From assembly GCA_050952625.1 (NCBI GenBank), contig JBMNLH010000003.1, positions 1 to 64,000 of the forward strand: a DNA stretch of 64,000 nt, given 5' to 3'. Shown here in pieces: positions 1-64,000 of this stretch. Made by a program: the position numbers and the translations under genes. This DNA is from Bacillota bacterium. GTDB lineage: Bacteria; Bacillota; Ch66; Ch109. Every line of letters starts with the position of its first letter. The first letter of the stretch is position 1. The notes under the pieces were generated by a model. It worked only from the letters and a program-made list of their open reading frames with translations. It was not told where the DNA came from and searched no databases.

Positions 1-3000
1 ACATCCAATGTTCCGGTTCCGCCTCCATCGCGCACATCAGGTTCCAAGCAGCTGCGCAAATTTCAATACATCCAATGTTCCGGTTCCGCGTAAAAACGAT
101 TTGCGCGGGCGGTAGGATCCGCTCATTTCAATACATCCAATGTTCCGGTTCCGCTCAATGACCCAAAGATAGCATTGAACCACGACCTGTATTTCAATAC
201 ATCCAATGTTCCGGTTCCGCTGCGGAAAAGTCGGCCACCACAAGCTTATTACCCGGATTTCAATACATCCAATGTTCCGGTTCCGCGTATACAACCAAAA
301 AAGATCCGGCCAGCGAAAAACATTTCAATACATCCAATGTTCCGGTTCCGCGGGCCCTACCGTGCTGCCGCCTGTGTAGGTGAACCGGTCATTTCAATAC
401 ATCCAATGTTCCGGTTCCGCGGCGGAGCGCAGCAAAGCGTAGCAAAGGCGGGGCGAATTTCAATACATCCAATGTTCCGGTTCCGCACTGGTACAGCATG
501 GTATTGAAGAAGCCATGCTGTAATTTCAATACATCCAATGTTCCGGTTCCGCTCACCACGCATATTCAAACCGGTGATTTTCACTTTTATTTCAATACAT
601 CCAATGTTCCGGTTCCGCCTCATGCCGGTTTTCGCCATGTAGGCCGCAGCGATATTTCAATACATCCAATGTTCCGGTTCCGCGTATGATGGACAGACCA
701 AGATCGAGGCTGATGGGGATTTCAATACATCCAATGTTCCGGTTCCGCAGCTTTGCGATCGCCTTTTTCTATCTTCGAGACTTGATTTCAATACATCCAA
801 TGTTCCGGTTCCGCTAACACGAACCAATCTTTGCTGTTCTTAATTTCTCCATTTCAATACATCCAATGTTCCGGTTCCGCTGCATTGCATCACACTGCCA
901 TGCCATGCCTTTGCTAATTTCAATACATCCAATGTTCCGGTTCCGCCCGCTCGCTGCTGGCGTTGACCCTTTCTACTACGTCCATTTCAATACATCCAAT
1001 GTTCCGGTTCCGCGACTGCCTGATTCCGGTTCTGAATCGGATTGTACTATTTCAATACATCCAATGTTCCGGTTCCGCTGGCCGAAACGGCAATCCTCAG
1101 CAAGTTCGACCGACATTTCAATACATCCAATGTTCCGGTTCCGCTTGTCAATGCTGTAACAAGCATATTTTCCAGCGCCATATTTCAATACATCCAATGT
1201 TCCGGTTCCGCATCTGACCCCTAAACAGTCTGCTAAATCCTGAATTGATTTCAATACATCCAATGTTTCCGGTTCCGCAAGAACTTCACGACCTGGCACA
1301 CTCGACACAGACCAATTTCAATACATCCAATGTTCCGGTTCCGCCGACATAAGCTGATCTAAGGAATTTTATAACTGGTTTATTTCAATACATCCAATGT
1401 TCCGGTTCCGCTTGACGAGTGGATGCCGTAATGTTTTGCCCACTGCCATTTCAATACATCCAATGTTCCGGTTCCGCGGCTCAACATCGATAGTCTCTTT
1501 GTTAGCATTTTCCTATTTCAATACATCCAATGTTCCGGTTCCGCCGTACCGACTGGCTAAACTGAGTCATTCTAGTACCCGCTTCACCCATTTCAATACA
1601 TCCAATGTTCCGGTTCCGCCCAGTCTAGGTCCCGAGTACCAACGACCAGCCTCATTTGCAATTTCAATACATCCAATGTTCCGGTTCCGCTACCCCTGCG
1701 AGATCTGCCGACAGTACGGTACCAGATCCGGCATTTCAATACATCCAATGTTCCGGTTCCGCTTAAAAATCCAGGCTGTTCACCAATTCCACGTATTTCA
1801 ATACATCCAATGTTCCGGTTCCGCGTAGGTCCTGCTTTGCAGTCGCCCGGTCAATTATTTCAATACATCCAATGTTCCGGTTCCGCGACTTGTGATAAGT
1901 GAAATACAGACAGACTCCGATTTCAATACATCCAATGTTCCGGTTCCGCCACCTAACTGCAGTATAAACAAATAGTCTGCTTCATTTCAATACATCCAAT
2001 GTTCCGGTTCCGCGATTAGTAAATGCCGTTTACTGTTCCTTTAATTTCAATACATCCAATGTTCCGGTTCCGCCGCACGGAATTCTTACGACCCATGATA
2101 CTAGATTTCAATACATCCAATGTTCCGGTTCCGCACCTATATGTAAATCCATTATGAAGTGTTCCCCTATTTCAATACATCCAATGTTCCGGTTCCGCGG
2201 GACAGCTTGAATGATCTTGACAACACCAGCATATTTCAATACATCCAATGTTCCGGTTCCGCCAACGACGATGGCAGCCCCAATTGCGGCGTCCACTGCC
2301 CAGATTTCAATACATCCAATGTTCCGGTTCCGCTCGGCATGCCTGCGTCTTGCATGCACCTCGGGGACTACAATAACTATTTCAATACATCCAATGTTCC
2401 GGTTCCGCCGGCGGACGATGGCAGCCCCTACGGGCATGGCCAAGAACGAATTTCAATACATCCAATGTTCCGGTTCCGCCGGTCAGAAGGCCTGGCAAGA
2501 ACCTCGGGGACGACAATACAGATTTCAATACATCCAATGTTCCGGTTCCGCCGTGGAATGATCCACTTTTGCAGGGTCAACATTGTATTTCAATACATCC
2601 AATGTTCCGGTTCCGCGGTCAAAGCGGCAAAAGAACCAGACATTCAGAATTTCAATACATCCAATGTTCCGGTTCCGCCGACTTGCCACATTAGCCGGGT
2701 CAGACCATTAGATATTTCAATACATCCAATGTTCCGGTTCCGCCCGCAAGCTCGGCTACCAGATTATCATGCAGGTGTTCAACAGTTGTAATTTCAATAC
2801 ATCCAATGTTCCGGTTCCGCCCGCACCGTCACTTTTCGGGTCAATGTGATTTCAATACATCCAATGTTCCGGTTCCGCGTCTTGCGCAGTTCTGTCAAAT
2901 TTCAATACATCCAATGTTCCGGTTCCGCTGCGAAAAGAATCGGCAGTCTAGCGTTTGAAATATATTTCAATACATCCAATGTTCCGGTTCCGCTGTCGTA

Positions 3001-3853
3001 TCAACTCCTTATATAGATAGTATAGCATAATTTCAATACATCCAATGTTCCGGTTCCGCCCGTGATCATCGGGTATAATAGTCGGCTCAGTCCCAATTTC
3101 AATACATCCAATGTTCCGGTTCCGCCTAACAGCGTTTTTAGTCAGGGCTGTTTTCGTTATATTTCAATACATCCAATGTTCCGGTTCCGCGATAGATTTT
3201 AACATAATCGAAATTGGAGAAACCTTATTTCAATACATCCAATGTTCCGGTTCCGCCCAGCGGGGGGAAGCTGGCGGTACGGGCTACAGAGCTATTTCAA
3301 TACATCCAATGTTCCGGTTCCGCACAACTGCGCCTGGTTCAACAGGAAAGCCATTTTGCATTTCAATACATCCAATGTTCCGGTTCCGCTTACGCCAGAC
3401 ATTGAGTGTATAGAAGTCAATCCATTTCAATACATCCAATGTTCCGGTTCCGCAAAAGAGCTAGTGTGGGAGGAGCGTTTTAAAGCGCTATTTCAATACA
3501 TCCAATGTTCCGGTTCCGCCGTCCGCACTGCGGTAGTAGGCTTTTATATAGGCATATTTCAATACATCCAATGTTCCGGTTCCGCTGGGCGGCTCCTGCA
3601 TGTCTCCGTATTCGAGTTCGTATTTCAATACATCCAATGTTCCGGTTCCGCAAGGAGAAGACTCATGGATAAGTATATCGGAGTTAAATTTCAATACATC
3701 CAATGTTCCGGTTCCGCGGGTTCTTTACGATGTTGCTGACTTTATCTATCACATTTCAATACATCCAATGTTCCGGTTCCGCAGGCATTGGTTGCGGACT
3801 TGGGCCCTGTTATCAAAAGCCATATTTCAATACATCCAATGTTCCGGTTCCGC
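1..3853 (-). CRISPR. Type I-B CRISPR array; repeat GCGGAACCGGAACATTGGATGTATTGAAAT (minus strand); 58 full repeats + 1 partial, 58 spacers; truncated by window start
   Basis: ATTTCAATACATCCAATGTTCCGGTTCCGC recurs every ~65 bp on +. Orientation inferred from the ATTGAAAT 3' end typical of I-B repeats and the leader lying next to cas2. One repeat (1248-1278) has an extra T. Confidence 0.99.
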
Positions 3854-4030
3854 CAACGCCAATTGGGCATTTCCCATCTTAAAACAACTCGCCGCCAGGT
3901 ATTATATCAGGCTTTGGGGCTCTTTTTTCCAAGCGATCCTCCTCTCAGGTAAAATATAAACCTATGGCCTTCTTTCCCCTTATTTTCAAGCACTTAACAT
4001 TATTACTATATAATTCGCACTTGGAAAAAA
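3854..4030 (-). promoter_or_regulatory. CRISPR leader
   Basis: Non-coding, relatively AT-rich stretch between the cas2 stop and the first repeat. Confidence 0.8.
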
Positions 4031-4315
4031 TCAAATAATAATAGACTCCGGGTCAACTCCCGTATTCCCAATACTTTCTTCATGAAAAGAAGATTCGCTC
4101 ATAGTTTGAATAAAGGTTACAAAGTCATGGTTCGGGTCAATGCTTTTCTTTAATTTCCCTTTGAGTTCTAGGTAATTTGCTGGCGTGATATGTCCCCTAA
4201 ATACCGATTTTTGAAAATGCTTCAAATACTGTTTGCAGATTTTAAATATTTTAGCGACCCGTTTCTCCCCTACATCGTAAAAAACAATGACATAATTGTA
4301 ATTTGGCTTTTTCAC
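4031..4315 (-). CDS. cas2: CRISPR-associated endonuclease Cas2
   Basis: 94 aa; YVIVFYDV...RVAKIFKICKQYL..FQKSVFRG motif; last gene before array. Confidence 0.97.
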   Translation of the reverse strand: MKKPNYNYVIVFYDVGEKRVAKIFKICKQYLKHFQKSVFRGHITPANYLELKGKLKKSIDPNHDFVTFIQTMSESSFHEESIGNTGVDPESIII

Positions 4316-5319
4316 TTTTTCTCCTCCATGCAGAAAGGAACAAAGTTTTTCCCTTCCAAGATATGCTTAACCAGCTTATATCCGTCTAAACGAATGGTTT
4401 GTTTAAAACTGCACCTTCTTTTTAAGGTTGGATGTTCAAACGTCTGGTTGAGCCGACCTTCAAAAGCCTCAATAAACGTCTTGCGTCCGGTCTCGTTCAG
4501 CAAGGCATAATTCAGCTTTTTGTCAAAATGCTTTTCGACCGTGATTTTACGGTTATTCACACAATCAAAAATAGTTTTATAAACCAACACGGGTTTAAAT
4601 ACTTCCGACAAATCTAAGCTTAGGGAAAAACGTCTCTCCGCCGGCTCATGCAGAAAAGAAATAGTTTGATTCAAATGGGTATGGTAAATTTCTGTAATTG
4701 TTTTTGTGTAAAGTAAAGCATTACCAAAAGATATCAAAGCATTGATAGGATTATCCGGCGGGCGTTTTACCCTTTTGTTCATCGCAAATGACTCAGGCAG
4801 GATTACCCGAAAAGTCTGATAAAACCGGGCCCAAATTTCTCCTTCAATACGCAACAACTGTTTAATATCGCCAACAGCATCGACCAAACGCGGTACATCC
4901 TTGCGTAGCCAGTCCAGATAGTCCTTCAGCTCACTTTTCCCATGCCTGTAGTAATGGTAGAGTACAAAATAAATATTTTTGGAGATTCCCTTAACAATCG
5001 GTCCGGCAATCTTTAACCTGTTTTGCTTATAAGCCAAAGCCTGAGCAACCGTTAACCTCCCGCTCAATAGTTGTTCTTTGGGATAGAATGTCCCTATGTA
5101 GTTTCCATAATAACCAAAAAAATGCACTACAATGCCCGCTTTCGCTAAAAGCTGCAGCAATTTTGTGCTAAGAGTAATTTCATTAAAACAGTACAATTCC
5201 CGCGTATCCTTTATGGGAAGATAGATATTCCCGTCTTCTTTGTGGAAAACAATAGAAAAATCCCTCTGATATAAATCCCCTGTTGAAAAAATATAACGGG
5301 TATCACTGCTCGTTCCGAT
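4312..5319 (-). CDS. cas1: Cas1, type I-B (Hmari-like); reading frame extends upstream of the ORF-track start to a probable ATC start
   Basis: RPPDNPINALISFGN, ISFLHEP and SLSLDLSEVFKP motifs. Open frame upstream gives a Cas1-like N-terminus (TRYIFSTGDLYQRDFSI), behind SD AGGGAGGG and an in-frame TAG. Confidence 0.97.
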   Translation of the reverse strand: MGTSSDTRYIFSTGDLYQRDFSIVFHKEDGNIYLPIKDTRELYCFNEITLSTKLLQLLAKAGIVVHFFGYYGNYIGTFYPKEQLLSGRLTVAQALAYKQNRLKIAGPIVKGISKNIYFVLYHYYRHGKSELKDYLDWLRKDVPRLVDAVGDIKQLLRIEGEIWARFYQTFRVILPESFAMNKRVKRPPDNPINALISFGNALLYTKTITEIYHTHLNQTISFLHEPAERRFSLSLDLSEVFKPVLVYKTIFDCVNNRKITVEKHFDKKLNYALLNETGRKTFIEAFEGRLNQTFEHPTLKRRCSFKQTIRLDGYKLVKHILEGKNFVPFCMEEKK

Positions 5320-5334
5320 CCTCTATCCCTCCCT

Positions 5335-5820
5335 TTAGATAAAGCAGTAATCATAATAGGCACATTTTCTGCAAGTTGGCTTTTTAATTGGCGGCGGTGG
5401 CAGCTCTCGCTTTAAGAAAAGCTCTATCTCGTGATATTTGGCCTTGCGTTCCTCGATCTCTTCTTCCGTTAAGGTTAAAGTATGGACGCTTTTACTTTGC
5501 TTGTTCTTTTCTAGACATTCCAACCGCCCTTTGCGTAAAATTCCCTTGTCATGCAAAACGACCAGATAAAATTCCAATTGCGCTTTAGCTGCTGCCAGGT
5601 CAGCATCAGATTTCTTGATTTCCGTAACATATTCCGCTGTTAGTTTATCAAGCTTGATGCCTTCTAGGGCTATCTCTTCTTTCCCCTGCCTCTTCAACTC
5701 ATGTAATACCTTGCCAATGCGGACATCTTCTGAGTTGTCCTCTAAATTTATATTGTGGTAAAACAGCCAGCACTGCCGCTGGCAATGTGTATAGTAATTG
5801 ACAACTGTTCCGGTCAGCAT
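5335..5820 (-). CDS. cas4: CRISPR-associated exonuclease Cas4
   Basis: 161 aa; N-terminal C-x-RQCW, RecB-like D..EIKKS, C-terminal CxxCAYxxxC Fe-S ligands. Confidence 0.96.
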   Translation of the reverse strand: MLTGTVVNYYTHCQRQCWLFYHNINLEDNSEDVRIGKVLHELKRQGKEEIALEGIKLDKLTAEYVTEIKKSDADLAAAKAQLEFYLVVLHDKGILRKGRLECLEKNKQSKSVHTLTLTEEEIEERKAKYHEIELFLKRELPPPPIKKPTCRKCAYYDYCFI

Positions 5821-8204
5821 TACAAAAATATCCCCCCATAGTATTTCTCCAATGCCTCCCTGTTCAAAACCCCATCTTCAACAAAACGTTCTCCGCCATC
5901 AATAAAATAATAACCATTGTATTCCTCGACACCATCGGGAATTTGGTCCCGAAATACCGTAAATGTGAAATAGGACATTTTTTGTGCCATTCTGGAATAC
6001 TCAATCATGCGCTGGGCGTAGCCCATTTCTTTATCGCTGTCCAGGGCTTTAAATTCCTCCCACACTTGGTACCCGTCTAAGTCCTCCCAGACATATGGAA
6101 TAAAAAGTTGCCAGTTACGTTCAATTAAGCGCATCTGCTCTTCTATTTTCTTACAATTGAATTGGGCACAATTTTCATCTAGATTAGCCAAATTTTTCTG
6201 GTTAGCTTTACTTGTTTGGGCTATTAAATCTGTAAAAATCCGTGCATAAATTTCGTCAAAGCGTTTGCCCTGAAGATATTGCCGTATGGTCGGATCATGG
6301 ATGGAATAATTCAGCCTGGCATCCCCTCTGTAGATAAACGATGCATCATCTAAATCAAAAAAATAGGCAACAGCCCCTTCGGTATTCAGGCAGGACCTAT
6401 TGATTCGTCCCATAAATTGCTCTTCGGCATCAGGCAGAGAAATATCTTTAAAGCCAATTTCCATATCAATGTTGATCCCGGCTTCAATGACCTGAGTAGC
6501 AATAAGCATAAGTTTCTCGCCACTATTGATCCGCTGGATCACCTGGTCTCTTCTGGCCGCATTATCGTCGCCGGTAAGCAAAACAGCATTACAATCTTCT
6601 TTGCAAAGCTCGTAAAATTTCCTGGCTGTTTTTTTCTTAATGAATTCCACCAGTACCCGTTTGCCCTGAAAATGCAATACTTCTTCTTTCAGTTCCTCCA
6701 GAGTAATCTTACCTTTTTCCAGCAAAGAAAAATCTGGCCGCACCCTACTCTGAAAAAGCGGATGCTGGTAATACCTTTGCGCATCTTCCACCAGTGTGGC
6801 AAATTGTGCGTCTACTGTCCTGAGCAGTTGGTCCAACTGCGGCAACGTAGCCGACATTATAATGATTTTAATGTGCAGCTGCTGCGCATAACTTTGTAAA
6901 AAACTAATTATTTCGCGCCAGATGCGATTTTTATAACTTTGGATTTCATCAAGAATGACCACACTGTTGCATAATTTAAGCAAGGGAAAGCACTGCTCAC
7001 GCCCACATCCAAACAAAACATTAAAAAAATTAACATGTGAAGTTAGGATAATTGAATAATTGTTAAAAATATGATCCAGCCAAGCCGCCTCATATTTATC
7101 TTTCCGGTCGTCTTGCCCCATCATAACCGGGGTAATGGAGTTGATGACCGTTAGTTGATCACCGAAATAAGGAAGCATAGTTTTCCTGGTTTGCTCCACC
7201 AGAGTGTTAAAAGGGAAAATATAAAAAACATTATTAATCTTGGAATCCATTTCCATGACCCGCAGGGTCAGATTAATAGCCATATTCGTTTTACCAGCAC
7301 CCGTAGGGGCTTCCAGGTAATAGATGTGAGCCTCCGGTTTAGCCAGCAGATTTCGTTCAGTTTCTAAAAATAATTGATTGCGCAGGGCATTGATCGGATC
7401 TCCGCTAAATACTGCCGGATCCTGCTGGTATTGACGAATGCTTTGACAGATGTCACTGTTATCGTAACTTTGCTTTAAAGCTTCCCCGCCGTCTTGAATG
7501 ACCGCAGGTTGCATGGCGTGGCCTGTCATAAATTCCTGGGTAGCACAGTAATCACAACCCGTAATCAAGGCATAAAGTAACCGACACAGGATATAAAAGC
7601 TAACCGGTTGTTCAACTACTCTGGACTCCTGCATATAATAACGGATATTTTCAAAGATACTGCTGTCCAGCTCGCTTTGGTAATATCTTTCATTCCAAGT
7701 TTCAAGGTTTGAAAAATCATGTCCGTTGTCTAATTTTCTGTGATGTTTGCAGATACAGTAGGCGAAAGCTGCCAGGCATTTTTGAACGATCTTAGAGGGA
7801 TTATCAAGCAAAATCTTGTACATCTGATCGATATAGATATAAGCAGAGGCTATGGCATGATGAGAATTTCTTGCCTGCCTGCAGTTAGTTCTAAACAACT
7901 CGTTTTCCAGCACCTCGTATTGATAACGGGGGTTAATTTTACCTGCATCATGTAAATAAATGGCGTAGAGGAACATTAAATATACTGTTTGCTTTTCATC
8001 TCCCCGTAAACCACAGGCGGTAATCAATCCTTGAACAACTTCTTCAATACCCTTATATTCGCAATACACCTCATAATAGTGTAAAGTAAGTCGGGAATGG
8101 GCTAGCAGAGTTTCCGTTTCCCTGGTGCCGCCGAATATCCTAGTATGGGCTAGATAACGGGCATCCTGCAGCAGTTCGGGGGTAATCAAATTAATTCTTT
8201 TCAT
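5820..8204 (-). CDS. cas3: Cas3 HD nuclease-helicase
   Basis: HDAGK HD motif, APTGAGKT Walker A, DEIQ, MSAT, ATQVIEAG, QFMGRINR. Confidence 0.98.
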   Translation of the reverse strand: MKRINLITPELLQDARYLAHTRIFGGTRETETLLAHSRLTLHYYEVYCEYKGIEEVVQGLITACGLRGDEKQTVYLMFLYAIYLHDAGKINPRYQYEVLENELFRTNCRQARNSHHAIASAYIYIDQMYKILLDNPSKIVQKCLAAFAYCICKHHRKLDNGHDFSNLETWNERYYQSELDSSIFENIRYYMQESRVVEQPVSFYILCRLLYALITGCDYCATQEFMTGHAMQPAVIQDGGEALKQSYDNSDICQSIRQYQQDPAVFSGDPINALRNQLFLETERNLLAKPEAHIYYLEAPTGAGKTNMAINLTLRVMEMDSKINNVFYIFPFNTLVEQTRKTMLPYFGDQLTVINSITPVMMGQDDRKDKYEAAWLDHIFNNYSIILTSHVNFFNVLFGCGREQCFPLLKLCNSVVILDEIQSYKNRIWREIISFLQSYAQQLHIKIIIMSATLPQLDQLLRTVDAQFATLVEDAQRYYQHPLFQSRVRPDFSLLEKGKITLEELKEEVLHFQGKRVLVEFIKKKTARKFYELCKEDCNAVLLTGDDNAARRDQVIQRINSGEKLMLIATQVIEAGINIDMEIGFKDISLPDAEEQFMGRINRSCLNTEGAVAYFFDLDDASFIYRGDARLNYSIHDPTIRQYLQGKRFDEIYARIFTDLIAQTSKANQKNLANLDENCAQFNCKKIEEQMRLIERNWQLFIPYVWEDLDGYQVWEEFKALDSDKEMGYAQRMIEYSRMAQKMSYFTFTVFRDQIPDGVEEYNGYYFIDGGERFVEDGVLNREALEKYYGGIFL

Positions 8205-8277
8205 GGATACCCCTCCGAATTAAACAGGCAGCTAGCCGAAACCGATTCGACTGCTGCACTGTAATTCACTTTCTAAT

Positions 8278-9027
8278 TCAATAAAAGCAATACTGCCGCT
8301 CCCCATCCGTATAAAGAAAGGGCGGTAGGGCAGCTTCAGGAATGGTTCCATTGGTAAAAACATAACGTCCGAATTCATAAAAATTATGGTTAGGCACCAA
8401 ACCAATTGGAGCCGTTTCCACAAATAAATACTGGGATGGTTCACCTTCATCCAGAGCTTTTAGATCTCCTTCGTACAAAAACAGCGAATCAATACGGGAC
8501 TGCCTTGAGGGAGAAAGCTCCACCATCTGCACATCCTCGATTTGAGCTGGAAAATCATTGCGGCCTAAATAGGGAAGGTAGACGCACTTACCCTGCTGTA
8601 GACTTTGGCAAAGTTTGTCCCAGACAGCATCATCCAGATTATGCTGGGCTAATAAAATTGTCCAGCTGGGATTTTCCAGCCATTGTTCCCGCACCTGTAA
8701 ATTACCGCCTTTTTCTTTTGACGCATAACCCACGCTGTTGTTGAAGTATTGTATTTTCTTAGTGAAATAACCGTTTTTGCCTTTGGGGATCACCGATACC
8801 TGCAGAGAGGAAAGCACCTCGTAAAATTCCGGAAAGACTCGCTCTTCCTCTCCGTGGAGTTTGGCATTGCGGTAGCCGCTCAGGCCTAAAACCGCTCCCA
8901 AAAGTCCAAGCAGGGCAACTTTATGGATATTGTTATAAGTGAAATAAACATGGGTATTCACGTCGGGCTGCCGGAAGCAAGCTGCTGGCCCGGAAAGAGT
9001 GAAGCACAGACTTTTCATCATCTTCAC
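8278..9027 (-). CDS. cas5: Cas5, type I-B
   Basis: FTLSGPAACFRQPD...YFTY..IHKVALLGLLGAVLG; YLPYLGRN. Confidence 0.95.
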   Translation of the reverse strand: MKMMKSLCFTLSGPAACFRQPDVNTHVYFTYNNIHKVALLGLLGAVLGLSGYRNAKLHGEEERVFPEFYEVLSSLQVSVIPKGKNGYFTKKIQYFNNSVGYASKEKGGNLQVREQWLENPSWTILLAQHNLDDAVWDKLCQSLQQGKCVYLPYLGRNDFPAQIEDVQMVELSPSRQSRIDSLFLYEGDLKALDEGEPSQYLFVETAPIGLVPNHNFYEFGRYVFTNGTIPEAALPPFLYTDGERQYCFY

Positions 9028-9030
9028 CCC

Positions 9031-9963
9031 TTAATAAATAGACTGAACGTCACATGGCAGCGACCCATAATCTACCTCGACAGTTTCTAAGTTATAATAC
9101 AGTTCCACTGATTGGATATCTTTCAAGCGTGGTTCCAAAACTTTGGCTAGTTTGGTCAGATCGTATAAAATGTGGTCTCCTTGCTTACGTACCGTTACAT
9201 AACGATCCAAATTAGCCAAAAATAACTGGCTACCCTCTTTTAATTCGATAAATAAGGCCAATTCATTTTCGCAGCCACTTTTAGAATTGGTATTAAACGC
9301 TGTGGTGGCCACTCTGGCGGCCCATTTGAACTTTTCATACGCTTCATTGGTATAGCCTTCAAATCCTTCAGCCAGTCCGATAAAATCGTTATAGTTGGCT
9401 GGATTGACTGAAAAAGAATACACATAATGCGCTTCATCAGTAACAATCTTAGTTCCCATAGAAGAGGCCAGTTTTCCCTCACTCTTCTCATTAGAATTAC
9501 GGAAGGGCGAAAGAATCTCCTGGGTCAGCACATGGGTATCCGCAAAAAGGTTACGTCCCTGGTTGATTTGCACCGCTCCTGTGATACTGATGTTTTGTTT
9601 TTTTTCGGCGAATGTAGCACCAAAATTCATAACATCAATAGCGGAAAACAGCTTGCCTAAAACCTCTTTAGAAGAAGTTTTTTCATCCAAATGCCCAAAG
9701 AGGAATGTGTATCTCTCATTTAAATCCCTGGGTTGAATTTTTTCGCCCTCTTTATCAACCTGCATACTTTGCATACTTTTAATGTAAAGTACCGGCTCAC
9801 CCTGCATCTGCCACATACGCTTCATCGGATATTTAAGAGCTTTATCGCTGGCAAAGATATGATTATCGGTGGTCGTTTTGGGATATCCAGACAGGTCGGC
9901 ATTGAAATTGGCCATATAAGCACCGACGGCAAGAATTCCATAGACTCTATTTTCCTTCTTCAT
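9031..9963 (-). CDS. cas7: Cas7 (Csh2-like) Cascade backbone
   Basis: ANFNAD...SDKALKYPMKR, DVMNFGATF, SITGAVQI motifs; position in operon. Confidence 0.93.
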   Translation of the reverse strand: MKKENRVYGILAVGAYMANFNADLSGYPKTTTDNHIFASDKALKYPMKRMWQMQGEPVLYIKSMQSMQVDKEGEKIQPRDLNERYTFLFGHLDEKTSSKEVLGKLFSAIDVMNFGATFAEKKQNISITGAVQINQGRNLFADTHVLTQEILSPFRNSNEKSEGKLASSMGTKIVTDEAHYVYSFSVNPANYNDFIGLAEGFEGYTNEAYEKFKWAARVATTAFNTNSKSGCENELALFIELKEGSQLFLANLDRYVTVRKQGDHILYDLTKLAKVLEPRLKDIQSVELYYNLETVEVDYGSLPCDVQSIY

Positions 9964-9979
9964 TCCTGCAACCTCCCTT

Positions 9980-11761
9980 TTAATCTAAAGTTTTCTCCTT
10001 ATTCCCCTTAGAGTCTTTAGCCTTATCCGTATAATAAATAATGCTACTTGCCGCAAAGCCGTAAAACAAGGCGTCTAGGTTAATGGGTTCCTCTTGTTCG
10101 GGTTCATAAGAAGATACAATACTCAACATATGATTAAATCTAAAATTATCAATATCAATGTCGTAAGCATATTTTTGAAAGTGTTTACGATGTTCTTTTT
10201 TGATGTCTTCCACACTTTTGGCAGACGCAATCCCACGCCATAACACATCATAATGCAGTTTCTGGGCCTGACTTCGGCTGAAATAATAATAAAGAAGCTG
10301 CCCAGCTGCCAAATAAAACTCCAATGCGCTCTGGCAGGCAATATGTTCTTTTCTACTGTCCGTATTAATAACTTTATCTTTTAAAGCAATGTAAGCTTTT
10401 TCGATAGCATATCCCACATCGTTTTCCCCCTCACTAAAATAGTTTAGGAGTGCTAACCGGACATTTAGTGCATAAGCGAGGGTAGTAATATATTCCAAAT
10501 TTTGCAACCGTGCCAAAAGCACTCCCATTGTAGCCTTGTCGACACAATTCTGTATAGGAAACTCGTTTCCTTTCCTCAGCCAGGAATGCAAAGCCTCTCG
10601 CGTCAACATAATTTGAACAGCCAGCAGCTGAGGTAAGTTATCAGTCATTTGAATTTTTTCCACGTAATAATTACGGACCAGCTGTCCCCCATACAAATAA
10701 ATATTGATATGAGCCTCTACAGCACTCAAAGTGTTCAACGTTCCACCCGGATATTTTGGAGCATCCAGGTAATTTTCGAAAAGCACCGGCCTGTCCATCC
10801 GGTCCTTAAAACTAGGCAGAAAATCGTAATCATCCACCGTTAGATCCATTCCTCTGTCCAAATGGACATAGGCAGCAGGTTTACGCACTTTCATCTCACC
10901 TGCCGCGACAAAAAGCCCGGGATCATGTTGGCCGATTGGAAAATAACCGGTATAAAGGGGTTTCCCTTCCCTTTCCTGCCCGTTAAGCCACAAAAACAAT
11001 TTGCGTAATAAAACACCTTCCCCGGCGGTGATGCGATAAGGAACCTTAAATGCTGTTGTTTTGTGTTCCAAGTAAGGCTTTTTAGCGTTCATACCCATAT
11101 TAACGTTAGATAACCCAAGTACCTGATCGTTAATTTCGATGTTATAGCTGTTGCTGTTAAATATTTTAGGCAGTAAGTAGCGACCACTTTCATAAATATA
11201 GTCATTTAGGTTAGCATCCAAAAATATTTTAATGTAGCAGTTATCTTTGATGTTCTGCTGGATAATTCTTTCCGCTACGGCCTCCAAAGCAGAAAGAAAT
11301 CGTGCTTTGCATTTCTCAACTGTTTCGGATTGCAGTGGTTCATATCCAGCGTTTTTTAGAATTTCAGTACTTTCTTTATCTCTAGCAGCGAGCAAGGTAT
11401 TGAAATAACGGTCAATGTGTTCCTTTAAATCAGGTCGCACCCCTCCCGCCCCAAAAACTTCGTGCTTGCAAAACAGTGTGAATATATTATTACTATGGAT
11501 TTTTTTCTTGGGATCTACCGGTTTATTCATTTCAATTAAACTGCTGGCAAAATCGGCCTGTTTAAACCACTCGAACAGGGGATTGTTTTCGGGCCAAACC
11601 ATTTTTTTCGTTACATAAAATTCGTCCATCGTACCATCTTTGTTTAAACGAAGATATAATCCGGGTTTAAGGCGGTAATTCTGCACCACCATTGTGTCTG
11701 GATCAAAATCCGGGTATTGGTTTTGATGATCGGTAAACTCATTGAGTAGTTCCTTTAGCAA
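9980..11761 (-). CDS. cas8b: Cas8b large subunit (probable TTG start 11761)
   Basis: ~590 aa between cas6 and cas7; MNKPVDPKKKIHSNN and NAKKPYLEHKT motifs; C-terminal Cas11-like helical segment (EFYLAAGQL). Confidence 0.88.
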   Translation of the reverse strand: MLKELLNEFTDHQNQYPDFDPDTMVVQNYRLKPGLYLRLNKDGTMDEFYVTKKMVWPENNPLFEWFKQADFASSLIEMNKPVDPKKKIHSNNIFTLFCKHEVFGAGGVRPDLKEHIDRYFNTLLAARDKESTEILKNAGYEPLQSETVEKCKARFLSALEAVAERIIQQNIKDNCYIKIFLDANLNDYIYESGRYLLPKIFNSNSYNIEINDQVLGLSNVNMGMNAKKPYLEHKTTAFKVPYRITAGEGVLLRKLFLWLNGQEREGKPLYTGYFPIGQHDPGLFVAAGEMKVRKPAAYVHLDRGMDLTVDDYDFLPSFKDRMDRPVLFENYLDAPKYPGGTLNTLSAVEAHINIYLYGGQLVRNYYVEKIQMTDNLPQLLAVQIMLTREALHSWLRKGNEFPIQNCVDKATMGVLLARLQNLEYITTLAYALNVRLALLNYFSEGENDVGYAIEKAYIALKDKVINTDSRKEHIACQSALEFYLAAGQLLYYYFSRSQAQKLHYDVLWRGIASAKSVEDIKKEHRKHFQKYAYDIDIDNFRFNHMLSIVSSYEPEQEEPINLDALFYGFAASSIIYYTDKAKDSKGNKEKTLD

Positions 11762-11765
11762 TGTA

Positions 11766-12482
11766 TCACCTCCCGGTAATGCAATAGCCAAATCCTAATC
11801 CATTTTTTTCCAACAAACCCGCCGCCAATGCAGTGATAGCCAACTGCTGGGCCCAAGGGTGGGGCTTTACTCTCAACCGCACTTTATGTCCGAGCAAAAT
11901 AGCACTTTTCCCTTTGTAGTTGGTAACTATGGGTTTTTTATTAAGCAGTTCAATATGTTCAAAGAAAAATTCTTCCGGTTCAGTAAAGGATGCGTCCAAA
12001 ATTCTGTATTTTTTGAGAGCGTTCACATGTAGACGCTCGGAAAGAAGTCCAAGGCCATTCTCCGGTAGCCAATAGCGGTTATTATAAGTACATACGATAG
12101 GTGTCAATGTAATCAGTTCTGTTATATGCTTTGGGGTATAATTTTTTAATTCACTTGAAATAACTCTGACTAGGCCTTGTGCTTTAGGTAAAAACTGCTT
12201 TAATCTAAGGGCAAGCTTTAAGTTTAATGTACGTAAGTTGAAGCAGTACATCCTTCCTTTTCGATAAACCCGATCAGCCTCTAAAGGATAGGGTGCACAG
12301 AAAACATAGTGTTTAAATACATTCCGATGATGAAACTCTTTTAACTCTGCATCGAAAAGCATGCTATTATTAATAATCTCCGCCAAAACAGACTGCGCCT
12401 CATTCGCAGGCACGTCTTGTTTAAATTGTACAGTGGACAAAATTTCATAGTAACAATGTAACAGTGTTTTCACCTCCTTCAA
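11766..12482 (-). CDS. cas6: Cas6 crRNA-processing endoribonuclease (probable start CTG 12464 after SD AAGGAGGTG)
   Basis: C-terminal Gly-rich loop GLLEKNGLGFGY; TLTPIV; first gene of operon. Confidence 0.95.
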   Translation of the reverse strand: MKEVKTLLHCYYEILSTVQFKQDVPANEAQSVLAEIINNSMLFDAELKEFHHRNVFKHYVFCAPYPLEADRVYRKGRMYCFNLRTLNLKLALRLKQFLPKAQGLVRVISSELKNYTPKHITELITLTPIVCTYNNRYWLPENGLGLLSERLHVNALKKYRILDASFTEPEEFFFEHIELLNKKPIVTNYKGKSAILLGHKVRLRVKPHPWAQQLAITALAAGLLEKNGLGFGYCITGR

Positions 12483-12517
12483 TGCTATATTATTTTTTTA
12501 GTTACTCAATAATTAAA

Positions 12518-12546
12518 ACAATACTTTAAAATGAAATATCCGTCAA
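12518..12546 (-). promoter_or_regulatory. sigma-A promoter of cas operon, TTGACG-N17-TATTGT
   Basis: Near-consensus hexamers with 17-bp spacing ~50 bp upstream of cas6. Confidence 0.6.
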
Positions 12547-12579
12547 TAACCTTTTTCATTTTTTATTGATTTTTTCCAG

Positions 12580-12782
12580 TTGCCATTTTAATAAGCTTGG
12601 GTATACTATGTATTGAAACAAGCCATGTATTGAAATATGCTTTATTATTTTTTAAGTGTTGATTCTGCAACCTTCACATCTAATGTTTTGTGCGTTGCGC
12701 ATGTGAAAACCGAAACATAGTGTTTGTTTCAATTACAAAGGCAGCACCTTTCTTCGTATGATTAAAAGTGCTGTTTTTTTAT
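12580..12782 (+). ncRNA. Putative crRNA-like regulatory RNA (degenerate mini-array, CreA/CreR-like) with its own promoter and terminator
   Basis: TTGCCA-N16-TATACT; pseudo-repeat 12607-12636 (19/30 identical to the repeat, last 12 nt exact); pseudo-repeat 12704-12733 (18/30); CAGCAC...GTGCTG-T7 terminator. Confidence 0.65.
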
Positions 12783-13293
12783 TTAGCTATGCCGATTACA
12801 AAGTTATGTACATCGTTATGCGGTATCTTTTAATTGTTGCAATCATGTTATACCGCCTCACTTCAGAATATATAAACCCGACGAATTACCTTGGTTTTAC
12901 AAATTTGGACTCCATATGGATACTTTCGCTAAAATTTTTGTTTTTCCTTCTCAATCCATGTTTTCCAGATCACTCTTTTAATTATGTTTAGTTAAATAGA
13001 TCAATGCATTTTCAGACTTTAATTTGATTTAGAAGCCAATAAAAATTTTTTGATTTAACTTAGTTCGCAATTAAGCTACACCCATTGTTTGACAAGACGG
13101 GCAGTTAATTTTAGAATTTGTCTGCAAAATCACATACCAGCCCTTGCCGAAGATAGTAAGGCCTCTTTTGCTTTACGCAATTTATGAATTGAAAGAAATG
13201 TGCAATAATTATTACAATAACCCTACTGCTTCATTTCATTAGCCACCCTCCCCAAATTTCTGCTATAATCAATTAATAAATTAAACACGGTAT

Positions 13294-13397
13294 ACCGCTA
13301 GGGGTGCCTGAAGGCTGAGAGGCGATAGCCAACCCTTAGAACCTGTGGTTGAGGCAATGATCAACCATTCTGGATAATACCAGCGTAGGGAAGTGGT
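13294..13397 (+). ncRNA. TPP riboswitch (variant with inserted hairpin)
   Basis: AGGGGTGC..GCTGAGA..ACCCT..ACCTG..CTGGATAATACCAGCGTAGGGAAG; upstream of thiT/thiN. Confidence 0.93.
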
Positions 13398-13419
13398 GCG
13401 AAGAAAGAATAAGCTGATC

Positions 13420-13453
13420 GCCATATGCCGCTTGGTATATGGTTTTTGTTTTT
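13420..13453 (+). terminator. Intrinsic terminator, TPP expression platform
   Basis: CCATATGCC-gctt-GGTATATGG followed by T-tract. Confidence 0.8.
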
Positions 13454-13467
13454 AACTACTAATTAAA

Positions 13468-13503
13468 TTAAAGAATCCAGTTAGCTTAAAGAATCCAGTT
13501 AGC
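13468..13503. repeat. 18-bp perfect tandem duplication TTAAAGAATCCAGTTAGC x2
   Basis: Direct reading. Confidence 0.9.
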
Positions 13504-13634
13504 GATTTAAAGTTAAGAGTGGCACGCCAAGCATTACGGCGTTGGTTAAACGATTGTTTTCATCAGTTATGTCTGGCGGGCGTGGGTATTTTGTCAATCG
13601 AACCAAAATTTTCTCATAACCTGGAGGGAGTAAA

Positions 13635-14168
13635 ATGCGTTTTCTAAACCTGCGTGTAATGGTTGAAATAGCGGTTATGCTTGGTCTGGCGGCGGTTCTG
13701 GGGATGATCAAGATTTATCAGGCACCCTGGGGTGGCTCGGTTTCGCTGGAGATGCTGCCTTTATTTATTGTGGCTTACCGCTGGGGGCTTAGGCCTGGAC
13801 TGATCGCCGGCCTGGTTTACGGTTTGTTGAATCTTTCCCTGGATGGGATGCGTTTCATTGTTCACCCGATTCAATTGCTCTTGGATTACCCGGTTGCCTT
13901 TGCGTTAGTCGGCTTGGCCGGCTTGTTTCCCGGCCATTACTGGCTCGGAACGATCATCGGCAGCCTGGCTCGGTTAGCTTCACATGTAGTCTCCGGGGCC
14001 ATCTTTTTTGGTGCCTTCGCCCCGGAAGGGCAAAACGTGTGGGTGTATTCGCTGGTCTATAATAGCAGCTATATCCTGCCGGAAATGGTCATCTCCGGTT
14101 TGTTGATCTGGCTAATCGCCAAAAGAACCCGCCATCTGGGATTGTTAAAGCACCAAAGTAACAAGTAA
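13635..14168 (+). CDS. thiT: ECF transporter thiamine S-component ThiT
   Basis: GGSVSLEMLP, HPIQLLLDYP, SHVVSGAIFFG, YSLVYNSSY motifs; under TPP riboswitch. Confidence 0.93.
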   Translation: MRFLNLRVMVEIAVMLGLAAVLGMIKIYQAPWGGSVSLEMLPLFIVAYRWGLRPGLIAGLVYGLLNLSLDGMRFIVHPIQLLLDYPVAFALVGLAGLFPGHYWLGTIIGSLARLASHVVSGAIFFGAFAPEGQNVWVYSLVYNSSYILPEMVISGLLIWLIAKRTRHLGLLKHQSNK

Positions 14169-14369
14169 GTCCGTCTAAAAAGAACAGGGGGGACAGATTA
14201 TCTGTCCCTTTTGAATTTTTACCCATAATTTGCTGTCCCGCCAACCAATAATGATTATTTGATTGATCATGAAAGGACACTGCAGAAAAATGGCTTTTAG
14301 TTTATGTTTTGTTTTTAACTTGATATAATAATCATCAAAGAAAGAAGAACCCTGGAGGAAGAATATTTA

Positions 14370-15015
14370 ATGAAGGCGTCGCTGTGTGTTAGCTGCCAAT
14401 GGTAATTGGGAAAACGTTCAGTGGCATGTCCAGCAATTACATGAACATGCGCACGATTTTTTAGTCGGGATTGACGGTGGGGCTGAGCATCTCTGCCGAT
14501 TGGGCCGAGTGCCGGATCTGGTGGTCGGTGATTTGGATTCTTTGGCTCCAGCGATGGTCCGAGAATTAAAAACCGCCGGCTGCGAATTCATCGTTTACCC
14601 GGCGGAAAAGGACCTGACCGATACCCAAATTGCCCTGGAGTTGGTTAAACAGCGCGGTTTTCAGGATATTCTGCTCCTGGGGGCACTGGGTGACCGGCTT
14701 GACCATTTGCTGTCTAATCTGTTTTCGCTGGTCCCTCTGGTACAAGCTGGGCTGCGTATCAAGCTGGCGAGTCCCGAACATTGTCTCTGGCTGGTCCCCA
14801 ATGAAGTGACGATAAACAGCAGGCCCGGTCAGGTGGTATCCTTACTGGCTTTAACTTCGGTAGCCGGAGTGACCACCACTGGTTTAAAGTATCCGCTGCA
14901 CGACGCCAATCTCGAACCTTTTCACCCTTATGCGGTTTCCAATGAAATGGTGGGAAACCAGGCCAAGGTAAGCTGGGGCCAAGGGGTGTTGCTGGTTTAT
15001 CTGCCAGAAGGTTAA
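14370..15015 (+). CDS. thiN: Thiamine pyrophosphokinase ThiN (ATG 14370 is out of frame by 1 nt; long frame opens at GTG 14386)
   Basis: DGGA, GDLDS, EKDLTD, GALGDRLDH, GLKYPL, VSNE motifs. Confidence 0.93.
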
Positions 15016-15040
15016 CTCTGATATTCTTAACATAAATAAA

Positions 15041-16747
15041 CCTGAATCCGTGGCACGAAAACTTAAAAGCACTCGATAATTGAAGCATAATAGAGTATAA
15101 TAAAGATTAGATGAGATAAACATATTCCGAATAATTCACCCGAGGTGTCTGTGATGCGATTCATTATCGAGCGTTCTGATGAGATACTTACCCCGATTGC
15201 AGGACTTAGTTTGGTTGGTCACTTGATGAACAAAACTTCACTTAAAAAACGACTATCCAATACGAATGTACCCGGATGCATAAAACCTGAAATCAGTCAT
15301 TTCAATATAGTGTCTTCCTATGTGGGACTGTTATGCCACGGGAAAAATGACTTTGACCATATTGAAGCGTATCGTGATGATGATTTCTTTGCTTATGCCA
15401 TGGGCATTGATACTGTACCTTCCAGCCCTACCTTAAGGCAACGTTTGGACCAGGCAGCTCCAACATCAGGATGGGATAAAATTATTATGGAAGAATCTGT
15501 GGATTTACTCAATAAAGTTGGGGCTCCCCTCACTCCTATTACACTTGGAAATGGTCAAAACAAGCGTTGTTATTTGCCGTTGGATGTTGACGTTTCACCA
15601 TTTGACAACTCAAAAACCAAGAAAGAGGGATCCTCACGAACCTACAAGGGCTTTGATGGTTTTGCTCCGATTTTCGCCTACCTAGGTCAGGAAGGTTATT
15701 TAGTCAATCTTGAATTCCGAGAAGGGAAGGATCACTGTCAAAACGGTACAGCTGTCTTTTTAAAAAATAGCATTCAGTACGCCAATAGGGTGAGTTCCCT
15801 TCCTCTTTTAGTCAGAATGGATTCGGGTAATGATAGCATCGAAAATATAATGATGTTCGAAAATTCACAGACTAAAACCGACTACATAATCAAACGGAAT
15901 CTCCGAAAAGAAAAAACCCGAAGAATGGCTTAAAACTGCTCAAAAACATGGCGATAAACAGACCCCACGCGAAGGAAAAACCGTGTATACTGGCAGCATT
16001 TACCGAAAGAATAGTATGCTTGATAAAGAAATCCGTATAGTTTTTCAAGTAGTTGAAAGAACCATCTTGAGTAATGGGCAGACACTCTTACTACCCGAAA
16101 TTGAAGTAGATACCTACTGGACATCATTGCCGGATCCCGAAAAAGATATCATAAGGCTCTACCATGAACATGGAACTTCCGAACAGTTTCATAGTGAACT
16201 GAAGACAGATCTTGACCTGGAACGGTTACCTAGTGGTAAGTTTGCTACCAATAACCTAGTACTGCATCTAGCTGCTTTAGCCTATAACATATTGCGAATT
16301 CTGGGTCAAATGACAGTTAAGTTGCCTGATCAGATGGTTCCACTACGGAAAAAAGCTCAAAGACGTAGAATCAGAACGGTTATCCAAAACCTAATAACAA
16401 TGGCTGCCCATATAGTAAAACATTCCCGCCAGGTGAAACTACGTTTTGGAAAACAGTGCGCATGGTGGTCGGTTTTTAATAACATAAATGCTGCTTTAAC
16501 TTAGGCAGATACTCACAACCGTATATCGTATATATAGGCTAACGTATAGCACTTGAAAAAAATCAGGGGTTTAAATATTTATTGCTTTTTTAGGGAAAAT
16601 TATTTGGGTCAAGTGATAGTGAAAAAAACTTGTAAAATTATAATTGTTATGTTTGAAACTAAAAGTCATATATTAGCGAATTGATCGCATGAATATCTGA
16701 TTTGGGGAAAATTTAAACAAGTTTTTTTCGTGTGCCACGGATTCAGG
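15041..16747 (+). mobile_element. IS1380-family insertion sequence
   Basis: Terminal IRs CCTGAATCCGTGGCAC (15041) / GTGCCACGGATTCAGG (to 16747); ATAAA on both flanks as target duplication; DDE transposase inside. Confidence 0.92.
15145..16504 (+). pseudogene. IS1380 transposase split by a 1-nt insertion in an A-run (~15911-15916)
   Basis: PSSPTLRQRLD, LDVDVSPFDNS, VRMDSGND in ORF1; YHEHGTSEQFHSELKTD and RLPSGKFATN in ORF2; removing one A fuses them (KEKPEEWLKTA...REGKTVYTG). Confidence 0.85.
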
Positions 16748-16839
16748 ATAAAGTTAACCCCCACTTCTATATCGGTGGGGGTTTAACGTCAAGTTGGCTT
16801 CCTTCACTTGGAGGCCTACAGTTCTACATTTGTAAACGC

Positions 16840-18600
16840 TTAGATCTTAAACCGACTGATTAGATTGCGCAAAGTTTGCGAAAGGTTATTCAAGTCTTCC
16901 GAACTGGCAGTCAGTTTATTCACTATGTCTTCTTGTTCGTGGGTTGACTCAAAGACTTCGTCAATCACCGCAGTTGCTTTTTCTGACGAAGCAGCTATCT
17001 CGACCAACGACTCTCTCACTGACTTACTGAAGTTAGTCTGATTTTGAATCATCTGGTTCATATTCTGCGAAAACTCAACAAAAGTTTGAAGTCTCCCGAT
17101 CACATTGTCCAGATTAGTCTGCGTTTCTTTAATCGCTTCTAGCTGATTGATAGTGTCTTGGACATCCATGTTCATAGCACTGATGGTTTCATTGGTTTCA
17201 GTCTTAATATCCTGGGTTAGTTTTTCTATCTTATCTACAATATTCGAGGTTTCGCCGGCAAGTTTTCTGATCTCATCTGCCACCACCGCAAATCCTCGTC
17301 CTGATTCCCCAGCCCGGGCCGCTTCGATACTGGCATTTAAGGCCAATAGATTAGTCTGCCCGGAAATATTGCGAATCAGATCTAAAGTGTTTTCAATTTG
17401 TTTCGTCTGATCCTCCAGTTTATTAATGGCTGACACCGCAAAAGTAACCAGGTTAGTTACTTTATCTAGCTGAGCGACTGAAGTTTCTATGATCTCTTGG
17501 GTACTCTGAACCACTTCTACACACTGGACCGTTTTTTCCACGTTTTCACCAGATGCGCTCGATATTTTTTGCATCTCGTTATCCAATGAGCCCATATTGG
17601 TGTAAACATTGTTTAAGGTGCTGCTTTGAATCCGCATATCCTCCTGAACATTTGTCACCTGTTTAATAATATTATTGGAGGTTAGCAAGATATCATGACT
17701 GATCTCCGATAAATTAGTTGAAGTTTCTTCCAGCTTATAGATATCGGAGTCGATTGAGGAGATCATTTTTTTGATTCCTTGGGTCGAGGCATTTATTTCA
17801 TTTATTAGATCCCCAATTTCATTGTTAGCCGCTACTTCAATGTTTCTAGTCAGATCCCCCTGGGCCAAAGCCTGAGAAGACTGTATTCCCAGTTCAATAG
17901 ATTTGAGGTTTTTGCGCGTAAACCGGGCGACGACCGCCACCCCGATCAACACCAAAACAAACCCAATCACTATAGACAGATAAAATTTGCGTTGCATTTC
18001 CGCAATTTGGATATTAATCGTCTCCATTAACTCATTAGACCAAATGTAACCAATTACCTCTCCATCTCGAATAATCGGGGACATACAGTTCATTATCTCT
18101 CCCCGGACCAGATTAGCTGTCTGCACGATTTGCTGTCCAGTGGCCAATACCTTTCTTCCCATGTGTTCATCGTTTATTGATTGTCCCACTGTGTCTCCCA
18201 TTTCCTGGCTAGGCCCATATGTAATAATGCCATCTAATTCTTTAGCGTAGTACCCAATCCCTAACCCGGGGGATGAATTGGCCACAAAATCAGTTATCTC
18301 GACTAATTCCTCATTTAAAGCCTTAATCTTTTCTTCGCGGCTGGCGTTTTGTAATCCTTTTTCAATTATCATCTGATCAAAGGTTTTCTCGAGTGCTAGA
18401 TCCAACTGTTTAGTGTAAGAAAAAAGCTTGGCCTGCTTTTCATTTATTAACGCATTCTGGGCATTTTGCATTAAAACATAACCGGTAACGCTTAAAATCG
18501 ACATCATGATTAAAGCAACTGCAATCAATAGCATATTGAATTGAAAACTTAACTTATTTCGATTTTGCCACAGTCCCTTAATCCCTTTGAGCTTCAACAT
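16840..18600 (-). CDS. Methyl-accepting chemotaxis protein (2 TM, extracellular sensor, HAMP, signalling domain)
   Basis: [34 protein letters not shown]. Confidence 0.97.
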
Positions 18601-18729
18601 GAAAAACCTTCCTTTCTCCTGGTGCGTCAAGGCTTAATGTATTGAAAAATTTATCTAAAAGGTTCTATGGCCCCCTTTCTGATACAATCTTTAATCCTTT
18701 CTTTGTTTCAATTCAGCATAAAGCTCACT

Positions 18730-18843
18730 TTTATTTGAATCAAATGACTCCCTCTTCGATAAGAGGGGGTAACTTATTTAAAACTTCTGGTGGAGCAGAG
18801 TCTCCTTCTGAAGTTGATGTTCAGTGAATCTGAACAAGTTCAC
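18730..18843 (+). repeat. ~115-bp palindromic miniature element, family A (IS200/IS605-like ends)
   Basis: Homologous to copies at 42758, 46251, 51946, 58397 and 61359. Confidence 0.85.
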
Positions 18844-18872
18844 TCCTTTATTTCGAAATTTCGCATTATTCT

Positions 18873-18905
18873 AAATAAAAAAGGCCGCAATAATACGAGC
18901 CTTCA
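18873..18905 (-). terminator. Terminator downstream of c-di-GMP aptamer
   Basis: AAGGCTCGTA..TGCGGCCTT followed by T-tract on minus strand. Confidence 0.65.
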
Positions 18906-18924
18906 TTTTCATGAAATCTTTGGA

Positions 18925-19012
18925 TTTCAAGGCAACCCGGCTATCGTAGTATTGAAAATACCTTAGACCCGTGGCTTTGCGTAGTACCCTTTCGAGTACG
19001 TTGCCAAATATA
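18925..19012 (-). ncRNA. c-di-GMP-I (GEMM) riboswitch upstream of MCP
   Basis: Minus strand GGCAAC-GTACTC-GAAA-GGGTAC-TACGCAAAGCCACGGGTCTAAGG...GATAGCCGGGTTGCC: GAAA tetraloop, TAA receptor, GCAAA junction. Confidence 0.88.
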
Positions 19013-19165
19013 TAATTATAATTGTCTGATGTTTCAAAAACGGCCTAAATATTCAAACCAGTATTAAATATTCATTCGACCTTTTTAACCATATTCCTCC
19101 TTAATGAATAAAATTTTTATTATTTAATTATTAGAGTCTGGCATGAGGCTACTTAAGGCTTGAGG

Positions 19166-22100
19166 CTATATGGCACTGTCTAGCTTAATCGGCCTCCCCC
19201 ACTCTCGGTAGTCCTCCTGGTGAGAGAGGACCAAAATCTGTCGCTCCTCGGCCAGTCTGGTCAGAGTCCCACGCAGCTCAGCCAGTCGCTCGCGGTCAAA
19301 ATTCAAGAAGGGGTCGTCAAAAACCAGGGGCAATTGATAATCCCCGGCCAATAAATCAGCAATCGCCAAACGCAGCGCGATTTGCAGCTGGTCCTGGGCT
19401 CCTTGGCTGAGCTGAGCGACCTCCACTCGCTGCTCGTCCGATTCAAGGACGCAGACCTTGAACTCTTCGTCCAAGATTACCTGCCGACCGACATTTTGCG
19501 TCATCGTTTGAAAATAATTGCTTGCAGCCGCTGCCAAGCGTTCCCGATGGGTACTATTAAAATGATCACGCGCCGTGGCTAATTCTTGGTGGGCCATAGC
19601 CAAAGCCTCGGCTTCCAGCTGCAACCGAGCACACTCTTGATCGAGCTCGGCGATCCGTTCCCGGGCCGCAGCGATGTTAATCATCTTCCGACCATAGAGA
19701 CCGTTAAGTTCTTTGGTTAATTCAAAGATCTTAATGTCCAGCTCCTGCTGCTGTTTTTGCATTTTCCCCAGACTCTGCCCTAGTTGAGCATATTCTGTTT
19801 CTAGCGTTTCCCATTGATCGACTATGGCCAAACTGGGGAGTCCTGGTCTAGCGTCAACCAGACCTTGCCATTCTTGCCGCACTTGGGCCGCGGTATTGCC
19901 GGCATCAAGCACCTTCAGGGCCAGGTTGGCTAAATCGGGGACACCCCAGCCGCGTAAGAGCCCGTCCAAACTGGCGGCCAGTTCTTTACGCCGGTTTATC
20001 CGCTGTTGCCACTGCTGCCAGCGAGCTTTCGCCTGACCGGCATCACCCCCGGCAGCAGTCAAAATCACCGCTAATTGCCGGGCTAAGGCATCCCGCTTGG
20101 CTTGCTGTTCCTTAAGCTCACGGGTTTGTTCCTCCCAGCTGTTTCGTTTACTAGCGACAGCGGCTTTTTTTAGCCTTAATTCTCTTTCCGCCTCCTGGCA
20201 CCTATTGGCTAATTGCTCCACTTCTGCTGGGGGAGTAGCCTCGGTGAGCGGGTAGATGGCGGCCCGCAGTTTAGCCAGAGCAGCTTCCAAAACCTGCTGT
20301 GGCCGCCGACCATCTGAGGCCGGTTTCTCTAAACTCTCCCGTTTGATCGCGCACGTCCGCAGGACTTCCTGGGCTTTCTGGCTGCACTCGACTTCCTCCG
20401 CCCATCGCTGCCAGTCATCGTCGGTCAGCGTGGCTAGCCAGGCCGCGGCTGCCCCAACGTTCTCGAGGTGCTGTTCCTGGACCGTCGCTAGGAGCTTAAC
20501 TTCCGGCCATCCTTCTGTTGCCAGGGACAATGCATCAATCTGCTCCGACTTGGCTCCGAAATACTTCTGGGCCAACGTATCCAGTTGTTCTGCCAAGTCT
20601 GCTGCCTGCTCCTTCAGCCTGTACCAGCGGTGATAAAAGGCCGCTGGCTCCTCTCCCAGCCGTAAGATGGGCTGTAACCGTTGCCGAAAATCTGCCAGCT
20701 GGCTCTCAGCCGCTGCTACCCTGGCCCGATACTGGTTGAGTTGGGCGGCTGAAGGCATCTTTTCCGCTCGCTTCGACAACTCCCGTTGCCGTTCAGCCCG
20801 GCTTTTCAGCCGTTCCCGGGTAGCTGCCAATTCCGATAGGGAGCGACCGGCCAGTTGCCCCAACCGAGTGTTAATCTCAGCCAGTTCAGCCATGACCCGG
20901 TCGAGTTGTGGCTGGTACTGAGAGGGGACTTTTCTTCGCCCAATCATCCAGCCGTAGATTCCCAAAAACAGTCCCGCTCCCAGCAAAACCAGAGACAGGA
21001 TCAAATACAGGTCCATTCCCCACCCAACTGCGCCCGCTACGGTCAGGCCCAGGCCGGCAATCATTAAGCCTTGGCCCGGCCGGCTAACCGGTTCGCTGTG
21101 GATCTTTTCGGTCAGGGCTTGTTTTTCGGTTTCCCGGGCGAGATACTCATCAATCAGTTCAATCGCTGATTCAGGTAGATCAGCCAGATCTGCGTACTGG
21201 CGCGCCAGATTTTCTTGCTCAGCCTGCAGTTCAGCCACTTGATCGGCTGCCTGGCGTTCAATCGAGCAGGCCTCAGTCAGTTGCTGTTCCAATTTGGCTT
21301 TTAAGCCAGGGTAATCCCGACAGACTGCTCGAAAGTCTGCGTCAGCCTCTTCCAGCACTCGATAATTAGACTTCAATTCCTCTTGCCGACTGGCCAGTTG
21401 CTCTTGCAGTTTTTTCAGGTCAGTGTACCGCTGGCGGGCAGCCTGCGCTGCCTGCCGGTAATAGGCTAAAGGTTTGTCCCCTAGTAACGCCCAGTTCGGC
21501 AGGCCGGCGAGAGTCTGGCGGGCTTCCGCTTCCTGCTGTTCGAGGGCAGCCAGGCTGTGTTCTAGTTCCGTCAACTGCTGCTGGATCCGGCACAGTTCCT
21601 GGTGATCTTTGACCAGATGCGGCCGGCCGGCTCCGGCCGCCAGTTCCCCGGTCAGCCGCTGCTCCAATTCGCTAATCTCTTGTTCTAAATGTTTGATTTC
21701 CGTTTCATTTTTCTGGAGTTCATTTTGCCGCCGGGTAAGATCGTCTTCGACCCGGATCAATTCTTCCAGCTCAGCTTCCACTTCCGGTCCGGCCTCAGAA
21801 AACTCAGGGTACACCCGGTCAATCTCCTCGGTTATTTGTTCCCGCTGGGCATTTAGCTCGTTCGCCTTTTGCTGGGCTTGGCTGAGTTTCAATTGCTCCT
21901 GCACTGCCGCGGCATAGCGGTCACGCAGGTGCCGCCAGCGGCTCCAGGCTTCAAACAGACTTTGTTTCTGGGTTAAGGCAGCGGTTATCCGCCTTTTCTC
22001 TTCCTCTTGAGCTGCTAGCTCATCCTGCAGCACCTGCTGCTGATGAACACTCGCTTCACTGTCCTTAATCGCTTGCGCCAAAGCTTCCCTTTCCCTAAGC

Positions 22101-22744
22101 CGGTTCTCCAGTTCGCGATCTTTATTCTTATCTCGTCCGGTTACACCCAATTGGCCGGTGTAACGGGTTATTTCTTCCAGCATTTTTTCGATTTTCTTTA
22201 AAGCTTGGGCTGCGCTCGTACCGGAGCCAGAGAGCAGCTGTTGCACCTGCTGATTTAACTGGGCCGGCTCCGGTAAAGGCTGGCCGATGCAAAAAGTTGA
22301 CCAGAATAAGTCTGGCGAAGCCAAGCCGATCAAATCCGCCAGGGTTTCCTCATAGGTGGCGTTGCGCCGTCGAGCCCGAGTGCGGTGCTCCCCGCCAGTT
22401 AGCAGCCGCCAGTCATTGCCCGCCTGCTGGTCCAGGGAAACCCGGTCCGTGTTGAAGTCACGGCTCACCCGGTAACGTTTTCCGTTAACGGAAAACTCGA
22501 CCTCCCCCCGGAACGTCTCTGATTCCTCCCAGTTTCGGTAACGGGCTTTGCCAAATTTCGCTGGATCACTGCTATTGGGCAACCCAAAAAGAACCGCCGC
22601 CAAACCCGCCACCAGCGTGGACTTGCCCTGTTCATTAGCCGCGACTGTATGGTTTAGGCCATTCTGCAAAACAACTTCCACCCGCTGCCGGTAACAGCCA
22701 AACCCCTGTAAAACCAGCCGTTCCCAGCAAACTTGCCGACTCAC
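19166..22744 (-). CDS. YhaN-like SMC/Rad50-type ATPase (coiled coil with internal TM hairpin)
   Basis: NEQGKSTL Walker A, long coiled coil, LSQGAQDQL signature, LPLVFDDPFLNFD Walker B. Confidence 0.88.
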   Translation of the reverse strand: MSRQVCWERLVLQGFGCYRQRVEVVLQNGLNHTVAANEQGKSTLVAGLAAVLFGLPNSSDPAKFGKARYRNWEESETFRGEVEFSVNGKRYRVSRDFNTDRVSLDQQAGNDWRLLTGGEHRTRARRRNATYEETLADLIGLASPDLFWSTFCIGQPLPEPAQLNQQVQQLLSGSGTSAAQALKKIEKMLEEITRYTGQLGVTGRDKNKDRELENRLREREALAQAIKDSEASVHQQQVLQDELAAQEEEKRRITAALTQKQSLFEAWSRWRHLRDRYAAAVQEQLKLSQAQQKANELNAQREQITEEIDRVYPEFSEAGPEVEAELEELIRVEDDLTRRQNELQKNETEIKHLEQEISELEQRLTGELAAGAGRPHLVKDHQELCRIQQQLTELEHSLAALEQQEAEARQTLAGLPNWALLGDKPLAYYRQAAQAARQRYTDLKKLQEQLASRQEELKSNYRVLEEADADFRAVCRDYPGLKAKLEQQLTEACSIERQAADQVAELQAEQENLARQYADLADLPESAIELIDEYLARETEKQALTEKIHSEPVSRPGQGLMIAGLGLTVAGAVGWGMDLYLILSLVLLGAGLFLGIYGWMIGRRKVPSQYQPQLDRVMAELAEINTRLGQLAGRSLSELAATRERLKSRAERQRELSKRAEKMPSAAQLNQYRARVAAAESQLADFRQRLQPILRLGEEPAAFYHRWYRLKEQAADLAEQLDTLAQKYFGAKSEQIDALSLATEGWPEVKLLATVQEQHLENVGAAAAWLATLTDDDWQRWAEEVECSQKAQEVLRTCAIKRESLEKPASDGRRPQQVLEAALAKLRAAIYPLTEATPPAEVEQLANRCQEAERELRLKKAAVASKRNSWEEQTRELKEQQAKRDALARQLAVILTAAGGDAGQAKARWQQWQQRINRRKELAASLDGLLRGWGVPDLANLALKVLDAGNTAAQVRQEWQGLVDARPGLPSLAIVDQWETLETEYAQLGQSLGKMQKQQQELDIKIFELTKELNGLYGRKMINIAAARERIAELDQECARLQLEAEALAMAHQELATARDHFNSTHRERLAAAASNYFQTMTQNVGRQVILDEEFKVCVLESDEQRVEVAQLSQGAQDQLQIALRLAIADLLAGDYQLPLVFDDPFLNFDRERLAELRGTLTRLAEERQILVLSHQEDYREWGRPIKLDSAI

Positions 22745-23874
22745 TCTCCCCCACCTCCCAGGGCCTTCAGGCCATGAATCAAAGCCCGACTCACCAGACG
22801 CTGCTCCCGCTCATTCTTGGCTGCGGCCAGACGTTCCCGCAGCTGGCGGATATAATAACCCCGCAGGGTGGTTTCCCGCGCCCAGGCATCCAGCAAGGCC
22901 GGGGGATAAGTCTCGGTTAAATCCTCTACCTCCAGGTAAAAACAGGACCGGCTCAGGGCTTCTTTAATCTGCTCGGCCTGGACCTGAAAGTTGGCGGTGC
23001 CAATCAACTGAAGGGAGACGAACGCCTCCGGCTGAATTCGCGCCCGCAGCGCGTCAAGCAGCTCTTTCAGGGATAAGTACCGGCCGATATCAATCTCCAG
23101 ACGCTGAAATTCCCGCCTGGCCGGGTGGGAGAAAGCGACCTTTTCTACCTGCACCCCATCTCGGTCCAGGGTCACCACCGTTAGCTGACCACAGCCCGGA
23201 TCATGCCACCCTTTGCCAATCAAATTGCCGGGATAAACCGCAATCCCCCGGGCTAACGAATGCTGGGCCGGTCGGTGGATATGCCCTAAGGCCACATAAT
23301 CATAGCCGGCTTGGCCTAGGGCCTCCCCGGACAAAGGCAGGCTGCGGTCCCCGGCATCCCAGTCAAGCGAGCCATGAAAAGCGGCAATATGCCACCCTTC
23401 GGCCTCTTGTCGCGGAAACTGCTGGATCGCCGGACTAGTCTGCGTCAAACCGCCGATATAAGCCAGGGAGTAGATATGACAAGGTGTACCGTTAATTTCC
23501 CGGCTAGCCACGTGGGACGGTTGGGGCTCCCGCACCAGAATGCCGGGCCACTCTCTGAACCGCTGCCGGTAAACCGAATCCGGATAGGTAAATTCATCGT
23601 GATTGCCGGGAACAGTTACGACTGTGATCCCCCGATCAACCAGTCGTTGAAGCTGGCTCATGACAGCGGTAACCAGGGCCTGGTCCGGGGTATGGTTATC
23701 GAACAGGTCCCCCACAATCAGCACCAAATTAATCCTATTATCCGGGTCGACCGCATAATCAACGCAACCAGTGAAAATCTGATCCCGCTCCGACTGCCAT
23801 TTCGCTGCCTGTGTCCCCAAAAAGTTGGGTTTCCAGCCCAGGTGCAAGTCTGCGAGATGGAGGATTTTCAGCAT
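22741..23874 (-). CDS. YhaO-like Mre11/SbcD-family metallophosphoesterase nuclease
   Basis: ADLHLG, GDLFD, GNHD, FHG, ALGHIH, YPG motifs. Confidence 0.92.
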   Translation of the reverse strand: MLKILHLADLHLGWKPNFLGTQAAKWQSERDQIFTGCVDYAVDPDNRINLVLIVGDLFDNHTPDQALVTAVMSQLQRLVDRGITVVTVPGNHDEFTYPDSVYRQRFREWPGILVREPQPSHVASREINGTPCHIYSLAYIGGLTQTSPAIQQFPRQEAEGWHIAAFHGSLDWDAGDRSLPLSGEALGQAGYDYVALGHIHRPAQHSLARGIAVYPGNLIGKGWHDPGCGQLTVVTLDRDGVQVEKVAFSHPARREFQRLEIDIGRYLSLKELLDALRARIQPEAFVSLQLIGTANFQVQAEQIKEALSRSCFYLEVEDLTETYPPALLDAWARETTLRGYYIRQLRERLAAAKNEREQRLVSRALIHGLKALGGGGE

Positions 23875-24144
23875 AAGCCACCGTTCCTTCCGAATATTGC
23901 CAGTCACTCTTTTGTTGCTTTTTTTGTAGTACTCATTATCTAAATCTAACATTGAGAGTAGATCTCATGCCGCCAAGCAGTACCAGGGCATAGATTCACT
24001 TAGTTTCATACGTATATTATTCTATAAAAGTATATATTCTTCCATAAATTTGAAAGTAAATAACACGTATATTGTTGTTTATGTTATTTTCGTTGGTGGT
24101 TGTGCCTAACAGGCATGGGCGGTTAATTAGCAATGAACGCCCCC

Positions 24145-25095
24145 TCAGCGTGGTGCTTTATACAAGCTTCGGTTATCCAGCACCCAAATTCGGGGCGTGA
24201 ATTCACCCTCAGCCACGTTTTCCAGAGCTTTAGCCATATCATACATTCGGGCATCAATCAGATCGAGGTAATGCAACAGTTCCGCTTCCGGGATCTTGGG
24301 CCGGACCGGACTGCCCATCTCTGGTTCAGAATGGTGGGCAAGAAGCATATGTTGCAGCAGTAAGGCAACCTCTTCATCTGCGCCCAGTTCCTGGGCCACC
24401 AGGGCAATTTGCTTAACTCCCAGCACCAGATGGCCTAATAATTGTCCCGGCACTGTGTAATCAGTGACTAGCCCCAGTTCATCAGCCGTCATTTCTTCGA
24501 TTTTGGCGATATCATGCAGAATAATGCCGGCATATAACAGGTCCGGATTAATCAGGGTGTAGATTTCACTAAGTTTTTCACCGGCTTTTAGCATGGTATA
24601 GATATGATAAAGCAGCCCGGAACGGATCGAATGATGATTCTTTTTCGCCGCCGGGTAGCGCAGTAACTTCTCCCGGTTTTTATCCAAAATGCAGCTGACA
24701 ATCCGGTAAATGTCCTGGTTTTTAATTCTCGACACATAGTTTAAGATTTCAGTATACATAAATTCCGCTGAATAGGGAGCGGTGGGGACATAATCTTCAA
24801 TGCTTAGCCGATCCTCCGGCGTAGTCAGCCGAATCTTTTCAATCCTGAGTTGAAGTTGATTCTGCCACTCCGTCACTAACCCTTTAATCTTGACCAGCAC
24901 TCCAGCCGAATAACGAGCGGCCATTTCCTCGGTTGCATCCCACAGTTTCGCCCGAATCGTGCCGGTTTTGTCGCTTAACACCAGGTCTAAAAATTTTTTA
25001 TTGGTATTTGTCGTTTTATACTCAACTGCCTTGATTAAATAAAAGCCAAGGACTCCCTCACCCAGCTTTAACTGGTTGATTGATTGGTATTCCAG
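24145..25095 (-). CDS. yhaM: 3'-5' exoribonuclease YhaM family (OB-fold + HD); probable CTG start
   Basis: LSDKTGTIRAKLW, PAAKKNHH, GLLYH, LHDIAK, GQLLGH, LHYLDLIDA. Confidence 0.93.
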   Translation of the reverse strand: MEYQSINQLKLGEGVLGFYLIKAVEYKTTNTNKKFLDLVLSDKTGTIRAKLWDATEEMAARYSAGVLVKIKGLVTEWQNQLQLRIEKIRLTTPEDRLSIEDYVPTAPYSAEFMYTEILNYVSRIKNQDIYRIVSCILDKNREKLLRYPAAKKNHHSIRSGLLYHIYTMLKAGEKLSEIYTLINPDLLYAGIILHDIAKIEEMTADELGLVTDYTVPGQLLGHLVLGVKQIALVAQELGADEEVALLLQHMLLAHHSEPEMGSPVRPKIPEAELLHYLDLIDARMYDMAKALENVAEGEFTPRIWVLDNRSLYKAPR

Positions 25096-25402
25096 ATAAA
25101 ACCCCTCCCTACTGTACCCATTGAAAATTGGCACTCCGGCTCATGAAAAACCAGTCTTCGAATCTTACCTTAAACCAGATAGCAAATCAAAAAAGCCAAC
25201 GATTATTCTACAAACGATTATTCTAAAAAAAATTATAACATATATATAAGGAAAATATCGCCATAGCCTAATTATCCTCGTGCCGGCCTGTAGATCTACG
25301 CCCGTTAAAACGGATAAACCGCGAACTAACTTTAACTTTCCAGCCAAAAGAAAAAACCATTCAACTCAGCCTCTCGGTCAATTGTGAATGGTCTTATATT
25401 GT

Positions 25403-26095
25403 TCAACACTCAATTTCTTCTCCCTCAATTGATTTGGGACGCATCAGCCAAAGAAGGATTATTCCACCTATAAATCCGCCGATATGGGCCCACCAAGCCA
25501 CTTGAGCAACTCCCTCCACCTGTGGCGACAACCCGGACACCAATTGCAGGCCAAACCAGATGAGGATGAACCATATCGCCGGTATCTGCACAATTCGCAC
25601 GATAATAAACAAGATAATCAAGGTTTTAATCTTCGCCTGAGGAAAAGATAAAAGATAGGCCCCTAGGACCCCAGCTATTGCGCCACTAGCCCCCACAACC
25701 GGAATCGGCAAATAGGGATCGGAGTAAACTTGAGCCGCCCCGCCCAATGCCCCGGCAGCAAGATAAAAGAAAAAATAGCGGGCATGGCCAAGCCGATCCT
25801 CGACGTTATCGCCAAAGATCCAAAGATAGAGCATGTTTCCGATTAAATGCAGCCATCCACTATGCAAGAAAATACTGCTGAAAAAGGTTAATCCAGCTGT
25901 CAGCAACAGTCCCGGCTCTTCTAAGGCTAAACTGATCCTTAATGGGATTAAACCATAAACGTGCGCCAGCTCCATTCTCTCGAAGGAAGATAAATAGATC
26001 GCTTCCCACAAAAAAACCAGCGTGGTGCTTAAGATCAGGGCCATATTCACATAGGGTGTTCTTTTTGGCCGCAGGCAATCTCGCAGGGGAATCAT
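25403..26095 (-). CDS. Rhomboid intramembrane serine protease
   Basis: HLIGNMLYLWIFGDNVE, GASG, WAHIGG. Confidence 0.95.
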   Translation of the reverse strand: MIPLRDCLRPKRTPYVNMALILSTTLVFLWEAIYLSSFERMELAHVYGLIPLRISLALEEPGLLLTAGLTFFSSIFLHSGWLHLIGNMLYLWIFGDNVEDRLGHARYFFFYLAAGALGGAAQVYSDPYLPIPVVGASGAIAGVLGAYLLSFPQAKIKTLIILFIIVRIVQIPAIWFILIWFGLQLVSGLSPQVEGVAQVAWWAHIGGFIGGIILLWLMRPKSIEGEEIEC

Positions 26096-26136
26096 AAAAT
26101 ACCTCGCTTACTTGAAAGTATTTCTCGACTGGCCTC

Positions 26137-26235
26137 AGTTCGATCATTTTAGTTCAATCGTTTTAGTTCAATCGTTTAAGTTTGATCATTTTAGTTTGAT
26201 CCCTTTAGTTCGATCGTTTTAGTTCGGCCAACCCT
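26137..26235. repeat. Degenerate 14-bp tandem repeat AGTTCGATCRTTTT x6-7
   Basis: Direct reading. Confidence 0.9.
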
Positions 26236-26510
26236 AGTCCGGCCAGGATTAAAAACAAAACTGTTCATGGTCTAGTATTAACGGAGGCTTTATAATCAAT
26301 TATAGATGGCTTAACGGTAAATTAACACAAAATTTCCATAGACAAAGAAAGAAGCAAAAAGAAAGCTAAAAGAAAAACGATTAGTGATTGACTCAGTCGC
26401 AATTAGTGGACATAACTCATATGCAGCCTTAGAAGTAATAAAGTTTTGCTTGCTTGACATATTTTGTTATTGATATTAATATGTATATACATACATTTGC
26501 GAGGTGACTT

Positions 26511-26951
26511 ATTATTTCAGGCTATGATCTAATTAAATGCCGGCGTTGCGCTTGCGGTAATCTTAGAAGATCGACGCGGGCCATTACGCGGTTTTACGAC
26601 CACTACCTTCACGACAGCGATTTGCGAATAACGCAGTTTTCAATGCTGCTGAATATCTCTCTGCAGGAAAATATTACGGTTACCGAACTAGCAGACATAT
26701 TAATAATGGACCAAACAACGGTAACCCGTAATTTAGAAATCCTATCTAAGAAAGGTTATATTCAAATAAGGAAAGGGAGGGATGATCACCGAAAAAGAAA
26801 TATTTCCTTAACCGCTAAAGGACAGGATAAACTGCTGGAAACAATCCCATTATGGGAAAAAGCCCAATCGGCAATTGTTAACCAGGTGGGTCTCGATGAA
26901 TTTAATCGCTTTCTGCATACGCTCTCCAAAATAGCTGCCTTAGCCAAGTAG
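26511..26951 (+). CDS. MarR-family regulator with N-terminal CxC (probable ATT start)
   Basis: Frame open upstream of ORF-track start giving CACGNLRRSTRAITRFYD; MDQTTVTRNL and DHRK..ISLTAKG wHTH. Confidence 0.9.
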   Translation: MISGYDLIKCRRCACGNLRRSTRAITRFYDHYLHDSDLRITQFSMLLNISLQENITVTELADILIMDQTTVTRNLEILSKKGYIQIRKGRDDHRKRNISLTAKGQDKLLETIPLWEKAQSAIVNQVGLDEFNRFLHTLSKIAALAK

Positions 26952-27094
26952 TTTTTTGTTGCTTTAAGCATGTATCTACATACTTATTTGTGATCATTTG
27001 TGATTAATTAGGATTATTTATGATTATATGTGATTTATGATTATTTATAGTTACTCATCCTTAATATTCTATATTAATAGGGAGGTTAAATTGG

Positions 27095-27931
27095 ATGAAA
27101 AAAGTGCTGGGATTAGTAATTTCCGAGAGAAAATTAGGGAATAGCGAATTATTAGTCAAGGCTATTATGAGTAATATTCCTGAACCGTGCAGTTTAGAAA
27201 TGATCCGTCTTACGGAATTGACGATTAAACCGTGCCAAGCCTGCTACCGCTGTCTCCAGCCGGAGACCGAGTGCCGGCAGGATGATGATTTTAATTTCCT
27301 GATCAGCAAGATAAAAGAAGCGGATGCCTTGATTATCGGCATGCCGGTTTACATTCTGGGTCCCCCAGCCTATTTCAAACTGTTGATCGACCGCTTACTG
27401 GGATCGGCCAACTACGCCAAATATACCAGTGGCAAGCCCTGTATTATTGTGCTCCCCTATGGCAAGGAAGGGTGGGAAGGTTACAGCCGGATGGCAGCCT
27501 TGACTTTACCCCGACTGCTGGAAATGAAAGTGATTGATTGCTGGCAAGTGCTGGCCCCTCTTCCCGGCGAAGTTTTTCTAAACCACGATAATCTTGAGCA
27601 CGCACGAGAATTAGGATTGAACTTATTTGCCGGGCAAGAGTATCCAAAAAGGCTGCAAGATTGCCCCCACTGCGGTTCTGATCTCTTTCGATTTCTGCCG
27701 AACGGCGAGATTGAATGCGCTATTTGCTCCGCCAAAGGCACTTTAGGACCGGGCAATATACCGGATATGGCGGGTACCGATTATTGCCGTTTTTGGTCAA
27801 AAGAGTTACAAGAACACTTTAAGGACTGGTTGGTTAGGACAAAGAAAAAATTCTTGGCCGAGAAGGACAAGCTTAAAGAGGTTCAAAAATCGTATCAAGA
27901 TAAGGATTATTGGATTAAGCAAGGTAAGTGA
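27095..27931 (+). CDS. Flavodoxin-like iron-sulfur flavoprotein / FMN reductase family with C-terminal Cys motif
   Basis: SERKLGNSE, CQACYRC...C..DD, PVY; C-terminal CPHCGS..CAIC. Confidence 0.85.
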   Translation: MKKVLGLVISERKLGNSELLVKAIMSNIPEPCSLEMIRLTELTIKPCQACYRCLQPETECRQDDDFNFLISKIKEADALIIGMPVYILGPPAYFKLLIDRLLGSANYAKYTSGKPCIIVLPYGKEGWEGYSRMAALTLPRLLEMKVIDCWQVLAPLPGEVFLNHDNLEHARELGLNLFAGQEYPKRLQDCPHCGSDLFRFLPNGEIECAICSAKGTLGPGNIPDMAGTDYCRFWSKELQEHFKDWLVRTKKKFLAEKDKLKEVQKSYQDKDYWIKQGK

Positions 27932-28331
27932 ACCATCTATTGAACCACCGTCGGCTTAACATTGCGGAAACTGCGAGTCTTAAGAATTGGGCCGCCATCA
28001 ACATCAACCCCATAACAACAATTCTCAGAGTACAACCAAGAGGAGTATTTTCGACCTGCCATGAATTGAATTAGTGGTTTCACAGGTTTTCTCCCTGGCT
28101 GGCAGTCGGACATGTCCAACTGTAACGGACTTATTTCCACCGACACCTGCTCATTCAGCTTGAACTGTCTACTCCAGCGTCTTTCGCCGTCAACACTTAA
28201 TGAAGCGATGGACCGCATATCAAAATTACTTGACTTTTAACTGTAAAAAATGTTTTGCAACGGACCCTTAGATGGAAGTCAGATGCGACAAAACAAAAAC
28301 CGCGCAATCCGCGCGGTTCCTGGAAAAATAA

Positions 28332-28407
28332 TGGTGAGCCATGGTGGACTCGAACCACCGACACCCTGATTAAAAGTCAGGTGCTCTACCGACTGAGCTA
28401 ATGGCCC
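28332..28407 (-). tRNA. tRNA-Lys(TTT)
   Basis: Cloverleaf; anticodon arm CCTGA-CTTTTAA-TCAGG; CCA end. Confidence 0.97.
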
Positions 28408-28451
28408 ACTAAAAATATCTAATTTGAAATATCTAATTTGCTTTGAAAAAA

Positions 28452-28527
28452 TGGCTGGGGCGGCTGGACTCGAACCAACGCATGCGGGAGTCAAAGTCCC
28501 GTGCCTTACCGACTTGGCTACGCCCCA
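28452..28527 (-). tRNA. tRNA-Gln(TTG)
   Basis: Anticodon arm CGGGA-CTTTGAC-TCCCG; CCA end. Confidence 0.97.
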
Positions 28528-28638
28528 GCGGTAGTTTTGTTGCGCTATTATTTTTGCGCCCAGTGAAAAAGTATAGAGGAATTTTCCGTCTGTGTCAAGG
28601 GCCTGATCTAAAAAAAATCGGCTCTTTTTTGTTCAAAA

Positions 28639-28715
28639 TGGCGCGCCCGGCAGGGCTCGAACCTGCGACCTGCGGATTCGAAGTCCGTCACTCTATCCAA
28701 CTGAGCTACGGGCGC
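28639..28715 (-). tRNA. tRNA-Arg(TCG)
   Basis: Anticodon loop CTTCGAA; CCA end. Confidence 0.95.
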
Positions 28716-28721
28716 ATTAAT

Positions 28722-28799
28722 TGGGGTGGATGATGGGACTTGAACCCACGACCCCCAGAGCCACAATCTGGTGCTCTAGCCGACTGAGCTACACCCACC
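28722..28799 (-). tRNA. tRNA-His(GTG)
   Basis: CCAGA-TTGTGGC-TCTGG; G-1 present; CCA end. Confidence 0.96.
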
Positions 28800-29023
28800 A
28801 CATAATGAATTTTTTTCGCGGGTTATACCCGCGAGAGTTATCGTAACAAATTTGACTGTTCGTGTCAAGATGGAGTTAACGGCAAATACCCAACAAACTG
28901 AGTACTCGCCGCCTAAAAATTTTCTAATTTGACTTTATCACGCGGTCAATAAAGCAAGATTTAAACCGGGGCTTGTCAATCACCCTCTTTAACCTTAAAA
29001 TATTGCGTTGAGGAGATGATTCA

Positions 29024-29464
29024 ATGAATAATAGTCGGGGGATGCGTCGAGCCCAACATAGAGATGAAAATCGCAAAAAACGCAAAGAGTTAAAGAAACG
29101 TTCCGCCCCCGTTTTAATGCAAGCAAAAGAAACGTCAGAGAAACCTAAGGTCCAGCCTCAAATGAGTCCCCGCACTCTGAGTCTAAGTTATTTTTTATGT
29201 ATGACGGCTAATTTAATCACTATTTTATCATCAGTCGTCTTTCCGGTTATGCAGAATCAAAGTTTAAGTATTCAGTCTCTGTTTCATGGCAGCGATAGCT
29301 TGCCTAGCCTGCTTTTTCAATTAGCAGCCTTGGTCATAGTAAACCTGATGCTTTACCGACTCTTATTGAAATTCAACAGAAACGCCCAGGCCAAAACATT
29401 GGGGATATTTGGTGTTTTTGCGGCGGCTATCCTGATAATTCAGGCCGCTGTAACCCTTTTTTAA
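29024..29464 (+). CDS. Hypothetical membrane protein (basic N-terminus, 3 TM)
   Basis: SD GAGGAG; hydrophobic segments. Confidence 0.7.
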   Translation: MNNSRGMRRAQHRDENRKKRKELKKRSAPVLMQAKETSEKPKVQPQMSPRTLSLSYFLCMTANLITILSSVVFPVMQNQSLSIQSLFHGSDSLPSLLFQLAALVIVNLMLYRLLLKFNRNAQAKTLGIFGVFAAAILIIQAAVTLF

Positions 29465-29693
29465 AAGCTTTATTGATATTCCACTCTTGGGGAGTAGAAC
29501 CATCTAATCAAACAGTTCTTATTATAAAAATGTAAAATGAAGTAAAAAAACCTAGTAAATTCGAGAATTTGCAAATAATAACGATTTAAGATAACCTAAT
29601 TCACTCTGAAAAAGATTGTCAAATACAGACGTAATGTAGTATTATCTATAATTATAGATATATATCTTTACATAGGGGGTTCAGAAATTTGGC

Positions 29694-29891
29694 ATGACGG
29701 AACAATTGGCAGAGCTCTCGAATGAAATAGAGCAGGCGAGAGTAAAACTTATGGATCTCGGTATGAAATACTCCCTATTTTCAACTGAGGTTGTGGCCCT
29801 GAGCGGAAAACTCGATGAACTAATCGTTAGGTTTCATCGTTTAGCTCAAGATAGCAAGGAGTTATGTAAAACCGACCTTTTGTTATCATAA
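29694..29891 (+). CDS. Spo0E-like aspartyl-phosphate phosphatase
   Basis: IEQARVKL...EVVALSGKLDELI resembles the SQELD motif. Confidence 0.8.
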   Translation: MTEQLAELSNEIEQARVKLMDLGMKYSLFSTEVVALSGKLDELIVRFHRLAQDSKELCKTDLLLS

Positions 29892-30040
29892 TTTTATTTA
29901 GCCACAATCTTCCGATCCAATAAAACTTATCGCCAATACTAAAATCCACAGATGGAAACACTTCCCGCTAAACAGCGGGAGTTTTTTTTCTTAAAAAAGC
30001 AAATTAATATCTACAAGGGAGCTGTTCAATTAGTTTAATT

Positions 30041-30274
30041 ATGGAGGGATATAGTTTGCGCGAAGTAACAGCGAGCGAGCTACTGGCCATGAGAGAGTTA
30101 CTCCAAATGGAATCCGTTGGATTGGCTAAAATTCAGGCTATGGAATCAATGATTGATGATAGCCAACTCAGGGCTGCCGCCCGGACTAGTATTCGAGCCA
30201 TGCAGAATCGGATCCGTAGCTTACAGCAGTTTATTGAAGATAACCACCTAATTCATTCCCGGGAGGTGTTCTAA
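30041..30274 (+). CDS. Small spore coat-associated protein (YraG/YraE-like)
   Basis: ELL..RELLQME...K; coupled to a CotF-like gene. Confidence 0.6.
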   Translation: MEGYSLREVTASELLAMRELLQMESVGLAKIQAMESMIDDSQLRAAARTSIRAMQNRIRSLQQFIEDNHLIHSREVF

Positions 30275-30586
30275 ATGGCTACTTTTCTTGACCGTCTGCT
30301 CGGAACACCGGGTGATACCTTAAATGATCAAATTATCGCCAATGATATGCTTTTAGGTGCTAAAGGTGCGGCAACTGCCTATTTTCTGGCGTCTATAGAA
30401 TCAGCCAACCCTGAAATACGCCGCCTTTTTTTCGACCACGCCACTCAATTGGTTCAGTCTCATGGTACTCTAACGGAAATGACTTTAGAACGCGGCTGGT
30501 ATCAAGCTTATGGTTCGCCCGAGGATCAATTACTAGACTGGTATGAAGCTTCCCGCGAACTTGTTCATCCGGCTGAGTCGCACTAA
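30275..30586 (+). CDS. Coat F family spore coat protein (YraF/YraD-like)
   Basis: DQIIANDML..AK.....Y..A..E.ANPEIR...RGWY. Confidence 0.8.
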   Translation: MATFLDRLLGTPGDTLNDQIIANDMLLGAKGAATAYFLASIESANPEIRRLFFDHATQLVQSHGTLTEMTLERGWYQAYGSPEDQLLDWYEASRELVHPAESH

Positions 30587-30914
30587 ACCGGGACAGGGGG
30601 ACAGGTTCACTGTCCCGGTTGATCTTTTATGTTTTAACTCAGTCAGCACAGGCTAGACTTGGAGCGCGAAAGCAAATATGCTGAGCGATTATGATTTTTC
30701 ATTGCAGATGTGCTGATGGTGCTGCTTAGCGACACTAAAGGTAAACTTATAAAAAAACAAAAATCCTGGCTTTACCAGGAGCAGGGGCTTTATTAATTAT
30801 CCGATGATAATTAATAATTGATCTTATTGGTTGGGCTATTATTATCGATGGTTTTACCTAGTGAGCATAGGCAGTTAACAAACAATATAACAAAACATAT
30901 TATATTGGCACTAA

Positions 30915-30991
30915 TGGCGTCCCGGGAGGGATTCGAACCCCCGACCCACGGCTTAGAAGGCCGTTGCTCTGTCCAGCTGAGCTACCGGGAC
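30915..30991 (-). tRNA. tRNA-Arg(TCT)
   Basis: ACGGC-CTTCTAA-GCCGT; CCA end. Confidence 0.97.
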
Positions 30992-31073
30992 CGCTCAAGA
31001 GACAATGCAAACGCATCTAATAAGCTAAGGGATAGCCAAGTGGTTATCCCTGCTTTTATTCGCGATAAATAAC

Positions 31074-31150
31074 TGGTCGGGGCAACACGACTTGAACGTG
31101 CGGCCTCCTGCTCCCAAGGCAGGCGCTCTACCAAACTGAGCTATGCCCCG
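31074..31150 (-). tRNA. tRNA-Pro(TGG)
   Basis: CCTGC-CTTGGGA-GCAGG; CCA end. Confidence 0.96.
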
Positions 31151-31299
31151 ACTCGCAAGAACCATTATATATCACAGATATGGTTTGGTCAAGAGAATTG
31201 ATCAATATCCTTATAGAAATAGAGTCCGGTGAGTTTAGTGTCGTGTCATTCCGATGAATATAACCATTTATTCGTTTATTATGGTGCGGGCAATGCATG

Positions 31300-31375
31300 A
31301 CTAATTCTGAGCGAAGCGAAGAATCCCTCCTACGGCTGAAAAATAAGATCCTTCGCTAACGCTCAGGATGACGTA
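31300..31375. repeat. REP-like inverted pair (TCTGAGCGAAGCGAAGAATC / GATCCTTCGCTAACGCTCAGGATGAC)
   Basis: Related copies near 34826, 53936 and 63434. Confidence 0.75.
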
Positions 31376-31413
31376 TGTCCGCTATTTTCATAGTGGTTGT
31401 GTTCTTGCAGGAT

Positions 31414-31908
31414 TCAGATTGGCAGTTCTAAAATCTCAGTTCTTAGCTTTTCCCCGTCAATTGTGACTAGTCCATAGGTTGGCTTACGGTTGCGGGGTTT
31501 GGTCAGACTGCCGGGATTTAGAATAATCATGTCTTCAACGGTCTCCTGTACGGCGACATGCGTATGACCATAGATGACTAGGTTGGCCCCCACTTCCTTA
31601 CCTCGATAAAAGAGGTTTAAAAAGCTGCTTTTAGCTCCATACAGGTGGCCATGGGTAAGATAAATACGTTTCCCTTCAAATGCCAGGGTCTGTTCTTTTG
31701 GTCCGCTCGACATAAAATCACAGTTTCCCAGCACCCCAATAACTTCTATCCCCAGGAGTTGACTCAAACGATTACCGTCACGATAATAGTCGCCAGTATG
31801 TAAGACCAGGTCAATTTGTCCTAATGACTTGAGGGCTTGTTCGGCCAATTTAATGTCTCCGTGGGTGTCACCAAGTACACCAATCCGGGTCATTTCCCGC
31901 CACCTCAT
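31414..31908 (-). CDS. YsnB/YfcE-family metallophosphoesterase
   Basis: DTHG, HTGD, GNCD, THGH, GHTH, NPGS. Confidence 0.92.
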   Translation of the reverse strand: MRWREMTRIGVLGDTHGDIKLAEQALKSLGQIDLVLHTGDYYRDGNRLSQLLGIEVIGVLGNCDFMSSGPKEQTLAFEGKRIYLTHGHLYGAKSSFLNLFYRGKEVGANLVIYGHTHVAVQETVEDMIILNPGSLTKPRNRKPTYGLVTIDGEKLRTEILELPI

Positions 31909-32508
31909 TCACCGTTTCAAGATAGACAATAGAATGGGAATTGCTTGTTTCAGGGCCTGCGACCGATGGCTGATCTTATTTTTACTTGCCATATTCAATT
32001 GGGCTAACGTTAGTCCCGACCCGGGGATAATAAACAGAGGGTCATACCCAAATCCCTGATCCCCGACCATTGCGTAGCCGATCTGCCCCTCGCAGGTTCC
32101 CTCTGCCAGATAACTTTGTCCGGTTGGCTCAACTATGGCAACCACACAGCGAAAACGGGCAGTCCTTTTTTCGGGTGCAATCCCGGCCATCAGAGCCAGC
32201 AGCTTTTGATTATTCCGCCAATCACTAGCCGGCTCCCCGGCAAAACGGGCCGACAGAACTCCCGGTCGCCCGTCCAGGCAGTCAACCTCTAAACCCGAAT
32301 CATCCCCCAGAGTTAACAGGCCAGTCTGCTTAGCTACAGTGGTTGCTTTAATTAAGGCGTTTTCGGCAAAGGTGCTCCCGGTTTCTTCTATTTCGGGTAA
32401 ATCCGGAAAGTCTTTCAGAGATAAGACTTCCAAAGGATAATCAGCCAGAAGTGCCTTGACCTCACGCAGTTTACCCTGATTTTTCGTGGCGACGACTAAC
32501 TTTTCCAT
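31909..32508 (-). CDS. rdgB: XTP/dITP diphosphatase (Ham1 family)
   Basis: ATKNQGK, DDSGL, GFGYDP, KNKISHR. Confidence 0.96.
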
Positions 32509-33251
32509 AACTGATCCTCATCTAATATACCTTTAAGAATCTGTTTTTCTTGCTCAATCAATTCCTTGATGCCTTGATTGGCTAAAGCTAAAAACTGCTG
32601 CAACTCTTCATAAGAGAAGGGGTATTCTTCAGCGGTCCCCTGGATCTCGACAAACCGACCCTGGCCGGTCATCACTAGATTCATATCTACTTCCGCCTGA
32701 GAGTCCTCCGCATAGGCCAGGTCCAGCATCACCTGTCCTTGCACCTTACCCACACTAGTGGCTGCCAGATAATCAATCACCGGCAGCCGCTCCAACCCTC
32801 CCTGCTGCTGCAGCCGGGAGAGAGCCAGGACCAGAGCTATAAAACCGCCGGTCACGGAGGCGGTCCGGGTACCGCCATCGGCCTGAATAACGTCACAATC
32901 AATCCACACTGTCCGTTCGCCGAGACCCTTAAGATCAACAACCGAGCGGAGGGATCGACCAATCAGCCGCTGGATTTCGTGGGTCCTGCCACTCAGCTTG
33001 CCCCGAGTTGCTTCCCGCGGGCTCCTGGAATGAGTTGACCGAGGCAGCAGAGAATACTCCGCGGTTATCCAGCCTTGACCGGTCCCCTTAACGTGCGGCG
33101 GTACTCGGTCTTCAATCGAAGCGGCACACAGCACTTTGGTATCTCCAACCTCAATTAACACCGAACCTTCAGCGTGTTTCAAATAATTCGCCGTGATTAC
33201 GACCGGGCGCATCTCTTCGGCCCGACGACCATCCAATCTTTCAATCAACAA
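32496..33251 (-). CDS. rph: Ribonuclease PH
   Basis: [30 protein letters not shown]. Confidence 0.98.
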
Positions 33252-33338
33252 ATGAACCTCCTTATTATTAATGTCTGGGTAGAGTCCCATGGACTAATGG
33301 TTATATTTATCGTATAGCAATGACAACAATGGTGCCGC

Positions 33339-33893
33339 TTAGCTTGATCGCTGGTATTTTTGTCTCCCCAACCGGTACAGATCATTTCCCGCGGCATCAA
33401 TCACCACTATAGCCGGGAAGTCTTCTACCCGCAGCCGCCGAATGGCCTCCGGTCCCAGTTCGGGATAGGCAACCACCTCTGCCTCAACGATACATTTCGC
33501 CAGAAGGGCCCCGGCTCCCCCGATGGCGGCTAAATAAACCGCGCCATGCTTCTGCATGGCTTGAATCACTTCGGCTGAACGGGTTCCCTTGCCCACCATC
33601 ACTTTCAAGCCCTGCTCAATCAAGGCGGGGGTGTAGCGATCCATGCGCCCGCTGGTTGTCGGTCCGGCTGAACCAATTACCCAGCCGGGCGGGGCGGGAC
33701 AGGGGCCAACATAGTATATAGCTTGCCCGGTTACGGGAATCGGTAGACCCTGGCCTTGGTTCAAGGCCTCAAACAGCCGACGATGCGCCGCGTCCCGGGC
33801 GGTATAGATCAAGCCGGACAAGAGGACCGGCTCCCCCACCCGGAGACGGCGCACCTCTTCCTCAGTCAGGGGAAGATTAAGCTTTTTGATCAT
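33339..33893 (-). CDS. Fe-S hydro-lyase (class I fumarate hydratase/tartrate dehydratase) beta subunit
   Basis: YTARDAAH, GPTTSGRMD, GKG. Confidence 0.93.
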   Translation of the reverse strand: MIKKLNLPLTEEEVRRLRVGEPVLLSGLIYTARDAAHRRLFEALNQGQGLPIPVTGQAIYYVGPCPAPPGWVIGSAGPTTSGRMDRYTPALIEQGLKVMVGKGTRSAEVIQAMQKHGAVYLAAIGGAGALLAKCIVEAEVVAYPELGPEAIRRLRVEDFPAIVVIDAAGNDLYRLGRQKYQRSS

Positions 33894-34744
33894 AGCACCG
33901 CCTCCCCATGTCGGGCACAGTGACAGTTTAGATTAACCGCGACCGGCAGGCAGGCCATATGCGTCGGGAAATCCTCGATATGTACCGCCAAGGCCGTAAC
34001 CCGGCCGCCAAGACCTTGCGGACCAATTCCCAGGTCGTTAATTTGCGTTAAGAGGCGGGCCTCCAACTCCGCCAGCCGGGGGTCCGGATTCCGCTGACCC
34101 AGAGGCCGCAGCAGAGCCTTCTTGGCCAGGATAGCGGCCTTCTCCATGGTCCCACCGAGCCCTACCCCCACCACGATCGGTGGACAGGGATTTGCCCCGG
34201 CCCGATCAACCACTTCCAGGACAAACCGACTGATTCCCTCAACCCCATCAGCTGGTTTTAACATCCTCAAGCTACTCATATTCTCACTGCCCCCGCCCTT
34301 AGGTGCCAGGGTGATTTTCAGCTGATCGCCATCCGTAAGGTCATAGTGAATGATCGCCGGGGTATTATCGCCGGTATTCACCCGTTCAAATATCCCTTTA
34401 ACCATCGATTGACGCAGGTAGCCTTTTTGATAACCGCGCCGGACTCCTTCATTAATCGCCTCGGACAGACTCCCCCCAGTTATTTTGACCTCCTGGCCAA
34501 GCTCAACAAAGACCACGGCCTGGCCAGTATCCTGACACAACGGAATCTTCTCTTGCTCTGCCAGAGCGATATTCTCCAGTATTTTGGCTAAAACCTCCCG
34601 CCCGACCGGGGATTCTTCGAGGGTCTGACTCTGCCTGATTGCCTGCCGGACATCCTCTCCCAGCCGATAATTAGTTTCCAGGCAAAGCCGTTCTACCGTA
34701 TCTCGCACCTGAACCGCTGAGACTTCGCGCATAAAACCATCCAT
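33890..34744 (-). CDS. Fe-S hydro-lyase (class I fumarate hydratase/tartrate dehydratase) alpha subunit
   Basis: [29 protein letters not shown]. Confidence 0.93.
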
Positions 34745-34941
34745 TCTTACAGTCTAAAGTAGCGCAAAACGTCTTAACACTAACAAACAAATTCTAACAA
34801 AGATTAAATTCATTATAATCGTCAAGATTTTTCGCTTTGCTCAGAATTAGTTACGCCTTGACCGCACCCGATCAACGAAAAGTAGTTATATTCATCCTAT
34901 AACAGGCTGGAATCACACCACACGCTACACGCCCCACACCT

Positions 34942-34986
34942 CACGACTAACGACTAACGACTAACGACTAACGACTCACGACTCAC
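34942..34986. repeat. 7-bp tandem repeat (A/C)ACGACT x6 overlapping a stop codon
   Basis: Direct reading. Confidence 0.9.
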
Positions 34987-35725
34987 ATCTTATGACCTGC
35001 CCCTCGGTTGCCAGCTCGACCCGGCTGCCAAAGGCTTCTTCCGCTTCACGCCGGCTTACTTCCAGGTCGTATTCCGGGAAAAAGTGGGTGAGGACCAGTT
35101 TTTTCACCCCGGCGGCCTTGGCAATCTGACCGGCTTGTCGGCTCGTTAAATGTCCTCCGACCTGGCGGCGAATTTGATCATGTTCCTGAAAACCGGCCTC
35201 GCACAAGAAAATATCCGCCCCTTGAATAAAACTGACCAGTTCGTCCTGCCACTGCGTATCCGCGGAGTAAGCGAAAACCTGACCAGTCGTCTTCTCTTCC
35301 AGGCGCAGGGCATAGGTGAGCAGGGGGTGTTTTGTCTGGAGAACCCGCCCCGTAAATTGATCCTGAACCATCCCTTGGCCTAATGGCCGCAGAGTCAAAA
35401 ATTCAGGCTGGCGCATCAAGGGTTCCAGAGCACTGGTTGGTTTCTCCGGGGCCCAGATTTCCAGCGGTTGAGAACGGGTACCCATAATAATACTCCCCAT
35501 GATCGCGTGGCGCAAGCAGAATAAATCCGCCGCATGGTCCTCATGAAAATGACTGATCACTACCCCATCCAGGCTTCGAAAATCCATCAGTTCCTGCAAC
35601 CGGCTAAAGCTGCCGTTGCCACATTCCAAAAGCAACCGGTAACCAGTCAAATCAACCAAATAACCCGGGCAAGCCCCACCTGCCCGGGGATAAGGTGACC
35701 AGCAACCTAATACAGTTATCTGCAA
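34976..35725 (-). CDS. MBL-fold hydrolase (YhfI/RNase Z-like)
   Basis: SHFHEDH, YSADT, GHLT, LTHF. Confidence 0.9.
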   Translation of the reverse strand: MQITVLGCWSPYPRAGGACPGYLVDLTGYRLLLECGNGSFSRLQELMDFRSLDGVVISHFHEDHAADLFCLRHAIMGSIIMGTRSQPLEIWAPEKPTSALEPLMRQPEFLTLRPLGQGMVQDQFTGRVLQTKHPLLTYALRLEEKTTGQVFAYSADTQWQDELVSFIQGADIFLCEAGFQEHDQIRRQVGGHLTSRQAGQIAKAAGVKKLVLTHFFPEYDLEVSRREAEEAFGSRVELATEGQVIRCES

Positions 35726-35744
35726 ACTAACATCACCCTCACTC

Positions 35745-36632
35745 TTACCGGTCTAAATCCACCTGATCAACTTGCTTAATCAGGTCACCGACCATTCGCT
35801 GTCCTACCTGCAGGAAGGAATCGGCTCGTCCGGTTGAATAAAAACGATGATCCAGACAACCAGCCCGTTGTTGACTAAGCTGGCCTTGGGCCTTCAAGGT
35901 TTTTCCCACCACAGCCACTGTTTCCTGGGCCGGATCAACCAGGGTAACCGCCTCACCCATTAGCCGCTGAATGACCGGGACCAGGAAAGGATAATGGGTA
36001 CACCCCAGAATTAAGGTATCCACCCCGGCCGCGCGCAAAGGCTCCAGGTACTCACGGCAGACCCGCTCTGTTTCCCCGTCATCTAATCGTCCGGCCTCGA
36101 CCAGGGGAACTAGTTGGGGACAGGCCTGACTAAAAACCTTTACTTGGGGGTTAATCTGTTCGGCAACTCGGGGAAAAGCCTGGCTCTTAATGGTGGTTTC
36201 CGTGGCGATTACCCCGACTCGACCGTTTCGGGTAATCTGGAGGGCTCGCTGAACACCCGGTTCAATTACCCCAATTATCGGAACAGCAAAATTTTCTTTT
36301 AGATATTCAAGGGAAACGGCGGAACTGGTGTTACAGGCCGCCACAATCATTTTGGCCCCCTGACTAACCAAAAAACGAGCAATTTGGCCGGCAAAAACTT
36401 GCAGTTCTTCCACGGTTCGAGAACCATATGGCACATGAGCGGTATCCCCCAGGTAGACGACCTTTTCGCTCGGTAGTTTTTCAAACAGGACCCGGACCAC
36501 GGTCAACCCGCCTACCCCTGAATCAAATACGCCAATCGGTCGGTCCTCGGACAAGCTTATCACTTCCGTTCTTTTTATCAACTTCCAAACTTCCCGGTTA
36601 TTATACCACAAGGAGGTCCGGATAAAAGCCAA
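35745..36632 (-). CDS. murI: Glutamate racemase (true start probably ~25 codons downstream)
   Basis: FDSGVGGLTV, PYG, ACNTSS, LGCTHYP. Confidence 0.97.
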   Translation of the reverse strand: MAFIRTSLWYNNREVWKLIKRTEVISLSEDRPIGVFDSGVGGLTVVRVLFEKLPSEKVVYLGDTAHVPYGSRTVEELQVFAGQIARFLVSQGAKMIVAACNTSSAVSLEYLKENFAVPIIGVIEPGVQRALQITRNGRVGVIATETTIKSQAFPRVAEQINPQVKVFSQACPQLVPLVEAGRLDDGETERVCREYLEPLRAAGVDTLILGCTHYPFLVPVIQRLMGEAVTLVDPAQETVAVVGKTLKAQGQLSQQRAGCLDHRFYSTGRADSFLQVGQRMVGDLIKQVDQVDLDR

Positions 36633-37259
36633 TCACTTGATCAAGGCGGTATTCCGTACCAGCGGCTGAGTTAAATCAATCTTTCCCGCCAACGTTTCGA
36701 CTACCTGTCCATCAATCAGTATTTGAACCTCTTTGATTGTGGGAAACTGAGTCAGGGTATTAACTACCGAATAGACTGCCAGTTCCTCGGCGTTGTTCTT
36801 TTTGTCTAAGTTAGCTCTAAACTCCCGGCTGAGGTCCACAATACACCGGCCATCGGACCGGACATTAATATCCAATAGTGAGGCCCCCAAGGGAATAGGG
36901 GAAGTTAACGACGATCCAATGGCTGGTCCCCGGATTAGTTCCTGAAGCGCGGCCCGGGCAATGCCGGTAACTTTCGGAATACTTTTCTTTTCACTGACCA
37001 GTTTACCGCTTTGGTCATCCACAAAAAAAGTCTCCACCGCTACCATTTCCTGCTCCGGCACGGTGTTTTCCCCAATAACCACAGAATGTAAATCAGTCCC
37101 AGTTGATGAGGGATATAGCGGATCGCTATTTTGCATCTGCCCGTCTTCCTGCCCCACCTCGTTACCGGAAAATGGCCACCAGCCGCAGCCCGTCCCGATT
37201 AGTCCTACTAGCACCAATAAACCCCCGAGGACTAATGGGGTTAACAAACTTCTTTTCAC
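36633..37259 (-). CDS. GerMN-domain lipoprotein (GerM-like)
   Basis: Lipobox GTGC; ALQELIRGP, YSVVNTLTQF; gerM/racE/rph neighbourhood. Confidence 0.85.
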   Translation of the reverse strand: MKRSLLTPLVLGGLLVLVGLIGTGCGWWPFSGNEVGQEDGQMQNSDPLYPSSTGTDLHSVVIGENTVPEQEMVAVETFFVDDQSGKLVSEKKSIPKVTGIARAALQELIRGPAIGSSLTSPIPLGASLLDINVRSDGRCIVDLSREFRANLDKKNNAEELAVYSVVNTLTQFPTIKEVQILIDGQVVETLAGKIDLTQPLVRNTALIK

Positions 37260-37498
37260 CGTGCATTCCTCCTTTACCTATTTTTACTAAATAGATATCG
37301 CAGTTAACCGGCATTTATGCCACAAATTTTAATAATTAAACACATAGGACACCTAAATGCCTTGATGTAGACGGACTTAGATAGAAACGGCGAATGAAAA
37401 TGAATAACCCCCACTTGTTGAAAAAGCGGGGGTTCTCCTTATTCAAATATATTAATCAATCTTAAAAATTATTTTATCTAAGCTCGAAGCTGACGAAT

Positions 37499-39289
37499 TC
37501 ATTCCCGCTGACTGGAAATAAGCTCGCGTTCTTCCTGCATCACCTGGATCAGTGTATCTCGATTTAGGTAATCGACCACGTAAAGCGTGCCATGAGCAGC
37601 ATTGGCCAGTTCTCGTAAAAACTCTCGATTCGCCTGCACGCCAATACAGGCTAGTCGAATTTTAGCCTCCTCCAGCATCCGCGCTGCTTTCAGGGCATCC
37701 GCTTTCGAATCATAGGTCCATAACGGATAAGTGGGCATTCCATCCGTAATTAAAACTAAGAGAGGGTTTTGGACACCGGATTCCTGAATTAACTCCAGAC
37801 TCTTCATAATTCCGCTCGCCAGCGGGGTCATCCCCTCTGGAACAACCGACCGTAACCCCATTCGTAGTCGCTTCTGATTCCGGGTAAAGGGGACCGCGAC
37901 CCGGGCGTTCATCTCCTGAAAGACTACTACGGCCACCCGCTCTCGAGAGGAGAGCAAAAGATATTCTGCTAGTTGCCAGGCAGCTTGGCTCTTGTCCCCG
38001 GCCATACTGGCACTGCAATCCACCAACAGACAGATATTAATCGGGGTATAGGATCGCTTTCCGTACACCTGAATATCGTCCTGAGTGATCCGGACCCGTT
38101 TTAAACCATCCTGCAGGCTTTGTTTGGCCCCTTCCATGACGGTTTCTGACACGGCCACGACACTGCTCGTGTTATCCTCCAGCCGAGGTAAAACCTTACG
38201 CTTGTTGATTTTTTCCTTGGTTCTGGTTTCAGTTTTCGTTCGCGTCAAGCGTTGATAACGTTTGGAGCCTTTCGGGAAGCGCCGCATGATCACGCGGTAC
38301 AAGGCTTCCATTTCTTGTTGATTATAAATGAGATATTGACGCAGATTCTCCCCTTCTTCGGTTAAGGACAAACCCAGGATGCCCTTATCCACCAGGCCAG
38401 CCTCAATAAGCTTATCGATGATCGGGGTTAGATCCCCTTGCAATTTTCGCGAAGGCCGGTTGGTCATTCTTTGAAAAATGTTGCCCTTCATATTGTCCAA
38501 AAAATTTCTTACTTCCTCTACCCCACCAAAGCGGCGAGCTAAGGCAATAATCGCCTGTTTTTGGTTTTGCACGCGAATAATCTCATCTGTTTCCCCTCTT
38601 CGGCTGGAAAACCAAGGCAGGCTGAAGCCCCGGACATCTTCCGACTGCACTCCTTTTTGAAAACCGTGAGTAATGCCCATTATTTTTTGGATTTGATAAC
38701 CCTGTTCCTGAATTGCCGCTTCAACCGCCTCTACTAAATCCAGGACCAGGCCATATCCTTCCTCAGGCAGTTCAGCCACGAGGTGGACATGGTCCGTTAA
38801 ATCTTCGGGGATCTCAGTGTACTGGTCATAGCCCACTTCCACTAGACGCCGGACATTCCCCATTCCCTCCTCAGTCGCTATCCAAATCCTGGAAGCGACA
38901 TCCGAAGGTTCTTTAAAACGTTCTATATTTAAGGATTGGCTGGCAGTCGCCTGGTCCGCCAAGAAGGTATTAATCGCGGACCAGATTCGCCGGGCTAACG
39001 GCACGACTTGTATCCGGGCTGCTTCATGATAGACATCAATATGCACTGCCCGGTCCGGTTCAGTACACTGACAATAGTATTGACCCGCATCTTGTTCGAT
39101 CAAGATCTGAATATGCGGAAACAGCCGGGGACTCTTTTGGTGCAGCCGCCGGCTAACCACCGCGGTCTCACCAATGCGCACCCCCTGCTGCTTATTGAAA
39201 TAAACCTTTAAATAATTGGCTAGGGTTGAGCGTTTGGCGATCAGGTTTTGTTCTTCCTTGATAAGCCACCCACTCCTTTCCTCAGGCAC
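37499..39289 (-). CDS. VWA-domain protein (ChlD-like C-terminus, uncharacterised N-terminus)
   Basis: MIDAS DCSAS, GMTPLA, LITDG. Confidence 0.85.
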   Translation of the reverse strand: MPEERSGWLIKEEQNLIAKRSTLANYLKVYFNKQQGVRIGETAVVSRRLHQKSPRLFPHIQILIEQDAGQYYCQCTEPDRAVHIDVYHEAARIQVVPLARRIWSAINTFLADQATASQSLNIERFKEPSDVASRIWIATEEGMGNVRRLVEVGYDQYTEIPEDLTDHVHLVAELPEEGYGLVLDLVEAVEAAIQEQGYQIQKIMGITHGFQKGVQSEDVRGFSLPWFSSRRGETDEIIRVQNQKQAIIALARRFGGVEEVRNFLDNMKGNIFQRMTNRPSRKLQGDLTPIIDKLIEAGLVDKGILGLSLTEEGENLRQYLIYNQQEMEALYRVIMRRFPKGSKRYQRLTRTKTETRTKEKINKRKVLPRLEDNTSSVVAVSETVMEGAKQSLQDGLKRVRITQDDIQVYGKRSYTPINICLLVDCSASMAGDKSQAAWQLAEYLLLSSRERVAVVVFQEMNARVAVPFTRNQKRLRMGLRSVVPEGMTPLASGIMKSLELIQESGVQNPLLVLITDGMPTYPLWTYDSKADALKAARMLEEAKIRLACIGVQANREFLRELANAAHGTLYVVDYLNRDTLIQVMQEERELISSQRE

Positions 39290-39350
39290 AGGCCGCTAAA
39301 ACCATCAAAGACTTAGCATAAGACGGACCGGGGTTTAAACCTCACGACAT

Positions 39351-40637
39351 TTACCGCTCCGGAGGACGAAGATCTTTTTCCGTGCGCAAAAGTTCATCTC
39401 TGCCTAAATCACTAAGTCGTCGAGCTTTCAGGAGATTGCTGCTTTCGGGATTATCCCGTTCGGCCGAATCCAAGGCTTTATTACTGTCACGGCCGCCGAA
39501 AAACGATTTTAAGCCCTTGCCCCCGCGTTTTCCATCGTCAAATGAACCCGCGGTTGGCTCTCGCCGCGAAGCCTCCAAAAAACCTCCATCATCACCCTTA
39601 TCTAAATTATTCATTATTTTGGTTAAAGTATCTACCTCGACTCGGTGTTTTAAAGCTAAGGGCAACACTTTAATGATATCGCTAACTAGGACCTGTTTCC
39701 GTTCTTTTAAGACTGTATGCAGCACTGCCGCCTGTTGAATCCCTTCAATCGCCCGCAGACTCTCAACGTGGTATTTCAGGTAAATGCGGGCGATAAAGTT
39801 CCTCAGGAAGTCCGGCATACCGACACCCCGGTTTTCTTCCGCAATTTTTTGAAATCGCTTGAGAATCTTTAGATCTTCTTCAGCGTTGCCATCGCTGCCG
39901 ATTTGTCCGAAACGAACCATTTCGCTTTGCAGTAAAATGTCAGCCACTGTCTCTAAACTGTTCGGCCGACCCATGTAAAGAACCAAATCAAAACGATCCG
40001 ACAATTGTTTTCGGATTTCCTCAAGCGGCCCGGGCTCTTCATCTGGGTTAGAGGCTGCCCAAATTGAGACCTGAACCGGGATCTGGACCAACGGGATTCC
40101 CGCTTCCTCAATCTGAATCCGGCCTGGTTTTGTTCCCATTACGTCCAGCAGAACATCGGTTATCTCCGGGGAAGTATCCGCTAAACGATTAATCTCGTCG
40201 ACAAAGATTATCCCCCGATGGGCCTGCGGGACAACCCCGGGTAAAATCGCCGCCGTGGGCTGGGTTGGATCGGTAATTTTCGCTAAGTCAATACTGCCGA
40301 CCACGGTTCCGATCTTGGCCGAGTGGGAGATTTCCAAATAGGGCATCGGGATCCACTCTGTCCCGATTTCGGCTATTTGCTCCGGGGTTAAACCGGCATG
40401 GTGCGGACAGTGCGGCTTTTTCGGATCACAATTATATAAACAGTTTTTAATCCGTTCAATGGGAGGCAGCACATTTTTGGCCGCCCGCATAATGGTAGTT
40501 TTGCCCGTTCCCCGTAAGCCTTCGGCATGAATGTGCAACGGGTCATTCCACAAAGTGGATATAATCGACATCTCTACCATTTCAAACAGGGTCTCATTCC
40601 CGTAATGTCTTGCTAATCGGTGGTATGGTTTCATCAC
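39351..40637 (-). CDS. ChlI/BchI-like AAA+ ATPase
   Basis: GLRGTGKT, VVGSID, AHRGIIFVDEINRL, NPDEEPG, LSDRFD. Confidence 0.9.
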   Translation of the reverse strand: MMKPYHRLARHYGNETLFEMVEMSIISTLWNDPLHIHAEGLRGTGKTTIMRAAKNVLPPIERIKNCLYNCDPKKPHCPHHAGLTPEQIAEIGTEWIPMPYLEISHSAKIGTVVGSIDLAKITDPTQPTAAILPGVVPQAHRGIIFVDEINRLADTSPEITDVLLDVMGTKPGRIQIEEAGIPLVQIPVQVSIWAASNPDEEPGPLEEIRKQLSDRFDLVLYMGRPNSLETVADILLQSEMVRFGQIGSDGNAEEDLKILKRFQKIAEENRGVGMPDFLRNFIARIYLKYHVESLRAIEGIQQAAVLHTVLKERKQVLVSDIIKVLPLALKHRVEVDTLTKIMNNLDKGDDGGFLEASRREPTAGSFDDGKRGGKGLKSFFGGRDSNKALDSAERDNPESSNLLKARRLSDLGRDELLRTEKDLRPPER

Positions 40638-40722
40638 AGCTACCCCCCAACATTTTGACTCCCAATTTTCTTAAGGCACCCTATAAATCACGAAGGATTT
40701 CAGATAATAAGTATTTATAAGA

Positions 40723-40750
40723 GTTCGACACCGACCGGTTTTTTCCTTCA
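40723..40750 (-). promoter_or_regulatory. Putative sigma-H promoter GAAGGAAAA-N11-GTCGAA
   Basis: Matches Firmicute SigH consensus; similar motifs upstream of MCP, PRC-barrel, degV and SLH genes. Confidence 0.5.
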
Positions 40751-40787
40751 GCAAAAACAAATTAGTTTCACAATTCACAAAACTAGC

Positions 40788-41336
40788 TCACTTAACCCAG
40801 CGTAGAATCTGTTTAAATTCGGGAGTGCCAGCAATGTGCATAAGGTCAAAAGTGACCAATTCAGTGCTGGTGATGACTACCCCCATTTCCCGCAGTAGGT
40901 TTATCGCTGTTTGACAGTTAAGGTCGGCTCGGGAATCAACGGCATCAGCTACCAAGTAACATTGATACCCCTCTCGCTGCAAATCGCGCACTGTTTGAAA
41001 AACGCAAACGTGGGCCTCAATCCCGGTCACAATTATTTGGTCCCTTCCCCGGCGTTTTAATTCCGCCAACAATTCTGGGGTTGCCGCTGTGAAAGTCATT
41101 TTTTCAAATTTAGCTAGATCCAATCCAGTAAGATCTACTGATTCCAAAGTTGGCCCTAACCCCCGGGGATTCTGTTCGGTTACGATCACCGGGAGATTTA
41201 AGGTGCGGGCTACTTGAAGCAATAAATTAGTTTGTTTTAAGAGCTGGTCCTGGTGAGCCATCGCCACAAATAATTTTTCCTGTAAATCAACGATTAGTAA
41301 TAAGGCCCGTTCCTTCTGAAGATAAAATTTATCCAT
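40788..41336 (-). CDS. Isochorismatase-family hydrolase
   Basis: VDLQEKL, TEQNPRGLGPT, GIEAHVCVFQT. Confidence 0.92.
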   Translation of the reverse strand: MDKFYLQKERALLLIVDLQEKLFVAMAHQDQLLKQTNLLLQVARTLNLPVIVTEQNPRGLGPTLESVDLTGLDLAKFEKMTFTAATPELLAELKRRGRDQIIVTGIEAHVCVFQTVRDLQREGYQCYLVADAVDSRADLNCQTAINLLREMGVVITSTELVTFDLMHIAGTPEFKQILRWVK

Positions 41337-41556
41337 TCTTAGCCACCTCTCATCTTTAATCTGGTTTATCTCGTCTTAATATACCATTGCTTTCTCTGTG
41401 TGCAAGATACCGAGGTATCTGATATTGCTCGGGAATTATCTTATGAACTTTCATAATCTTTCTTCTATTTTAAACTAGAAAGACACTGATGAAAAGCTAT
41501 ACCTTAAAATATGGTATACTGTAATTAGCCCGTGTGTTCGAATAGGAGGGATTCGC

Positions 41557-42429
41557 ATGCGTTATGAAGGAGCTATTTTTCGACCGCCCAGTGAAGCCGG
41601 CAGCCTGCTGATCCAGGCAACCATTGGCTGTCCCCACAACAGATGTACCTTTTGCGGGTTGTATAAAAAAAAGAAATTCCGCATCCGTCCGGTGGCTGAA
41701 ATTAAAGAAGACCTCTGGATGGCACGTGACACTTACGGCAACGGAATCAGGACTATCTTTTTTCCCGATGGCAATTCGATAGTTTTGAAAACAGCTGAAT
41801 TGATCGAGATCTTTGAGTTTGCCCAGCAGCTTTTCCCTCATCTCGAAAGAATAACCATCTATGGCTCAGCCAGATTCCTCCTCAGGAAATCGCTTGACGA
41901 CTTAAAAGCCCTGCGGCAGGCTGGCCTTGGCCGAATTCATTCCGGCATGGAGTCAGGCGACGACGAGGTGCTGCGCCGAATTCAAAAAGGGGCGACCGCT
42001 GACCAAATTATTGAAGCCGGCTGTCGAGTCAAAGAAGCGGGGATTGAATTAAGCGAATACCTGTTGATTGGCATTGGCGGCCGAGAACTTTCTCAGCAGC
42101 ACGCGCTGGGAAGTGCCCGAGTCCTCAATGCGATCGATCCTGATTTTATTAGAGTGCGCACTTATACCCCGGTTCCCAAAACGCCTTTGGGCCAAGAATA
42201 TCTGGCCGGGAGCTTTCAACTTCCCAGCCCCCACGAAGCAATTAAAGAACTCCGTTTAATTCTGGAAAACCTCAAGACCACCGGCCTCTTCCTGAGTGAC
42301 CACATTTCCAATTATGCCAACATTAACGGAAAATTACCAGAGGATAAAGAAAAGATGCTGCAAATACTTGATTATGCCCTGACTATTGATGAATCAAAGT
42401 TTCCGAGCCAGGATTATCGATACATGTAG
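41557..42429 (+). CDS. Radical SAM protein
   Basis: CPHNRCTFC; GMESG; SDHISNY. Confidence 0.92.
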   Translation: MRYEGAIFRPPSEAGSLLIQATIGCPHNRCTFCGLYKKKKFRIRPVAEIKEDLWMARDTYGNGIRTIFFPDGNSIVLKTAELIEIFEFAQQLFPHLERITIYGSARFLLRKSLDDLKALRQAGLGRIHSGMESGDDEVLRRIQKGATADQIIEAGCRVKEAGIELSEYLLIGIGGRELSQQHALGSARVLNAIDPDFIRVRTYTPVPKTPLGQEYLAGSFQLPSPHEAIKELRLILENLKTTGLFLSDHISNYANINGKLPEDKEKMLQILDYALTIDESKFPSQDYRYM

Positions 42430-42440
42430 GAGGAATCGGC

Positions 42441-42761
42441 GTGGAATTGCGCGAAATGCAGCAAAAAGTGGATGATTGGGTTAGCCAATTTGCCGAAGGT
42501 TATTGGCACCCGTTGGCGCAGATGACTAAGCTAACCGAAGAGGTCGGAGAATTAGCTAGAGAAATCAATCATTACTACGGAGAAAAGCCCAAAAAACCAG
42601 GCGAACCAGAGAGCAGCATCGCCCTGGAGTTAGGGGATATCCTTTTTGTTTTAGGCTGTTTCGCTAATTCACTGAACATTGATTTGGAGAAAGCATTTAC
42701 CAGCGTGCTGGAAAAATACCGCACCCGAGACGCCAATCGCTGGACGCCGATTAATAAGTGA
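42441..42761 (+). CDS. ypjD: MazG-like nucleotide pyrophosphohydrolase YpjD
   Basis: LTEEVGELAREINH.YGEKPKK, ELGD, RDANRW. Confidence 0.9.
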   Translation: MELREMQQKVDDWVSQFAEGYWHPLAQMTKLTEEVGELAREINHYYGEKPKKPGEPESSIALELGDILFVLGCFANSLNIDLEKAFTSVLEKYRTRDANRWTPINK

Positions 42762-42889
42762 ACTCGTCCAGCTTTGCACATTAGGGCTTCAGTGGAGACT
42801 CTACACTATTTGATTTTAAAATTTGATTATAAACAAGGTAACCCTACTTATTATATTATAGAAAAGTAGGGGGTTTGAACTTAGATAAA
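42758..42889 (-). repeat. Family A miniature element (degenerate)
   Basis: GTGAACTCGTCCAGC...AGATAAA homologous to other copies. Confidence 0.75.
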
Positions 42890-42916
42890 CTTCAACAAAT
42901 CTTCAACAAACTACTT

Positions 42917-43318
42917 CTATGGGTACTCAATCCACTGCCGGCCGTTCTCCTCTTTCAGATATTGACTTATCTGCCAAAAAGCAGCTCGCGTAAACTTGGC
43001 ATTGCAAACCGATTCGTTAAATAGAGTAAAATATGGTACATCATTTTGCCAAAATATCTCTCCGGCCGGTAGGTCGACTACTCGTTCATCGGATAACCGG
43101 GCTTTTAGTCCTTGACCATCATCAAAAACCCCATTGATGATAAACGGTACATCCTCAACCACGACCGGCACCTCTTGATTAAGCCAGCAAATATAGTACT
43201 GGTTATCCTTTAAGCGCAGATGTGACGAAAGCAACTTGACGATTTCCATGCGAAACATTTTTAAACCATTAAAGTACCAGGTGCCGTCATTGGCAATCCT
43301 GATTTCTTCCATCATCAC
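42917..43318 (-). CDS. DUF1285-like hypothetical protein
   Basis: IRIANDGTWYFNG..RMEIVKL, VEDVPF. Confidence 0.7.
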   Translation of the reverse strand: MMMEEIRIANDGTWYFNGLKMFRMEIVKLLSSHLRLKDNQYYICWLNQEVPVVVEDVPFIINGVFDDGQGLKARLSDERVVDLPAGEIFWQNDVPYFTLFNESVCNAKFTRAAFWQISQYLKEENGRQWIEYP

Positions 43319-43345
43319 TCAGATCCACACCTCCGTTGTTTACTC

Positions 43346-44128
43346 TTAATCTTCAACGCTAGATGTAAGCTCAATATATCTGGCTTGGGTTTTAATGCTG
43401 GCCAACAATTCGCTTGTCACCCTTTCGCCTGCCCGAGCCAGTACTTCACCCGTATCGGAAAAGATCGATCGGATAAGTTTTTTGCCGATGAGGTACTGAC
43501 GTTGCCGATATTCAAATATCTGGCTGCCTCGGTAATTGAGCGCAGATACTGGTGCATTTTCCTGATTCTGTTTAACCGATATTTGGTCCAATTCCTCTGG
43601 CTCAACAGGGGTCCGGACTATTAAATCATCTGCTCCCTCATCTACGACTAATACGTCCTTCCCAAAAGTCAAGATCCTCTCACAGGGAATAAAAATCAAG
43701 GCCTGATCATCTAAGGATGCTAATTCACACCCGGCAATTTGGCCGCTATCGATCTCAATAGCCATTTCGGCTACTGTCCCGATTAATCTACCTTTACGAG
43801 TATACACCCTGGTACCAATTACGCGGATTTTTTGATCTAAAAAGGGAACTACCTCTGATTCTTTAGTTAAAGGGCTAAGCATTGCTTTACTCTCAACAGT
43901 AATCGCATCCCGGCCAACTCCCAGAACCGATTTGTAGGGAAGTACTTGAGGAACTTCGTACCAGTCTCTGCCATTTAATAGCAAATACTCGATTCGACCC
44001 ATTTCAGGATTGATCACTAGTTGGCGAATAACCCCTACTTCCTGACCATCGAGAATAGTAATTACCGGCAGGCCAAGAATCTCTTCGGTTTTTCTCATCA
44101 TCAAAGGCAGACTCCTCTCCTGGGACAC
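43346..44128 (-). CDS. Tandem PRC-barrel protein (true start probably ~44104)
   Basis: ILGLPVITILDGQEVG, GVGRDAITV, second repeat IGTRVYTRKG. Confidence 0.85.
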   Translation of the reverse strand: MSQERSLPLMMRKTEEILGLPVITILDGQEVGVIRQLVINPEMGRIEYLLLNGRDWYEVPQVLPYKSVLGVGRDAITVESKAMLSPLTKESEVVPFLDQKIRVIGTRVYTRKGRLIGTVAEMAIEIDSGQIAGCELASLDDQALIFIPCERILTFGKDVLVVDEGADDLIVRTPVEPEELDQISVKQNQENAPVSALNYRGSQIFEYRQRQYLIGKKLIRSIFSDTGEVLARAGERVTSELLASIKTQARYIELTSSVED

Positions 44129-44428
44129 GGGGACAGGTTATACTGTCCCGGGCAGTCTACGATCTGAAAATACTAACGCTTATGTTTTATTTTGTTTTAT
44201 TTATATGTATGTTTTAACTCGGTCACTTCTCGCTGTTCTGGTAATTGGCCTAAAGCCATTGATATAGCCATACTAACTAATGTAGTTTCTTCTGTCCTTG
44301 AAAATTTCGACATGGAGAGGGGAATTCCTGCAATTAATGACTAACATTCTTGAGATGTTCATTTATTCGTTTATAATAAAGCAGACAGGATCAGCGAGCA
44401 AAACAATTAATTCCTGGGAGGAAGAAAC

Positions 44429-44710
44429 ATGGTTATTGGGGTATGCACAGCTGATTTATATCTGCCGACAACTCAATCCTTGAAAGACAAAAGAAGAATT
44501 ATTAAAAGTATAATTGAAAAAATACGCGCCAAATTTAATGTTTCGATATCCGAAGTTGACTATCAGGATCAGTGGGGAAAAGCAACGCTGGGCATAGCCA
44601 TCGTCACTACCGATTCAGCTTATGCCCAACAAGTATTAAACGCGGCCACCAAAATTATTGACCAAAACTCCGAAGCAGAAATCTATAATCTGTCAGTGGA
44701 AATACTCTAG
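44429..44710 (+). CDS. DUF503 (YlxP-like) protein
   Basis: SLKDKRRIIKS...KFNVSISEVD.QD. Confidence 0.9.
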   Translation: MVIGVCTADLYLPTTQSLKDKRRIIKSIIEKIRAKFNVSISEVDYQDQWGKATLGIAIVTTDSAYAQQVLNAATKIIDQNSEAEIYNLSVEIL

Positions 44711-44765
44711 TGATTCGCTCAATCGATTGTCATGTTCTGATAGTGCGACTTAGCGGCATTAGGGT

Positions 44766-45761
44766 CTACTGTGGGTTTTCGGATTTTGCCTGCGCGTCGA
44801 TAAAACTCCATAAACTCTTCCAGACCGTCTGATCAACTATGCCGGTTACCGGCAACTCCTGGGCGAGCTGGTATGTTTTGACCGCCTCCTCTGTAATATC
44901 GCCAAAGCGGCCATCTGCATCCCCTGAATAGACGCCAACCTGCTGCAGCAAAAACTGGAGGGCCACCACATCCTGGTTGGCTTGTCCTTTACGGAGTGTC
45001 GGAGGATTCTTCATTCGCGGCAACGGGCCAACGATTTTAACCAGAGTATTTGGCTGTACCCATTGGTACAGTAATTCCACATCCTTATTCAACATCCGAA
45101 TACAGCCATGAGAAGCATACGTTCCAATGGACCAAGGTTTATTAGTGCCATGAATACCGTAAGTCCCCCACGGTACGTTCAGACCCATCCAGCGGGTACC
45201 AAATCCACTTCCCCAATGAACCGCCTTCCGCACAATCCGCCATTCCCCAATTGGGCTGGGGGTCGACTTTTTACCGACCGCTACCGGAAAGGTCCGAAAG
45301 GGAACCCCATCAGCATAAACGGTCAATCGTCGGCTCGGCACATCCACAGTCAGCGTAATGTGACCGGTTGGGGCACCTGGATTGGTCGAAACTTCCTGTT
45401 CATATGTTTGGGCCAACACCCGCCAGGTCTCGTCGTCAACCACTTCGTCTGAGGTTAAATCGTTGTTTGATTTGAATTCTTTCACCGTCTCCGCCATTTC
45501 CCGGTCAAAGACCCCGTCATCCGGACCTTGATAATAACCCAGTTCAGCTAATCTGATTTGTAAGCCAACTACATCCAAATCCTTCACTGGCGGGTCCTGT
45601 AAAGTAAGCAGCGGACAAGAATCTACTTCCCCGCAAAATCCCTCTTGGCTGGTCACCGCTCCGGCTATTTCTTTATTGAAGTCGAGCGTTAAGAAACAAG
45701 CGGCAATCAAGATAGCCACCAAGACAAAAATACTGTATCTAGTTGCTTTCACCAGGTCCAC
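44766..45761 (-). CDS. L,D-transpeptidase (YkuD) with two peptidoglycan-binding domains
   Basis: YGIHGT...SHGCIRM; PG-binding repeats DGVFD/DGRFG. Confidence 0.93.
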   Translation of the reverse strand: MDLVKATRYSIFVLVAILIAACFLTLDFNKEIAGAVTSQEGFCGEVDSCPLLTLQDPPVKDLDVVGLQIRLAELGYYQGPDDGVFDREMAETVKEFKSNNDLTSDEVVDDETWRVLAQTYEQEVSTNPGAPTGHITLTVDVPSRRLTVYADGVPFRTFPVAVGKKSTPSPIGEWRIVRKAVHWGSGFGTRWMGLNVPWGTYGIHGTNKPWSIGTYASHGCIRMLNKDVELLYQWVQPNTLVKIVGPLPRMKNPPTLRKGQANQDVVALQFLLQQVGVYSGDADGRFGDITEEAVKTYQLAQELPVTGIVDQTVWKSLWSFIDAQAKSENPQ

Positions 45762-45855
45762 TCCTTCTCGAACGTTCTTCTCAATATGCGGTATTTTTCC
45801 CCGTTCGCCGCTGACAAATGAATGGTAAATACGTCCTCGGGCAGAAGTACCTGGA

Positions 45856-45954
45856 TTAGATAAACCCGCCAGAGAGAATGGCTAATAAATAGTAAATAAA
45901 GAATAAAATCCGTTTTAAAGCCCAGCCCGCTTTTTGCAAAATTTCTTTCACCAT
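45856..45954 (-). CDS. Putative 32-aa membrane peptide MVKEILQKAGWALKRILFFIYYLLAILSGGFI
   Basis: Short ORF below track cutoff, weak SD, single hydrophobic helix. Confidence 0.4.
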   Translation of the reverse strand: MVKEILQKAGWALKRILFFIYYLLAILSGGFI

Positions 45955-46250
45955 TATTTGATTGCACTCACTCTCAATTATTTCAGCCATATATTAATAT
46001 GATTAATTGGGCAAATTTCAATTTTTGGACATGATTGTGAAAAACATGTTTTGTCCATCCTTGTTGCAGCTGCTGATTTTAATAACCATATGTTCGCATC
46101 GAATGGAAATAAGGTTATTAAGATAGTAACTTTCCATCTAAGAATAGTAGATTTTCATCAAAGATTGAAGGGGTAACATAAAATCGCCACCCCTTCATCC
46201 GGTTTCAAATTCTCTCATTCTTATTAACAAAGCCTAAAAACGGGTGCCAA

Positions 46251-46365
46251 GTGAACCGTTCAGCTTCGCTGAACATGAGGCTTCAGATGGAGACACTACT
46301 CCACCTGAAGTTTAAACAAGGTAACCCCCACTTAATAGAAGTGGGAGTCTTGTGATTCAGATAAA
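46251..46365 (-). repeat. Family A miniature element (well preserved)
   Basis: Three hairpins; TTTAT left flank, GTTCAC right end. Confidence 0.9.
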
Positions 46366-46370
46366 AAATG

Positions 46371-47237
46371 TTAGACCTCATAGATGGCTAAGCCCACCAG
46401 TCCCGGACCGGTATGAACACCCAGGGCTGGACTTATTTGCGATAGGGTCACCTTGCGCAGATTAGGCAATGACGCTCTTAGTTTGACCAATATCTCTTCT
46501 GCTTCCTTACTGGCCCCACCGTGCATGACCGCCAGATCGACCACCTTTTCCCCGATCCGTTCGCGGGCAATATCCACTAACTTCTGCAACGAAGCCTTCC
46601 GTCCCCGGACCTTGGCAAAGGTAAAGTATTTACCTTCACGATTGACTGAGATTATTGGTTTAATATTCAGGAATTCACCGATGGTCCCCTCGACCAAACC
46701 AATCCGGCCTCCCTTTCTGAGATAATCAAGGGTAGGGATAACGTAGAAGACCTGAACCTTTTCTCGAACATGTTGCAGATGTTTGGTTATTTCCTTCAGC
46801 TTCAAGTTACGCTTTATCTGCTCCGCTGCCTCACACACCTGAAACCCAAGACCCATCGACAAAGTCAAGGAATCAATCACCTCCACCCAGAGATGCTCTG
46901 CTTGCTGACTGATCGTCTTGAACATATCATGGGTCCCGCTTAATCCGCTGGAGATTAAGACTGCCAAGACTTCGCGAAATCCCTCGGCTTTTAGTTTTTC
47001 TAACAATTCAACTACTTCTCCGGCCGAGGGCATTGAAGTCCGCGGGATTTCCGCCGGCATCCGAGCGTAAACCGTTTCTGGTTCGATATCAACCCGATCC
47101 CGATACTCCTCGTTGGGGTAAACAATCTTTAGGGGTAGGATCCTGATGTCGTTTTCCTTAATAATATCATCCGGTAAATCACAGGAACTATCTGTGATCA
47201 GGGCTATTCGATTTGGGACCTGCTTACTGTTTTCCAC
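46371..47237 (-). CDS. DegV-family fatty-acid binding protein
   Basis: ITDSSCDL, PRTSMPS, ISSGLSGT, LRKGGRIG, VHTGPG. Confidence 0.95.
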   Translation of the reverse strand: MENSKQVPNRIALITDSSCDLPDDIIKENDIRILPLKIVYPNEEYRDRVDIEPETVYARMPAEIPRTSMPSAGEVVELLEKLKAEGFREVLAVLISSGLSGTHDMFKTISQQAEHLWVEVIDSLTLSMGLGFQVCEAAEQIKRNLKLKEITKHLQHVREKVQVFYVIPTLDYLRKGGRIGLVEGTIGEFLNIKPIISVNREGKYFTFAKVRGRKASLQKLVDIARERIGEKVVDLAVMHGGASKEAEEILVKLRASLPNLRKVTLSQISPALGVHTGPGLVGLAIYEV

Positions 47238-47547
47238 CTTATTAATGCCTCCATAATATTAATATTAGGTTGTAATTTAACGTTAACCGTTGCAACGGTT
47301 AAGATTCGCTATTCATAAAAAATCTCCTGTTGAAATTTTAAAATACAGGAGAAATTTCTCGATTTTTCGTATTATTTTGTTTGTCGTCTATCTGTCTGCT
47401 ATAATTAAGACAATTTCAAACTAGGCAACCCCCACTGATAGAAGTAGGGGGCTTTCGAGCTCAGATAGTAGATGCCAGTCGTTAATCGCCGATTTTTGTT
47501 TACACACGGCGTGATCTTGTTTTTTGTTTTTACTGGAGGTAGTTGCC

Positions 47548-48126
47548 GTGATTTCGACCCGAACGCTCACTCGGACTGCGTTGTTTTTGGCTTTAACCCT
47601 GGCCATTCAACTTCTTCGTTTTCCTCAGCCAATTACCGGGCCCGCAATTAATGCTCTGTTATTATTGGCTGCCTTAATGATCGGTCCCTGGCCGGCGGTC
47701 CTCATTGGCTGTCTAACACCGGGAGTGGCCTTGCTGGTCGGTATCATTCCCCCGATTGTCAGTCCTCTGGTCCCTTTTATTATGCTGGCTAATGCGATTC
47801 TGATTCTAGTTTTTTACGGAATTAGCCAGGCTATTAACCCGACTCGGGGATCCTTTTACCTATCAAGTCAGTTTCGGTCCGGCCGACGCCCAGCAGTTGC
47901 CTTGTATAGCGGAATCGGGTTAGCGGCCCTAGCTAAATTTGGCTTTCTCTACCTGATCACTCAATTTGCCGTTCAATGGTTTTATCAGCTCGGCTGGATA
48001 AAAGCAGCAATCCCTAGTCAGGCCTTGCTCACCTTCCAGCTCCCCCAACTGTATACTGCTCTAGTTGGCGGGATTCTAGCGGTCACTCTTTATCGCTACC
48101 TGCTTCCTCAAAGATACAAACGATAA
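47548..48126 (+). CDS. ECF transporter S-component (substrate unknown)
   Basis: TRTALFLAL..., ITGPAINA.L, PFIMLAN, PQLYTALVGG; multi-TM. Confidence 0.8.
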   Translation: MISTRTLTRTALFLALTLAIQLLRFPQPITGPAINALLLLAALMIGPWPAVLIGCLTPGVALLVGIIPPIVSPLVPFIMLANAILILVFYGISQAINPTRGSFYLSSQFRSGRRPAVALYSGIGLAALAKFGFLYLITQFAVQWFYQLGWIKAAIPSQALLTFQLPQLYTALVGGILAVTLYRYLLPQRYKR

Positions 48127-48611
48127 TTCGGGCTATTCTGCGGAAATTCGGGCCGCAGGTGAAGCAGTCGGTGCGATCCATCTAAGACCTCCCCAATAAT
48201 CGCTTTGGCTAATGGGGTAGCCACAGGGTTGTTCAACACTTCTTCCCGAGTAAAAAAATCAGCCGCAGCGATCTCCCCGGGCCGAGGGGCAACTGTGCCG
48301 GAAATAAAGTGCATCAAAAATACGACATATGTTTCCACCCGGGAATCCGGCAGAATCAGGCTTCTTACAGCTACGACGCCCTGGGCAGTGGCGGTAATAT
48401 TGGTTTCCTCCAGGACCTCGCGCTCCACGGCTGCGTCCAGGTTTTCCCCAACGTCAACATGTCCCCCGGGCAGCAGCCAGCAGCCTTTTAAATGGCCATA
48501 GTTATGCTTAACCATTAACACGCGCCCCTCTTGAATTACCAAACCACCTACCCCGAGCACGTGATAGGCCCGATTCTTATTAGCTCCTTCAGTCAATTGA
48601 TCAACCCTCAC
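48108..48611 (-). CDS. Nudix hydrolase
   Basis: Nudix box PGGHVDVGENLDAAVEREVLEETN. Confidence 0.93.
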   Translation of the reverse strand: MRVDQLTEGANKNRAYHVLGVGGLVIQEGRVLMVKHNYGHLKGCWLLPGGHVDVGENLDAAVEREVLEETNITATAQGVVAVRSLILPDSRVETYVVFLMHFISGTVAPRPGEIAAADFFTREEVLNNPVATPLAKAIIGEVLDGSHRLLHLRPEFPQNSPNYRLYL

Positions 48612-48752
48612 TTATTAGCTATTAGTTATTTCTGATTATCAGGACCGACTCCCGCTTCTATAAGTGGGTTTACCTTATTATAAACTCCAGACTAGAGTTG
48701 GAATACAAAGACAGTTTCTAAGACAACTGATCAAGCGTTACTTCCATATATT

Positions 48753-49505
48753 TTAACTCATTAATTTTAAGCCTAAACCTACCGCTACGGACAACAGAAA
48801 GCTGGCTGCGGTCCGGGTCAAAAAGAACCGGAGCGACATCCAGTTTCGCCAACTTACATAATGCACAATAAAAGGCAAGCTAAAACCAAGTAAAAGCAAA
48901 GGGAGATTACTGAACCAGACACCAGTAGTAATTAACCCTCTTTCGGCAATTCCTGCCCATTTCTCTAACGGAGACAGCCAAAGCCCGCTCCCCGGCGATC
49001 CAACCCGGCTTACGGTAAATGTTTGAACCCAGATTACGCCAAAAAATAGACTGATAACATAGGCCAAAGCAACTGCAATCGCCTTTGGATCCAAGTATAA
49101 CCGAACCAGACTATCAAATATGTAAGTCCCCGACAGCCAGGGCGACCAATCTTTTTGATTCAATTCTGGAAAACCGGCCCAATAAGCCAATAGTACAAGC
49201 AGCCCTAAATGAATCCCTTGATCCAATAAAAAAGCACTGATCGGAAACCCAGGCTTTTTCCGGGTAATCACAATCTTCGCCTGATCAATAGCCCCGTGTA
49301 AAACGGTAACAACGGCCACTCCGGCGATAACCGCCAACCCATAAGGCCAGATTAACAGCATAGTGATACCGCCCACCAAGCCGGCATGCAGAGCAACCCC
49401 CGGCCAGCCCCGAATTTTGGCGGCAAAGACATGATTAGTTTGTAAAGGAAAATCTCCCAAAAAATGGCCTAGTAACAAGCATAATAATAGATGCATAGGT
49501 TCCAT
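48753..49505 (-). CDS. DUF3307 membrane protein
   Basis: GHFLGDFPLQT, H..ID..K, FLLDQGIH, GIAER. Confidence 0.85.
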   Translation of the reverse strand: MEPMHLLLCLLLGHFLGDFPLQTNHVFAAKIRGWPGVALHAGLVGGITMLLIWPYGLAVIAGVAVVTVLHGAIDQAKIVITRKKPGFPISAFLLDQGIHLGLLVLLAYWAGFPELNQKDWSPWLSGTYIFDSLVRLYLDPKAIAVALAYVISLFFGVIWVQTFTVSRVGSPGSGLWLSPLEKWAGIAERGLITTGVWFSNLPLLLLGFSLPFIVHYVSWRNWMSLRFFLTRTAASFLLSVAVGLGLKLMS

Positions 49506-49736
49506 CCTAAAATCCTAAATAAGATATTACGAAAGATAACGAAGTTAACGATTTATGATTTGTCTTATAATTCTTTCATTCCTGTTGGCCTACTGCCCGA
49601 GTTAAAACACCAGCGTCTTTATTTATTCGAATAACAGGATAAAGTTTTTCAATTAATTAAAAAGTAAGCCTCCTCACAAAGCGACGATTTATTCCATAAA
49701 TTTAACCAACGGTCCAGTCTTACCAAGCACTGGCAC

Positions 49737-51161
49737 TTATGCCGGATAGAGAAGCTCAAGATGATAATAAACGACAAACCGGTGCTTACTGGCATTTAAT
49801 TCTCCCAGCATCAAAAAATAACGACCTTTTTGCGGCAAACGGCTGGTCTGATTAAATATCATTCCGGTCCCGTCGGAAACCAGGGTTATTGGTTGAGGAT
49901 TTGATTCGCCGATTCCCGGGCCGGTAAGCCATATGCCGAATTGGCTTCCGTTTGATGGCGGACTGGATAGCCGCCCTCTGACCACCAGGTTTGGTTCGCT
50001 CAGCACCAGGGTGTCCAGAAAGTTGAGCCCTAACTCTGTGGCTAAAATTCGGTGCTCAGAAGCAGCAGCGTCACCAGGTTCGGTTAACAAGAGCTGCTCT
50101 AGTTCCAGCGGTTTGGCTGGTTGACGTTCAGCCACGTTGCTGATAAAGTGACGCAATTGATTAGCTAAACTATCCAGCTGCCTCGGATCTCCAAAACACC
50201 CCCGGTGTCCTTCTTTTAATACCAGACCCCGACCGTAGAGCATTTTAAAATCCTCGGCAAAGTTCTCTTCAGTCAGTTCGGCCCATGCACCCGTATCGAC
50301 AAAAGAATCCCTTCCCCGTATCTTCAGGTAGTCAGTCCATACAGCCGGGTTGGCGGCATAATCACCGATAAACTGTTGGTGAAGATAGTGGCCAAATTCA
50401 TGGACCAAAGTGGCGGCAGTTTCGTAATCATCGGCTGAGTCTTCCCCTCGAGCAGAAATAAATGCCCGTTCTTCTTGCAAGGGTAAACCGGCACTATACG
50501 AAAAACCGCGGACTTCCTTAAGCCGGTAAGGCAACAGGAAAACTCGGTAGTTTTGAAAAACCTGATCCGGTAACTTAATTTGATCCAGGACCTGTCTGGT
50601 TTCAACTACTGTCACGTACTGATCCGGCTGAGCGGTAACCATTTCCGAAAAGCCGGCCGCATCCCCCAGGTGATAGTATATTCTATCCAGAGCCGGGTAG
50701 AGATCAGCCACCTTTTTCCCCTTGAGTTGGCCGTCCATGGTGGCGCGAAGAAAATTTTCTCTGGCCGTTCGGGCCAGACCTAAGACGTGAAGCTGACCGG
50801 ATGAGACCGCATCATAAATCAAATAACCGCGCTGAGGATCCTGATAGTCAGGTGTAGTCAGCCGGCTTTGTAGTTGCTGGTTAATCTCTGCCCATTCTGC
50901 CGCGACTAGCCTAACGGCTAAAGCCGGCTCTCGCTGATACTGGTTTAATCGAGTGGCTAACCGATGATAATCTAAAGTGTACCAGTCATTAAAAGACGCT
51001 GACGGGTAACCAGGAATAGAAATATTCTCATTTTTAATCGGCTCACTTATTCCTTCAGCTAACTTGGCCCAAGCCGGCTCTAGCCCAACCCCCAACAAAC
51101 ACACTAGGACCAGCAGGATCCTGAAGATACCTTTCAATCCATTATCCATCACCCTTATCAC
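49737..51161 (-). CDS. Secreted putative zincin metalloprotease
   Basis: Signal peptide; HEFGH and downstream EENFAEDF. Confidence 0.65.
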   Translation of the reverse strand: MIRVMDNGLKGIFRILLVLVCLLGVGLEPAWAKLAEGISEPIKNENISIPGYPSASFNDWYTLDYHRLATRLNQYQREPALAVRLVAAEWAEINQQLQSRLTTPDYQDPQRGYLIYDAVSSGQLHVLGLARTARENFLRATMDGQLKGKKVADLYPALDRIYYHLGDAAGFSEMVTAQPDQYVTVVETRQVLDQIKLPDQVFQNYRVFLLPYRLKEVRGFSYSAGLPLQEERAFISARGEDSADDYETAATLVHEFGHYLHQQFIGDYAANPAVWTDYLKIRGRDSFVDTGAWAELTEENFAEDFKMLYGRGLVLKEGHRGCFGDPRQLDSLANQLRHFISNVAERQPAKPLELEQLLLTEPGDAAASEHRILATELGLNFLDTLVLSEPNLVVRGRLSSPPSNGSQFGIWLTGPGIGESNPQPITLVSDGTGMIFNQTSRLPQKGRYFLMLGELNASKHRFVVYYHLELLYPA

Positions 51162-51363
51162 CTGCCTAGGATATTTCTCCCCTCGACCCGTGATCTCCTG
51201 CTCTTAGATAGAAATCCCGCTTTTTAGCTGATTTTGTTTGACCGCTTGTGAAATTCGTGGCCGCTCACTCCATTTCGGATAACCTAAGTTTGCCGGAGTA
51301 ATTGATAGCTGGCAATAGGTTTATGCAACCGGCAGACCGGAAATATAATTAAACTAACCTCCT

Positions 51364-51382
51364 CTTGACTTTCCCTGACCTT
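51364..51382. promoter_or_regulatory. CtsR-box-like direct repeat over the hsp20 -35
   Basis: CTTGACT-ttc-CCTGACC resembles the reverse of RGTCAAA-N3-RGTCAAA. Confidence 0.45.
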
Positions 51383-51473
51383 TGTGTTAAATTTTAGTTA
51401 ACGAAATAGCCTAGCCTATTTCAATTTTTTGAATAGGTTAGCTATTAAAAAGTGATTTGGGAGGAGGTATAAG

Positions 51474-51917
51474 ATGCGAAAAGATCTGCGAAGTTTAATG
51501 CCCTTTCCCTTTGGGCGAAGAAGTCTGGCTGATTTCTTTGACGATTTTATGAGTGATGACTTTAGCAGCTTTTTCCCGGCGATGATGGGGCGAGAGATTC
51601 GAGTTGATATCCACGAAACAGACAATGAAATTGTCTTAGAAGCAGAACTGCCCGGATTTAATAAAGAAGATATCGAAATTACGCTGGATGATAACAGTCT
51701 CACCTTAAAAGCCAATCAAAAGATGGAAAGCGAAATTCGCCGAGATAACTATCTCCGTCGCGAACGCCACTCAGGATCCTTGGTTCGCAGTTTCTTACTC
51801 CCAACCGAAGTAGATGAAAACCAAGTGAAAACCAGTTTTAACAACGGGCTCCTGGAACTCCGTCTGCGTAAAAAGGAACCCACCAAAACAAGACGCCGCC
51901 GAATTAATATCGACTAA
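51474..51917 (+). CDS. Hsp20 small heat-shock protein
   Basis: VDIHET, AELPG, RRER.SG...RSF.LP, FNNGLLEL. Confidence 0.96.
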   Translation: MRKDLRSLMPFPFGRRSLADFFDDFMSDDFSSFFPAMMGREIRVDIHETDNEIVLEAELPGFNKEDIEITLDDNSLTLKANQKMESEIRRDNYLRRERHSGSLVRSFLLPTEVDENQVKTSFNNGLLELRLRKKEPTKTRRRRINID

Positions 51918-51948
51918 AAAATTCCCGCCCAATTGAGGCGGGAATTTT
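51918..51948. terminator. Bidirectional intrinsic terminator
   Basis: AAAATTCCCGCC-caattga-GGCGGGAATTTT. Confidence 0.8.
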
Positions 51949-52064
51949 ATCTGGTTCAAAAGACCCTTGCTTATCTAAGTGGAGATTTTACCTTGTTCAA
52001 GCTTCAGGGGGGAGTAGTGTCCCCCACCTGAAGCCTGACGCTCAGCGGAACTGGACGAGTTCAC
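51946..52064 (+). repeat. Family A miniature element
   Basis: TTTAT CTGGTTCAAAAGAC...CTTCAGG..CCTGAAG...GAGTTCAC. Confidence 0.85.
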
Positions 52065-52129
52065 CAGGCTTATTAACCACCCATGCTCCAAGGGCACAAC
52101 CACCAATGAAAATTGAAAACATTTACGGA

Positions 52130-52387
52130 TTAATCCCGACAACCGACTACTCCAATAATCCAGCCGGTCGCGGAAAACATTAAGAGAAGCCGCAGTTGTT
52201 CTCGGGGCAAGAAGGATAATGAATTATTAGCCACCACCAAACCGATGACTAAGATTAAGGCAGTCATTACTCCCCAAGGCCGCCGGCGCCAGGGAGGAAT
52301 CCGTCGCGCCAAAAACCGGCCAAGAGCAAAGACCGCCCCGGCTATCCCCAGGGTGAGGAGAATATAAACTGCTGGATCGAGCGGCAT
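52130..52387 (-). CDS. Small hypothetical membrane protein
   Basis: SD AGAGGTGG; three hydrophobic segments. Confidence 0.6.
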   Translation of the reverse strand: MPLDPAVYILLTLGIAGAVFALGRFLARRIPPWRRRPWGVMTALILVIGLVVANNSLSFLPREQLRLLLMFSATGWIIGVVGCRD

Positions 52388-52492
52388 TGACTAATCCACC
52401 TCTTTATCTGGTCTGAACAATACTTCTAAAAACCAACCCTATCTGACCTTAATATCTTACTTCTACTTACCGGCGGATTTCTCCTTTTTGCT

Positions 52493-53791
52493 TTATAATT
52501 TTCTTCGATCAATGACCCGCTTCGCTTTCCCTTCGGTTCGCTCCAAGGTTCTAGGTTCCACCAACCGCACCTCAACCGAAATCCCCAGACCACTATTCAG
52601 ATCATGTTTCAGCCGACGCCGGATCATTTCTAATTCCTTGATTTCGGCTGACCGGATAGTCTCTTCGGTTACTTCCACCCGAACCTCCAAGGTATCCAGG
52701 CTTCCCTGGCGTTCAACGACCAACTCATAAAACGGAGCGACTTCGGGAGACTTGAGCAAAATGCTTTCGACCATGGAGGGGAAGACATTTACGCCCCGAA
52801 TAATGATCATATCATCGGTTCGGCCGAGGATTTTTTCAAGCCGGACCAGGGTTCGCCCGCAAGGACAGGGTTCCCGATGCAACACGGCAACATCCCTGGT
52901 TCGGTAACGGATCATGGGAAGGGCTTCCTTGGTCAGGGTAGTAATCACCAATTCCCCTTTTTCGCCATCCGGCAGGGTTTCGCCAGTGTCCGGATCGATT
53001 ATCTCCGGCAGGAAATGGTCTTCAAAGAAGTGCAGCCCGGTTTGATACGAACACTCCATTGCTACCCCTGGTCCCATAATCTCACTTAAACCGTAGATGT
53101 CATAGGCTTTAATCCCTAATTTCTTTTCTATTGACTGGCGCATCTGATTAGACCAAGGTTCGGCTCCAAAAACGCCGGCTTTCAGGGCTAAACGGCTGCG
53201 GTCAATCTTTAACTGTTCAATTGTTTCGCCCAAGAAAAGGGCATAGGATGGAGTACAGGCCAGGATTTCAGTGCCAAAGTCCTCCATGAGCATTATCTGC
53301 CGGGGCGTATTTCCTCCAGAACTAGGGACTACCGCTGCTCCTAACCGTTCAACCCCATAGTGAACCCCCAAACCACCGGTGAACAGTCCATAACCATAAG
53401 CTACCTGAACCACTGAGTCCGGCGTGGCCCCCGCCATCGTTAAAGACCGAGCGGCCAGATTAGCCCACATATCCAAATCCCCCTGGGTATAGCCAACCAC
53501 AGTCGGTTTACCGGTTGTGCCCGAAGAAGCATGAAGCCGCACGACCTGGTTCATGGGGACCGCAAACATCCCGAACGGATAATTATCCCGCAGAGCACTT
53601 TTCAGGGTGAAAGGGAGCCGCGGCAGATCCTCCAGTCCCCGAATATCCTCTGGCCTTACCTTGGCCTCCTCCCATTGCTGCCGATAATAAGGCACCTGAT
53701 AGGCTCGGTTCAGGGTTACTTGCAGTCTTTCCCACTGTAATTTTTTTAATTCCTCACGACCAATACACTCCAGTTCTTTTTCCCAGTACAT
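52493..53791 (-). CDS. paaK: Phenylacetate-CoA ligase family
   Basis: [52 protein letters not shown]. Confidence 0.93.
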
Positions 53792-54035
53792 ATAAATTAC
53801 CTCCTTGTATTAATAACCAATTTTGGGATATGGGGACAGGTTAACTGTCCCGGCTCTTTTTTCGGTCCCGGTCCTTTATTAACAATATGTCCCGCAAAAC
53901 TAATGATGTTGCTATTTGCTCTCAGAATCCAACCGTTATTCTGACCAGAGCGAAGAATCTAAACTATGGGTGGTCTTAAGAAATAAACCCCATTGTAAAA
54001 TCAGTCGGTAGTGATGCTAATCATAAAGGTTAACA

Positions 54036-54135
54036 AACAAAAAACCGCCCCTTTAAGGGACGGAGTTTTTCCGCGGTACCACCCTGATTGACCAAAACTG
54101 GTCCGGCTCACTTCAAGTACGGGACACGTTAGGAC
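54036..54135 (-). ncRNA. Second, partial T-box (antiterminator + terminator)
   Basis: AATCAGGGTGGTACCGCGG...CCGTCCCT..AGGGGCGG-T tract; no recognisable stem I. Confidence 0.8.
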
Positions 54136-54233
54136 CCAGCACCTCAGATATCCAGGGGGATACAAGAAGCCATTCCCTAGAAACTTACTCCAGTATTAGG
54201 CTGCCAAGCCACCACAACCCACAGTAAGTACTA

Positions 54234-54552
54234 AATAAAAAAGCCGCTCATCCGTTAGGGACGAGAGGCTCTGCTTCCGTGTTACCACCCTAGTTGCCGC
54301 CTTGGTTAAAGGGATTTATTGCCTGTTTCCCAAAGACGACCACTTTATCTGAGTACAGGACAGTGTCCGATACCCGCTTCCGGTTAACGGCGGAAGATTC
54401 CGACCCAACCTACTTGCTCCATATACAATAGGAGTTTCAGCCGGCTGTTTGGGAGCGAACTTCAACCAATTCCCCCATAAGGACGCTTTCAGTCTCTGAC
54501 GTCCTCTCCCTGAATGGGTTAACCTGGCCTACTTTTCTCCCGCATCACATTT
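54234..54552 (-). ncRNA. Full T-box riboswitch, Phe (UUC) specifier
   Basis: Stem I with AGTA/GAA S-turn, AGGGAGA box, ACTGAAA loop, GAAG-TTC-G specifier; stem II; CCGTTA; AACTAGGGTGGTAACACGG; terminator; promoter TTGACT-N18-TATACT at 54574-54603. Confidence 0.9.
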
Positions 54553-54632
54553 CCCATATCCTTAAGTAAATTCAGTATAGCTGATGGTCCTGGAAAAAGT
54601 CAATAGTCTGCCGATCAATAATCAGATTAATT

Positions 54633-55493
54633 TCAGAATTCAGGGGCTTTCGGCCCATAAACCAAACCGACTGATTCCGGACCAACATGTGACCCAATCA
54701 CCGGTCCCACCTCATAGACAGGCACCGTCAACCCCGGGTACTCCTGTTGAAGCGCATCGACCAGCCGGGCCCCTTCACCAGGGGCATCAACATGAATAAC
54801 CGCAATCTGGCCGAAGTCTCTGCCCGCCAGATCCTGCCTCAATACTTCCAGCATCCTTTTAATCGCTCGGGGCCGAGTGCGCACCCGCTCCAACACATCA
54901 ATTCGGCCTTCTGGCATGTGCAAGATCGGCTTAATCTCCAGAAAACTGCCCAATAAAGCCTGAGCACCGCCAATCCGACCTCCCCGATGCAGGTACTCCA
55001 GGGTACCGACCATAAAAAGCAGACGCAGATTACTCCGCAGCCAATTCAGCCGCTGCAGTATTTCTGCCTTACTTCGCCCCGCCTGGGCTGCCTGAGCTGC
55101 AGCCAACACCTGAAACCCCAGACTCGAACAAGTGGTCAGCGAATCAAATACCTCAATTTTCAGATGCGGCAGCATCCCCTTGGCTGTTTCCGCTGCCGTT
55201 ACCGTTCCACTGAGTTTCCCGGAAATGTGGATGCTGATGATCGATTCATAAATTGCTCCCAGTTCCTCGTAAGTCCGCACAAATTCTCCCAAGGAAGGCT
55301 GCGAGGTCGTCGGCAGCACCTTGCTTTGACGCAGGCGGCGATAAAACTCAGAGTTGCTCATTTCACCTTCCCGAAAACACTGGTCCTCCAGGTTAACTGC
55401 TAAAGGAATGACCGAAACCGAGTGCTTCCTTAACAGGTCTTCAGGTAAATAAGCTGTACTGTCAGTAACAATCCCCACCCCGGACTGTCCCAT
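54633..55493 (-). CDS. DegV-family protein
   Basis: VTDSTAYL, PTTSQPS, ISGKLSGT, LHRGGRIG, HVGP. Confidence 0.95.
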   Translation of the reverse strand: MGQSGVGIVTDSTAYLPEDLLRKHSVSVIPLAVNLEDQCFREGEMSNSEFYRRLRQSKVLPTTSQPSLGEFVRTYEELGAIYESIISIHISGKLSGTVTAAETAKGMLPHLKIEVFDSLTTCSSLGFQVLAAAQAAQAGRSKAEILQRLNWLRSNLRLLFMVGTLEYLHRGGRIGGAQALLGSFLEIKPILHMPEGRIDVLERVRTRPRAIKRMLEVLRQDLAGRDFGQIAVIHVDAPGEGARLVDALQQEYPGLTVPVYEVGPVIGSHVGPESVGLVYGPKAPEF

Positions 55494-55572
55494 ATAACTG
55501 GTCTCCTTTCTGCCAAAAAACCCAGCAAAAAGCGCATCCCCACCATCTGGGATGCGCCAAGGCAGCTAATTA

Positions 55573-56253
55573 TTACTGCCCGGTCACGATGGTTGAAAGG
55601 TCTAAGGGCAAAAGCTGTTGGCCGTTCCGGAAAACACGCATGTTATCACCAGAGATGTCATCAATCACTACAATCTCCCCGTTTACCCGGCCGAACTCAA
55701 ACTTAATATCAACTAGATCCAGACCCCGAGACCCTAAATCCTCCCGCACAATCTGAGCAACCTGACGGGCAAGATCTTTAACGCGCGTCACCTCTTCGGG
55801 CTTCATTAGGCGCAGTTGGACCAGTGTCTCATCGTTTAACGGCGGGTCACTTCTTTCATCATCCTTCAGGGTGATTTCAACCAGGGAGTCGAGCGGTTCA
55901 AATTCTTGAATATAACGGCCGTACCGGCGTAAAAAGCTGCCATAAGCCTTAAAACGAATAACAATCTCTAAACCAGCCCCAAAGGTTTCGGCCGGGCGGA
56001 CCTCCATGGTTCGCTCGTCTAAATTAGCCGTCACAAAATGCGTCGCGATGCCTTTCTCCCTGAGTAGTTCAAAAAAGTACTTAGACATGCGCAGAGAAGC
56101 CCGACCTTTGCCAGCTAATTCACCGAGCACAAAATTCGAACCGGGATCAATTCGACCGTCTTCGCCGGTCACATCATCTTTAAATTGCAAAAGATAATTT
56201 CCGTTTTCTAGCTGGTATACATCCTTGGTTTTACCGGCATACACCTGTTTCAT
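55573..56253 (-). CDS. purC: SAICAR synthetase
   Basis: GKTKDVY, FKDDVT, TLKDDERSDP, DIKFEFG, DDISGDNMR. Confidence 0.92.
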   Translation of the reverse strand: MKQVYAGKTKDVYQLENGNYLLQFKDDVTGEDGRIDPGSNFVLGELAGKGRASLRMSKYFFELLREKGIATHFVTANLDERTMEVRPAETFGAGLEIVIRFKAYGSFLRRYGRYIQEFEPLDSLVEITLKDDERSDPPLNDETLVQLRLMKPEEVTRVKDLARQVAQIVREDLGSRGLDLVDIKFEFGRVNGEIVVIDDISGDNMRVFRNGQQLLPLDLSTIVTGQ

Positions 56254-56490
56254 TCAACAAGTAACCCAGTTTCTGAAATCCAGGAAACTAGGCTCGCACC
56301 ACCTTTCTTTATAATCATTGACATCACGCCTTACTTACTATCATATCTGAACATATGTTCGATGTCAATGGATTTTGTTCACTGTCCTTCGTTCCAACAC
56401 TGCACGGCAATTTTCATACCCTGATAGTGCCACGAAACAACCACGAAACAACATGGGGGGACTCTGAATATCGTCTAATACAATTCGCTA

Positions 56491-58284
56491 TTAAATTTCC
56501 TGCTCAACTAGACCCAACATTCTGTTAATCATTACGGCCCCTTCAGCCCGGGTAATATTCCCCTTTGGCTTAAATAACCGATCCTTACCTTGGCCATAAC
56601 CAGAGATAATTCCCGCAGCGGTCGCGTTCTGAACCTCATTAATCGCCCAACGCGCTATTTCATCAGCATCAGCAAAAACCAGCACCCGATTACCGGACAC
56701 CGGAACTCCCTGGTAGTGTAAAGCCCGCATTACTAGGACGGCTGCCTCTTCTCGCGTTATCCGATCATATGGACAAAACTGGTTAGGCGTCTTACCAGAA
56801 ACTAAACCCGCGCTCGCCGCACGACTCACACTCTGATAGAACCAATCGCCTTGTTGGACATCTTTAAATTTAATCGATTGAGCTGGCTCCTTTAAACCCA
56901 AGGCCAAAGAGATAATGGTCGCAAATTCAGCCCGCGTCATTTGTCCCTCTGGGTTAAAGAACCGGGCCGACACCCCATGCACAATCCCTCGGGACACCAG
57001 GTATTCTACCTCAGATCGGGACCAATGATTCCGCAGATCGTAGAAGCCGGTTGATGAGGCACAGAAAGTAATTAGCGCGTCCCAGGCCTCCTGGTTGCCC
57101 AGACCTAACCGCCAAACGGAAATCCCCTTCAATTGCTGGGAGCGGGCTAAGTCTACCTTTTCCGCCAGGCTGCGGGCTGTCTCATAGTATATTTCGCTTT
57201 CGATTAGTTTTCCATCCTGCCAGCGCTTAATTTTAGTATAACCAGTGCGATAATCGTAGGTTTGGCCACCCCACTCGTAGGTGGAGAGATAGCGATGCTC
57301 ATTGGGCGTACATTCAACTACTGGTCCGTTTATCCCGGCCAGGGTCGCCTCTATTCGACTGAGCGTTGGCAAGGCTACTTCCAGGTTCCCACCTGCCTTT
57401 GGAATCCACTGGATCCCATTTAAGGCAATCGCCAAAAGTAGTTTCTCCCGCGGCACCCCGGCGTTAATCATTTTTTTCACCGCATCCTCAACCTGGTAGT
57501 AAGGAGCAGTCGCTGCTATATCCGGGCGAGGATTGCCAGGAGTGGCGTGGTAATAATCGTGAGCCATCAGAATGACCGTATCCGCAACTTGGCCGATATG
57601 GACATAATCATAGCCATCACAATAATTATAAACATTATTAGGAGTCAGGCAAACCAGTAATTCCCGTTCCCCTAGTCGTTGCTTTAATAAATCTAGAAAC
57701 CGATTGAAGCGGTTTTTGGTAGCCCAGCTGCCAGGAGTCTCTTCCCGCAAACCCTCAAAGTCAATCACTACTCCCTGAAAGTTTATCCCGGCCGGGTTTT
57801 TCGTTAAAAAACTAACCAGAGGATTTATTACCTGCTCCTGCAGCTGCTGATCACTTAAGCTGAGCAATTCCAAAGGAACACTGAGCTCATCTTTTGGGTT
57901 GGCGTCAGCACAAAAAACCGACAGGTATTTACGGGCGGAGCTTTGTTTTAATTTCCTGGCCTCCTCCCCCACCGTGGCCGGGATACCATACTCAGGGTAC
58001 TCATCAGCTGGGCCTAATTTTTGCCCTTCAGTGGCAAACCGAATCTTACCCTGAGCATCCTTGGCCACCCGGGCCCAACCAACGGAAACGCTGCTTAAAT
58101 TATCGACCACATCGCTTTCCGACCGGCTGTTAATGGCGTAAAAGCCATTTAAAAACAAACTATCACTCGCCCCATGCACTGGTGCGTTAAGTTGTGCTGG
58201 AACGCCAGACAAAAACAAGGCTGCCATAACCAAAACGCCAATTATTTGCTTGAATCTGAAATTCATTCCCCCTATAACCCCCAC
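56491..58284 (-). CDS. GH18-family glycosyl hydrolase with C-terminal SLH domains
   Basis: GVVIDFE, ILMAHDY, GISVWRLG; three TRAE-type SLH repeats. Confidence 0.9.
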   Translation of the reverse strand: MGVIGGMNFRFKQIIGVLVMAALFLSGVPAQLNAPVHGASDSLFLNGFYAINSRSESDVVDNLSSVSVGWARVAKDAQGKIRFATEGQKLGPADEYPEYGIPATVGEEARKLKQSSARKYLSVFCADANPKDELSVPLELLSLSDQQLQEQVINPLVSFLTKNPAGINFQGVVIDFEGLREETPGSWATKNRFNRFLDLLKQRLGERELLVCLTPNNVYNYCDGYDYVHIGQVADTVILMAHDYYHATPGNPRPDIAATAPYYQVEDAVKKMINAGVPREKLLLAIALNGIQWIPKAGGNLEVALPTLSRIEATLAGINGPVVECTPNEHRYLSTYEWGGQTYDYRTGYTKIKRWQDGKLIESEIYYETARSLAEKVDLARSQQLKGISVWRLGLGNQEAWDALITFCASSTGFYDLRNHWSRSEVEYLVSRGIVHGVSARFFNPEGQMTRAEFATIISLALGLKEPAQSIKFKDVQQGDWFYQSVSRAASAGLVSGKTPNQFCPYDRITREEAAVLVMRALHYQGVPVSGNRVLVFADADEIARWAINEVQNATAAGIISGYGQGKDRLFKPKGNITRAEGAVMINRMLGLVEQEI

Positions 58285-58396
58285 TAAATCTTACTTGGAA
58301 ATGATTCTTAAAAAAATCCAGACCTTTCCTGTTTATACGATCAATTTCGACGAATTAGCCTAAAATCCTGCCGGTAAGTATCGGTAAATAAAGGAA

Positions 58397-58511
58397 GTGA
58401 ACCGTTCGCTTCCCTGATTATTAAACCTTCAGACGGAAACTCTACTTGACCCGAAGTTTAACCACGATAATTTCCATATTATAGAAATGAGAGTTTTTTG
58501 ATTCAGATAAA
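58397..58511 (-). repeat. Family A miniature element (degenerate)
   Basis: GTGAACCGTTC...GATTCAGATAAA. Confidence 0.75.
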
Positions 58512-58597
58512 TTCAGAAAAAAGCAGGCTCCCGGGAAGGGCAGTCTGCTTATTTGCACATGATTGACGCTTTGCACGATCCTGATTTTTCATTTGAC

Positions 58598-59089
58598 CTA
58601 GTTACTGCTTTTTTCTTCCGGTTTAACATCCTGCATTAACAAGATTAATTCGTCAACTTTTTCGGCTAGAGTGCGGGCAACCGGCGTATGATCCTGCTCC
58701 GGGGCTACCTGGTCTGATAAGTAATGACTCAGATCGTCGATTTCATTCAGTTTTTGATTAACCCCGCGATTAGCTAATGGCCAAAAAACATCAAACTTGC
58801 TCTTAATCGTGCCGATAATCGCTGGACCGGTAAAACCAACAATAAAGCCGACACCCGACCAGGTCGTTTCCGGCATTACCGGAAAATCGAGACCAAAATC
58901 GAATTTAGCAAAAAAGACTAGTATCCCCAGGGCCGCTCCGATTCCCAGTAAAATCTCATACAAGAATCCTAGATTCCAAACCCCGGTTACTATCCTACTG
59001 GGGCAAACCAGCATTCCTTTTTGATTGTATAAATGACCAACCAAACCGCCGATCAAGGTCCCTAGCCCATATAATAATTCTACTGGCAT
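58598..59089 (-). CDS. Hypothetical membrane protein (DUF4257-like)
   Basis: GGLVGHL...G.L..P....LGFL.EILLG; 3 TM. Confidence 0.6.
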   Translation of the reverse strand: MPVELLYGLGTLIGGLVGHLYNQKGMLVCPSRIVTGVWNLGFLYEILLGIGAALGILVFFAKFDFGLDFPVMPETTWSGVGFIVGFTGPAIIGTIKSKFDVFWPLANRGVNQKLNEIDDLSHYLSDQVAPEQDHTPVARTLAEKVDELILLMQDVKPEEKSSN

Positions 59090-59177
59090 TTGACTTACCC
59101 CTTCCGCCTAAACAGCCACAATCTTGACTACTCCAGTCTATGATTTAGCCCGGCTGAAGGATACAATTGCCAGAAGA

Positions 59178-61358
59178 TTAATCATAACGAATGGACAGCC
59201 GCTTAGACAAGTGAGGAGCCTTTTCCAACATTCTATGAAACATCTGTTTTTGCAATGAGATAAATAACGTGGGGGTCAGGGTTCGGATTGTCGCCGTACG
59301 AGGGATATCTTTAAGCAAGGCGATCTCACCAAAAAAGTCACCGTCCTGAAGGATGGCCAACTGCTTCTCTTGACCCTCGGCCAATCGTTTCGAAACCTCG
59401 ACCTTACCCCGAACCAAGATATAAAACTTGTCCCCCGGATCGCCTTCTTCAATGACTAAACGGTTTGCCGGGTAGTATTCGGAAACAAACATTGGAACCA
59501 GGCTTTCCAGGAAATCGTCGTTCATTTCCTGGAATATAGGAATATTCTTTAAGCGATTAACAGTAATTTCTGCATTCATTCCATCTTCGCTGAGGATAAA
59601 ACCGGTCTGATTCTGCCACAGATCCCGATATCGGCTGCCCTCTTGATTGAGTAACTCTTTATGAGTACCCTGCTCAATTATCCGCCCCTTATCCAGGACA
59701 AAAATCCTATCAGCTTCTTGAACTGAAGATAACCGATGGGTGACTGAGATCACGGTCCGGGTTCGGGCAATATTTCTAATTGTTTGGTTAATTGCCGTTT
59801 CATTAGCCGGATCCAGAGCGGACGTAGCTTCATCAAGAAGTAAAATACTGGGGTTGCGCAACAAGGCTCGGGCGATTGCCAGCCGCTGCCGTTGTCCACC
59901 AGATAAAAAGCCTCCTCCCTCGCCCACCAAGGTGGCATAGCCTTGGGGCAGGTTCAAAATAGCATCATGGATGCCCGCAGCCTTGGCGGCCTGTTCAATT
60001 GCCGCATCAGTTGCCTCAAGCTTCCCCAGCCGAATGTTTTCTCTAACCGATAGATTAAAAAGCATATTCTCTTGAAAAACAATCCCCATCTGCGCGCGGA
60101 GCGACTGCTGGGTGACTGAGCGGATATTCTTTCCATCAATCGTAATGGCCCCGGTTCCAGGATCATAAAACCGCATAATTAACTTAATTATCGTGCTTTT
60201 CCCGGAACCGCTGGCCCCGACAAAAGCAACATAACTGCCAAACGGGATCCTAAGGTTAATATTGGTTAAATTGGTTTCCGTTTCGTTATAGCCAAAAGTA
60301 ACATCTTGAAAAGCAATTTCCTGTGAAATCAAGGCAAGCTCTTGCGGCGGGACCTGGTCAGTAATGGTGGGCTCAACTTGTAAAAGCTCATCAATTCTTT
60401 TCATACTGGCGGTTGCCTTGGTCACTAACGGCATCATCCAGGTTAGTTCTAAAATCATACTGTTCATCCCAGAAAGCATCGTCATAAAGGCCATTAACGA
60501 ACCGATGGTAAGCGAACCCCTGAAGGCCAGCAGCGAGCCAACCGATAGAACTACGATACTTAGTATAATTGTCCCAAAATTAGCGGTAATCAGCACCGAA
60601 AAATTTAAAAAATTTGCCCGGCGGGCTACTTTATAGTAATAATCCAACTGGGCACTAAAACGTTGGATTTCATAGGGTTGCAAGTTAAAGGCTTTAACAA
60701 GCACTTGCGCGTGAATATTCTCCTGCATAACTGATGTCATCCCGGCTAGATTTGTTTTCAAATCGTAACTGGCTGTTTCAGCACGAGTGCTCAAGATGTT
60801 GGGCAGCCATAGCGCAAGGGGCAACCCGACAGTTGTAATTAAAGCTAGCTGCCAGTTTAGGTAATATAGCAAAGCCGCATTCAACAATACACCCAGAAAA
60901 AACATGATCCCAATGGGCAATTGCACTAACAGCGTATCAATCAGATTAACATCTGTATTAAAACGGGTTAAAATGTCACCCGCGCTAGTTCGGGTGAAGA
61001 AACTAACAGATAGCTCTTGTAAACGCGAAAATATTTTCTTGTATAAATCGCTAATTATCCTTGTATGTACCCGGGCATATAGAACTACTAACACCGAACA
61101 GGCCAAAAATGCGATTAAGGCAGACAAGATAATTAATAATAAGATGCGCCAAAGATAATCTTGATCATTAAGGGCAATGGCATTATCAATAATAAATTTA
61201 ATACTAAGGGGAAACAGTATTCGAAAAGCTAAATAGAGCGAGATAGAAATTGCTATCAATAAACTTTGTCTTTTGTATATGCTAAACTCTTTTAGCATTC
61301 GCCCCAGAAACGGGAGCAAGGGAACAACCGCCTTTCGAGACAAGCCTGATCGAACCAT
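59178..61358 (-). CDS. ABC exporter (TMD-NBD) with C-terminal cyclic-nucleotide-binding domain
   Basis: GASGSGKS, LSGGQRQR, LLDEATSALD; EGDPGDKFY...GDFFGEIALL...RTAT. Confidence 0.93.
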   Translation of the reverse strand: MVRSGLSRKAVVPLLPFLGRMLKEFSIYKRQSLLIAISISLYLAFRILFPLSIKFIIDNAIALNDQDYLWRILLLIILSALIAFLACSVLVVLYARVHTRIISDLYKKIFSRLQELSVSFFTRTSAGDILTRFNTDVNLIDTLLVQLPIGIMFFLGVLLNAALLYYLNWQLALITTVGLPLALWLPNILSTRAETASYDLKTNLAGMTSVMQENIHAQVLVKAFNLQPYEIQRFSAQLDYYYKVARRANFLNFSVLITANFGTIILSIVVLSVGSLLAFRGSLTIGSLMAFMTMLSGMNSMILELTWMMPLVTKATASMKRIDELLQVEPTITDQVPPQELALISQEIAFQDVTFGYNETETNLTNINLRIPFGSYVAFVGASGSGKSTIIKLIMRFYDPGTGAITIDGKNIRSVTQQSLRAQMGIVFQENMLFNLSVRENIRLGKLEATDAAIEQAAKAAGIHDAILNLPQGYATLVGEGGGFLSGGQRQRLAIARALLRNPSILLLDEATSALDPANETAINQTIRNIARTRTVISVTHRLSSVQEADRIFVLDKGRIIEQGTHKELLNQEGSRYRDLWQNQTGFILSEDGMNAEITVNRLKNIPIFQEMNDDFLESLVPMFVSEYYPANRLVIEEGDPGDKFYILVRGKVEVSKRLAEGQEKQLAILQDGDFFGEIALLKDIPRTATIRTLTPTLFISLQKQMFHRMLEKAPHLSKRLSIRYD

Positions 61359-61471
61359 ATTATCTGAATCAAAAGACTCCCACTTCTATATGTGGGGGTT
61401 ACCTTGAATAAACTTCAGGTGGAGAGTCTCCATCTGAAGCCTCGATGTTCAGCGAAGCTGAACGTGTTCAT
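61359..61471 (+). repeat. Family A miniature element (well preserved)
   Basis: TATCTGAATCAAAAGACTCCCACTTCTAT..GTGGGGGTTACC..CTTCAGGTGGAG..CTCCATCTGAAG..GTTCAGCGAAGCTGAAC. Confidence 0.9.
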
Positions 61472-61487
61472 TCGATCCCAATTCTGT

Positions 61488-61811
61488 TTAACCAGGAACC
61501 TCGATTTCCATTTCTAATAATGCTGAACTCAGCGACTTGCCGTGCGGATCAAGCCGCAGAGAGCGGGTTACTCCGCCAGCTAAGGCCTGGTGAAGAACAA
61601 AGTTTAAAGCCCCAATCTTCGGCATCTCGTAACGTACGACTTCTCCGCTCGTCAACCCCTGAAACCAGGCCGCGACTTTGTCCGCGGTCACCTGACTTTC
61701 AATCAGGGGGTAGTCCTCCGGCCGGTAAACGATTAAAGAGAGGTTTAGGGTATTACCTTTATCCCCGGCTCGGGAATGAGCTATTTCGCGAAGCTTGATT
61801 TTCCGAGTCAA
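61488..61811 (-). CDS. AtuA-related small protein (C-terminal domain-like)
   Basis: AHSRAGDKGN, ALNFVL..AL.GG...SLRLDPHGK. Confidence 0.85.
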   Translation of the reverse strand: MTRKIKLREIAHSRAGDKGNTLNLSLIVYRPEDYPLIESQVTADKVAAWFQGLTSGEVVRYEMPKIGALNFVLHQALAGGVTRSLRLDPHGKSLSSALLEMEIEVPG

Positions 61812-61813
61812 TT

Positions 61814-63169
61814 TTATCCCTCCCCCACCTGCTGCATAATAACCTGTGGATGGACCAAGTCTCGGGGGATTAGGGTAGAAACCACGCCGATTACCTCGCG
61901 GATGGAACGACGAGCACCTCCGCCGCCAGCCGGGCCATTGGTCCAGAGGGTTTCGACCTCTTCGCCGATTATCTGCGCTTCGGCCCGAGTGCTTGTCCGG
62001 GCTGCCACCCGCAGCCTTACTTCATAAGGTTCCCCGGTACCATTAGCAATCCAGGTCCCGTGTAACGAGTCTACGCCAATCAAGTCAAACCTGATTTCCT
62101 GATAGGTTGCCCCAATCAGTGCCAGCCTCCGACGCACAATCTCACCAGCCAGTTTAGCCCGTTCCACGGCCCCGGCTCCGGCATAACCAATCTCACCCTC
62201 ACCAATAAAAGAGTCCCGATACCCAATACTCACCTTGAGCTCCCGGGGCTTAGCCCTGGCTGTCCCGCCGGTCACGCGAACCTGATCCGGTCCGATCTGC
62301 TCAAACTCAACGCCGGTAAAATCAGCGATACAGTCTGGCGTATAGTAAGCGGCTGGATCGTGGATCTCATACAGCAACTGCTCCTTGCAGGTCCCGAGCG
62401 AAACCAAACCCCCGGAACCAGGCGGTTTAGTGATGATGGCCGTTCCGTCTGGTTCCACTTCCGCCAGGGGAAAACCTAATTCAGCCAGCCGGGGCACGTC
62501 TTTGTACCCCGGATCAGCAAAGTAGCCTCCGCTAACCTGCCCGGCACATTCTAAAAGGTGCCCGACCACCGTTCCCTGCCCGAGCCGCTGGTAATCATGC
62601 TCGCACCAATTGAATTCATGGACCATGGGTGCCAAAAAAAGAGCCGGATCCGCCACCCTCCCGGTCAGGATAACGTCCGCCCCCTGTGCCAAAGCTTCTA
62701 CCAGCGGGGCACATCCCAAATAAGTGTTTGCCGAAATAATCCGGTTCGCATAGTCTGCCACCGTTTCCCCGGTCTCCAGGATCTGACCGCCATGTTGAAT
62801 AACCGCCTCCAGTACCTCATCGCCGATTACCGCGGCCACCTTCAGGCCTTTTAAACCCTGAGCTGATGCCAATTCCATAACCCGCTGCTGAGCGGCCAGG
62901 GGATTAGCCGCCCCCATGTTCGTGATAATCTTAATTCCCCGCTGCCAACAGGTCTTTAAAACCGGGGCTAACCGCCGAACAAGCTGCGGATTATAGCCAA
63001 GCGACGCATCGCGCAGCCGTTCCTGCTGATAGAGAGCAATTGTCCTTTCAGCTAAGCACTCATAAACTAAATAATTGATCTCTCCCTTTTCCACCAGTTC
63101 TAGGGCCGGCTCAAAACGGTCCCCACCGTACCCAGCCCCGGCCCCGATCCTGATTCGCCTTGCTGTCAA
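61814..63169 (-). CDS. Acyclic terpene utilisation AtuA family (DUF1446)
   Basis: GAGAGYGGDR, ECLAERT, TNMGAANP, GHLLECAGQVSGGYF, EQLLYE. Confidence 0.9.
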   Translation of the reverse strand: MTARRIRIGAGAGYGGDRFEPALELVEKGEINYLVYECLAERTIALYQQERLRDASLGYNPQLVRRLAPVLKTCWQRGIKIITNMGAANPLAAQQRVMELASAQGLKGLKVAAVIGDEVLEAVIQHGGQILETGETVADYANRIISANTYLGCAPLVEALAQGADVILTGRVADPALFLAPMVHEFNWCEHDYQRLGQGTVVGHLLECAGQVSGGYFADPGYKDVPRLAELGFPLAEVEPDGTAIITKPPGSGGLVSLGTCKEQLLYEIHDPAAYYTPDCIADFTGVEFEQIGPDQVRVTGGTARAKPRELKVSIGYRDSFIGEGEIGYAGAGAVERAKLAGEIVRRRLALIGATYQEIRFDLIGVDSLHGTWIANGTGEPYEVRLRVAARTSTRAEAQIIGEEVETLWTNGPAGGGGARRSIREVIGVVSTLIPRDLVHPQVIMQQVGEG

Positions 63170-63198
63170 AATCGCTCATCCCCTATCCCCAACAATGC

Positions 63199-63303
63199 CT
63201 ACTGTTTATGAATGGTCTTCGCGACCAACTGAATAAACCAAACCAAGACACAAATCTGAACGAAACCCAGAATTAGCCAGATCAGAAGTTCTTTGAAGAA
63301 CAT
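63199..63303 (-). CDS. Putative 34-aa single-TM peptide MFFKELLIWLILGFVQICVLVWFIQLVAKTIHKQ
   Basis: Short ORF with AGGGA SD, same strand and just upstream of the AtuA-like gene. Confidence 0.45.
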   Translation of the reverse strand: MFFKELLIWLILGFVQICVLVWFIQLVAKTIHKQ

Positions 63304-63488
63304 AAGCGCATCCCTGCTACTATTTTATTAGCAGAACCAGGGGATTAGTGTCTTATGCTGGCGAAGTAGACAGTATACCTTTACTAACCGCCCATGCCCC
63401 CAAGGACACAACCACCTATATAATAGCGGACTATGTCATCCTAAGCGTTAGCGAAGGATCAAAATTTAACTAATAACCCGCACCTAAT

Positions 63489-64000
63489 CTAAGCACCCAG
63501 CATTCTCATCAAGGCCTCTGGATCCGTCGCCCGGTTGATAGCCTCTTCTCTGGCGATTATTCTTTTCTGTACCAGGTTTCGCAAACTCATATCCAAACTA
63601 ACCATACCATACTTCAGCCCCGTTTGGATCTGACTGATTATCTGATAGGATTTCCCTTCACGGATCAAGTTCCGAATCGCCGGCGTGGCTACCATAATTT
63701 CGAACGCCACCACGCGCCCTGGTTTATCAATGCGGGGAATCAACTGCTGGGCTACCACTCCCTGAATACTGTTGGCCAATTGCACCCGAATCTGTTGCTG
63801 TTGATGCGGGGGGAAAACATCAATCACCCGGTCAATGGTCTGCGCCGCACTGGAAGTATGTAAGGTACCAAACACCAAGTGGCCGGTTTCTGCCGCAGTT
63901 AAAGCAATCCCGATCGTTTCCGGGTCGCGCATCTCCCCAACCAGGATGACATCCGGGTCCTCCCGCAAGGCTGCCCGCAGGGCACTAGCAAAGGACTGCG
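63489..64000 (-). CDS. pilT: Type IV pilus retraction ATPase PilT (5' part outside window)
   Basis: [36 protein letters not shown]. Confidence 0.93.

What the first reader, a model, noticed from the sequence alone, without database searches (positions are those of the whole stretch)
12479..12782. Hidden mini-CRISPR divergent from cas6 whose guide matches the cas operon 5' UTR: candidate Cascade autoregulation system
Seen on +, opposite to the main array: promoter TTGCCA-N16-TATACT (12580-12607); pseudo-repeat 1 at 12607-12636 keeping the last 12 nt ATGTATTGAAAT, including the whole 8-nt 5' handle; pseudo-repeat 2 at 12704-12733 keeping mainly the AACCG.AACAT core (18/30); then a terminator. 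The pseudo-spacer begins ATGCTTTTATTATTTTTAAGT. About 155 bp away, 12482 reads ATGCTATATTATTTTTTTAGT, preceded by TCA. Positions 1-5 and 7 match and 6 mismatches; with a 1-nt bulge 15 of the first 17 nt match. The site lies between the cas promoter (12518-12546) and the cas6 SD. Established: position 6 is unpaired in Cascade R-loops, TCA-type PAMs occur in clostridial I-B systems, and partially complementary crRNA-like RNAs (CreA/CreR) guide Cascade to repress promoters without cleavage. Inference: this RNA makes Cascade repress its own operon. Caveat: the match is AT-rich and needs a bulge.
Basis: partly seen in the sequence, partly recalled or inferred. Interest (0 to 1): 0.82.

Follow-up and report, generated by a model that had tools for sequence, protein, structure and literature searches.

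The report
Self-targeting mini-CRISPR that throttles cas genes
A small degenerate CRISPR unit next to a type I-B cas operon encodes a guide RNA whose first 21 bases match the operon's own leader, a known kind of self-repression switch (CreR), here with an unusual RNA fold.

Summary
The pseudo-spacer (12637-) matches 12482-12502 at 19 of 21 positions with no bulge. The only mismatches are at positions 6 and 18, and TCA precedes the site. It is the best seed-anchored hit in the 2.9 Mb genome, and 0 of 200,000 simulations reached it.

Nine distinct homologous elements lie divergently upstream of related cas6 genes. Each carries a different seed that matches its own TCA-flanked site just upstream of the cas6 ribosome-binding site. 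Mismatches cluster at every sixth position, the Cascade signature. Two array spacers with intact seeds have TCA-flanked protospacers in other genomes.

This is a CreR-type regulatory mini-array. That kind was described in 2023, including for bacterial I-B systems with the mini-array upstream of cas6, so it is a new member of a known kind.

Two corrections:
- The functional second pseudo-repeat is 12665-12694, which makes the pseudo-spacer 28 nt.
It pairs with the 5' leader in a conserved long-range helix, possibly rebuilding a split Cas6 site.

Expression, processing and repression remain untested. Only one weak metatranscriptome contig bears on expression.

The parts
1..3853 (-). CRISPR array. 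58 repeats lie in the window. crRNA sense is the minus strand, and the repeat reads GCGGAACCGGAACATTGGATGTATTGAAAT. The array continues on contig C2 with 122 more repeats.
4031..12464 (-). Type I-B cas operon: cas6, cas8b-position gene, cas7, cas5b, cas3, cas4, cas1, cas2.
   Evidence: Pfam. NCBIfam Cas5b I-B TIGR02592 scores 151.8 bits against a cut-off of 97. The 603-aa large subunit has no family hit.
12462..12478 (-). cas6 Shine-Dalgarno AGGAGGTGA (12478-12470) and the probable start codon CTG (12464-12462). Homologues have ATG at this position.
   Evidence: L013/L019 ATG aligns with the window's CTG
12479..12481 (+). PAM 5'-TCA-3' on the non-target strand.
   Evidence: TCA is present in 9 of 9 distinct homologous loci. 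Two protospacers carry TCA.
12482..12509 (+). Protospacer in the cas6 5' leader. Positions 1-21 (12482-12502) pair with the pseudo-spacer, except positions 6 and 18.
12518..12546 (-). cas operon promoter: -35 TTGACG, N17, -10 TATTGT. The protospacer begins 9 nt downstream of the -10 box.
   Evidence: A TTGAC[AG] box lies 40-65 nt upstream of protospacer position 1 in 9 of 9 loci.
12580..12607 (+). creR promoter: TTGCCA, N16, TATACT.
   Evidence: 10 of 12; conserved in L013 and L020
12612..12628 (+). 5' strand of the long-range helix P1. It comprises the leader plus the ATGT that precedes the handle.
12625..12636 (+). Pseudo-repeat 1 remnant ATGTATTGAAAT. The predicted 8-nt 5' handle ATTGAAAT is 12629-12636.
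   Evidence: The 8-nt I-B tag AUUGAAAC/U is documented in PMC3479195.
12637..12664 (+). Pseudo-spacer, 28 nt. The modal array spacer is 36 nt.
12665..12694 (+). Pseudo-repeat 2. AACC..CACAT / ATGT is invariant across the family. The hairpin is ACAT(12676-79)-CTA-ATGT(12683-86), and its loop varies between loci.
   Evidence: 4 pairs, 100% paired, never vary
12704..12733 (+). From its ACAT onward (12715-12734, one base beyond the element) it forms the 3' strand of helix P1.
12738..12780 (+). Intrinsic terminator: a GC-containing hairpin followed by T7.
   Evidence: fold. The simple scan did not flag it.

Best explanation
The region 12580-12780 on the + strand is a creR-type gene. It is a degenerate mini-CRISPR transcribed divergently from the type I-B cas operon.

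Proposed mechanism:
1. Cas6 processes the precursor into a crRNA-like RNA of about 58 nt (about 12629-12686). This consists of an 8-nt ATTGAAAT handle, a 28-nt pseudo-spacer and a 3' hairpin handle.
2. Cascade loaded with this RNA recognises the TCA PAM at 12479-12481.
3. It forms a partial R-loop over the first 21 nt of the protospacer. The protospacer fills the stretch between the cas promoter -10 box and the cas6 ribosome-binding site.
4. The bound complex blocks RNA polymerase at or just after initiation. The operon therefore represses itself in proportion to free Cascade.
5. Complementarity stops at 21 nt, so Cas3 is not licensed and the chromosome is not cut.

What is shown: the anatomy, the statistical non-randomness, conservation, seed/target covariation, sixth-position mismatch periodicity, and the TCA PAM.

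What is inferred: transcription, Cas6 cleavage, Cascade loading, repression and the absence of cleavage.
For: 1. **Match.** 19 of 21 ungapped positions starting exactly at pseudo-spacer position 1, with TCA in front. It is the best hit in the whole genome. 0 of 200,000 simulations reached it.
2. **Family.** The covariance model finds the element, at E no higher than 1e-9, divergently upstream of cas6 in the window and in 10 of 15 related loci searched. These give 9 distinct sequences. There was no hit in L005, L011, L012, L023 or L026.
3. **Covariation.** The 9 sequences form four groups (window/L013/L020/L021; L004; L009/L010/L016; L014/L015). Each group has its own seed, and the members of the first group also differ from one another. 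Every seed matches its own site over 13-21 nt once a single internal mismatch is allowed. By the stricter sixth-position-free run, L013 scores 8 because of its position-9 mismatch. Guides tested against targets of other groups give runs of 0-3. Changes at positions 4, 14, 15 and 17 occur on both the guide and the target side.
4. **PAM.** TCA is present in 9 of 9 loci, while the distance from PAM to SD and the base at position -4 vary.
5. **Periodicity.** Within the first 12 positions, 9 of 18 cells at positions 6 and 12 are mismatched, against 1 of 90 at other positions. The lineages are related, so the Fisher p of 1e-7 overstates the support.
6. **Independent PAM evidence.** Four spacer-like matches were found outside arrays in two searches of 401 genomes each. 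The two with intact seeds (36/37 and 32/35) are flanked by TCA. The other two (31/35 and 32/37, both with seed mismatches) are flanked by TCC and CCT. TCA is also a recurrent clostridial I-B PAM (PMC4860712, passages).
7. **Geometry.** A TTGAC[AG] -35 box lies 40-65 nt upstream of protospacer position 1 in 9 of 9 loci.
8. **Literature.**
   - CreR autorepression was shown experimentally for I-B, I-E and V-A systems (10.1101/2023.03.10.532045, abstract and section 8).
   - I-B mini-arrays upstream of cas6 that target between the mini-array and cas6 are described (10.1101/2023.03.03.530964, section 22 and passages).
   - In a bacterial I-B system, 26 nt or less of complementarity gives repression without cleavage (PMC10551041).
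9. **Weak expression hint.** One 175-nt contig from one metatranscriptome run covers about 12596-12770.
Against: - No direct evidence of a processed RNA, of Cas6 cleavage or of repression. The metatranscriptome evidence is a single low-depth contig (depth 3.3). It also includes the predicted -10 box, so it may be DNA carry-over or read-through.
- One near-identical Cas6 relative (L005/L017) lacks the element altogether, so it is dispensable for the system.
- The pseudo-spacer is also complementary to the cas6 mRNA leader, so an RNA-RNA mechanism is not formally excluded.
- L013 has one mismatch at a non-sixth position (position 9).
- The PAM rests on only 2 clean protospacers. No protospacer was found in the phage collection, the plasmid collection or the organism's own genome.
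- cas6 appears to start with CTG, so translation of the first gene may be unusual.
Confidence: 0.82

Rival explanations
1. A Cascade-independent antisense small RNA. The pseudo-spacer region pairs with the cas6 mRNA leader directly upstream of the SD, and blocks translation or triggers decay.
For: The pseudo-spacer has the same sense as the + strand. It is therefore complementary to the cas mRNA leader, and the site abuts the SD.
Against: - RNA-RNA pairing gives no reason for mismatches to fall at positions 6, 12 and 18 (9 of 18 cells there against 1 of 90 elsewhere).
- It gives no reason for an invariant TCA outside the duplex in 9 of 9 loci.
- It gives no reason for the duplex to start exactly after an intact 8-nt crRNA handle.
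- It does not explain the conservation of a repeat-like 3' hairpin.
Confidence: 0.06
2. The antitoxin half of a CreTA-type addiction module. The RNA would repress a hidden small toxin gene as well as, or instead of, the cas operon.
For: CreA and CreR are structurally the same kind of RNA. Liu et al. keep the name CreR only until a toxin is found. An unannotated 77-aa ORF with no family hit lies at 12758-12991.
Against: - The only strong target in the genome is the cas6 leader. The next best seed run is 15, with a TTT flank.
- There is no room for a gene between the two divergent promoters (12546 to 12580).
- No toxin candidate was seen in the homologous loci, but this was not searched systematically.
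Confidence: 0.05
3. A decaying, non-functional remnant of an array, with the match to the leader being a leftover of a local duplication.
For: In L015 the similarity between guide and target continues beyond the seed if a 1-nt indel is allowed. That could reflect common descent of the two segments.
Against: - The element is conserved across loci whose Cas6 proteins are only 58-77% identical.
- Changes are compensatory and restricted to paired positions, while sixth positions drift freely.
- Promoter, terminator and helix P1 are conserved.
Confidence: 0.03

Closest known systems
CreR (Cas-regulating RNA), Liu et al. 2023, bioRxiv 10.1101/2023.03.10.532045 (abstract, section 8 and supplementary figure legends read)
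   Same: - A degenerate mini-CRISPR beside the effector cas genes.
- Pseudo-repeat 1 keeps the 5' handle, and the downstream pseudo-repeat keeps the 3'-handle part.
- A PAM-flanked, partially complementary site at the cas promoter.
- No adjacent toxin.
   Different: - Here there are three repeat-like elements.
- Pseudo-repeat 1 is reduced to 12 nt.
- The leader pairs with the third element.
- The target lies in the initially transcribed leader next to the SD of cas6, not upstream of cas8/casA.
- Function is untested here.
Bacterial type I-B mini-arrays upstream of cas6 (Clostridium perfringens, Fusobacterium), Shmakov et al. 2023, bioRxiv 10.1101/2023.03.03.530964 (section 22 and passages read; figures and supplements not seen)
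   Same: - Same subtype and same position upstream of cas6.
- The target lies between the mini-array and cas6, with a typical I-B PAM.
- Sixth-position mismatches are noted there, for I-F1 systems.
   Different: - A different repeat family and different hosts (relatives named are Desulforamulus, Desulfotomaculum and Syntrophomonas).
- No phage copy was found.
- The long-range leader helix is not mentioned in the text I read.
CreTA (Cascade-repressed toxin-antitoxin) of haloarchaeal I-B loci, as summarised in the two preprints above
   Same: A crRNA-like RNA with a short seed match guides Cascade to repress a promoter without cleavage.
   Different: No toxin gene is identified here. The repressed promoter is that of the cas operon itself.
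Truncated-guide repression by the Parageobacillus thermoglucosidasius type I-B system, PMC10551041 (passages read)
   Same: A bacterial I-B Cascade represses transcription with 11-26 nt of complementarity while Cas3 is present.
   Different: That system uses engineered guides with a TTA-type optimal PAM (TCA is weak there). It is not a natural autoregulatory circuit.

Membership tests
CreR-type regulatory mini-CRISPR | Two or more degenerate repeat-like sequences flanking a spacer-like sequence, located in or beside the cas locus and outside the array. | tested here: met
   Pseudo-repeats at 12607-12636 (19/30), 12665-12694 (16/30 by my own count on the sequence) and 12704-12733 (18/30). They lie about 140 bp upstream of cas6.
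CreR-type regulatory mini-CRISPR | The upstream pseudo-repeat keeps the 8-nt 5' handle. The downstream pseudo-repeat keeps the part that gives the 3' handle. | tested here: met
   ATTGAAAT is intact in 9 of 9 sequences. AACC..CACAT-loop-ATGT is invariant in 9 of 9.
CreR-type regulatory mini-CRISPR | Partial, PAM-proximal complementarity of the pseudo-spacer to a site at the promoter of the effector cas genes. | tested here: met
   Complementarity covers 21 nt in the window and 13-21 nt in relatives. The site lies between the -10 box and the cas6 SD.
CreR-type regulatory mini-CRISPR | The target is flanked by a PAM that the cognate Cascade uses. | tested here: met
   TCA flanks the target in 9 of 9 loci. 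The 2 spacer matches with intact seeds, out of 4 spacer-like matches, are flanked by TCA. Functional recognition was not assayed.
CreR-type regulatory mini-CRISPR | The RNA is expressed and processed by Cas6, and repression depends on Cascade. | not testable with these tools
   Only one 175-nt metatranscriptome contig lies over the unit. There are no read ends and no genetics.
CreR-type regulatory mini-CRISPR | No cognate toxin gene; this distinguishes CreR from CreA. | tested here: inconclusive
   There is no second strong target in the genome and no space between the promoters. Small toxic RNAs or peptides cannot be excluded by sequence alone.
CreTA addiction module | An adjacent creT toxin gene whose promoter carries the CreA target. 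| tested here: not met
   The target sits in the cas6 leader, and no divergent small gene carries it.
Type I-B CRISPR-Cas | Gene order cas6-cas8b-cas7-cas5-cas3-cas4-cas1-cas2, with Cas5b/Cas7b signatures. | tested here: met
   Pfam. TIGR02592 Cas5b is above its cut-off. The large subunit is unmatched to any family.

The most novel reading that the evidence does not exclude
The family uses a split, circularly permuted repeat. Pseudo-repeat 1 keeps only the 3' half of a repeat (ATGT + handle). The missing 5' half (AACCGAAACAT) sits about 90 nt downstream in pseudo-repeat 3. A conserved long-range helix between the transcript's 5' leader and the rest of pseudo-repeat 3 brings the two halves together. 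The ACAT:ATGT stem and both flanks of a canonical Cas6 site are thereby rebuilt, with the hairpin loop replaced by an open-ended helix.

On this reading, maturation of the regulatory guide's 5' handle depends on the fold of the whole precursor. A complete repeat next to a promoter is also avoided; such a repeat could recombine with the roughly 180-repeat array or accept new spacers.

The helix itself is well supported:
- It is in the minimum-free-energy fold of 9 of 9 sequences.
- Cognate duplexes score -15.4 to -19.2 kcal/mol, against -4.4 to -10.4 across sequence classes.
- 0-15 of 1000 shuffled leaders do as well.
- 14 of 22 pairs change on both sides in the model-fitted alignment, and 0 of 500 shuffles reach that.

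Its role in Cas6 processing is inference. RNase III processing or simple stabilisation are alternatives.
Probability: 0.45. Interest if true: 0.6.

Novelty: new member of a known kind. Interest (0 to 1): 0.45.

Why it matters
This locus adds a well-documented bacterial type I-B example of Cas autorepression by a degenerate guide. The comparative signal is unusually clean: lineage-specific seeds that covary with their targets, an invariant PAM, and free drift at every sixth position. Together these amount to an evolutionary footprint of Cascade binding obtained without any experiment.

The family also gives a natural series of guide/target pairs and a covariance model for annotating such elements in anaerobic Bacillota.

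If the split-repeat reading is right, Cas6 substrates can be assembled from distant RNA segments. That would matter for finding hidden crRNA-like genes, because searches for two intact local repeats would miss them. It would also matter for designing processing-controlled guides.

Tried and rejected
- **Protospacers for the 57 window spacers.** None in the phage collection (only three 32-nt hits at E 0.3), none in plasmids, none in the organism's own genome.
- **RNAalifold on the plain MAFFT alignment.** It returned no structure.
- **Helix P1 on the unfitted six-sequence MAFFT alignment.** Covariation is weak: 3 pairs change on both sides, and 62 of 500 shuffles do as well. The covariation support therefore rests on L004 and the L009 group, which only the model-fitted alignment or the alignment-free duplex tests place correctly.
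- **Rfam.** No family over 12300-13000 (one hit of 19 bits against a gathering score of 95).
- **creR against phage genomes.** No match. A motif scan of viral contigs gave 0 hits (after a machine-busy failure).
- **DNA search of 61 relatives with the intergenic region.** Only two chance-level 33-43 nt hits.
- **More distant Cas6 loci.** L011 (40% identity) and L012 (35%) show no element. L026 has a variant handle (ATGTATTTAAAT) and a repeat-like hairpin, but I found no target.
- **Metatranscriptome runs.** Parts of the stretch without cover, and the stop of cas6 contigs at 12450 and 12474, are not evidence of anything.
- **Two reverse-complementary spacers on C2.** They overlap so that neither reveals the other's PAM.
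- **Supplementary files of the two 2023 preprints** were not available. They may already list this repeat family or similar structures.
Full report
**Setting**

The window opens inside a large CRISPR array. There are 58 repeats between 60 and 3853. The + strand reads ATTTCAATACATCCAATGTTCCGGTTCCGC, so crRNA sense is the minus strand and the repeat ends in ATTGAAAT. The same repeat occurs 122 more times at the end of contig C2, so the array has about 180 repeats.

The operon cas2-cas1-cas4-cas3-cas5-cas7-(large subunit)-cas6 follows on the minus strand (4031-12464). Pfam names seven of the eight genes. NCBIfam places Cas5 in the type I-B family TIGR02592 above its cut-off. The 603-aa large subunit matches no family.

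**The observation**

- The divergent promoter TTGCCA-N16-TATACT lies at 12580-12607, and the cas promoter TTGACG-N17-TATTGT at 12546-12518. Both were also returned by the consensus scan.
- The stretch 12607-12636 ends in the exact last 12 nt of the repeat.
- 12704-12733 matches the repeat at 18 of 30 positions.
- A hairpin plus T7 terminator ends at 12780.
- TCA lies at 12479-12481, touching the Shine-Dalgarno sequence.

The only mismatches are at positions 6 and 18.

Over both strands of the 2.9 Mb genome this is the best seed-anchored hit. Its run is 21 with sixth positions free; the next best is 15, with a TTT flank. In 200,000 Markov simulations of the 75% A+T intergenic DNA, a run of 21 or more never occurred. 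A run of 15 or more with a TCA flank never occurred either.

**Relatives**

Cas6 searches covered one genome per species, 401 genomes of the phylum, two classes of 162 and 125 genomes and metagenome contigs. They gave 13 distinct related loci with enough upstream DNA.

Nine of the 13 carry a homologous element divergent from cas6: L004, L009, L010, L013 (=L019), L014, L015, L016, L020 and L021. Among the loci whose Cas6 is at least 58% identical, this is nine of ten. The exception, L005/L017, has another gene upstream.

A covariance model built from six of them finds the window and ten loci at E no higher than 1e-9. It finds nothing in L005, L011, L012, L023 or L026. Together with the window there are nine distinct element sequences.

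**Covariation of guide and target**

In all nine sequences the element ends its first pseudo-repeat in ATTGAAAT. In all nine, the bases that follow match a site 153-199 bp away that is preceded by TCA and lies just upstream of the cas6 SD.

The seeds differ by lineage (lower case marks a sixth position):

| Locus | Seed | Matched length |
|---|---|---|
| window | ATGCTtTATTAtTTTTTaAGT | 21 |
| L013 | same, but G at position 15 in both guide and target | 21 |
| L020 | ATGTTtTATTAcTATTAA | 18 (20 with one further mismatch) |
| L021 | ATGTTtTTTGTTCT | 14 |
| L004 | TTGTTTATATATG | 13 |
| L009 / L010 / L016 | ATGATTATTAGaCAGT | 16 |
| L014 | ATAATtTTAGTaAGT | 15 |
| L015 | ATAATTTTAGTAA | 13 |

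The nine sequences fall into four groups: window/L013/L020/L021; L004; L009/L010/L016; and L014/L015. Guides tested against targets of other groups give runs of 0-3. Within the first 12 positions, 9 of 18 cells at positions 6 and 12 are mismatched, against 1 of 90 elsewhere; the exception is L013 position 9. The target base at position 12 even differs between L009 (T) and L010 (G) while the guide stays the same.

This is the pattern expected if every sixth base is flipped out and unread, as in Cascade R-loops. The periodicity is cited in the Shmakov preprint; the flipped-out-base mechanism is my own background knowledge. It is not the pattern expected for an RNA-RNA duplex. The lineages are related, so the Fisher p of 1e-7 overstates independence.

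**PAM**

TCA is invariant in nine of nine loci. The base before it and the distance from PAM to SD both vary.

I also searched 401 genomes twice with the two parts of the array. This found four spacer-like matches outside arrays:

| Match | Seed | Flank |
|---|---|---|
| 36/37 | intact | TCA |
| 32/35 | intact | TCA |
| 31/35 | mismatched | TCC |
| 32/37 | mismatched; differences spaced every three bases, as at codon third positions | CCT |

TCA is a recurrent PAM of clostridial I-B systems (PMC4860712, passages).

**Geometry and mechanism**

A TTGAC[AG] -35 box lies 40-65 nt upstream of protospacer position 1 in nine of nine loci. In the window the 28-nt protospacer (12482-12509) begins 9 nt after the -10 box and ends at the PAM, which abuts the SD. 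The whole leader is therefore essentially the binding site. The guide pairs with the non-template strand of the operon.

Complementarity of 13-21 nt is below the 26/27-nt boundary between repression and cleavage measured for another bacterial I-B system (PMC10551041).

The most likely mechanism is CreR-type autorepression. Cascade loaded with this RNA occupies the start of the transcription unit without recruiting Cas3. Canonical crRNAs from the very large array compete for the same proteins (10.1101/2023.03.10.532045, abstract and section 8). The competition step is inferred from that paper and was not tested here.

**Corrections to the anatomy, and a new structural feature**

The alignment of the nine elements shows that the conserved downstream repeat is at 12665-12694. 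AACC-TCACAT and ATGT are invariant, and they form the same 4-bp stem as the canonical repeat (ACAT-TGG-ATGT). The loop differs in most lineages.

This makes the pseudo-spacer 28 nt in the window and 22-32 nt in the family. The modal array spacer is 36 nt.

From its ACAT onward (12715-12734) it pairs with the 5' leader and the ATGT that precedes the handle (12612-12628). Evidence for this helix P1:
- It is in the minimum-free-energy fold of all nine sequences.
- Cognate leader/element duplexes are -15.4 to -19.2 kcal/mol, against -4.4 to -10.4 between the three sequence classes.
- 0-15 of 1000 shuffled leaders do as well.
- In the model-fitted alignment, 14 of 22 pairs change on both sides and 85.6% of cells are paired. 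0 of 500 shuffles reach this, and slid registers pair at 29-46%.
- G-U pairs are tolerated, which points to RNA pairing and not to a DNA palindrome.

Caveats:
- That alignment was fitted to the structure.
- On the unfitted MAFFT alignment of the six closest sequences, covariation is not significant: 3 pairs change on both sides, and 62 of 500 shuffles do as well.
- RNAalifold on plain MAFFT found nothing.

The innermost pairs of P1 place the repeat-like 5' flank of the third element (AACCGAAACAT) opposite ATGT|ATTGAAAT of the first. I therefore propose that the two halves rebuild one Cas6 site, a split and permuted repeat. I put this at about 45%. RNase III processing or stabilisation of the precursor are alternatives.

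I found no mention of such a helix in the text of the two 2023 preprints or of the 2024/2026 phage crlRNA preprint (find). A full-text search for "split repeat" together with mini-array terms returned none. Figures and supplements were not available.

**Expression**

Three metatranscriptome runs from bioreactor sludge hold small parts of the stretch. Laid on 10000-14500, one run gives a 175-nt contig over about 12596-12770. It has one base change plus a divergent 27-nt end. Two other runs give contigs over the 5' part of cas6, up to 12450 and 12474. Depths are 3-5, contigs cannot show ends or strand, and DNA carry-over is possible. This is only a weak hint that the unit is transcribed.

**Comparison with what is known, and verdict**

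The element meets the sequence-level criteria of CreR and matches the published description of bacterial I-B mini-arrays upstream of cas6. It does not meet the CreTA criterion of an adjacent toxin.

It is a new member of a known kind. What is added here is the comparative proof for this repeat family, the corrected anatomy, and the long-range helix.

Interest is 0.45. Confidence in the main explanation is 0.82.

Noticed in passing
window 12462-12482 (minus strand): cas6 has no ATG, GTG or TTG at a workable distance from its SD. The codon aligned with the ATG of the closest homologues (L013/L019, L004) is CTG at 12464-12462, 5 nt after AGGAGGTGA. The in-frame GTG and TTG further upstream sit inside or before the SD.
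   Followed up: partly
window 1-3853 and G000:C2:154990-162948: The array runs off the window start and continues at the end of contig C2, giving about 180 repeats in all. One repeat at 1248-1278 carries a 1-nt insertion. Spacer lengths range from 20 to 47 nt, with a mode of 36.
   Followed up: partly
G000:C2:158710-158741 and 160219-160250: Two spacers of the same array are reverse complements of each other over 32 nt, offset by 3 nt. They were taken from both strands of one protospacer region, as seen after primed adaptation. The overlap does not reveal either PAM.
   Followed up: yes
L004 880-2000: In Desulforamulus aeronauticus a second array lies directly upstream of the creR-like element, in cas6 orientation. 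Its repeat is GTGAAACCAAAACATATGATGTATTGAAAT. The window's third pseudo-repeat resembles this repeat variant more than it resembles its own array repeat.
   Followed up: no
L005 1-545 (same place as L017): A Cas6 almost identical to that of L004 has no creR-like element. A different protein-coding gene ends about 90 bp upstream of cas6, so the element has been lost or replaced in a close relative.
   Followed up: partly
L026, about 1300-1420 in cas6 orientation: A more distant Cas6 locus has a divergent ATGTATTTAAAT handle variant and an AACCGTAACAC-ATG-GTGT hairpin, but I found no matching PAM-flanked target. This may be a diverged family member with another PAM or another target.
   Followed up: partly
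window 18928-19015 (minus strand): A c-di-GMP-I riboswitch (76 bits, gathering score 35) lies upstream of the 596-aa ORF at 16840-18630. A cluster of six tRNA genes lies at 28335-31150 on the minus strand.
   Followed up: no
window 12758-12991 (+): A 77-aa ORF begins inside the creR terminator. It has no Pfam or NCBIfam match and is probably not a gene.
   Followed up: partly
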